NCBI RefSeq assembly: GCF_006345805.1
Contig: NW_021834371.1
Coordinates: forward strand, 1 to 49,522
Source: Octopus sinensis
Lineage: Eukaryota
Length of the DNA: 49,522 nucleotides
Direction: 5' to 3'
Program-made: the position numbers and the translations under genes
The notes under the pieces: generated by a model
What the model was told of the DNA's origin: nothing
Databases searched by the model: none
The model's input: only the letters and a program-made list of their open reading frames with translations
In this document: positions 1 to 49,522 of the stretch, one piece after another
Layout: each line of letters opens with the position of its first letter
Position numbering within the stretch: position 1 is the first letter of the stretch

Positions 1-264
1 TAGTTATTTGACTAACTAGAATTAATCTTATTAAAAATTATTTATCAAAAATATAAACAGTTGACTGTATGCTGTTCACGTTCAGTAGTTCATAAACGAA
101 TCGCTCGTATTCATTATATTACATTTGAACTCTGTTGATCGATACGAAATACTGCATCGAAATATCTTTACAGCTTCTCATACCACAGTAAAAGTTGGAG
201 GAGGTTCTGTACGTTCCTTCTTCTGTATTTGGGTTTCTGTCTACTAAATCCGCTGACAAGACAT

Positions 265-362
265 TAATAAGCCTGGGGTAATAGTAGGTGACATTTGCCC
301 CAGGTGCCGTTCAGTGGAACTAAATCCGAAACGACGAAACTGCAAAGCAAGCTTTTTAACAA
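265..362 (-). mobile_element. Degenerate SINE-A head fragment
   Basis: agcctggggtaatagtaggtgacatttgccccaggtgccgttcagtggaactaaatccgaaac...gcaagcttttt aligns to the reverse complement of the SINE-A head at 875-1020. Confidence 0.55.
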
Positions 363-874
363 TCCAGTCATACCTGCGGGGAATCGATTAAAAAACAAAT
401 TATCGTAATTATAATAAACGCCTTCCTTTCATCATCATCCAGTGTTTTAAATCCGGATTTTGTCCCCATCAACGGGGATGGCCAGATCTACAACATTGCC
501 ATAGCAACCGAGGTAGGCAGGTGCAGCCCACCCCAACCTTTGGGCTGGCGGGTACCCATTCTCCTTTGCTATCATGAGACTTTCTTGGAGCTGGATTTTC
601 TAAGGGGAGCATGCCCTTGCTTATTCCCATCCTCAGTTTCTAGACAAGGCCTCTACATGATTTTTAAGAATTGTGGTGGAAAACTATCCCAGGAATGCAG
701 GGACACTACTCCCTGAGACCCCTTTCGGAGCCCTACAATTACTAAAAATATTGCGGTGGATTAAATCGACTCTTCCTTTAACATTCCAAGAATGTTTGTC
801 GTCTTGTGTCCATGTTAGCTGTGTTAGCAATCACGATTCTTCGCAATCAATTCTAGCAATCAAGATTCTAGGCT

Positions 875-1020
875 TAGGAGTGGCTGTGTGGTAGGTAGTT
901 TGCTTACCAACCACATGGTTCCGGGTTCAGTCCCACTGCGTGGCACCTTGAGCAAGTGTCTTCTACTATAGCCTCGGGCCGACCAAAGCCTTGTGAGTGG
1001 ATTTGGTAGACGGAAACTGA
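875..1020 (+). mobile_element. tRNA-derived SINE-A, 5' head
   Basis: taggagtggctgtgtggtag (A-box-like)...ggttcagtcc (B-box-like)...ggaaactga; near-identical to 37682-37830. Confidence 0.9.
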
Positions 1021-1783
1021 TCAAAAGGGATCGTGAAAAAAAAAACAATCAATAGGGATCGTGTATGACAGAAATGTCATAATATAAAAAGGGGAAACAG
1101 ATTAGGGTTATCCGTGGAAAGAAAAGCCTACGGAAAAGAACACGGTAACCTCGGGCAATAATGTCATGCAAAAACACATTACAGTAAGTGACTCTCTTTT
1201 TCCTTTCTTTTTCTGGTTCATAGGATTATGCTCAAGCTGGTTCCGTCATTCCACGTGCCATTCTTGGTACATTCACCCATCTTTTTTTGAAACATTCACT
1301 AGACAAAACTTCCCTCTCTACTCTCACCTTCCTCTTCAAGTGATACTTGAAGAAGTTGATGAGAGATTGACCAGAGTGGAAAGTGTTTGTCTCTAGACCT
1401 TTCAGACGTGTCCACCATGCACATTCTTTCGCCATAGCCACAAGGATGATGAAAATAGCTCTTCCTTCCCGTTTCAAGGAAGGAGGCGCGACAATATTGA
1501 CGATAGACTCGGCTGATAAAACGACTCGTCCCACACGTGATAGCAGTCGTTCGACATAGGTCCACAGGTCCGAAATGGTTGGACACTGTACGAGTGCATG
1601 CAGAACGGTTTCGTCACTCTGACCGCATCTCGAGCAGGTCGGACCCGTGTTTCTCGAGTCGTGTCTGTAGAGCTTATCCCGAATGGGTAGCGCTTCTCGA
1701 CAGTACTGCCAGGCCAGGGATCTCTGGAAGTTGTCCATAGGTCTCGACCCGAAAGTCATCTTGAACAGGCGGGTCAAGTATTC

Positions 1784-1787
<4 letters not shown>
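1021..1787 (-). mobile_element. Tx1/L1-clade LINE fragment (ORF2 C-terminus plus part of 3' UTR) nested in SINE-A
   Basis: ORF 1232..1777 encodes LAWQYCREALPIRDKL...CSRCGQSDETVLHALVQC (CCHC knuckle), homologous to 10363-11367 and 11697-14068; lacks the last ~100 nt of the 3' UTR. Confidence 0.9.
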
Positions 1788-1818
<31 letters not shown>

Positions 1819-1985
1819 TGTGTCTGTGTTTGTCTCCTACAATCGCTTGACAACTGGTATCGGTGTGTTTATGCCTTCGTAAACTAGCGGTTCAACAAAG
1901 GTAACCGACGAAATAAGTACCAGGCTTTAAAAAAAAACAACAAAAAACCCCCAAAATATGGGATCAATTTGTACGGTTAAAAATG
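1788..1985 (+). mobile_element. SINE-A body/3' part including the internal (TG)n
   Basis: (TG)n then tgtctgtgtttgtctcctacaatcgcttgacaac...gaccgacgaaataagtaccaggc, collinear with the second half of 37682-38124. Confidence 0.8.
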
Positions 1986-2134
1986 CAAGACCGTGCCCCC
2001 GAAACAAACAATAAATAAATAGATAATTAAATAAAAAACAAACAAACATTCTCTTAAGTCATAATTTCGTTGGATTGTAAACCCAGTCAAACTACAACAT
2101 TTTGTCAGTCTATGAAAAGAAAGACTAATACACA

Positions 2135-2175
<41 letters not shown>

Positions 2176-2214
2176 CACACACACACACACACATAGTGAG
2201 AATTTACAAAACAA

Positions 2215-2335
2215 AAAAACAAAGGACGAAGACGGGTGTGTAAACAACAAACAGATGTATTAGTTTAAGGTTGGGGAAAGTGAGAAAGTATTTTACGTTT
2301 CGAGCCTACGCTCTTCGACAGAAAGGAAAAACAGA
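2215..2335 (-). mobile_element. Interspersed repeat, Penelope-terminal-repeat-like, with a hammerhead-like motif
   Basis: Reverse complement of 36200-36330 (gaagagcgtaggctcgaaacgtaaaa...ctaatacat.tgtttg...tcttcgtc); the Penelope assignment is inference. Confidence 0.5.
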
Positions 2336-3353
2336 AATAAACAGGGAGAGGAAAAGATGCCAACCTCTCAAGATATGAAATAAGAAGTCCTGTAATCAAA
2401 TAATGCTTATTTGTTTATCTGTTCTCAAGAAATTGGTTTCATTTTCACGAATTCTTAGAACTGTTTCCGACCTTTTCTTTAGGCTCTGCAGATACATCCA
2501 CATAATTCAGTATTATGCATACAAACGTTCACACACACACACACACACACACACTACACGCACACACACACACGCTCACACACACACGTACACATACACA
2601 CACACTCTCTCTCTCTCTCTCTCACACACACACTTACACACTACACACGTTCTGTGCATATATAAACAAGCGTGTTAGAATACATATATGTATGTGTGAG
2701 TGTGTGTATGTGTGTACACGCACCTATATATACACGCACAACACATATATAGATATATAGATATACACAGACAACACACATACATTCGTATATATATGTA
2801 TGTATATGTATATATTCATACATACATATACATACACCACACACACTCTCACACACACACACACATGTACATAGATCTAAAAGCCTAAAAGGTTTCACAT
2901 GAGTAAATATGTATTGAATAAATAAGAAAAAGGAAAATGTGTAGAGAACTTTATGATGGAAAATAAAAACGATAGATATATATATTTTAGAGTAAGCCTC
3001 CATCGTTTTCGGTCGTTTTAATATATCTTCCGTCTGGAATGCAACAGAAAAAAATTAAATAGATTAAATTAAATTAGCCTCTCATAATATCAATTCTGGT
3101 AATTCACGTTTTCTGATAGAGATTACATGTTGCTGTGCTTCGATTTCCGCGAAGTGGGGGGATGAAATCAAAACCACATGTTTGCTGGTATTAAAACCGG
3201 AAACGACATGAATCACTAAACCGAAGATCAGAGATACTGTCTCGTTGTCGTTGCCAGGAAAAATCTCTGTTGAACAACAGCATCCATATGTCTTAAAGTC
3301 AACGGCCTGTTTATTCAATTGAAAAAACCGCATTATTTATGAGAAGACCCAAT

Positions 3354-3354
<1 letters not shown>

Positions 3355-3412
<58 letters not shown>

Positions 3413-3445
3413 TATATAATATAATAATAATAATAATAATAATAT
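3355..3445. repeat. (TA)n/(TAA)n microsatellite
   Basis: Direct reading. Confidence 0.95.
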
Positions 3446-3517
3446 TAGGGAATAAATCCAAACTTACAGGGAAAAATTAGATTTAGGATTAAATCCAATT
3501 TTATAGTATATATATAA

Positions 3518-3648
3518 TATTATATTAAATTAGAGATAAAACCACTATTAGGCAAATCAAACAGTGAAAAACAAAGCCATTTATGTATTGGCTTATGTTT
3601 TTCACTGCTTGATTTGCCTAATAGTGGTTTTATCTCTAATTTAATATA

Positions 3649-3651
<3 letters not shown>
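3518..3651. repeat. Foldback hairpin, ~62-bp arms, 9-nt loop
   Basis: tattatattaaattagagataaaaccactattaggcaaatcaaacagtgaaaaacaaagcca / tttatgtat / tggcttatgtttttcactgcttgatttgcctaatagtggttttatctctaatttaatataata; 1 mismatch and 1 indel. Confidence 0.95.
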
Positions 3652-3694
<43 letters not shown>

Positions 3695-4048
3695 ATACTG
3701 TTGATAGATATAGGTAATATCTATATCTATCTATCTGTCTCTTTCTCTCGCCCCCCTCTCTCTCTCTATATATATATGCATATATATACATATAGTTAAT
3801 ACACACACACACGTATGGTACAATTAATTTTGACTGGAACTTTTAAGTTTCGGTGAAAGCTGATTTATTCCACTTCAAAATCGAACATACACATATACGC
3901 TACACACACACAACACACACACACATAAATATAATTATATATGTGTGTTTATGTGTGTGTATGTACATATACATACATAATACATACATACGTACATACC
4001 CACACATAATATTCCGTACATACATACACATACAGATAATACATACCA

Positions 4049-4526
<478 letters not shown>

Positions 4527-5240
4527 AGTAAATATCTATAAGGATATTGAGAACGAGGCAGCTACGTACACGTTTATCACAATAGACAAAATCATTTGCA
4601 TTGCATCTCCTACAAAAGCGTGGCTCGTTGCCAACATATAATCACATTATACACTGAAAGCACACATACGCACACCCACACACACATACGCCTTCGCATA
4701 GAGACAGAGAAAGATTTGAAGAATTACTGTCACAGAGCAAAGAGCTCTAGAATATTCTGTGCATTAAAGAAAAAAAATCCAAGCCAAGAATGGTTTCGTA
4801 AACGCCGTTGTTGAACATAATATGACAACCTAGTAACCAATGCAAATGAAATAACGGTTTGATGGAGAGAGAATATTGTATGGAAGAACTTTACAGTCAC
4901 AGAACAGATGTAGATAGTAACGTGCTAAAGCAATTAAGACAGGAATTTTGCTCTAATATATATAATAACATGAGCCGGAATCACTGCAGATGAAGTTATA
5001 CAAGCAATTAGGAAACTAAAATGTAATAAATCACCACGGAACGGTAACATAAGTGCAGAGGTTGTTAAAGAAAGGAGGTGAATATGTCACAGAGACTTTG
5101 TGTATCGTTTTGTAACGTTTTGTCAGTGTTTTGCGTACTGTAGACTGGTCGAGTAAAGCGAATGGAATCAATTGTTACGATACTGCCAACGATGGAAACG
5201 TGAAAAAAATTACCAAAAAACAAAAAGAAAAAACATAAAA

Positions 5241-5661
5241 GGGATCTTTTCGGTTTGAACGGCAGTTTTTACGAGCGGTGTCATATGAAATTGTTACCCA
5301 TAATTATGACCCTAGTATCGATCTATTGCATTTCAATCTGTTTTAGGGTTAGGGTTAGAGGTGGGGGGAAGGGTATCTTTTTTTCTTCAGAAATGTAAAT
5401 AAACCCAATCTGTTTCTTAAACGAGGGACATATTCATACGGCACAGAATGTTTTTTTTTACCTCAATGGACGTCATTGATTGATTGAAATTGCAGAAATT
5501 GAAGAAAACAACAACAAATATCTTACAAACTATAGAATTTTCTCAATAAAGCCAAGAGAAAAAGATGTTTTATAAACACATTCTACCAGTATACGAAGTT
5601 TAAACTTTTTTAGTTACCTAGAAATTATGTTAAAAACTGCCGTTCAAACCGAAAAGATCCC
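5241..5661. mobile_element. MITE (421 bp) with perfect 31-bp TIRs
   Basis: gggatcttttcggtttgaacggcagttttta ... taaaaactgccgttcaaaccgaaaagatccc; internal ttagggttagggttag; no clear TSD. Confidence 0.9.
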
Positions 5662-6541
5662 CCAAAAGAAAAAAAGCACAAGAACAAAGAAATGTGCGTC
5701 GGTTAATTTAATTTGCTATTTAAGTATGGTTTTCTTTTGCTTTACTTTAAGATGCCAAGAACAAAAATGAAATTTGGTGAAACAGTCTGGTTTCCAAAAG
5801 AGAAAGGTTTGTTTAGTAGATTTATAACGTCAATCGTTTATTAGAAAAAATACTTGGAATGTCTCTAAGTCCTTTGCCACAATTTCATTGACTTCAATAA
5901 ATAAATACTTTTATTTTACTAGTTTTCTTACTAGAGCTGCGGCCATGCTGGGGCACTGCCATTAAAATATAAATAAGAGCTCTTTGTCATGTCTGGCAGG
6001 GAACACATCAATCAACCAACACTTTGAGTTATTATAAATTCTAAGAAAATAAAACATAGGCGAGCCAAACGGAAATGTTGTAAGGTTATTATACGAACTA
6101 AAGCAACATACGCACTTGAAGTAGACTTAGATTAAAATACCGGAGTATGTAACATTTGCAATGTTTATGTAAATGTAGACCGGTACTAGCTGCAATATGT
6201 TGCTCCAGAGAATCTTCTTAAAGAGACTCTAGTGTTTAAAGGATAACAATAACTAAAATGGTTTTTGTTCAGAAAACTGCTGGATCGTCAGACCAGGCGT
6301 TTCTACTTGATTGTGTCCCCTCAGTGATGAGCACTCCAAACGTTCTGAGCCAAAAATGATTGTTCTGATATAGAAATCAGTACACGAAACATTTATTGAT
6401 ACGTGTTTAAACCAGAGATCTGAGCGAAGTCCTGTGTTTTGACTTTAACAAATGTCTCTTTGAGAAGTTTCTCAGACAAAATAGTGACGATTCACACGTG
6501 TATACACCTTATAGATATTATGCACAACGATATTATAATAT

Positions 6542-6773
6542 AAGGCGGTGAGCTGGCAGAAATGTTTGCATGCCAGACGAAATACTTAGCGGTATTTCGT
6601 CTGTCTTTGCGTTCTGAGTTCAAATTCCACTGAGGTCGACTTTGCCTTTCATCCTTTCGGGGTCAATAAATTAAGTACCAGTTATGCACTGGGGTCGATG
6701 TAATTGACTTAATACCTATGTCTGTCCTTGTTTGTTCCCTCTATGTTTAGCCCCTTGTGGGTAATAAAGAAAT
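6542..6773 (+). mobile_element. SINE-B monomer with Tx1-type 3' tail
   Basis: aaggcggtgagctggcagaa (A box)...gagttcaaattcc (B box)...gcctttcatcctttcggggtc..aaattaagtacc core...tttagccccttgtgggtaataaagaaata; imperfect 13-bp TSD gatattat(a/c)atat. Confidence 0.9.
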
Positions 6774-7767
6774 AGATATTATCATATGAACATTAAAAAT
6801 TTGCTTTTGACTGGAAATTCACCAAACAACCGCTTCAAAACAGTAGTTGGTGTCAAACAAGGGCGCGTTCTTTTACCAGCCTATTTCGGTGTGTTTCTAG
6901 GATACGTTATATGACGGAAACCCTTGAAGTTTTATTGAAGGAAGAGTGTAATCTTCCTTTTATCGATTGAACAGGACAAAATATAGAAACACTTAAAGAT
7001 CTAACAACTTGTCTTAGTACAACTGTAAGAAGATAAGAAATGGTTATTCCAGCTAAAAGAAAGAAGTAAAATAATGGTAATTGAATAAAGCAAAAAGAAA
7101 ATGCTAAATCCGATTGTAAGAGTAAGAAAGATTTTCATACAAGTTGATGATTTTTAAATATTTGGAGAAGAATAATAAAACGGAAGATGTGAGATCAAAT
7201 AAATAAAGAAATTAATGCCAGATTGCAGTAGCCATAGCAACTTCAGAAAAACCGGACCTCGTTGGGGGGGAAATAAGAAAAGATTAAAAGAATGGCAAAA
7301 TTTCGTTTTGTTGTGATCAATAATAACTTCAATTGCAATTTATGGGTGCGAATTATGGACGTTAGATGCTGAAAGTGCGAAGACGATGGCGTTTGAAATA
7401 AGATGTTATAGAAATGTAACAGAAAGATGCTTTTCAGCTCTATATAGAGAACATCAAGCTAACGAGGGTGATAAGGAAGAAATTGAGAGGAAGGCCGTGA
7501 ACCATAAAACTCTTCTGTCAATGTGATAAAAAGGTGAAAAATGATGTTGTAACACGACACCATGACACTCTGCCTTTAGAAAATATGGACATGTATAAAC
7601 AAGGCTCTGACTAAAGGGTGATAGGAAGATCCTGAAGAAGGTTGCTGAGTAACATCAAGGAATGGACAGGGGCGAAGGGTGTGGAAGGGGGTTGGCTGAT
7701 AACTAGGAGTAAAGAGGGAGAAGATTTGTGTCCCCTGTGCACCTACGTTAGCGCTAGACCATGTGCT

Positions 7768-7858
<91 letters not shown>

Positions 7859-7892
7859 TCTCTAATTTTTGTCTACTATTCACACACGCATA

Positions 7893-7954
<62 letters not shown>

Positions 7955-7972
7955 ATATATATTTATATATAA
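7768..7972. repeat. (TATC)n/(TGTC)n/(TA)n microsatellites
   Basis: Direct reading. Confidence 0.95.
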
Positions 7973-8624
7973 TCAAAATAAGCAACAAGGATATCCAAAG
8001 GTATTGTAGTACAATTGTTTCATGCTACTTCATTTAATTAAACATGTAAGTATTACATCAGTTTTAAAATGTAGAGCAATCTTCAGCCACATATGGAATT
8101 TTAAAAATTAAATTGACAATGTTCATTTTTATACTTATTCCATTTTCCAACATTGCAAAGCGGGTAGGTATATAGACAGAGAGGTAAATCCCATCATCAG
8201 AAACATGGTAGTGAATGATCTTTACTCATGGGTAGACAACTTAAAGTATAGTTATGTTCTGAAGTCAGTATAATCGTTTATAACCCTACTCCACGTAAAT
8301 TCGTGGCCTTGTGTACATATTAGTATACATTATATTCTGTACGAAACCTGGGGTATAGCAGAACACTGAACAAAATGTCCTTGAGTATTAGTAATTCCCC
8401 TTTATAAACTTATATATTTTAGTTAACTAGGAAGAGTAATATCCTAACATTTTATTGGGTCACGAAAACTTGTGGGAAAGAAGGCGAACGAAGTTATCCA
8501 CAACCCGAAACCAAACCCAAAATAGTTGCAACATGGCGGACTTCCACACTAGAGGCACCGAAGGATCGTCTGTTACATTGGCAGCTTTAATCAGGCAACG
8601 AGTTATGTCACTGCCGTTCATATA

Positions 8625-9222
8625 TATTTCTTATTGCTCACAAGGGGCTAAACACAGAGGGGACAAACAAGGACAGACAAAAGGATTAAGTCGATTACAT
8701 CGACCCCAGTGTGAAACTGCTACTTTATTTATTGATCCCGAAAGGATGATAGGCAAAGTCGACCTCGGCTGAATTTGAACTCAGAACGTAATGGCAGACG
8801 AAATACCTATTTCTTTATTACCCACAAGGGGCTAAACACAGAGGGGACAAACAAGGACAGACAAAAGGATTAAGTCGATTACATCGACCCCAGTGTGAAA
8901 CTGGTACTTTATTTATCGACCCGAAAGGATGAAAAGCAAAGTCGACCTCAGCTGAATTTGGACTCAGAACGTAATGGCAGACGAAATACCTATTTCTTTA
9001 TTACCCACAAGGGGCTAAACATAGAGAGGACAAACAAGGACAGACATAGGTATTAAGTCGATTCCATCGACCCCAGTGCATAACAGGTACTTAATTTATC
9101 GATCCCGAAAGGATGAAAGGCAAAGTTGACCTCGGCGGAATTTGAACTCACAACGTAACGCAGACGAAATACCGCTAAGCATTTCGCTCGGCGTGCTAAC
9201 GTTTCTGCCAGCTCGCCGCCTT
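8625..9222 (-). mobile_element. SINE-B trimer: one head plus three 183-bp bodies
   Basis: Units start at 8625, 8808 and 8991; head ends at 9222; TSD ccgttcatatata at 8614-8626 and 9227-9239. Confidence 0.9.
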
Positions 9223-10121
9223 ATTACCGTTCATATATAAACCACAACAGGATTCAAAAAATCAGAACGCAAAGAACCTGTAGAAATAAACTTGTCATCC
9301 AGTCCCGATGTTCTTAATTTCTTGCCAGCCTTCCTCCCACGAAGGATATTTTATTCCTCCACCCCAGAAGAATGGAAGTCAAAATTAACCTCAGCGGAAT
9401 TTGAACTCAGAATAGACAAGGTCGTGGAAAATACATGAGGCAAGGAATTTCGTCCGACGTTCTTGATCTATTGAGCTCAGTTCCTACTTGGGTTGATTAA
9501 AGTTTTTCATCATTTCGAGTTTGATAAAATTAATCAATCAATTTGAGCCACTTCCATCTACCACCCACCGCTCAATTTGTGGTCTCGTGCCAACCAATAA
9601 ATAAACCTGACTAATATAATAAAAGGAACTCTATTATAATTCTGAATACTTTACGATTGAAACTGTCCCATAAGAAAGCAACACTGGTGTCGCTGAAGTG
9701 TGAAATATAAATCGGGTTTATTTTGTATATTTCTTAATTTGCCTGCCAAAAAAAAAGTATAAAATAAGAGGAAAGAAGAGAAGAAAAAAGAAAATCGATT
9801 GTAGAACCCTTCCATTGATTAAACGAAGGGAGACCATTGCTAACATTTTGATAAATACGATTAATAAGCTGAAGTAAGAATGTTTAACATAAACAAACAG
9901 GCCCAGTAATCTGGTCTGAACTGGCGGGAAATATTGTCACGTGATAGATAGCTAGATGGATGGACGGAGAGATAAGGCTGTCACTCAGGCTCTTTCGCTC
10001 TTTGAGTCTTTCTCTCTCTCTCTCTTTTTCTTTCTTTCTCTCTTTCTTTTCTTTCTCTATATACAAGCTCAATATATATATATGTACACAATACACGCAC
10101 ACGTACGGATACACATACAGA

Positions 10122-10170
<49 letters not shown>

Positions 10171-10179
10171 CATCTATCC

Positions 10180-10212
<33 letters not shown>

Positions 10213-10220
10213 ATCTATCC

Positions 10221-10251
<31 letters not shown>

Positions 10252-10259
10252 CTCTATCC

Positions 10260-10294
<35 letters not shown>

Positions 10295-10314
10295 CATCTA
10301 TCTACTATATATCC

Positions 10315-10362
<48 letters not shown>
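10122..10362. repeat. (TATC)n tract upstream of a Tx1 copy
   Basis: Direct reading. Confidence 0.95.
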
Positions 10363-11367
10363 GAGCAACTCTGCCGTCCGGGACCGAACTTGTGCGACTC
10401 CATCACAACAAAGGCATTCTATAGAGGATTAGTGGAGGGGAGGTGCGACGACGAACTCGGGCAGAGTCTGGGCGTCGACGAGGAACACCTGACCCGCCTG
10501 TTCAGGACAACTTTCGGGCCGGGACCTATGAACAATCACCAAAGATCCCTGGCCTGGCAGTGCTATCGAGAAGCATTACCTGTTCGGGATAAGCTCTACA
10601 GACACGGTTCCAGACACACTGGACCGACTTGCCCGAGATGCGGTCAGAGCGACGAAACCGTTCTGCACGCACTCGTGCAATATCCAACCATTTCCAACCT
10701 GTGGGCTTATGCCGAACGGCTGCTGTCACGTGTGGGACGAATCCGCCTATCGGCCGAGTCTATCGTGAGAATTGCTCCGCCCCCTTCCCTCAACCGGGAA
10801 GGCAAGGCAGTTTTCATCGTACTGGTGGCCATGGTGAAAGAATGTGTGTGGTGGACTCGAGCGAAAGGATTAGAGACAAACACTTACCTCTCTGGCCAAT
10901 CGCTCATCAACTTTTTCAAGTACCACTTAAAGGAAGGTGAGAATGGAGAGGGAAGTTTTGTCTCGCGAAAGATTCAAAAAAAGATGGTGAATGTTGCAAA
11001 GATGGTGCGTGCTAGTAACGAAACCATTTTGAGCATGATCCTGTAGATCGTAAAAAGAGAGAAGAGAGCATTTTTGATCTCATGTGTTTATTTCCTCCCT
11101 GACTGGGGTTCCCGTGGTCTTTTCTGTAGGGCTTTTCTCCCACGGATGAACCCAATCTGTTTGTATCAATGTTTTACACCATTATTTCTGTGATACACGA
11201 TTTTCTTTTTTTTTTCCTTTTTTTTTTTTCCTCCTTTCGATCCCTTTTGATCGCAATCTTACATTTTTTTTTTTTTTTTTTTTTTTTTTTTCCACCCTCG
11301 AAAAGAAAAGCTCTGCATTTGTATTTGTCCCCTCTGTATTCAGCCCTGTGTGGCTAATAAAAGAAAG
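10363..11367 (+). mobile_element. 5'-truncated Tx1/L1-clade LINE with intact 3' end
   Basis: ORF 10390..11046 contains CPRCGQSDETVLHALVQ (CCHC-type region, final Cys read as Tyr); T-rich 3' UTR ending tttgtcccctctgtattcagccctgtgtggctaataaaagaaag; (TATC)n on both sides. Confidence 0.9.
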
Positions 11368-11440
11368 TTATCATCTATCTATCCATCTATCCATATCTAT
11401 CTATCTATCTATCTATATCTATCTATATATCTATCTATCC

Positions 11441-11471
<31 letters not shown>

Positions 11472-11480
11472 CATCTATCC

Positions 11481-11523
<43 letters not shown>

Positions 11524-11524
11524 C

Positions 11525-11571
<47 letters not shown>

Positions 11572-11576
11572 CATCC

Positions 11577-11631
<55 letters not shown>

Positions 11632-11632
11632 C

Positions 11633-11683
<51 letters not shown>

Positions 11684-11696
11684 CATCTATCTATCT
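11368..11696. repeat. (TATC)n/(CATC)n tract between two Tx1 copies
   Basis: Direct reading. Confidence 0.95.
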
Positions 11697-13881
11697 CGGG
11701 AGCATTCCTGGTTTTGTGAGCCGAGGAGCCGTAACACTGCTGAAGAAAGATCTAAACAAGGGAAATGTAATAGATAACTTTAGGCCCATCACTCTGCTTA
11801 ATGCAGACTTGAAAATTGGCCAAGGTGCTAGCCAAGAGGTGGCGCTTGTCATCGAGGAAACTGGTCGACAAGGCGCAAACATGCGCCGTGCCAGGCCGGA
11901 CCATCCATGACAACCTCCATCTGATGCGCTACATCATAGACAGGGTAGTTAACGAACCTGGCATGGGTGGGGCCCTGATCAACTTGGATCAATCAAAAGC
12001 CTTTGATAGGGTAGACCATCGATACTTGGAGGCAGTCCTGAGAGGGCTGGTTTCGGTCCCCGTCTCCGCGGCTGGATAGCTGCCTTGTACAGAGGCATCC
12101 GTTCGGTAATTCGCGTAAATGGACATCTATCGAGACCTTTCGACATTGCACGTTCGGTCCGTCAGGGATGCCCCCTCTCGGCGCTTCTATACGTATTGAC
12201 TCTTGAGCCACTACTGCGGAAGCTGGCGACTCTAAGGGCATCCCGCGAGAATTGGGAGCGGGACGAGCGTGTCTGCATACGCGGACGACGTCACCGTCAT
12301 AGTGTCTAGCCACGAGCACATCGAGCTGGTCGGCGAGACACTGAAAAACTACGAAGCGTTGACAGGAGCGAAAATCAACGGGAAAAGTCAGTGGGCTTGC
12401 GACTAGGCACCTGGAGAAGCAAGCCCATGCCGTCCACCAGCGCCTCCGTCGGGGACGCTGGACCGACGGCCCGGTTGAGTTGCTCGGGGTCTGGTTTGGT
12501 CCGGACCTCCAAGTGGAGAAGAACTGGAACGAGATAACGAGTAGGGTGGTCACTCTCGCCCGGCAAGGGCCGAGAGGAAAACTGTCCCTAAAAGGTCGAG
12601 CGGAGGTGGCGAACACGTACATCGCGTCCGTCATCTACTACCGCTGACCGTAGTACCTTGTCCCGACCCTACCATCACCAAACTACAACGCATCCTCTTT
12701 CGCTTCTTGTGGAAAGGATGCGTCCCGATGGTCAGGCGATCCATTTGCTGTCAACACCCGTTAAAAGGAGGGCTGGGCATGCCGTGGTTGATGATGCGCA
12801 GACACGCGCTGAGACTGCGACATCTCTGGCTCTATGTAGACGACGGTGAACAGGTGTGGTCGCCGTTTGTAGGCACGCTTTCCCGCAGCTCGTCTCCATG
12901 ACCGAACTGCAGTCGTGGATCAAAAGAGGCCGAGGAAGGGCGAATGGCACCGCGAGTGTCGCGTTGCTCTCAAGCAACTCTGCCGTCCTGGGTCGACCTT
13001 AAGTGACTTCAACACAACCAAAGCATTCTATAGGGGTTTAGTGGAGGGGAGGACGACGACGACGAGCTCGGGGCGGAACCTGGAGTCGACGAGGAGAGTA
13101 CCTGACCCGCCTGTCGGGACGACTTTCGGGCCAGGCCCATGGACAACTTCCAGAGATCCCTGGCCTGGCAGTGCTACCGAGAAGCGCTACCCGTTCGGGA
13201 TAAGCTCTACAGACACGGCTCGAGAAACACGGGGCCGACCTGCCCGAGATGCGGTCAGAGCGACGAAACCGTTCTGCACGCACTCGTTCAGTGTCCAACA
13301 ATTCCGACTGTGGGCTTATGTCGAACAACTGCTGTCACGTGTGGGACGAGTCGGTTTATCAGCTGAGTCTATCGTCAATATTGTCAACGCCTCCTTCCTT
13401 CAAACGGGAAGGAAGAGCTATTTTCATCATCTTGTGGCTATGGCGAAAGAATGTATCTGGTGGACGCGTCTGAAAGGATTGGAGACAAACACTTTCCTCT
13501 CTGGTCAATCTCTCACCAACTTCTTCAAGACCACTGAAAAGGAAAGTGAGAGTAGAGAGGCAAGTTTTGTCTAGCGAATGTTTTAAAAAAAGATGGGTGA
13601 ATGTAGCAAGAATGGCACGTATGAATGACGAAGCCACCTTGAGCATAGTCCTATGAACCCAGAAATCGAAAATAGAGAGTTGCTTATTTGCAAAAAAAAA
13701 AAAAAAAAAAAAAAGAATATAAAAATGTGACTTCATTGACCGAGGTTACCGTGTTCTTTCCGCAGGCTTTTCTTTCCACGGGTAAACCTCACCTGTCCTC
13801 CCCTTACACTTCATATTGACATTTCTGTGATAACGATCCCTATTGATCATTTTTTTTTCCTCTCCCCCCCCTTTTTTTTTT

Positions 13882-13915
<34 letters not shown>

Positions 13916-14068
13916 CCCCTTATTTTTGTCCTCTTTCTCTCCTTTTACGATCCCTTTTGATCGAACCCCCCCCTTCCTTTTTTTTTTTTTTTTTTAATAC
14001 CTTCAAAAGAAAGCTCTACCTTGTAATTTGTTCTATCTGTGTGCAGCCCTGTGGCTAATAAAGAAACA
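11697..14068 (+). mobile_element. 5'-truncated Tx1/L1-clade LINE (RT to 3' end), frameshifted
   Basis: RT motifs NFRPITLLNADLKI, AQTCAVPGRTIHDN, INLDQSKAFDRVDH, VRQGCPLSALLY, gcatacgcggacgacgtc (AYADDV), and C-terminal CPRCGQSDETVLHALVQC, spread across frames; ends cagccctgtggctaataaagaaa then (TATC)n. Confidence 0.92.
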
Positions 14069-14099
<31 letters not shown>

Positions 14100-14102
14100 T
14101 TG

Positions 14103-14145
<43 letters not shown>

Positions 14146-14634
14146 GTCTGTCTGTCTGCTGTGTATGTCTGTCTGTCAATCTCTCTTGCCCCTTCTCTCT
14201 CTCCCTATCTCCACACACATATACATTTTCATACATACATACATATACTTATATATATATATATTATATATATATATATATTATATATATATATATATAT
14301 ATGCATATACCTTTCTGTGTCTGAGTATATATATATTATATATATATACATACATATATGTACAATATATATATATAAAAACATATCTTCTACCTGTCTA
14401 TCTATACATACATACATATATACATATACATATATACATACATACATACATACATACATACATACATACATACATACATACATACATACGTACATACACA
14501 CACACACACACATATACGTGTTGTTGGGATTTCTGTTTGAGAGTGTAAACAGTTCCGACACACTTTTCTAGGAAGCATATTTTTATTGTTTAAAGAAGTC
14601 GGTGGATGAATCACGCACGCACACACGCATACGC

Positions 14635-14688
<54 letters not shown>

Positions 14689-14689
14689 G

Positions 14690-14720
<31 letters not shown>

Positions 14721-14976
14721 GCACGACCAGCTCCACAAATATTTGCAGTTTAGTATCAATTGATTTAAAAGACCAATAAGAGATAATTGGCCCTAGGGAA
14801 GAAAACTAATTGGATATAGGCCTCGCTGTTAATTGGTGGTGCATATATGTGTCTAGGTGACTATGCTATGGATACACATGTGTTTGTGTGTATAAACCCA
14901 CACAACACACATATATATATATATATATACATATATATCTTTATGATACATATATATATACATATATATATACATA

Positions 14977-15044
<68 letters not shown>

Positions 15045-15208
15045 TATATGTATATATATATATATATATAACACTAATATGTATATATATATATATATAT
15101 GTATATACATACATTCATATATATTTCTATATATATATATGTATCATGTGCAGTATCATATATATATGAATGTATATGTATTATATATATATCTATATAC
15201 ATATATAT

Positions 15209-15271
<63 letters not shown>

Positions 15272-15580
15272 TAATATATAGGCATGTATATGCATGTATA
15301 TATAAATACAGAGACATGTATATGTATATATGTATGCATATGTGTGTAGTATATGTGTATATTTAAGCATATCTATGTATACACATTGGTATTATATATA
15401 TATTATATATATATTTGTGTATATATATATATATTATATGTAGAAAAATACAAACTGGGACAAGAACATAAAACATTTAGAAGACGATATATATATATAT
15501 ATATATATAAGGGAGATAGTGAGAGAGAGAGAGAGTGAGTGAGAGAGAGAGTGAGAGAGAGAGACAGAGAGGGAGAGAGA
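14069..15580. repeat. Cluster of (TATC)n, (TA)n, (TACA)n, (CA)n and (GA)n microsatellites with short unique spacers
   Basis: Direct reading. Confidence 0.9.
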
Positions 15581-15944
15581 CATATATGCATACATGGATG
15601 CACATAGATGCACATATATATGTATGCGTATATTCTATACACGCATACATTTCATAGACATACGCACTACTTCTGCCTCTCTCCTTGTGGCTGTCTCACA
15701 CTTTCCTTATCCTTCTCGCCACCCCTACAGACATAAATACACACACAAACACATACACATGTGCGCGCACATACGCACACACACGAGTACACATTTATTT
15801 ATGGATAGGAAGGAATACAGGCACATAGATAAGTATCAAGTGGCGTAGTCACCACGGAATATAAATTCCTAAATTTAGCAGAGCTTTTATAACCGTGAGA
15901 ATATTATCTGATTAATTGTGGTGGAGTTACAGTTGCATGCATAG

Positions 15945-16460
15945 CTAGATGGATGAAGAGCTAGACAGATGGCTATGGAAGCGGCTACATGGACTGATGT
16001 CTGTTTATATTGAGAGATGGTTCAGATAGATAGATCGATGGATCGATTGATAGATAGACAGAGAAATAGATAGATGGATGGATGGATGGGTGGACAGATA
16101 GATAGATAAATAGATAGATAGATTGATAGATAGATAGACAGATGTTGGATAGACAAACAGACAGACAGATAGATAGATAGATGGTTGGATGGACAGACAG
16201 ACAGATAAGTAGCCAGATGGTTGGATGGACAGATAGCTAGCTAGCCAGATGGTTGGATGGACAGATAGATAGATAGATCGATTGATAGATATATGGAAAA
16301 ACAGGCAGATAGATAGACAGATAGATAGAGTGATAGACATTTGGTTGGATGGACATATAGATAGATAGATCGATAGAAAGATGGTTGGATGGACAAACAG
16401 GCAGATAGATAGACAGATAGATAGATTGATAGACAGATGGTTGTATGGACAGATAAATAA
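15945..16460. repeat. Degenerate (GATA)n/(GATG)n/(GACA)n tract
   Basis: Direct reading; reads (TATC)n-like on the minus strand, abutting the Tx1 3' end. Confidence 0.9.
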
Positions 16461-17878
16461 ATTTCTTTTATTGACCACACAGGGCTAAACACAGGGGAAA
16501 AATACAACTGTAGAATTTTTCTTTTCCGAAAATGGGTATTCGGAGTATTCAAAATGATCGAAAAACGATTTGGGACGTGTATATGCAAAAATTTTATTTT
16601 ACATAGTCGAGATCCCCCAAAGAGGGACAAAAAAAAAAAAAAGGAACAATAAGTTAATACTGGAAAGAAAAGCCTACGGAAAAGAACCACGATAACCTGG
16701 GTCATATAAAAAACATGAGAGCAAGGTGCTCTTTCCCCTTTTCTTTTCTTATATGTTCATGCTCAAAGTAGGTCCGTCATTCATGTGAAATCTTGCCGAG
16801 ACAAAACTTCCCTCTCTATTCTCACCTTCCTTCTCAAGTAGTACTTGAAAAAGTTGATGAGAGATTGGCCAGAGAGGGAAGTGTTTGTCTCTAAACCTTT
16901 CAAACGAGTCCACTATATACATTCTTTCGCTATAGCCACCAGTACGATAAAAACTGCCTTGATTTTCCGCTTAACGGAAGGTGGCGGGGCAATATTTACG
17001 ATAGACTCGGCTGATAGCCGGACACGTCCCACACGTTGACAGCAGCCGTTCGACATAGGCCCACAGCTCTGAAATATTTGTACACTGCACGAGTACGTTC
17101 AGAACGGTTTCATTGTTCTGATCACATCTCGGGTAGGTTGGACCGGTGTTTCTTGATCCGTGTCTGTAGGCCTCTCCGATAGCATTGCCAGGCCAGGGAT
17201 CTCTGGAGATTGTCCATGGATCCCGGCCCGAAAGTTGTCCTGAAAAGGCGAGTCAGGTGTCCCTCGCCGACGCCAAGATTCTTCCCAAGAACGCCGTCAC
17301 ACCTACCCTCCACTAACCCTCTATAGAACGCTTTTGTTGAACTCAAACCAGCCAAGTTTGAATCCGGTTAGCAGAGTTACCGCAGCGCTTGCCGACACTC
17401 GAGGTGCCATGCGCCCATCCTTGGTCTTTGCTTGATCCAGGAAAGTAACTTGCTAAATGAAACGAGTTGCGGAAAAGCCTGTCTGACAAACGGTGACCAC
17501 ACATCCTTTATGAACAGCTAGAGATGCCGCAGTCTCAGTGCATGTCTGCGCATCATTAACCACGGCATACACAACCCTCCATTTAGCGGATGTTAGACAG
17601 CAAATGGATCGCCTAACCATCGGAACTCTTCCCCGTCACAAAAAGCGCAAGAACAATCGTTCTAGTTTCCCGATGGTTGAATCGGGACAAGGTACGACGG
17701 TCAGACGGTAATCGATGATGGATGCGATATAAGCATTTGCCACCTCAGCCCGTCTGTTCAGAGATGGTTTTCTCTCGGCCTATATCTGGGTCAGAGTCAC
17801 TACCCTGATCGTTACTTCGTCCCTGTTCTTCTCCACTTGGAGGTCTGGACCGAACCAGACTCCGAGCAATTTAACCGG
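16461..17878 (-). mobile_element. 5'-truncated Tx1/L1-clade LINE, more decayed
   Basis: Reverse complement homologous to 12480-14068 (LVEGRCDG..FRTTFGPG..LQRSLAWQCY); 3' end ttttcccctgtgtttagccctgtgtggtcaataaaaagaaat. Confidence 0.88.
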
Positions 17879-18189
17879 TATTTGTGTCAAGCCGCTACAG
17901 TTTGACAACTAATGTCATTTGGAAAAGAGACCGACAGAGTAAGTACAAAACATCCTTTCATCACTGTATTTATCAATTTATCAAACCAAACAACAATCCC
18001 TAAACAAATATATATACATACATATATAAGTACTCGCGTCGACTCGTTCGATTAAATCTTTCGAGGTGGAGCCCCTACAAGGCCGTATGTATCTATCTAT
18101 CTATACTTTATTTAAATAAAGCATATTACTCTACCTCTGGTATTTGAGTACGCAGATGTAGTGCGTGTTACAAACCATCAACATGTTAT

Positions 18190-21100
18190 TGAAAGGGCAG
18201 CTGCTGAACAAGAATCTTTTGTGCAGGCGCAAAGATTGTACAGCAGCTAACCTGGCTCCATCAAACGCAAACTCACAGATGGGACTATCCACAATACACA
18301 AGACCACACACAGCAAATAGACCCAAGGTGGACACACTGGCAAAACACACACATCACCTCGATGCTCCTACTGAACATCAGAGGACTGCTAACACTCAGT
18401 AACAGGACAAAAATCCCTTCTTGAGAGACCTTGTTGCATGCAATCAAGCCTTATGCATAGCACTTACGGAAACAACCTGAAACCGGATATAGCAGATGCG
18501 GAAATACACATACCACAGTATGTTGTATTACGGACCGACAGAAAGAAAGAAAGGAGTCATGGTGGAGTTGCTATGTACATCCGCGAGGAGCTCCACACCC
18601 CAGGTCCTTTTGTCATACTCAAATTCGGTGTGTGACACACTAATTGTACATATAAGGCAACTCGGTGTAGTATATGTGCTACATGTCGCTCTCCAGATGC
18701 TCCAAGTCATATAGGCAAGTTTGAAGACTGCCTTACAAAAATAGAAGTTATAGTCACATTAGAACAACACATAAGTGTACTTCTTATGGGAGACTTCAAT
18801 CTGCTTAATATAAGATGGCCCGAGGGCCTTTCTCTCCCAGGAATGACACGATGCGAACGAGTACAGGCAAGGTCCCTCCTGAACATCATCAACACTCTGT
18901 ACATGGAGCAAATAATACTCCAACCAGCCAGGGCAGATAATATACTGGATCTCTGCTTCACAAATAATATGGATCTCACCCATAATGTGAAAGTGATACC
19001 GACACTACTCTCGGATCACAACATGGTAGAGCTGACCATGTACGGGCCAAAGGAAAGCATGGACATGCAACCTACAAGAAACTCTCAGAATCTTTCCAGC
19101 TTGAACTTCCATAAGGCAAACTGGAAACAAATTGAGAAAGAGATCCTCAAACAAAACTGGCAATACATGTCTCTCCTCACCAGACAACGACATGAAACTT
19201 CAACAATTCATGTCTGTAATGCAAGCCATATGCTACAAATGTGTCCCAGAGAGAAAGGCCACTGTATACAAGAACAAAATCCCCAGAGAGAGGAAAATTC
19301 TTATAAGACGGCGTACAAAAGTTTCAAATCGCCTTAACAAACAAAAAGAAAGCAGTGAAAAGTCCCGCCTAAAAATAAAACTGCTGGAAATTGAAAAATG
19401 TCTGCAACTCTCCCATGAAAAAGAAAGAGCAGACAAAGAAGCCTGGGCTATAGACAGCATAAAATCTAACCCCAGAGCTTTCTACAAGTTTGCCAAAGAA
19501 ACAGCTACGGTGCACTGTAGGATAGGGCCACTCCTTGAAAAAGATGGTACACTCACAGGAATCCAATGAGGATAAGTGAAATACTAAATGAGCAATTCAA
19601 AAGTATTTTCACTCCACCCCTAGGGTATTTTCAAGTCAGCAATCCAACTGATTTCTTTACCACTGCAGATATAAAATCAGATTACATCAATATAAAGGAA
19701 GACGATGTAATAAGGGCTATAGATGAAATGAACCCAAACTCAGCTACTGGCCCCGATGGATTCCCAGCAATCCTTCTAAAAGTATGTAAGAGAGTCCTAG
19801 CAAGACCATTGCAGTTCCTCTTTCAGAGCTCCCTTGCAACTGGAAAACTTCCAAGAAAACTGAAGGAGGGTGAAATATGCCCTATTCATAAAGGAGGTAG
19901 CAGAGCGGAGGCCAAGAACTACAGACCTATCTCTCTGACCTCACACATCAGCAAGGTCATGGAACGAATAGTCAGAAGGAAACTAATCGCCTTCCTTGAA
20001 GAAAATAACTTGCTGCCTGACACCCAACATGGTTTCCGACCAGGAAGAAGCTGCCTAACTCAGCTCCTACAACACTATGACTGGGTGCTGAAACAACTGC
20101 TCAACCACACAAATGTGGAAGTGATATATCTCGACTTTGCAAAGGCTTTTGATAAAGTCGATCATGGAATGATATGTCACAAACTGCGTGAACTTGGCAT
20201 AGTTGGAAAATTGGGAGAATGGCTTCATGACTCTGAAGGATAGAAGTCAGGTGGTAGTAGCTAATGGGGCCACCTCCAGTAACACGCAAATAGTGAGCAG
20301 TGTTCTGCAAGGCACTGTTTTGGAACCACTGCTGTTCATAATGGTCCTCTCAGACATGCCCTCAGCCACGCAGAGAGCCACGATCACAAGTTATGCAGAT
20401 GATACAAAAGTTTCGCAGGTAATACAGAACCCTGAAGACACTATGCACCTGCAATGTGACCTGGACAAAATATACAAGTGGGCTGAAAAGAATAGCATGC
20501 AGTTCAATGCTGAAAAGTTTCAAGCTTTATGCTATCAGCATGCAAAACTAAATGCAATACCCAATAAATACACTTGACCTGGAGGGATTGCGATCCCAGA
20601 GGCACAATCAGTGCGAGACCTGAGTAATGATGCAACCTTTCATGTGCATGTTGCTAAATTGGCAATATGTAGGCGGCTGACCGGATGGATTCTTAAACAT
20701 TTTAGAACAAGAGACCAGGAAACCATGATGGTCCTCTGGAGGACACATGTCCTAAGCAATTTTGACTATTGCTCTCAGCTATGGTCACTATCCAGTGTCA
20801 AATTAATCACAGAACTTGAGGCGATCCAACGAAGCTACACGAAGAAAATAGCCTCTGTGCAGCATACAAACTATTGGGAAAGACTCAAGAGATTAAGACT
20901 CTATTCCTTAGAGCGTAGGCGAGAAAGATAAGCCATAATATACATCTGGAAGATCCTGGAAGGACTTGTCACAAAATTTGGCATCGAGAGTTACACAAAT
21001 ACTAGAACTGGGCGCCACTGCATAGTGCCAAGAACTCCATATTTGCCATCAAGATGTAGGACAAGATAGTGTGATAGCCTGGGCTTCAGAGGTCCACAGC

Positions 21101-21400
21101 TCTTCAATATCCTCCCGAAGGACTTGATAGACCTGCATGGGGTGGATGCAGATGTTTTAAAAATAAAACTGGATCTCTTCCTGTCAGGTGTCCTAGATGA
21201 ATCAACTTCACGGCAGGAGGTGCAGATAAGGGCAGCTGCATCAAAACCTCTAATACACCAAATAGCAATTGCTAAAAAGCATTCGGGAAGTAAAATCATG
21301 TAGCAACACAAAAAGGCGATGCCCCAGCATGGCCACAGTTCATGAGCTGAAACTAGATAAAAATAAAAATAAAATAAATAAAAATACATATATATAAAAA
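18190..21400 (+). mobile_element. CR1-group LINE, nearly complete ORF2 (APE endonuclease plus RT), disrupted
   Basis: APE: LLNIRGL (~18370), RTDRKKERSHGGVAMY, MGDFNL, ILDLCFTN, SDHNMV; RT: TGPDGFP, NYRPISLTS, QHGFRPGRS, YLDFAKAFDKVDH, QGTVLEP, YADDTK; several frameshifts; 3' end ccagcatggccacag...ctgaaactag(ATAAAA)n. The 5' boundary is approximate. Confidence 0.92.
19566..20931 (+). pseudogene. Reverse transcriptase domain of the CR1-group LINE, split over three ORFs
   Basis: ORFs 19566..20243, 20203..20577 and 20611..20931 carry consecutive RT motifs. Confidence 0.9.
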
Positions 21401-21509
21401 CACACACAAACAAACACAAACACAAAAACATACGTATAAATATAAATAAGCAAAAGAGTATCAAGTAGAAATGCAGTGCGATAGTTGAAAACGGCAAAAC
21501 TTAATTGAA

Positions 21510-24500
21510 CCGAGGAAGTGAAGGAAGGAATGTATAAGATTCCAGAGAGGGAGATTTGAGAGGTGAAGGGGAGGAAGGGGAGGAAGGGGAGGAAGGGGAG
21601 GAAGGAATGTTAACATTCCAGAGAGGGGGATTTGAGAGGTGAAGGGGAGGAAGGGCAGGAAGGAATGTTTAACATTCCAGAGAGGGGGATTTGAGAGGTG
21701 AAGGGGAGGAAGGGCAGGAAGGAATGTATAAGATTCCAGAGAGGGAGATTTGAGAGGTGAAGGGGAGGAAGGGGAGGAAGGGGAGGAAGGGGAGGAAGGA
21801 ATGTTTAACATTCCAGAGAGGGGGATTTGAGAGGTGAAGGGGAGGAAGGGCAGGAAGGAATGTTTAACATTCCAGAGAGGGGGATTTGAGAGGTGAAGGG
21901 GAGGAAGGGCAGAAGGAAGGAATGTATAAGATTCCAGAGAGGGAGATTTGAGAGGTGAAGGGGAGGAAGGGGAGGAAGGGGAGGAAGGGCAGGAAGGAAG
22001 TTAACATTCCAGAGAGGGGGATTTGAGAGGTGAAGGGGAGGAAGGGCAGGAAGGAATGTTTACATTCCAGAGAGGGGGATTTGAGAGGTGAAGGGGAGGA
22101 AGGGCAGGAAGGAATGTATAAGATTCCAGAGAGGGGGATTTGAGAGGTGAAGGGGAGGAAGGGGAGGAAGGAATGTTTAACATTCCAGAGAGGGGGATTT
22201 GAGAGGTGAAGGGGGAGGAAGGGCAGGAAGGAAGGAATGTATAAGATTCCAGAGAGGGGGGTGGTTTGAGAGGTGAAGGGGAGGAAGGGGAGGAAGGAAT
22301 GTTTAACATTCCAGAGAGGGGGATTTGAGAGGTGAAGGGGAGGAAGGGGAGGAAGGAATGTTGAACATTCCAGAGAGGGGTATTTGAGAGGTGAAGGGGA
22401 GGAAGGGGAGGAGGGAATGTTGAAGATTTCAGAGAGGGAGATTTGAGAGGTGAAGGGGAGGAAGGGGAGGAAGGAATGTTGAACATTCCAGAGAGGGGGA
22501 TTTGAGAGGTGAAGGGGAGGAAGGGGAGGAGGGAATGTTGAACATTCCAGAGAGGGGGATTTGAGAGGTGATGGGGAGGAAGGGGAGGAGGGAATGTTGA
22601 ACATTTCAGAGAGGGAGATTTGAGAGGTAAAGGGAAGGAGGGGGAGGAGGGAATGTTGAAAATTTCAGAGAGGGAGATTTGAGAGGTAAAGGGGAGGAGG
22701 GGGAGGAAGGAAGAATTTTAACATCCCAGGGAGGGGGATTTGAAGGTGAAGGGGAGGAAGGGGAGGAAGGAATGTTGAACATTCCAGAGAGGGGTATTGA
22801 GAGGTGAAGGGGAGGAAGGGGAGGAAGGATGTTGAACATTCAAGAGAGGGGGATTTTGAGAGTGATGGGGAGGAAGGGGGGAGGAGGGAATGTTGAACAT
22901 TTCAGAGAGGGAGATTTGAGAGGTGATGGGGGGAAGGAAGGGGAGGAGGGAATGTTGAACAATTCCAGAGAGATGGATTTGAGAGGTGATGGGGAGGAAG
23001 GGGAGGAGGGAATGTTGAACATTTCAGAGAGGGGGATTTGAGAGAAAGGGGAAAGGTAGGAGGGGGAGGAGGGAATGTTGAACATTTCAGAGAGGGAGAT
23101 TTGAGAGGTAAAGGGGAGTAGGGGGACGAAGGATTGTTAAACATTCCAGAAAGGGGGATTTGAGAGGTGAGGGGAGGAAGGGGAGGAAGAATGTTGAACA
23201 TTCCAGAGGGGGGATTTGAGAGGTGAAGGGGAAGAAGGGGAGGAGGGAATGTTGAACATTCCAGAGAGGGGGATTTTGAGAGTGATGGGGAGGAAGGGGA
23301 GGAGGGAATGTTGAACATTTCAGAGAGGGAGATTTGAGAGGTAAAGGGGAGGAGGGGGAGGAAGGAATATTAACATCCCAGGGAGGGGGATTTGAGAGGT
23401 GAAGGGGAGGAAGGGGAGGAAGGAATGTTGAACATTCCAGAGAGGGGTATTGAGAGGTGAAGGGGAGGAAGGGGAGGAAGGATGTTGAACATTCAAGAGA
23501 GGGGGATTTGAGAGTGATGGGGAGGAAGGGGGAGGAGGGAATGTTGAACATTTCAGAGAGGGAGATTTGAGAGGTGATGGGGGGAAGGAAGGGGAGGAGG
23601 GAATGTTGAACAATTCCAGAGAGATGGATTTGAGAGGTGATGGGGAGGAAGGGGAGGAGGGAATGTTGAACATTTCAGAGAGGGGATTTGAGAGAAAGGG
23701 GAAAGGTAGGAGGGGGAGGAGGGAATGTTGAACATTTCAGAGAGGGAGATTTGAGAGGTAAAGGGGAGTAGGGGGACGAAGGATTGTTAAACATTCCAGA
23801 AAGGGGGATTTGAGAGGTGAGGGGAGGAAGGGGAGGAAGAATGTTGAACATTCCAGAGGGGGATTTGAGAGGTGAAGGGGAAGAAGGGGAGGAGGGAATG
23901 TTGAACATTCCAGAGAGGGGGATTTGAGAGGTGATGGGGAGGAAGGGGAGGAGGGAATGTTGAACATTTCAGAGAGGGAGATTTGAGAGGTAAAGGGGGG
24001 AGGGGGAGGAAGGAATATTTAACATCCCAGGGAGGGGGATTTGAGAGGTGAAGGGGAGGAAGATTTGAGAGGTGAAGGGGAGGAAGGGGAAGAAAGAATG
24101 TTGAACATTCCAGAGAGGGGGATTTGAGAGGTGAAGGGGAGGAAGGGAAGGAAGGAATGTTGAACATTCCAGAAAGGGGGATCTGAGCGGTGAAGGGGAG
24201 GAAGGGAAGAAAGGAATGTTGAACATTCCAGAGAGGGGGATTTGAGAGGTGAAGTGGAGGAAGGGGAGTAAGGGGAGGAAGGAATGTTGAACATTCACGA
24301 GAGAAGGATTTGAAAGGTGAAGGGGAGGAAGGGAAGAAAGGAATGTTGAACATTCCAGAGAGGGGGAATTGAGAGGTGAAGGGGAGGAAGGGGAGGAAGG
24401 AATGTTGAACATTCCAGAGAGGGGGATTTGAGAGGTGAAGGGGAGGAAGGGGAGGAGGGAATGTTGAACATTCCAGAGAGGGGGATTTGAGAGGGATGGG

Positions 24501-27500
24501 GAGGAGGGGGAGGAAGGGGAGGAGGGAATGTTGTACATTTCAGAGAGGGGGATTTGAGAGGTAAAGGGAGGAGGGGGTGGAAAGAATATTTAACATTCCA
24601 GGGAGGGGGATTTGAGAGGTGAAGGGGAGGAAGGGGAGGAAGGAATGTTGAACATTCCGAGAGGGGGATTTGAGAGGTGAAGGGGAGGAAGGGGTGGATG
24701 GAATGTTGAACATTCCAGAGAGGGGGATCTGAGAGGTGAAGGGGAGGAAGGGAAGAAAGGAATGTTGAACATTCCAGAGATTGGGATTTGAGAGGTGAAG
24801 GGGTGGAAGGGGAGGAAGGAATGTTGAACATTCCAGAGTGGGGGATTTGAGAGGTGAAGGGGAGTAAGGGGAGGAAGCAATGTGGAACATTCACGAGAGG
24901 AGGATTTGAGAGGTGAAGGGGAGGATGGGGAGGAAGGAATGTTGAACATTCCAGGGAGGGGGATTTGAGAGCTGAAGGAGAGGAAGGGGAGGAGGGAATG
25001 TTGAACATTCCAGAGAGAGGGATTTGAGATGTGAAGGAGAGGAAGGGGAGGAAGGAATGTTGAACATTCCAGAGAGGGTGGTTTGAAAGGTGAAGGAGAG
25101 GAAGGGGAGGAAGGAATGTTGAACATTCCAGAGAGGGGGATTTGAGAGGTGAAGGAGAGGAAGGGGAGGAAGGAATGTTGAACATTGCAGAGAGGGGGAT
25201 TTGAGAGGTGAAGGGGAGGTAGGGGAGGAAGGAATGTTAAACATTCCAGAGAGGGGGATTTGAGTGGTGAAGGGGAGAAAGGGGAGGAAGGAATGTTGAA
25301 CATTCCAGAGAGGGGGATCTGAGAGGTGAAGGGGAGGAAGGGAAGGAAGGATTGTTGAACATTCCAGGGAGGGGGATTTGAGAGGTGAAGGGGAGGAAGG
25401 GGGAAGGAATGTTGAACATTCACGATAGGGGGATTTGAGAGGTGAAGGGGAGGAAGGGGAGGAAGGAATGTTGAACATTCCAGAGAGGGGTATTTGAGAG
25501 GAGAAGGTGAGGTATGGGAGGAAGGAATGTTTAACATTCCAGGGAGGGGGATTTGAGAGGTGAAGGGGAGGAAGGGGAGGAAGGAATGTTGAACATTCCA
25601 GAGAGGGGGATTTGAGAGGTGAAGGGGAGAAAGGAGAGGAGGGAAAGTTGAACATTCCAGTAAGGGTTATTTGAGAGGTGAAATCGATGAAATGGAGGAA
25701 GGAATGTTGAACATTCCAGAGAGGGGGATTTGACAGGTGAAGGGGAGGAATGGGAGGAAGGATTGTTGAACATTCCAGAGAGGGGGATTTGAGAGGTGAA
25801 GGGGAGGAAGGATTGTTGAACATTCCAGAGAGGGGGATTTTAGATTTGAAGGGGAGGAAGGGGAGGAAGGATTGTTGAACATTCCAGAGAGGGAGATTTT
25901 AGAGTTGAAGTGGAGGATGAGGAGGAAGGATTGTTGAACATTCCAGAGAAGGGATTTGAGAGGTGAAGGGGAGGAAGGGGAGGAAGGAATGTTGAACATT
26001 CCAGAGAGGGGGATTTTAGAGTTGAAGGGGAGGAAGGAGAGGAAGGATTGTTGAACATTTCAGAGAGGGGGATTTAACAGGTGAAAAATAGGAAGGGGAG
26101 GAAAGAATGTTGAACATTCCAGAGAGGGGAATTCGAGAGGCGTAGGGGAGGAAGGTGAGAAAGGAATGTTGAACATTCCAGAGAGGGGTATTTTAGATTG
26201 AAGGCAAGGAAAGGGAGGAAGCAATGTTGAACATTCCAGAGATGGGGATTTTAGAGGTGATGGGAGGGAAGGGGAGGAAGGAATGTTGTACATTCCAGAG
26301 AGGGGGATTTGAAGGTGAAGGGAAGGAAGTTGCGGAAGGAATATTGAACATTCCAGAGAGGGGGATTTGAATGTGAAAGGGAGGAAGGGGAGGAAGGAAT
26401 ATTGAAGATTTCAGAGAGGGGGATTTGAATGTAAAGGGAGGAAGGGGAGGAAGGAATATTGAAGATTTCAGAGAGGGGGATTTGAATGTGAAAGGGAGGA
26501 AGGGGAGGAAGGAATATTGAAGATTCCAGAGAGGGGGATTTGAAGGTGAAGGGGAGGAAGGGGAGGAAGGAATATTGAACATTCCAGAGAGGGGGATTTG
26601 AAGGTGAAGGGGAGGAAGGGGAGGAAGGAATATTGAACATTCCAGAGAGGGGGATTTGAAGGGGAAGGGGAGGAAGGGGAGGAAGGAATGTTGAACATTC
26701 CAGAGAGGGGGATTTTTAGGTGAATGGGAGGAAGGCGGAGCAAGGAAAGTTTGACATTCCAGAGAGGGGGATTTGAAGGTGAAGTGGAGGAAGGGGCGAA
26801 AGGAATATTGAACATTCCAGAGAGGGGGATTTGAAGGTGAAGGGAAGGAACGGGAAGAAGGAATATTGAACATTACAGAGAGGGGGATTTGAAAGCGAAG
26901 GGGAGGATGGGGCAGAAGGAATATTGAACATTCCAGAGAGGGGTATTTGAAGGTGAAGGGGAGGAAGGGGAGGATGGAATATTGAAAATTCCAGAGAGGG
27001 GGATTTGAAGGTGAAAGAAAGGAAGCGGAGGAAGGAATGTTGAACATTCCAGAGAGGGGGATTTGAAGGTGAAGGGAAGGAACGGGAAGAAGGAATATTG
27101 AACATTCCAGAGAGAGGATTGGAGGTGAAGGCAAGGAATGGGAGGAAGAAAGTTGAACATTCCAAGAGGGGGATTTTAAGGTGAAGGGGAGGAAGTGGTG
27201 GAAGGAATATTGAACATTCCAGAGAGGGGATTTGAAGGTGAAAGAAGGAAGCGGATGAAGGAATATTGAACATTCCAAGAGGGGGATTTGAAGGTGAAGG
27301 GGAGGAAGGGGAGGAAGAATATTGAACATTCCAGAGAGGGGGATTTGGAGGTGAAGCAAGGAAGGGGAGGAAGGAATATTGAACATTCCAGAGAGGGGAT
27401 TTGAAGGTGAAGGGGAGGAAGTGGTGGAATGAATATTGAACATTCCAGAGAGGGGGATTTAAAAGGTGAAGGGGAGGAAGGGGATGAAGGAATATTGAAC

Positions 27501-30500
27501 ATTCCAGAGAGGGGGATTTGAAGGTGAAGTGGAGGAAGGGGAGGAAGGAATATTGAACATTCCAGAGAGGCGGATTTGAAGGTGAAGGGGAGGAAGGAAT
27601 ATTGAACATTCCAGAGAGGGGGATTTGAAGGTGAAGGGGAGGAAGGGGAGGAAGGAATTTTGAACATTCCAGAGAGGGGGATTTGAAGGTGAAGGGGAGG
27701 AAGGGGAGGAAGGTATATTGAACATTCCAGAGAGGGGGATGTGAAGGTGAAGGGAAGGAACGGGAAGAAGGAATATTGAACATTCCAGAGAGGGGGATTT
27801 GAAGGTGAAGTGGAGGAAGGGGAGGAAGGTATATTGAACATTCCAGAGAGGGGGATTTGAAGGTGAAGGGGAGGAAGGTGATGAAGGAATATTGAACATT
27901 CCAGAGAGGGGCATTTGAAGGTGAAGGGGAGGAAGGGGCAGAAGGAATATTGAACATACCAGAGAGGGAGATATGAAGGTGAAGTGAAGGAAGGGGAATA
28001 AGAAATATTGAACAATCCAGAGAGGGGGATTTCAAGGTGAAGGGGAGGAAGGGGAGGAAGGAATATTGAACATTCCGGAGAGGGGGATTTGAAGGTGAAG
28101 GGAAGGAACGGGAAGAAGGAATATTGAACATTCCAGAGAGAGGGATTTGGAGGTGAAGGCAAGGAAGGTGAGGAAGGAATATTGAACATTCCAGAGAGGG
28201 GGATTTGAAGGTGAAGGGGAGGAAGTGGTGGAAGGAATATTGAACATTCCAGAGAGGGGGATTTGAAGGTGAAAGAAAGGAAGCGGAGGAAGGAATATTG
28301 AACATTCCAGAGAGGGGGATTTGAAGGTGAAGGGGAGGAAGGGAAGGAAGGAATATTGAACATTCCAGAGAGGGGGATTTGGAGGTGAAGGCAAGGAAGG
28401 GGAGGAAGGAATATTGAACATTCCAGAGAGGGGGATTTGAAGGTGAAGGGGAGGAAGTGGTGGAAGGAATATGAACATTCCAGAGAGGGGGATTTGAAGG
28501 TGAAGGGGAGGAAGGGAAGGAAGGAATATTGAACATTCCAGAGAGGGGGATTTGAAGGTGAAGGGGAGGAAGGGGAGGAAGGAATATTGAACATTCCAGA
28601 GAGGGGGATTTGAAGGTGAAGGGGAGGAAGTGGTGGAAGGAATATTGAACATTCCAGAGAGGGGGATTTGAAGGTGAAGGGGAGGAAGGGGATGAAGGAA
28701 TATTGAACATTCCAGAGAGGGGGATTTGAAGGTGAAGTGGAGGAAGGGGAGGAAGGAATATTGAACATTCCAGAGAGGCGGATTTGAAGGTGAAGGGGAG
28801 GAAGGAATATTGAACATTCCAGAGAGGGGGATTTGAAGGTGAAGGGGAGGAAGGGGAGGAAGGAATTTTGAACATCCAGAGAGGGGATTTGAGGTGAAGG
28901 GGAGGAAGAAGGGAGGAAGGTATATTGAACATTCCAGAGAGGGGGATGTGAAGGTGAAGGGAAGGAACGGGAAGAAGGAATATTGAACATTCCAGAGAGG
29001 GGGATTTGAAGGTGAAGTGGAGGAAGGGGAGGAAGTATATTGAAATTCCAGAGAGGGGGATTTGAGGTGAAGGGGAGGAAGGTGATGAAGGAATATTGAA
29101 CATTCCAGACGGGGGCATTTTGAAGGTGAAGGGGAGGAGGAAGGGCAGAAGGAATATTGAACATACCAGAGAGGGAGATATGAAGGTGAAGTGAAGGAAG
29201 GGGGAATAAGAAATATTGAACAATCCAGAGAGGGGGATTTCAAGGTGAAGGGGAGGAAGGGGAGGAAGGAATATGAACATTCCGGAGAGGGGGATTTGAG
29301 GTGAAGGGGAGGGAAGAAAGGACGGAAGAAGGAATATTGAACATTCCAGAGAGAGGGATTTGGAGGTGAAGGCAAGGAAGAGGTGAGGAAGGAATATTGA
29401 ACATTCCAGAGAGGGGATTTGAAGGTGAAGGGGAGGAAGTGGTGGAAGGAATATTGAACATTCCAGAGAGGGGGATTTGAAGGTGAAAGAAAGGAAGCGG
29501 AGGAAGGAATATTGAACATTCCAGAGAGGGGGATTTGAAGGTGAAGGGGAGGAAGGGAAGGAAGGAATATTGAACATTCCAGAGAGGGGGATTTGGAGGT
29601 GAAGGCAGGAAAGGGGAGGAAGGAATATGAACATTCCAGAGAGGGGATTTGAAGGTGAAGGGGAGGAAGTGGTGGAAGGAATATGAACATTCCAGAGAGG
29701 GGGATTTGAAGGTGAAGGGGAGGAAGGAAAGGAAGGAATATTGAACATTCCAGAGAGGGGGATTTGAAGGTGAAGTGGAGGAAGGGGAGGAGGAAGGAAT
29801 ATGAACATTCCAGAGAGGGGGATTTGAAGGTGAAGGGGAGGAAGGGAAGGAAGGAATATTGAACATTCCAGAGAGGGGGATTTGAAGGTGAAGGAGAGGA
29901 AGGGGAGGAAGGAATATTGAACATTCCAGAGAGGGGGACTTGAAGGGTAAGGGGAGGAAGGGAAGGAAGGAATATTGAACATTCCAGAGAGGGGGATTTG
30001 AAGGTGAAGGGTAGGAAGCGGAGGAAGCAATATTGAACATTCCAGAGAGGGGGATTTGAAGGTGAAGGGGAGGAAGGGGAGGAAGGAATATTGAACATTC
30101 CAGAGAGGGGGATTTGAAGGGTAATGGGAGGACGGGGAATAATGAATATTGAACATTCCAGAGAGGGGGATTTGAAGGTGAAGGGAAGGAACGGGAAGAA
30201 GGAATATTGAACATTCCAGAGAGGGGGATTTGAAGGTGAAGGGGAGGAAGGAGCAGAAGGAATATTGAACATTCCAGAGAGGGAGATATGAAGGTGAAGG
30301 GAAGGAACGGGAATAAGAAATATTGAACAATCCAGAGAGGGGGATTTCAAGGTGAAGGGGAGGAAGGGGAGGAAGGAATATTGAACATTCCAGAGAGGGG
30401 GATTTGAAGGTGAAGGGAAGGAACGGGAAGAAGGAATATTGAACATTCCAGAGAGGGGGATTTGAAGGTGAAGGGGAGGAAGGGGAAGAAGGAATATTGA

Positions 30501-33055
30501 ACATTCCAGAGAGGGGGATTTGAAGGTGAAGGAGAGGAAGGGGAGGAAGGAATATTGAACATTCCAGAGAGGGGGACTTGAAGGGTAAGGGGAGGAAGGG
30601 GAGAGGAGTATGAATATTGAACATTCCAGAGAGGGGGATTTGAAGGGAAGGAAGGAAGGGAAGGAAGGGAAGAAGGAATATTGAACATTCCAGAGAGGGG
30701 ATTTGAAGGTGAAGGGGAGGAAGGGGAGGAAGGAATATTGAACATTCCAGAGAGGGGGATTTGAAGGTGAAGGAGAGGAAGGGGAGGAAGGAATATTGAA
30801 CATTCCAGAGAGGGGGACTTGAAGGGTAAGGGGTGGAAGGGAAGGAAGGAAGATATTGAAATTCCAGAGAGGGGATTTGAAGGTGAAGGGAAGGAACGGG
30901 AAGAAGGAATATTGAACATTCCAGAGAGGGGGATATGAAGGTGAAGGGGAGGAAGGGAAGGAAGGAATATTGAACATTCCAGAGAGGGGGATTTGAAGGT
31001 GAAGGAGAGGAAGGGGAGGAAGGAATATTGAACATTCGAGAGAGGGGGACTTGAAGGTTAAGGGGAGGAAGGGAAGGAAGGAATTGAACATTCAGAGAGG
31101 GGGATTGGGAAGGTGAAGGGAAGAAGGACGGGGAGAAGGAATATTGAACATTCCAGAGAGGGGGATTTGAAGGTGAAGGGAGGAAGGGAAGGAAGGAATA
31201 TTGAACATTCCAGAGAGGGGGATTTGAAGGTGAAGGGGAGGAAGGGGAGGAAGGAATATTGAACATTCCAGAGAGGGGGATTTGAAGGTGAAGGAGAGGA
31301 AGGGAAGGAGGGAATATTGAACATTCCAGAGAGGGGGACTTGAAGGTGAAGTGAAGGAACGGGAAGAAGGAATATTGAACATTCCAGAGAGGGGGATTTG
31401 AAGGTGAAGGGAAGGAACGGAAAGAAGGAATATTGAACATTCCAAAGAGGGGGATTTGAAGGTGAAGGGGAGGAAGGGGCGAAAGGAATATTGAACATTC
31501 AAGAGAGGGAGATTTAAAGGTGATGGGAAGGAACGGGAAGAAGAAATATTGAACTTTCCAGAGAAAGGGATTTGAAGGTGGAGTTGACGAACGGGAAGTA
31601 GGAATATTGAACATTCCAGAGAGAGGGATTTGAAGGTGAAGGGGAGAACCGTGATTAAGGCATGTTGGACATTCCAGAGAGGGGGATCCGAAGGTGAAGG
31701 GGAGGAAGGAATATTGAACATTCCAGAGAGGAGGATTTTAGAGGTGAATTGTAGGAAGGCGAGGAAGGATTTTTGAACATTCCTGAGAGGGGGATTTGAA
31801 GGTGAAGGGGAGGAAGGTGTGGAAGGAATGTTGAACATTCCAGAGGGGAGATTTGAGAGGTGAAGTGAGGAAGGGAAGGAAGGAATGTTGAACATTCCAG
31901 AGGGGGGATTTGAGAGGTGAATTGGAGGAAGGGGAGGAAGGAATGTTTAACATTCCAGAGAGGGGGATTTGAAGGTGAAGGGGAGGAAGGGGTGGAAGGA
32001 ATATTGAACATTCCAGACATGGGGATTTTAGAGGTGATGGGGAGGAAGGCGAGGCAGGATTGTTTAACATTCCTGAGAGGGTGATTTGAAGGTGAAGGGG
32101 TGGAAGTGGTGTAAGGAATGTTGAACATTCCAGAGGGGTGATGTGAGAGGTGAAGGGGAGGAAGGGGAGGAATCAATGTTGAACATTCCAGAGGGGGGAT
32201 GTGAGAGGTGAAATGGAGGAAGGGGCGGAAGTAATGTTGAACATTCCAGAGAGGGGGATTTGAGAGGTGAAAGTGAGGAAGGGGAGGAAGGAATGTTTAA
32301 CATTCCAGAGAGGCGTATTTGAGAGGTGAAGGGGTGGAAGTGGAGGTAGGAATGTTGAACGTTCCAGAGTGATGGATTTGAGAGGTGAAGGGGAGGAAGG
32401 GGAGGAAGGAATGTTGAGTATTTCAGAGTGGGGTATTTGTAAGGTGAAGTGGAGGCAGGGAGGAACGAATGTGAACATTCTAGAGAGGGGGATGTGAGAG
32501 GCGAAGGTGTGGAAGGGGAGGAGTAATATAGAACAATTTAGAGTGGGGGGATTTGAAGGTGAAGGGGAGGAAGGGGAGGAAGCAGAGGGGTTAACGTTGA
32601 ACATTCTATAGAAGTGGATTTGAGAGGGAAGTGGAAGAATTGAATGGTGCAATGCTGATATACTAGAGAGGGTGAGTTGAAGGGGAAGGGGGGAGGAAGG
32701 GGAGTGAAGAATGTTGATCATTTCAGAGATGTGTATTTCAGAGGTGAAGGGGAGGAAGAGGATGAAGGAAGTTTGAACATTTCAGAGAGGGGGATTTGAG
32801 AAGAGAAGGTGAGGAAGGGGAGGGAGGAATATTGAACATTCCAAAGAGGGTTTTCTGCGAGGTGAATGGGAGGATAGGGAGGAAGGAATGTTGAACATTC
32901 TAGAGATGGGGATTTGTGACGGAAGGGTAAGGTCTATTTGAGAAAGGTAAGTTGAGGAAGTAATCTCGACCATTCCATAGATGGTTGTTTGAGATGAGTA
33001 TTGTAGGATAGGTTGGAAGGGGGCAATGGAAGGAAGGGGTGGAATTGGTGGAATG
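21510..33055 (+). repeat. ~11.5 kb purine-rich satellite/minisatellite, 58-59 bp unit, roughly 195-200 copies
   Basis: Unit GGAAT(G/A)TTGAACATTCCAGAGAGGGGGATTTGA(G)AGGTGAAGGGGAGGAAGGGGAGGAA; copy number estimated as length divided by unit length. Confidence 0.97.
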
Positions 33056-33262
33056 AAATCCCCCTCTTCTGGAATGTTCAACATTCCTTCCTCTGCTTCC
33101 TACCCTTCACTTCTCAAATCCCCCTCTGGGGAATGTTCAACATTCCTTCCCCACCTTCAATTCTCAAATCCTTCTCTCTGGAATATTGAACATTCCTTCC
33201 TCTCCTTCCTCCCCTCCACCTTTAAAATACCCCTCTCTAGAATGTTCAACATTCCTCCCCCA
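33056..33262 (-). repeat. Inverted block of ~3.5 satellite units
   Basis: aaatccccctcttctggaatgttcaacattccttcc... is the reverse complement of the unit. Confidence 0.92.
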
Positions 33263-33589
33263 TATTCTCGCTATTTTATTATAAGTGCGACTTGAATTTC
33301 TTCCATATTCTAACTGCTAAAATATTAAAAAAATTTACATTAATTTATCCTACCTTTTGAAATTCCATATATTTTCTTGTCCAGCTGAAGATAGTATTGC
33401 ATTTGAATTGATATAATGACAGCATTGTTCAATTAAATTGGGTCGCTTGAAACGGTCGTACTGCATTACAACTCGATATCCTACTGCTTCTTTTGATTTT
33501 GTTCACCTTACTTCGAGCTATGCGGATATTACCGGACTGAATTGATGCTTCAACTCAAGTACGGAATCTTAATTATTTCTTAAACGCAC

Positions 33590-34480
<891 letters not shown>

Positions 34481-34663
34481 GAAAGAGAGGGCGTTGAGAA
34501 AGTGAAAGAGACATGGTAGTTCAAGAAGAATGAGAAAGGGAGGGAGAGTTTAAAAGATATAGGAGACAAAAATGATAAACGAGTGTGTATGTATGCATGT
34601 GTGTGTATGTGTGTGCGTGTGTGCGCATGAGCGAAAGCGTGTGTACTTCTGTTCTTATATATA

Positions 34664-35926
34664 CAGCCTTGGCTAGAAGTACTAGACCACCCCAATGTTT
34701 AGGGGTTCCGCTATCACAACGTTAATGAAACTCGTGCTCATGGTAGACTATGGTATATTTCGCAATATACAGTAGTTCTATTATCTGGTTGACCCTTCTT
34801 TAGCATCAATTACCTATTTCTTTACTACCCACAAGGGGATACACACAAAGGGGACAAACAAGGACAGACAAACGGATTAAGTCGATTACATCGACCCCAG
34901 TGCGTAACTGGTACTTAATTTATCGGCCCCAAATTGATGAAAGGCAAAGTCGACCTCAGCGGAATTTGAACTCAGAACGTAGCGGCAGACGAAATACCTA
35001 TTTCTTTACTACCCACAAGAGGCTACACACAAAGGGGACAAACAAGGACAGACAAAGGGATTAAGTCGATTACATCGACCCCAGTGCGTAACTGGTACTT
35101 AATTTATCGACCCCAAAAGGATGAAAGGCAAAGTCAACCTCAGCGGAATTTGAACTCAGAACGTAGCGGCAGACGAAATACCAATTTCTTTACTACCCAC
35201 AAGAGGCTACACACAAAGGGGACAAATAAGGACAGACAAAGGGATTAAGTCGATTACATCGACCCCAGTGCGTAACTGGTACTTAATTTATCGGCCCCAA
35301 AAGGATGAAAGGCAAAGTCGACCTCAGCGGAATTTGACCTCAGAACGTAGCGGCAGACGAAATATCTATTTCTTTACTACCCAGAAGGGGCTACACACAA
35401 AGGGGACAAACAAGGACAGACAAAGTGATTAAGTCGATTACATCGACCACAGTGCGTAACTGGTACTTAATTTATCAACACCAAAAGGATGAAAAGCAAA
35501 GTCGACCTCAGCGGTATTTGAACTCAGAACGTAGCGGCAGACGAAATACTGCTTAGCATTTCGCCCGGCGTGCTAACGATTCTGCCAAAACACCGCCTTC
35601 AATTAGCATCAATTACGATTTTTATACTGTATTGGACACATGCAACCAATTATGAGTAAAACCAACGTCCAAAATTAACTCATGTTTCCTTGATTCTTTC
35701 AGAGTTAATATAAGTTAATTTTGGATGTTGGTCTAACTTATAATTGGTTGCGTATCTACAGTACAGTATAAAATCGGTAATTGATGCTAAAGGAGGGTCC
35801 ACCAGATATTGAAACTAATGTATTTTGTTAAATATACCATAGTCTACCATGTGCACGAGTTTCATTAACATTGTGATAGCAGAACCCCAAAACATTGGGG
35901 TGGCCTAATACTTTTGGCCAAGGCTG
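34664..35926. mobile_element. Tc1/mariner-like foldback MITE (~460 bp without the insert), interrupted by a SINE-B tetramer
   Basis: TA|cagccttggctagaagtactagaccaccccaatg... and ...cattggggtggcctaatacttttggccaaggctg|TA; arms stay complementary for ~200 bp once the SINE is removed. Confidence 0.88.
34814..35599 (-). mobile_element. SINE-B tetramer: one head plus four ~184-bp bodies
   Basis: Units start at ~34814, 34999, 35183 and 35367; TSD ttagcatcaattac at 34800-34813 and 35603-35616. Confidence 0.92.
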
Positions 35927-36199
35927 TACATTGTGCATATGCATGGGTAAATGCACATCTATGTGGATGTGTTAGAGAGACAAAGAGAGATTGAGACACA
36001 GGTTGAGAGAGAGAGAGAGAAAGAGAGAGGAAGATAGATAGATAGAGAGAGAGCGATGGAGAGAAGGAGTAAAGGTATTACATACTCCAAGTGTGTTACA
36101 TACTAAGAAGGGAAACAGAGAAAGCGAATAAAATCTCAAAGACAGAAACTAAGGTGCCTTGCGATAAAAAGGGACTGTGTTTACGTACATAAACGAACA

Positions 36200-36330
36200 C
36201 ACCGAAGAGCGTAGGCTCGAAACGTAAAAGACTTCTTCTATTTCTATTCCTGAGCGCTATACTAATACATTTGTTTGTTTGTACTCCACCTGCCTTCGTC
36301 TTTTGTTTATTTTCGTAATTTTCCCGTTAT
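36200..36330 (+). mobile_element. Second copy of the Penelope-terminal-repeat-like element
   Basis: cgaagagcgtaggctcgaaacgtaaaagac...ctaatacatttgtttg...ccttcgtcttttg; homologous to 2215-2335. Confidence 0.5.
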
Positions 36331-36354
36331 TTAAAATCAAATATATGTCTAGTA

Positions 36355-36804
36355 CAGTGTTTCCCACCGTGGGGCGTTGGAATATTGGAGCGGAGCATGC
36401 GTTAGCGTGGGTTGTGAAATTTTGTGCAAGTGACTTGAGCGCACACTTGTTGACCCTAAGGCTATCTTTGAACACTGAAATGAAAAAAACCTCGCCATGC
36501 AATATTTATACTTAAACCACAGGAATCGATGTAGCTATGACCAATCAGCATACGGGTGAGGCATCTGCATTTGTTAACCGTTTGTTTCTCTGTTTCAATA
36601 TCTATTGTCCAGTGTCAAGCTTTTATAAAAGCAGTAGTGAACTCCGCTCACTATTGAGTCGTGGTATCCGTCAACCAGGTAATTGAAGATCGTGTTTCTA
36701 TATTAAAAGAAAAATGTTGATAGGTACCGATTTTTTTTAAAAAGTGGGGCACCGAAAATTTTGTTATTAAAAAGGGGCACCGGAAAAAATGTTGGGAAAC
36801 ACTG
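36355..36804. mobile_element. hAT (Charlie-like) MITE, 450 bp
   Basis: 12-bp TIR cagtgtttccca/tgggaaacactg with an exact 8-bp TSD gtctagta on both sides. Confidence 0.92.
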
Positions 36805-37681
36805 GTCTAGTACCTACTGTAGCACAGATTCGATCTGGTATCCAGGTGAACTTCGGTTGAAGTTGAGGTAGCAAAAGAGCCGAAGTATCAAGCCTTTTGA
36901 GTCACGTAAATACTTGGAAAGTCTGAAAAATGGGGGAGATAGCTAGCAACCTTGTCTTAGACCTGCGCTTTTTTCTGATCAGTCAATCAGCCGGCCATTT
37001 ATAATTAGTATAGCACGTCCGGTTTTGCTGGTAGGTTCCCCTATAATTCTTTACAGTGGTTTTGCGATTAATGCTGTCCTCATCCTCTATAAAGCCTTCT
37101 GTCAGATCCTGTCGAAAGAAGCCCTGGAGTCGATGACGTTGGAGTGCATGAGCAATTAGTGGTCTTTTGATTTTGAAAGCATCGATTGTACGTCTACCTG
37201 GGTCTTAAACCAGACTGATTTTCGCTCGTTACTTTTTCGGCTTTTCCTTTCATTCTGCTGAAGACGATTTTACTGAACACTTTGCCCCTGTTAGTATTAA
37301 CAAAAGAAAACAGCAAAAAAAACAACAAAAACACTCTGAAGTCTTCGGGATTTCTCATATATTGGACTTACCGTTATACTGTAGAAGCAGTATGACATAA
37401 TGTGTAAGAAACTCACCTCGCTACTATCAGGTTCGATCCCACTGCGTGCATGTTAAGCAAACATAATTTTCTTTAACCTTGGGTCGACGTAATCTTGTGC
37501 GCGAAACTGGCTAGACGGAACTGTATAGAAGCCTGGTTGGTGGATTGTACCCGTTATTCAAAAGATACAGTCTTGAAAAGATGTGATAGCTATACTAGAA
37601 GGTCATTGATCGTACGTTTGCTCAATCAGAACTGATCTAGGGACCAACTAAGAATAGCTACGATAGAAATGTATAGAGTTG

Positions 37682-37839
37682 TAGGAGTGGCTATGTGGTA
37701 AGTAGCTTGCTTACCAACCACATGGTTCTAGGTTCAGTCCCACTGCGTGGCACCTTGGGCATGTGTCTTCTACTATAGCCTCGAGCTGACCAAGCCTTGT
37801 GAGTGGATTTGGTAGACAGAAACTGAAAGAAGCCCGTCG

Positions 37840-37873
<34 letters not shown>

Positions 37874-37879
37874 TGTATG

Positions 37880-37911
<32 letters not shown>

Positions 37912-38124
37912 GGTGTGTATATATGTTTGTGTGTCTGTGTTTATCCCCTCAACATCTCTTGACAACCGATGGTGTTGTGTTTACATACCCGTAATCTAGC
38001 GGTTCGGCAAAAGACACCGATAGAATAAGTACTAGGCTTACAAAGAATAAGTTCTTGGGTCGATTTGGTATTTGCATGACCACACTCAAATGACTAAAAC
38101 AAGTAAAAGAGTAAAAGAGTAAGA
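37682..38124 (+). mobile_element. SINE-A, near full length
   Basis: taggagtggctatgtggtaag head, internal (TATG)/(TA)n, core cgatagaataagtactaggc, tail tgactaaaacaagtaaaagagtaaaagag. Confidence 0.9.
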
Positions 38125-38539
38125 GAGAGGAATGCCGTGTTTAGCAATAATTTCAATGCTAAGAAGACCTGAAGAAAGAGAATGACCATATTTTATAAGG
38201 AGATTATTCGAAGCACCATTTTAATAGAGTCTATGATATTTTATATGCTGAAAGAATCTGGTGTAATATCGCAATATAAATCAAATCTTTGCTTCTTTCA
38301 GTATTTTTCTCGCCCAAATTTCTGGCTCAGAACCAATAAATAGTTATTTCTTTTGTCTTTGTGATACATCTGTCAGAAATCTAACTCAGCCAAGAAGTTT
38401 AATTAAAATATTGGTTCCAGGAATGGTTTCGGTAGGAACTAATTTTCTGGTCGTCATCGTTGTTGTTGTTGTTGTTGATGTTCCTAATGTGATGGGCTGT
38501 TGTGGTTGTTCCAACACTAACCATATGCCTTTATGAAAT

Positions 38540-38900
38540 ACATATATAATATATATATATATAATATATATATATATATATTATATATATATACACACAC
38601 ATGTGTGTATGTATGTATGTATGTATGTATGTATGTATGTATGTGTGTGTGTATGTATGTATGTATGTGTGTGTGTATGCATGCATGCATGTATGTATGC
38701 ATGTATGTATGTATGTATGTATGCATGTATGTATGTGTGTATGCATGTGGGTTTATATATATACATGCGTACATATGTATATATATACACACACACACAC
38801 ATACACACACACACACATATATATACATATATATATAGACACACACACGCGCACACATTTGTTATATATATGCATTCATATATGCATCTATCTATCTATC

Positions 38901-38940
<40 letters not shown>

Positions 38941-38965
38941 TACATACATATATATATATGTATAA

Positions 38966-39036
<71 letters not shown>

Positions 39037-39232
39037 CATACATACATACACACACACATATATATATATACACATGGGTTTATATATATGCATTGCTACA
39101 TACATCTATATATATGCATATATGGGTTTATATGTACACATATAATATATGTGGGTGTATTTATACACCTATGCATTTATTATGCATACATGTGTACGTA
39201 TTCTATATAGCCGTTTATGTATGTGCGTGTAC

Positions 39233-39269
<37 letters not shown>

Positions 39270-39320
39270 GTTGTGTGTGTGTGCGTGTGTGTTTGTGGTA
39301 TGTGTGAGTGTGTGTATAGG
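38540..39320. repeat. (TA)n/(TATG)n/(CA)n/(TG)n microsatellite cluster
   Basis: Direct reading. Confidence 0.9.
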
Positions 39321-39730
39321 CAAGCTTCATGCGAGCATTACTGATCTCGATTATCAATTATTATTATCAATAATTTTTGAGTTTCTTCTTTCTTTCTTCG
39401 TCTCCCACCCTTTCCAACTTTCCAAGCTAATAAGCATGAACTTACGCTGTCTTGCTATTTTTTTTGTGCTTTTCCTTTGTCCTTCGATTCGAAACGCGGA
39501 GCAGATAAACCATGTACAACTGATGAAGGGAATGTTCTTTATGTTTCCGGTTTCATTTCTCTATTTGATTCTTTCGTTATTCGAAAATTAAAGTTCGTTT
39601 TCCATATTTTTGTCTTTTATGTTCTCATTTCTCATTTTGTTCACGTTTTTTTTACGTCCTGTACCCATATGTGCATGTTGTACATGCACATATGTACATA
39701 TATGGTATGTACATATATGTATGTATATGC

Positions 39731-39771
<41 letters not shown>

Positions 39772-39818
39772 CTATCTCTCTATCTATCTATCTACTATCT
39801 ATCTATCTCTCTCTCTCT

Positions 39819-39863
<45 letters not shown>

Positions 39864-40252
39864 ATATTATAATATATAACCAACGTATGTTGCTTTATGT
39901 CGGTGAGTGCTCAATACCAGTTGTAGAGGATCTAGATTCTTTTTAATGAAACCGAAACTGACAGCTCGTCTCTCTATTCGAGTTTCACGCATCTGCAATC
40001 TTCGGGCAAGAATTGTTACAACTTAGTATTGACGTTCTAGGTATACCTTTGGGGTGAGTTTGGGTGTGGTGCGTATGTGTTGTGCATGCATGTACGTATG
40101 TTTGTACGTCTGTATATTATATATATATATTATATATAATATATATATAATATATATATATATATGTATGTATATATGTGTGTGTGTGTGTTATATACAT
40201 ATGTGTGTGTTTATGTTTGTGTATCTGTCTTTGTCACCTCAACATCGATGAT

Positions 40253-40399
40253 CTTCTTTCAGTTCCCCTCTACCAAATCCACTCACAAGGCTCTGGTCGG
40301 TCCTGGGTTATAGCAGAAGACACTTGCCCAAGTTGCCACGTAGTGCAATTGAACCCGGAACCATGTGGCTGGGAAGCAAACTTTTTACCACACGGCCAT
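40253..40399 (-). mobile_element. SINE-A head fragment
   Basis: cttctttcagtt..ctaccaaatccactcacaaggc...gaacccggaaccatgtgg...ttttaccacacggcca is the reverse complement of the head. Confidence 0.85.
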
Positions 40400-41187
40400 A
40401 ACTTAGAAACAATTTTATCCGGCAGCGTAGCGATGGGTGATGCATTACTATTATATAACATTAATATTTTATAAATTATATGCTAATATCCTATCTTACT
40501 TTTCTGCTCCATATCATCAACATCCACATGCTAAATATTTTTTCTTAATTTCTTACACATCTTTATAAATTTGCATTTAATGTGTGACAATTATTGTTTA
40601 CACAGGTTTTTTTCTATATCAAAATATTATACAATCGTTCTAAAATCTTCCATTTTCTTTTTTTCTGACTTTTCTTATTAAACGAACCGTTTCTATAAGT
40701 TTTCTTTAAAAACCGTATAAAGTATAAGCGACGCATTCTCTTCTCGCTTACATTTTTACTTGCCTACATCTCTCATTTCTTCCTCTATTTTACAATTGCA
40801 TACATCGTTAATGGTATGTGTTTATTTATAAATCAATATATTATATTATCGCTTAACCCATTATATAATTTTCTTTTTTCTTCTCTTATCTCCTCTCTCT
40901 CACTCTCTCTATCTCTCTGTCTCTCTATTTTGGATTATTTTTTTATGACTTACGATTTTCCATACATTACTTCGTACTTCCTATCCGTAAAAAAAAATTT
41001 ATATCAACGCTAATTCAATCTAATCGCAATAACTAATCGAATTAGGAGATTATTTCAAAATGTTTTGCGATATTTCAACGTCTTCGTAAATCAGATGTAA
41101 ATAAATTCACGTCGATTGTTGACTCCACTAATGGCAGACACATCGAATGCTGAAACTTAGAAACGTCATGGTATAGGAAATCTCATT

Positions 41188-41231
<44 letters not shown>

Positions 41232-41250
41232 CGTGCGCGTGTGCATATAT

Positions 41251-41460
41251 TCTTTTATTCTTTTACTTGTTTCAGTCATTTGACTGCGGCCATACTGGAG
41301 CACCGATTTTAGTTGAACAAATGGACCCCAGGACATATTCTTTGTAAGCCTAGTACTTATTCTATCGGGCTCTTTTGTCGAACCAGTAAGTTACGGGGAA
41401 GTAAACACACCAGCATCGGTTGTCTAGCGATGTTGGGGTGACAAAGACAGATACTCAAAC
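41251..41460 (-). mobile_element. SINE-A 3' half with CR1-type tail
   Basis: Reverse complement ends ggtgctccagtatggccgcagtcaaatgactgaaacaagtaaaagaataaaaga. Confidence 0.88.
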
Positions 41461-41485
41461 AGAAAAGAATTATTACAAAAACTAT

Positions 41486-41855
41486 AAGCTGGCAGAATCG
41501 TTAGCACGCTAGACGAAAAGCTTAGCGGTATTTCGCCCGAGGTCAACTTTGCCTTTCATCCTTTCGGGGTCGATAAATTAAGTACCAGTTACGCACTGGG
41601 GTCGATATAATCGACTTAATCCGTTTGTCTGTCCTTGTTTGTCCTTTCTGTGTTTAGCCCCTTGTGGGTAGTAAAGAAATAGGTATTTCGCCCGAAGCTA
41701 TGTTCTGAGTTCAAATTCGGCCGAGGTTGACTTTGCCTTTCATCCTTTCGGGGTCAATAAATTAAGTACCAGTTGTGTACTGGGTTGATCTAATCGACTG
41801 GCTCCCTCCCCAAAAATTTTGGGCGTTGAGCCTCGAGCAGAAAATAATATTATTG
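41486..41855 (+). mobile_element. SINE-B (alternative tail) containing a 5'-truncated Tx1-tail SINE-B insert at 41541-41681
   Basis: Direct repeat ggtatttcgcccga at 41527-41540 and 41682-41695 flanks the insert; the host copy ends in ...ccctccccaaaaattttgggcgttgagcc. Confidence 0.85.
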
Positions 41856-41856
41856 T

Positions 41857-42085
41857 AAGGCAGCGAGCTGACAGAAACGTTAGCACGCTGGGCGAAATGC
41901 TTAGCAGAATTTCGTCTCTCTTTACGTTCTGAGTTCAAATTCGGCCGAGGTCGACTTTGCCTTTCATCCTTTCGGGGTCGATAAATTAAGTACCAGTTGC
42001 GTACTGGGGTTGATCTAATCGACTGCCCCCCCCCACCACTTTCTCAAAAATTTTGGGCCTTGTTCCTCTAGTAGAAACAATTAGT
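41857..42085 (+). mobile_element. SINE-B monomer with alternative tail
   Basis: aaggcagcgagctgacagaa head, core, tail ...ctcaaaaattttgggccttgttcctctagtagaaac. Confidence 0.85.
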
Positions 42086-42289
42086 AACGGTCTGAATTCT
42101 GTTGAACAATAATAACATATATTTAGAATACCTTTCGTCATATTCCACAGAATAAGTATATCCATTGAAGAATACCCCATACTTTAATTTCATGACAAAC
42201 AGCATTACTTTCACTAAAAAAAACTTAGCGGTGTTATGTGACAGACCTCTCGGCTTATGTACATCTCGACTTATGTGCGACGATATGTG

Positions 42290-42670
42290 CATCTGTGATC
42301 ACGAGCAGAAGTAGTGAGGGAGTATCATAGCCATGTGTTGAGAGGAATTCTTTGGAGTTTGAATAATTCACCTCTGGAAACATGGGTGTTTTGTTCAACA
42401 TCCTTGAACAACTGTTATTCAGGGACCTTTTGAGCGGGATGGGTTACTCGACCAGAAGAAAATTCTAACTGGGCCCCACCTGCAAGGTCATGCGCTGTTA
42501 ATCTTGATATGAGATCACCATGTCGCGCATATACGGTTGTGATGCATGTGCCTGGTTTATCCTTATCAGACGACTAGTCATGATGGGTATACTGGGCTTC
42601 ATATATTTGTACCCTAGTGTCACTTTGATGGCATACACCGCGCTCTCACTCAATGATGATAATAATAATA

Positions 42671-42707
<37 letters not shown>

Positions 42708-42796
42708 CACCAACATGAACTTCCAACTTGTTGTCGCTTGAGGTCTCTGGGTGAGACTTGGAGCCAACTTGTACAAATGTAAAGCAAAAGTCAAAC

Positions 42797-42840
<44 letters not shown>

Positions 42841-42849
42841 GCAGTAGTT

Positions 42850-42882
<33 letters not shown>

Positions 42883-42905
42883 TTAATAATAATAATAATA
42901 ATAAT
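42290..42905 (+). mobile_element. Two probable non-LTR retroelement 3' fragments, each ending in (ATA)n
   Basis: ...gtcactttgatggcatacaccgcgctctcactcaatgatg(ATA)n and ...gtcgcttgaggtctctgggtgagacttggagcc...aaagtcaaac(ATA)n; family assignment from recall only. Confidence 0.45.
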
Positions 42906-43789
42906 TCCTAGGATTGATAGAAGGCTAGAAGTTTGGTGGAAAGAACGATTTGTTGATTAAATTGATCTCGGTAACACTTGGCCACAGAAGAAAGAAAAGC
43001 AATGATACGATCGCAGAAAGATTTAAGTCGGAACGTAGATTCAAAGCGAAACACGGCAAAGCATTTTATCTTACGGTATAAAGATATTGCCAGTTCGTTG
43101 CTCAATTATGAAAAATATCAAATAGAAGAATCAACAGCAATATTAACAACAATAAACCATTAATTTATTTCACTGGTGTGAAACCATTATATTTTATTCA
43201 TTAAAGATATTTCAAATAACGTATATTATATATATATTAATATATAATATATTATATATATATATATATATATATAAGAAAGTTAAGAAGATAGAGCTTA
43301 GAAAATAATAACAAAACAAAGAGTATGTATAACATGTGTAAGTACAACAACAGTAACAACAACAACAACAACGATAACAACGACAACAACGAATGTTTCA
43401 ATGATGTGTAAAGTTCTTTTGTTGTCTGGATTTCATTATACGAGTACACTTCTTTTTCTTTTTCTTTCTTCTTTTTTTTCTTCTTTTGTTAAAAGGAGGC
43501 AGTCAGCTTACCAACAGAGATAAAGAAAACAAGAGACTATTTCTGAATATTTGCGTTTATTGAGAAAAGTTTAACAAATGAAAAAAAAAAAAAAAATTTC
43601 AACAAGTAGCATCGAAAAATAAAATTCAAACCAACAAAAAAAAAAAAATTGAAAAAACGAAAAAACCCAACAAATTACAAGAATCACTCAGTGATGATAA
43701 CATAACAATATATAATTATTTATATATATATGCGTGTGTCAATATATAGTGCTATACGTGTACATAGAGATATTACATGTATTCACGTA

Positions 43790-43830
43790 TCTGTATGTAT
43801 ATATTATGCTACAGAAGCATACATGCATAT

Positions 43831-43899
<69 letters not shown>

Positions 43900-43961
43900 T
43901 ATACATATATACATAATAAAAATACAGATCTATATATATGTATATATATATATTATATATG

Positions 43962-44003
<42 letters not shown>

Positions 44004-44014
44004 CATATACATAT

Positions 44015-44059
<45 letters not shown>

Positions 44060-44060
44060 C
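43790..44060. repeat. (TA)n microsatellite
   Basis: Direct reading. Confidence 0.95.
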
Positions 44061-44614
44061 ACATAAATGCAGATATAGATACGTATGCATCAATGTGGTT
44101 ATATCGGTGAACATAGATACCTACACTCATCTATATATGATTATATAGACCACGAAAGATATATATGCATACATGTATATACACTTGCATAAATAAATAT
44201 ATACATAAATAGATACATACACATACACACACTCACACGCACACATACACACACACATATATATATATAGGCATATATTTCCACACTAATATTGATATCA
44301 CTCGTGAGTGAGTGCCATGTGATAGTATTTTATTGCAATATAGAATAACAACTCGTTTTGTTTGCCAAATTAATATGAATGCTAATGCAACTAAAATGAT
44401 TGTTTTGTTATTAAATATATACATATGATTACCTATGTACAATGTGTCGTATGTGAATGGTATAGTACAAATGAAATTATAATTGTATGTTATATATATA
44501 TATATATATAAACTTATACACACGCAGAAAGCATAAATATATATCCAGACTTTGAAGGCTGAATATACCTATCATAGGGTATGTTTTTCTAAGAAATGCA
44601 GACATGCATATGTT

Positions 44615-44676
<62 letters not shown>

Positions 44677-44829
44677 TGATATCGAATTTATTAGCTGTAG
44701 AGTTTCATAAGTGATTGTGAAGCCTATACGCTCGTGCTATATGTATATACCTAAAATATGTATATATATTACATAGACATGTATATACATACACACACAT
44801 ACACACACACACACACACACCCACACACC

Positions 44830-44865
<36 letters not shown>

Positions 44866-45252
44866 TATATATTATATATATGTATGTATACGTATACACA
44901 TATATGTTTATATATATATATACTCATATATATATATAATACGTGTGTATGCATGTATATACATGCCTCTATATATGTTTATATCAATAAACATAAGGTC
45001 TATTATGTCTTTATGAAGTATTTATCTTTTGCAATGTCGACATGTGCATCTATATACTTCCGTTTTATTATTGTGTAAAAGTAAGCGCTAATTTATCGCT
45101 ATGGTCGCTGTAGTGATAATACCATTACATATAATAACAACAGTAATAATAATAATGAAGATGAACATGTAAATGATAATGATAATGATGATAATTATAA
45201 TGATGATGGTGATGATAATGTTGATGAACTCTTGTATTGGCATAAGGCCACA

Positions 45253-45306
<54 letters not shown>

Positions 45307-45370
45307 TGATAATAATAATAATAACAATAATAGATGATAATAATAATAATAACAATAATAAATAATAATA

Positions 45371-45595
45371 TTGGTGTTTGTTTTTAATTTAGGCACAAGG
45401 CCGGCAATATTGCGGGATGTGTGCTTTGTCGAATACATCGATTCCAGTTTGACTGGTGCCTTATTTTATTGATCCCGAAAAGATAAATGATAAAGTTAGT
45501 CTCGGTGAGATTCGAACTGAGAACGTAAAGAGCAGGAAGATATACCTCGAGGCATTTTGCTTGACTCTCTAACGCTTCTACAAGTTCGCAGCCCT
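45371..45595 (-). mobile_element. Degenerate SINE-B with a non-Tx1 tail
   Basis: ttattttattgatcccgaaaagat...gattcgaactgagaacg is a diverged core plus B box; tail ggccttgtgcctaaatt then (TAT)n. Confidence 0.65.
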
Positions 45596-45715
45596 AATAA
45601 TAATAGAAGTAGTAGTAGTAGCAGTAGTAATAATAATAACATTGATGATAATGATACTTAATAATAATAACCTTAAATATAACAATTATATTGATGAAGA
45701 TAATAATAATAATAA

Positions 45716-45920
45716 TGGCTTCAAATTTTGCCACAAGGGCAGCATTTTTGCATGAGGGATTACATCGACCCCAGTGTTCAACTGGTATTTATTTTATCGA
45801 CTCCGGCAGGATGAAAGGCAAAGTCGACCTCGGCGGAATTTGAACTCAGAACGCAAAGACGGACGAAATGCCGCTAAGCATTTTTCCCGGCGTGCTAACG
45901 ATTCTGCTAGCTCGCTGCTT
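45716..45920 (-). mobile_element. SINE-B with a third tail variant
   Basis: Head and core intact; the tail reads tccctcatgcaaaaatgctgcccttgtggcaaaatttgaagcc(ATT)n on the minus strand. Confidence 0.85.
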
Positions 45921-45931
45921 TAGTAATAATC

Positions 45932-45978
<47 letters not shown>

Positions 45979-46449
45979 TGTTTTTGCTACAAGGGATCAA
46001 CGTGGTGTGATAAGTACAAAGGTGATATGGAAAAAGAGGAAGAAAAACCAACAACAATGAGAATAACAAGAAATAGGGAAATTTTCCGTTAGTTAAAGGG
46101 CGAAGTCATCAATAAAATGGTAACGTAAATATATTAAAAATAATAATAAATAGCAATAAAAATAACAGTATAAAATAATATAGTATCAAAAAAAGTCTGT
46201 AAAATGTGAGTGAAAAGGGGCGTCAACTAAAATGTCTGATTCAGGGCAGCCACACTCGAAAGAAACAAACCCGGGTTACCCCTGGAGGTAGTACTTACAC
46301 TCGGTTCTTGTCACCAGTCTACAGCTTTGTCTTCTGTGTAAGGCCTGTTTAGCTCTGCCATTCCAACCATTCTCGTTCACTTCCACGGAATTTAATGGAG
46401 AGCAGCTAATCCCTTTATGCTTTCGCCTTCCTCATAACTGTCTCTAATC

Positions 46450-46640
46450 TAGGCATAAGACCAGCTATTTTGAGAGGGTAAGCTACTGAACCGGTACTTA
46501 ATTTTTATCGGGTTTAGTACTTTATTTCAGTATCCCGAAAGGATGAAAGACAAAGTTGACTCTGGTGGAATTTTAGCAGGGAACGTAAACTGCAACAAAT
46601 GACGAATCGGATTTTTTCCGGCGCTTTAACGTTTTGGACT
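46450..46640 (-). mobile_element. Degenerate SINE-B
   Basis: cccgaaaggatgaaagacaaagttgactctggtggaatttt matches the reversed core. Confidence 0.6.
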
Positions 46641-47044
46641 GTTTAACGTTCTTCACGTAATAATTGATTTTGATTTTGGCGCAAGGCCAACCGTTTTGAG
46701 AGATACTGTAACTTGGTAGTGGGTGGGGGGAATAGTCAGTAAAATTGACCTCAGTTTTGGGCTGATACAATTTTTTGCAACTCCGGATGGATAGAAGGCA
46801 AAAATCTCTCTCGTCGGGACCTGAAAACTGAATGTTAAGAACCATCAGAATCTAAACGTATGGTTTCTTTAAAAGAGTGTTTTTGAAAAAGGTCGCCCTC
46901 ACACGGCAGAGCAAAGCAATACTTTGGTGGAACTTGGAACTCGACATTAAGCAAGTAAGCGAGTGAACCTTGCATGAAAATATTAATTCAAATTTCTTTT
47001 GAATGCATACATATATGTACATATGTATATATATATATATGTAT

Positions 47045-47403
47045 ATATGAAAAACCAACGAAAATGCATATTGCAAATAGAAAAAGGCTATTTATGAGAG
47101 GTAACGACAAATATATACATTTAGATTGATTGAGGTAGTAATACGAGTCATAAAGGTCATTATTATGAGATGATTATAAGATGATAATAAAGTAAGAGAA
47201 CAAAACGAACGATGAATAGCCTTCGCGTAAACTATTGGTTCGTTTTGTTCTCTTACTTTATTATCATCTTATAATCATCTCATAATAATGACCTTTATGA
47301 CTCGTATTACTACCTCAGTCAATCTAAATGTATATATTTGTCGTTACCTGTCATAAATAGCCTTTTTCTATTTGCAATATGCATTTTCGTTGATTTTTCA
47401 TAT
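47045..47403. repeat. Foldback hairpin, 166-bp arms, 27-nt loop
   Basis: 47045-47210 and 47238-47403 are reverse complements with 3 mismatches by my reading. Confidence 0.95.
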
Positions 47404-47651
47404 TTTACCCTTACATTTCTGCGTGTATTTTATATTTTCTTTTCTTTTCGTAACATATTCTACTATATATATATATATAATATATATATTATATATATAT
47501 ATATATATGTTATATATATATATATATATATATCTATATATATATAATATATATATATATATGTATGTATTTATACACGTATGTGTAATGTATATAGATA
47601 TGCATATACATGTATATATATATGTGTGTGTTTGAGTGTGTGTATGTGAAC

Positions 47652-47690
<39 letters not shown>

Positions 47691-47954
47691 ACATATATAC
47701 TATATATATATTATATATATACTATATACTAACTTTGTTCATGGTAGGGGAGCGTTGTTTGAAAATCGGACTGCGTGGGACAAAAGATGGATGAGAAATA
47801 CTGCTAGAATTATGATATAATACTGTATAGAAGTTTTTTATGAGTAAGAAAAAACGTAAATGTTGCAGGGTGGTTGAGGTTTTGTGAAAATATGGTTTTG
47901 GACTCAAATTTTGGACACTTGTAGGAGGATAAAAATCCTTTCCGAGTTATGTAG

Positions 47955-48180
47955 ATTCACAGGAGCCGGTTTCCCGGTCTCATGGCGTATATATATATAT
48001 ATATTCTCCTCCTGGACGGGACGCCGACCGTCGCAGGGTTACTCATGTTTGCCAGCTGAGTGGACTGGAGCAACGTGAAGTGACGTGTGTTGCTCAAGAA
48101 CACAACGGAATTGAAACCACAATCAAACTATCTCATGATCATGAGTCCAACACCGTACCCACTAAGCCACGCGCCTCCAC
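47955..48180 (-). mobile_element. Third tRNA-derived SINE (SINE-C), V-domain-like body
   Basis: The minus strand reads gtggaggcgcgtggcttagtgg (A box)...ggtttcaattcc (B box)...aaccctgcgacggtcggcgtcccgtccagg...agaccgggaaaccggc; the V-SINE resemblance is from recall. Confidence 0.75.
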
Positions 48181-48849
48181 ACTCATTTGTTTGACGAAGA
48201 ACAATAACATCAGCAGTAGGAACAACAATAAATTACAACAAAAATTGAAACAAAACAACAACAATGCCTTCAACCAAGGAAGAAGGTCTGTAACGAGATA
48301 GTCGTTCGACTTGCTGGAAATAGAAGCCAAAGTTTCCTCAAATCACTCACCTTGTCTTGCGAAAACGTAGGAAACATTGGAAAGCGTGGCCAATGATAGG
48401 CAGTAATTAATAGAAAGGAGTAATGGTCATGGTAGGAACGTCTTTGACCATGGTTATGTTCGATCAGGAATGACCAGGTTTTGTACAACAATAACAACAC
48501 AAAAAAGAACAACAACAAGAATAATGATGAAAACATCAATATCCAAAACAAGAGATGATTAATGTAGTGTGTTATTTTTGTTATTTATTTTATTTTATTA
48601 TAATAATTGAATTTGACAGAAAAGATTAAACAAAAAAAGAAAACATTAAAAACAAAAAAATGATAATAATAATAATAATAAAAAAATTGTGATTGGTTTA
48701 CAAAGAAAATATCTCAATGTTTAAATTTTCTTTGATAGAGAACAGAGAAATTGTTTCCCTTGGTGTGGACAACCAAATCTCAGGGATATATATATATATA
48801 AAAGTTTCAAGTGTATATGTATGTTTTATAGATGCATCTGTATAATGTA

Positions 48850-48857
48850 ATATACAT

Positions 48858-48888
<31 letters not shown>

Positions 48889-49134
48889 TCTATATATATA
48901 TATTATATATATATATATATATAGATATATATATATAATAATATATATATATATTATATATATATGCATATATATACATACATATGTATACATATATATA
49001 TATGCTATCCATGTATGTATATATATTATGTATGTATGTATATATATATATATATATGTAAATATGTCTCGTGGCTGATTATGTACTTGCGTATTTATGT
49101 GTATACAAACGTGCATGTATTTATATGTATGTAT

Positions 49135-49183
<49 letters not shown>

Positions 49184-49296
49184 TACATATATATTTTATA
49201 TATACATATAAATATATATATATACATACATATATATGTATGCAATATATATATATATATTGTGTTTACACACATGTATATTAGACTATGTATATA

Positions 49297-49338
<42 letters not shown>

Positions 49339-49390
49339 TATATATATATACACTATATATACATATATATACATATATTAATATATATGT
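48850..49390. repeat. (TA)n-rich microsatellite cluster
   Basis: Direct reading. Confidence 0.9.
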
Positions 49391-49522
49391 TTTTTTGTGG
49401 TAATGTATATATTAATATAATTTCAATATTTAATCACATTGCAACAAATATTGTACAGTAAAAAAGATAATTATTGATATAAACAAGAGAAATGTATTGA
49501 TTGAGGTGTGAATTGGAAAAGA

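What the first reader, a model, noticed from the sequence alone, without database searches (positions are those of the whole stretch)
41486..41855. Self-targeting: Tx1-tailed SINE inserted into another SINE-B at GC^GGTATTTCG with a clean 14-bp TSD
Seen: a 5'-truncated Tx1-tail SINE-B (41541-41681) lies between two copies of ggtatttcgcccga, inside a SINE-B with a different tail. The 3' junction AAGAAATA|GGTATTTCG is the same junction found between units of the trimer (8625-9222) and the tetramer (34814-35599). The tails differ, so this case cannot be tandem duplication. Inference: the Tx1 endonuclease prefers a site between the A and B boxes of the SINE itself. An insert there keeps the upstream A box and supplies a new B box, so arrays could grow without losing the Pol III promoter. 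Other SINE-B 3' flanks are similar (GGTAATTG in array 2, GATATTAT at 6774).
Basis: partly seen in the sequence, partly recalled or inferred. Interest (0 to 1): 0.75.

Follow-up and report, generated by a model that had tools for sequence, protein, structure and literature searches.

The report
SINE inserted into SINE at hotspot
In an octopus genome, one short retroposon (SINE) has most likely inserted into another at the exact base where the same SINE family joins its units into short tandem arrays; this suggests a preferred insertion site that seeds the arrays, but it is a variant of known retroposon behaviour.

Summary
GGTATTTCGCCCGA occurs only twice in the window (41527-41540, 41682-41695). 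The two copies bracket a 141-bp 5'-truncated SINE-B (41541-41681) with a LINE-derived tail, inside a SINE-B with a different tail. Its 3' junction, AAGAAATA|GGTATTTCG, is the junction of all five internal joints of the trimer and tetramer.

Best reading (about 0.55): an ordinary target-primed insertion with a 14-bp duplication and a microhomology 5' joint, at a recurrently used site. Four points support recurrence:
- Trimer unit 1 belongs to a different subfamily from units 2-3, so that joint is also heterologous.
- Other insertion sites of these tails begin with similar sequences (C^GATAT, C^GTAAT), and two O. sinensis sites start with TATTTC.
- Three of four partner LINE copies abut (TATC)n.
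- The tail is the 3' end of an L1/Tx1-type LINE.

Corrections:
- The inner copy lacks the B box, so here the promoter is split, not renewed.
- The tetramer units share four private changes, so array growth looks like local duplication after seeding.
- Both arrays occupy single insertion sites.
- Tx1 clade membership and the head's tRNA origin are unproven.

No genome-wide count was possible. Precedents exist (SINEU-3 tandems, squamate SINE satellites).

The parts
41486..41526 (+). Head of the outer (host) SINE-B. It is slightly 5'-truncated and contains the A-box-like TGGCAGAATCG at 41490-41500.
   Evidence: Aligns to the heads of other SINE-B copies (D2).
41527..41540 (+). Upstream copy of the 14-bp target-site duplication GGTATTTCGCCCGA. 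Its last bases overlap by microhomology with the inner SINE (ATTTCGCCCGA against SINE ATTCCGCCGA).
   Evidence: (D4)
41541..41681 (+). Inner SINE-B, 5'-truncated just after the B box (starts GGTCAAC), with the LINE-derived tail 1 ending AAGAAATA.
   Evidence: 93.6% identical to an O. sinensis tail-1 monomer and 92-93% to window tail-1 units.
41682..41695 (+). Downstream copy of the 14-bp duplication.
41696..41855 (+). Rest of the outer SINE-B: B-box-like GAGTTCAAATTCG at 41707-41719, body, and tail 2.
   Evidence: 85% identical to the neighbouring tail-2 copy. Shares TTCGGCC and GTTG.GTACTGGG.TTGATCTAATCGACTG with it.
41857..42095 (+). Full-length tail-2 SINE-B lying head-to-tail directly after the composite.
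8625..9222 (-). SINE-B trimer: one head plus three 183-bp units joined AAGAAATA|GGTATTTCG. Unit 1 is of the same subfamily as the 6541 monomer; units 2-3 are of another. Flanked by TATATGAACGG at 9227-9237 and 8614-8624.
34815..35602 (-). SINE-B tetramer: one head plus four 184-bp units that share four private changes. Flanked by GTAATTGATGCTAA at 35603-35616 and 34800-34813.
35707..35931 (+). Uninterrupted arm of an inverted repeat, serving as a paralogous empty site for the tetramer. It carries a single copy of the 14-mer at 35777-35790.
   Evidence: The joined flanks align to it without a gap, 84.6% identity.
6541..6774 (+). Monomeric tail-1 SINE-B, flanked by GATATTAT (6529-6536 and 6775-6782).
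10363..11368 (+). 5'-truncated copy of the partner LINE (zf-RVT C-terminus). Its last ~45 nt match SINE tail 1. It has (CTAT)n/(TATC)n on both sides (10122-10362 and 11369-11696).
12579..14067 (+). Second copy of the same LINE; its 3' end runs into (TATC)n at 14069-14157.
16460..17779 (-). Third copy of the same LINE; its 3' end runs into (ATCT)n (16438-16024 on the minus strand).

Best explanation
The composite is a nested retroposition. An older SINE-B with tail 2 was nicked on the bottom strand between GCTTAGC and GGTATTTCG. A tail-1 SINE-B RNA, recognised through its LINE-derived 3' end by an L1/Tx1-type LINE protein, was then reverse-transcribed from that nick. The cDNA was joined at its 5' side where it best matched the staggered target end (target ...ATTTCGCCCGA against SINE ...ATTCCGCCGA). 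This cut the copy off just after its B box and left a 14-bp target duplication.

The same site is used repeatedly because it resembles what this LINE group prefers (C^G.TAT / TATTTC / TATC-like sequence). When the host stretch at the site still matches the incoming copy, the 5' joint forms in register. That gives a head-unit-unit dimer whose joint is AAGAAATA|GGTATTTCG. Such dimers then gain units mostly by unequal recombination or replication slippage.

Shown: the duplication, the truncation, the shared LINE tail, the identity of the joint position, the mixed subfamilies in the trimer, and the single insertion site of each array.

Inferred: the endonuclease or priming preference, the in-register joining, and seeding followed by local expansion.
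For: - The 14-mer occurs twice only, is identical between copies, and carries private changes.
- The inner copy is tail 1, close to tail-1 units (92-94%). The outer is tail 2, 85% identical to its neighbour, so a younger element sits inside an older one.
- The duplication length fits the family: 8, 11-13, 14 and 14-15 bp elsewhere.
- Tail 1 is the 3' end of a LINE with a zf-RVT domain in three octopod genomes. That LINE shows weak similarity to human L1 ORF2p.
- Trimer unit 1 groups with the 6541 monomer (92.9%, four exclusive sites), while units 2-3 group together (95.1%, six exclusive sites). The unit 1|unit 2 joint is therefore a second heterologous joint at the same base.
- Independent targets are C^GATATTAT, C^GTAATTG and TATATG in the window, and TATTTCACC (with its own 14-15-bp duplication) and TATTTCTGC in O. 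sinensis. TATTTC is expected about 0.0006 per position, so two hits within 3 nt of about 16 junctions has a chance of about 4e-4.
- Three of four LINE copies abut (TATC)n, and one has it on both sides.
- Precedent: Tx1-mobilised SINEU-3 forms tandems by sequential insertion around a duplicated target (PMC4494074).
Against: - No genome-wide count was possible. The sample is one 49.5-kb window plus about 65 kb of O. sinensis, which held one tail-1 monomer and no array.
- The two TATTTC sites belong to tail-2 elements, whose LINE is related but not shown to be the same.
- The SINE contains other sequences similar to known targets (CGATAAAT, TGTAATCG) that are not used.
- The tetramer units share four derived states, so most array joints need no insertion.
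- The host stretch next to the 14-mer (GGTATTTCG...GCTATG) looks tail-1-like, so a recombinant history is possible.
- SINE-B pairs with other joints exist (L006 3863-3465; 41855/41857).
- No orthologous empty site was obtained.
Confidence: 0.55

Rival explanations
1. The composite began as an ordinary in-register tail-1 dimer (head-unit-unit), as in the arrays. Unit 1 then lost 29 bp by slippage between CCGA repeats. Unit 2 acquired its 3' part from a tail-2 SINE-B, for example the adjacent one, by unequal crossover or gene conversion. On this reading the 14-mer identity is unit homology, not a target duplication.
For: - Dimers and arrays with exactly this joint are common here: two of four tail-1 loci.
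- The spacing between the two bodies is the array period, 184 bp (D1).
- GGTATTTCG is otherwise seen only in tail-1 copies; tail-2 and tail-3 copies have G(C/A)ATTTCG.
- The deletion end points share CCGA.
- A tail-2 copy that shares the rare TTCGGCC variant lies next door.
- This history explains the position match without any hot spot.
Against: - It needs three events, against one for the nested insertion.
- The crossover must fall inside about 20 nt, so that no comparable stretch other than the 14-mer survives.
- Sequence right after the 14-mer region already carries the tail-2 variant TTCGGCC.
- It does not explain the heterologous unit 1|unit 2 joint of the trimer.
Confidence: 0.15
2. The junctions arise in a single retroposition event by reverse-transcriptase template switching. 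While copying one SINE-B RNA, the enzyme stops near GG/UAUUUCG and jumps to the 3' end of another SINE RNA. In the composite it then jumps back to the first RNA 14 nt downstream, recopying the 14-mer. No endonuclease preference is involved.
For: - Each array has only one head and one pair of flanking duplications.
- Units of different subfamilies can sit in one array.
- In Argonauta hians, a simple tRNA-SINE with the same LINE tail forms head-to-tail trimers of full-length units with spacers of only 1-16 nt, as expected for end-to-end jumping.
- Template jumping and switching are documented for non-LTR enzymes (cited in PMC4494074).
Against: - Jumps normally occur at the 5' end of the template, not 50 nt inside it.
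- The composite would need two switches, with a return to the same molecule.
- No complementarity between the nascent cDNA end and the acceptor 3' end was found at this site (read from the sequence).
- A 14-bp repeat of typical target-duplication length is what ordinary insertion predicts.
Confidence: 0.12
3. Coincidence plus descent. The composite is a random nested insertion that happened to land at this base. The arrays are copies of, or local duplications from, a multimeric master SINE whose joint arose once.
For: - Both arrays are flanked by single target duplications, as expected if multimers retrotranspose as one RNA.
- The tetramer units are homogeneous.
- Dimeric SINEs that amplify as dimers are well known (PMC10702118).
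Against: - An exact-base match has a chance of about 1 in 230.
- The trimer mixes two subfamilies.
- Independent non-SINE targets resemble the site.
Confidence: 0.13

Closest known systems
Tandem SINEU-3 insertions made by target-specific Tx1 LINEs in crocodilians (Kojima 2015, PMC4494074)
   Same: A SINE mobilised by a Tx1-type LINE with sequence preference. Because the target is duplicated on insertion, it can be hit again, giving tandem SINEs that 'sandwich' a target duplication. This is the layout of head-14mer-inner-14mer-body here.
   Different: In crocodilians the target lies in an unrelated DNA transposon (Mariner-N4_AMi) and whole SINEs are repeated. Here the target lies inside the SINE itself, so the repeated units lack the head and the duplication is hidden when the joint is in register. 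The preference here is inferred from few sites, and the clade of the LINE is unproven.
SINE-derived satellites of squamate reptiles and SINE multimers (Vassetzky et al. 2023, PMC10702118)
   Same: Tandem repeats of part of a SINE, with ordinary SINE sequence at both ends of the array. The proposed origins are unequal recombination and repeated insertion into one locus.
   Different: The arrays here are very short (3-4 units). One composite preserves a visible target duplication at the repeat boundary, which points to insertion as the seeding step. The taxon and SINE family are different.
Alu insertions into the A-rich linker and tails of older Alus via the L1 endonuclease preference TT^AAAA (from my own knowledge, not checked here)
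   Same: The element carries a sequence that matches its partner's nicking preference, so copies pile up inside or next to older copies at defined positions.
   Different: The target here is not a homopolymer tail but a specific internal site, C^GGTATTTCG, between the promoter boxes. The partner is a stringent-type LINE that recognises a shared 3' tail.
Microsatellite-targeting Tx1-clade LINEs: Kibi (TC)n, Koshi (TTC)n, crocodilian (TTCC)n/(TTTC)n families (Kojima and Fujiwara 2004, as cited in PMC4494074)
   Same: The LINE that shares the SINE's tail is found abutting (TATC)n in three of four copies, and once with the repeat on both sides.
   Different: (TATC)n is not among the targets listed in that paper. 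With four copies, I cannot separate targeting from a repeat that grows at the LINE's own 3' end.

Membership tests
Nested target-primed (LINE-mediated) retroposon insertion | Direct target-site duplication flanking the insert exactly | tested here: met
   The 14/14 identical copies at 41527-41540 and 41682-41695 occur nowhere else in the window.
Nested target-primed (LINE-mediated) retroposon insertion | Complete 3' end carrying the LINE recognition tail, with variable 5' truncation | tested here: met
   The inner copy ends ...GTAGTAAAGAAATA like all tail-1 copies and starts at GGTCAAC, lacking the head and B box.
Nested target-primed (LINE-mediated) retroposon insertion | Empty site without the insert | tested here: inconclusive
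   All other SINE-B copies are uninterrupted at this base, which gives paralogous empty sites. No orthologous or allelic empty site could be fetched. For the tetramer, a paralogous empty site exists.
SINE mobilised by a stringent-type LINE through a shared 3' tail | The last tens of bases of the SINE match the 3' end of a LINE in the same genome | tested here: met
   The LINE 3' ends at window 11368, 14067 and 16460, O. sinensis L003 11069 and A. hians L004 11191 all match ...GTCCCCTCT.TGTTT.GCCCTTGTGGCTAATAAAGAAA.
Tx1 clade of L1-superfamily LINEs | Phylogenetic placement of the reverse transcriptase within Tx1 | not tested
   Only C-terminal fragments of this LINE are in the window. They have a zf-RVT domain and a CCHC motif and weak similarity to human L1 ORF2p (E about 0.01). 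L1-Tx1 is the only L1-type group listed among recently active O. vulgaris LINEs (PMC13282606). This is suggestive only.
Tx1 clade of L1-superfamily LINEs | Sequence-specific or strongly preferred targets | tested here: inconclusive
   Three of four LINE copies abut (TATC)n, one on both sides. The SINE targets share C^G.TA(T/A)T. The sample is too small.
tRNA-derived SINE with internal Pol III A and B boxes | Head recognisable as tRNA-like | tested here: not met
   ARAGORN finds no tRNA in the window. Rfam finds no tRNA match at E<=10 in 41400-42150.
tRNA-derived SINE with internal Pol III A and B boxes | B-box and A-box motifs at tRNA-like spacing | tested here: inconclusive
   GAGTTCAAATTCC is a good B-box match and TGGCAGAAACG a weak A-box match, by eye. 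The spacing of about 62 nt is longer than in tRNA genes. Transcription was not tested.
SINE-derived tandem array (sSat-like) | Head-to-tail repeats of part of a SINE, bounded by normal SINE ends | tested here: met
   TRF reports period 183 x 3.0 copies and period 184 x 4.0 copies. Each array has one head and one terminal tail.
   Met at trimer unit 1 against units 2-3. Not met for the tetramer (four shared private states, 92-97% identity) or for trimer units 2-3 (95%).
   In the composite the inner copy begins after the B box, so the host B box is pushed 155 bp downstream. It holds only for the in-register arrays.

The most novel reading that the evidence does not exclude
A Tx1-type LINE in octopods has a nicking or priming preference that is matched by one site inside its own SINE partner. 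Insertions there are resolved in register by homology between the incoming cDNA and the host SINE, so retroposition itself, not only recombination, seeds and lengthens tandem arrays. This would be a direct, observable route from a dispersed repeat to a satellite-like repeat. The related head-to-tail SINE trimers in Argonauta would be another product of the same machinery.
Probability: 0.3. Interest if true: 0.65.

Novelty: new variant of a known kind. Interest (0 to 1): 0.45.

Why it matters
How dispersed repeats turn into tandem repeats is usually explained by recombination, with little direct evidence for the first step. Here one locus keeps the footprint of that first step: a target duplication at the repeat boundary, at the same base where neighbouring arrays are joined. 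If a genome-wide count confirms the hot spot, octopus SINE-B would be a tractable case of array seeding by a sequence-preferring LINE. SINEs make up about 12% of the genome in octopus (PMC13282606). A confirmed hot spot would also affect repeat annotation, because arrays and nested copies inflate SINE counts and age estimates. If the count does not confirm it, this is an ordinary nested insertion next to ordinary short SINE arrays.

Tried and rejected
- I scanned metagenome contigs for the tail-1 3' end. There were two hits, both chance matches in AT-rich phage-like contigs with no SINE.
- I scanned bacterial/archaeal genome contigs and viral contigs for the SINE core. There were no hits.
- I ran a protein search with the 54-aa antisense ORF that spans the array joint, hoping to reach octopus assemblies. 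There were no candidates.
- Fetching loci through LINE proteins worked only modestly. It gave three O. sinensis loci (65 kb; five SINE-B copies, one of them tail 1), two A. hians loci (one without any tail-1 element), and short Logan/JGI contigs that stop before or at the LINE 3' end.
- ARAGORN and Rfam gave no tRNA or other family for the SINE head, and nothing for the upstream element X (41245-41477), which I had suspected of being 5S-derived.
- Literature searches for the SINE sequence and for octopus SINE arrays found nothing specific.
- I considered pairing between the SINE 3' end (GAAAUA) and the site (UAUUUC) as a priming or switching aid and rejected it. For a same-orientation insertion the complementarity lies on the wrong strand.
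- I considered insertion of trimer units 2-3 downstream of unit 1's tail and rejected it. No duplication of the flanking TATATGAACGG separates them.

Full report
**What the window is.** The sequence is eukaryotic, AT-rich and full of microsatellites, SINEs and truncated LINEs. LINE protein fragments from it find their nearest named relatives in Octopus sinensis and Argonauta hians. Loci fetched from the O. sinensis assembly GCA_006345805.1 carry the same SINE family at 88-94% identity. The window therefore comes from an octopus close to O. sinensis; the exact species is not known.

**The observation.**
- GGTATTTCGCCCGA lies at 41527-41540 and again at 41682-41695. It occurs nowhere else in 49.5 kb.
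- Between the two copies lie 141 bp (41541-41681) of a SINE-B copy. It begins at GGTCAAC, just after the B-box-like motif, and ends in tail 1: ...CTTAATCCGTTTGTCTGTCCTTGTTTGTCC...GTGGGTAGTAAAGAAATA.
- The element around it has a head at 41486-41526. Its body and a different tail 2 (...CCCCAAAAATTTTGGGCGTTGAGCCTCGAGCAGAAAATAATATTATT) lie at 41696-41855.
- A full-length tail-2 copy follows directly at 41857-42095.
- The trimer (8625-9222, minus strand) and the tetramer (34815-35602, minus strand) each consist of one head plus units of 183-184 bp. The units are joined AAGAAATA|GGTATTTCG, with single-base variants at two tetramer joints.

**The tail and its LINE.**
- The ORF at 10390-11046 has a zf-RVT domain.
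- About 320 bp downstream, the sequence ends ...TTTGTCCCCTCTGTATTCAGCCCTGTGTGGCTAATAAAAGAAAG. This matches the last ~45 nt of SINE tail 1.
- The same 3' end closes homologous LINE copies in O. sinensis (L003) and A. hians (L004).
- tblastn maps four 5'-truncated copies of this LINE in the window: 1786 to about 1000 (-), 10363-11368 (+), 12579-14067 (+) and 17779-16460 (-).
- The C-terminus carries a CPRC...H...C motif and is weakly similar to human L1 ORF2p. The LINE is therefore of the L1 superfamily.
- A recent O. vulgaris annotation lists L1-Tx1 as the only L1-type group among recently active LINEs (PMC13282606). 'Tx1' is plausible, but I did not test it by phylogeny.
- Tails 2 and 3 share the box GCC(C)TTGTG(G/C)C with tail 1. 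They probably come from related LINEs.

**Is the 14-mer a target duplication?** Four lines of evidence bear on this.
- An alignment of all units shows this stretch is the most variable part of SINE-B. Other copies read GGTATTTCGTCTGCC...TCTGTC...TCTCTC or ...TCCGTC. Both copies in the composite read CGCCCGA.
- The bodies on either side belong to different subfamilies. The inner reads GTTACGCACTGGGGTCGAT.TAATCGACTT, like the tail-1 units. The outer reads GTTGTGTACTGGGTTGATCTAATCGACTG and TTCGGCC, like its tail-2 neighbour.
- The inner copy is 92-94% identical to tail-1 units. The outer is only 85% identical to its nearest relative. A younger element therefore sits inside an older one.
- The 5' joint shows microhomology. 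The end of the 14-mer (ATTTCGCCCGA) resembles the SINE's own ATTCCGCCGA just before GGTCAAC. This explains where the copy was cut off and is the usual way LINE-made cDNAs are joined.

Duplication lengths elsewhere in the family are 8, 11-13, 14 and 14-15 bp. A nested target-primed insertion is therefore the simplest history.

**The rivals for the composite.**
- The strongest rival starts from an in-register tail-1 dimer. Unit 1 then lost 29 bp between CCGA repeats, and unit 2 was recombined with a tail-2 copy. This cannot be excluded. After such a deletion and crossover, the only comparable stretch left would be the 14-mer itself. GGTATTTCG is otherwise seen only in tail-1 copies. But this history needs three events and a crossover confined to about 20 nt.
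- A double template switch by the reverse transcriptase is also conceivable, but contrived.

**Is the site special?** The insertion point equals the array joint to the base. For a random hit in a SINE of about 230 bp, that is roughly a 1-in-230 chance. Three further observations argue that the joint forms repeatedly.
- *The trimer is mixed.* Unit 1 groups with the 6541 monomer (92.9% identity, four exclusive sites). Units 2-3 group with each other (95.1%, six exclusive sites). Unit 1 is only 89-90% identical to units 2-3. The unit 1|unit 2 joint therefore also links unrelated copies.
- *Independent target sites look alike.* In the window they are C^GATATTAT (monomer), C^GTAATTGATGCTAA (tetramer) and TATATGAACGG (trimer). 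In O. sinensis there is a tail-2 copy with a 14-15-bp duplication that begins TATTTCACC, and another copy followed by TATTTCTGC. TATTTC occurs about 0.0006 times per position. Two hits within 3 nt of about 16 independent junctions is unlikely by chance (about 4e-4). However, those two elements carry tail 2.
- *The partner LINE is itself choosy.* Three of four copies run straight into (TATC)n-type microsatellites. Copy 10363-11368 has the repeat on both sides. This resembles the microsatellite-targeting Tx1 families cited by Kojima (PMC4494074).

**What the arrays say.**
- Each array occupies one insertion site. The trimer is flanked by TATATGAACGG and the tetramer by GTAATTGATGCTAA.
- The tetramer lies in one arm of an inverted repeat. 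The other arm (35707-35931) is intact and has a single copy of the 14-mer. The joined flanks align to that arm without a gap at 84.6% identity, giving a paralogous empty site.
- The four tetramer units share four derived states that no other copy has, and they are 92-97% identical to each other. The same holds for trimer units 2-3.
- Growth of an array is therefore best explained by local duplication (unequal exchange or slippage), or by copying from one multimeric source. Four separate hits are less likely.
- My model is seeding by insertion at the preferred site, with in-register resolution when the host stretch still matches the incoming cDNA, followed by local expansion.

- The inner copy lacks the B box. 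In the composite, the A-like motif (41490) and the B-like motif (41707) are 217 nt apart instead of about 62. The promoter is split, not renewed. The 'new B box' argument holds only for in-register arrays.
- ARAGORN and Rfam find no tRNA in the head. 'A and B boxes' therefore rest on motif resemblance only.
- T4 runs that could stop Pol III occur in tail 2 and, after CpG decay, in the tetramer units.
- SINE-B copies also lie head-to-tail at other positions: 41855/41857 here and L006 3863-3465 in O. sinensis.

**Comparison with known cases.**
- The closest precedent is Kojima's SINEU-3, mobilised by a target-specific Tx1 LINE. [quoted passage not shown]
- Vassetzky et al. describe SINE-derived satellites with ordinary SINE sequence at both ends. 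They name unequal recombination and insertion into the same locus as origins, and they mention SINE multimers in jerboa.
- What differs here is that the preferred site lies inside the SINE itself, and that one locus still shows the duplication at the unit boundary. I rate this a new variant of a known kind.

**Limits.** I could not count junctions genome-wide. The public collections I could scan by DNA hold no octopus sequence. The protein route yielded only about 65 kb of O. sinensis. All statements on preference rest on about 16 junctions.

Noticed in passing
window 10122-11696; 14047-14157; 16024-16480: The LINE that shares the SINE tail ends directly in (TATC)n-type microsatellites in three of its four copies. 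Copy 10363-11368 has the microsatellite on both sides. This suggests a (TATC)n-targeting L1/Tx1-type LINE, or a repeat that grows at its 3' end.
   Followed up: partly
window 34659-34819 / 35596-35686 / 35707-35931: The tetramer is inserted in one arm of an inverted repeat of about 230 bp with a ~20-nt loop (foldback or MITE-like). The intact arm serves as a paralogous empty site with a single copy of the 14-bp target.
   Followed up: yes
L004 (Argonauta hians) 4900-5350 (+) and 14125-13670 (-): There are two head-to-tail trimers of a simple ~155-bp tRNA-like SINE that carries the same LINE tail. The units are full length, with spacers of 1-16 nt. Units of the second trimer are strongly diverged from each other. 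Same-orientation clustering of SINEs with this tail is therefore not limited to Octopus SINE-B.
   Followed up: partly
L006 (O. sinensis) 3863-3465 (-): This is a SINE-B pair in which the second copy is 5'-truncated at a different position (tail ...AAAGGATTA|CACTGGACAAAATGC) and is followed by TATTTCTGC. It shows that composites also join at other positions.
   Followed up: partly
window 41245-42095: Three repeats lie head-to-tail in one orientation: an unclassified ~230-bp repeat X (41245-41477, with copies in O. sinensis L005/L006, ending ...CAGAAAAGAATTATTAC like tail 2), the composite, and a full-length tail-2 SINE-B. No common flanking duplication was evident.
   Followed up: partly
window 21583-32927 (and inverted fragment 33056-33262): An 11.3-kb minisatellite of a 58-bp G/A-rich unit (GAAGGGGAGGAAGGGGAGGAAGGAATGTTGAACATTCCAGAGAGGGGGATTTGAGAGGT) gives a GC skew near +0.8. 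A short stretch of the same unit lies in the opposite orientation just downstream.
   Followed up: no
window 18474-20535 (+): A second LINE fragment carries endonuclease and reverse-transcriptase domains. Its relatives include crustacean elements at about 55% identity. Whether it is the 5' part of the tail-1 LINE family is unknown.
   Followed up: partly
window ~1020-880 (-): Another SINE type (...GACACTTGCTCAAGGTGCCACGCAGTGGGACTGAACCCGGAACCATGTGGTTGG...) interrupts the 3' UTR of the LINE copy at 1786-1000. It has 86-98% identical copies in O. sinensis L006.
   Followed up: no
window 45922-45740 (-), 45532-45402 (-): Two further SINE-B copies carry a third tail (...GCCCTTGTGGCAAAATTTGAAGCC) and a tail-2-like end. 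All three tails share the box GCC(C)TTGTG(G/C)C, which hints at related partner LINEs.
   Followed up: partly
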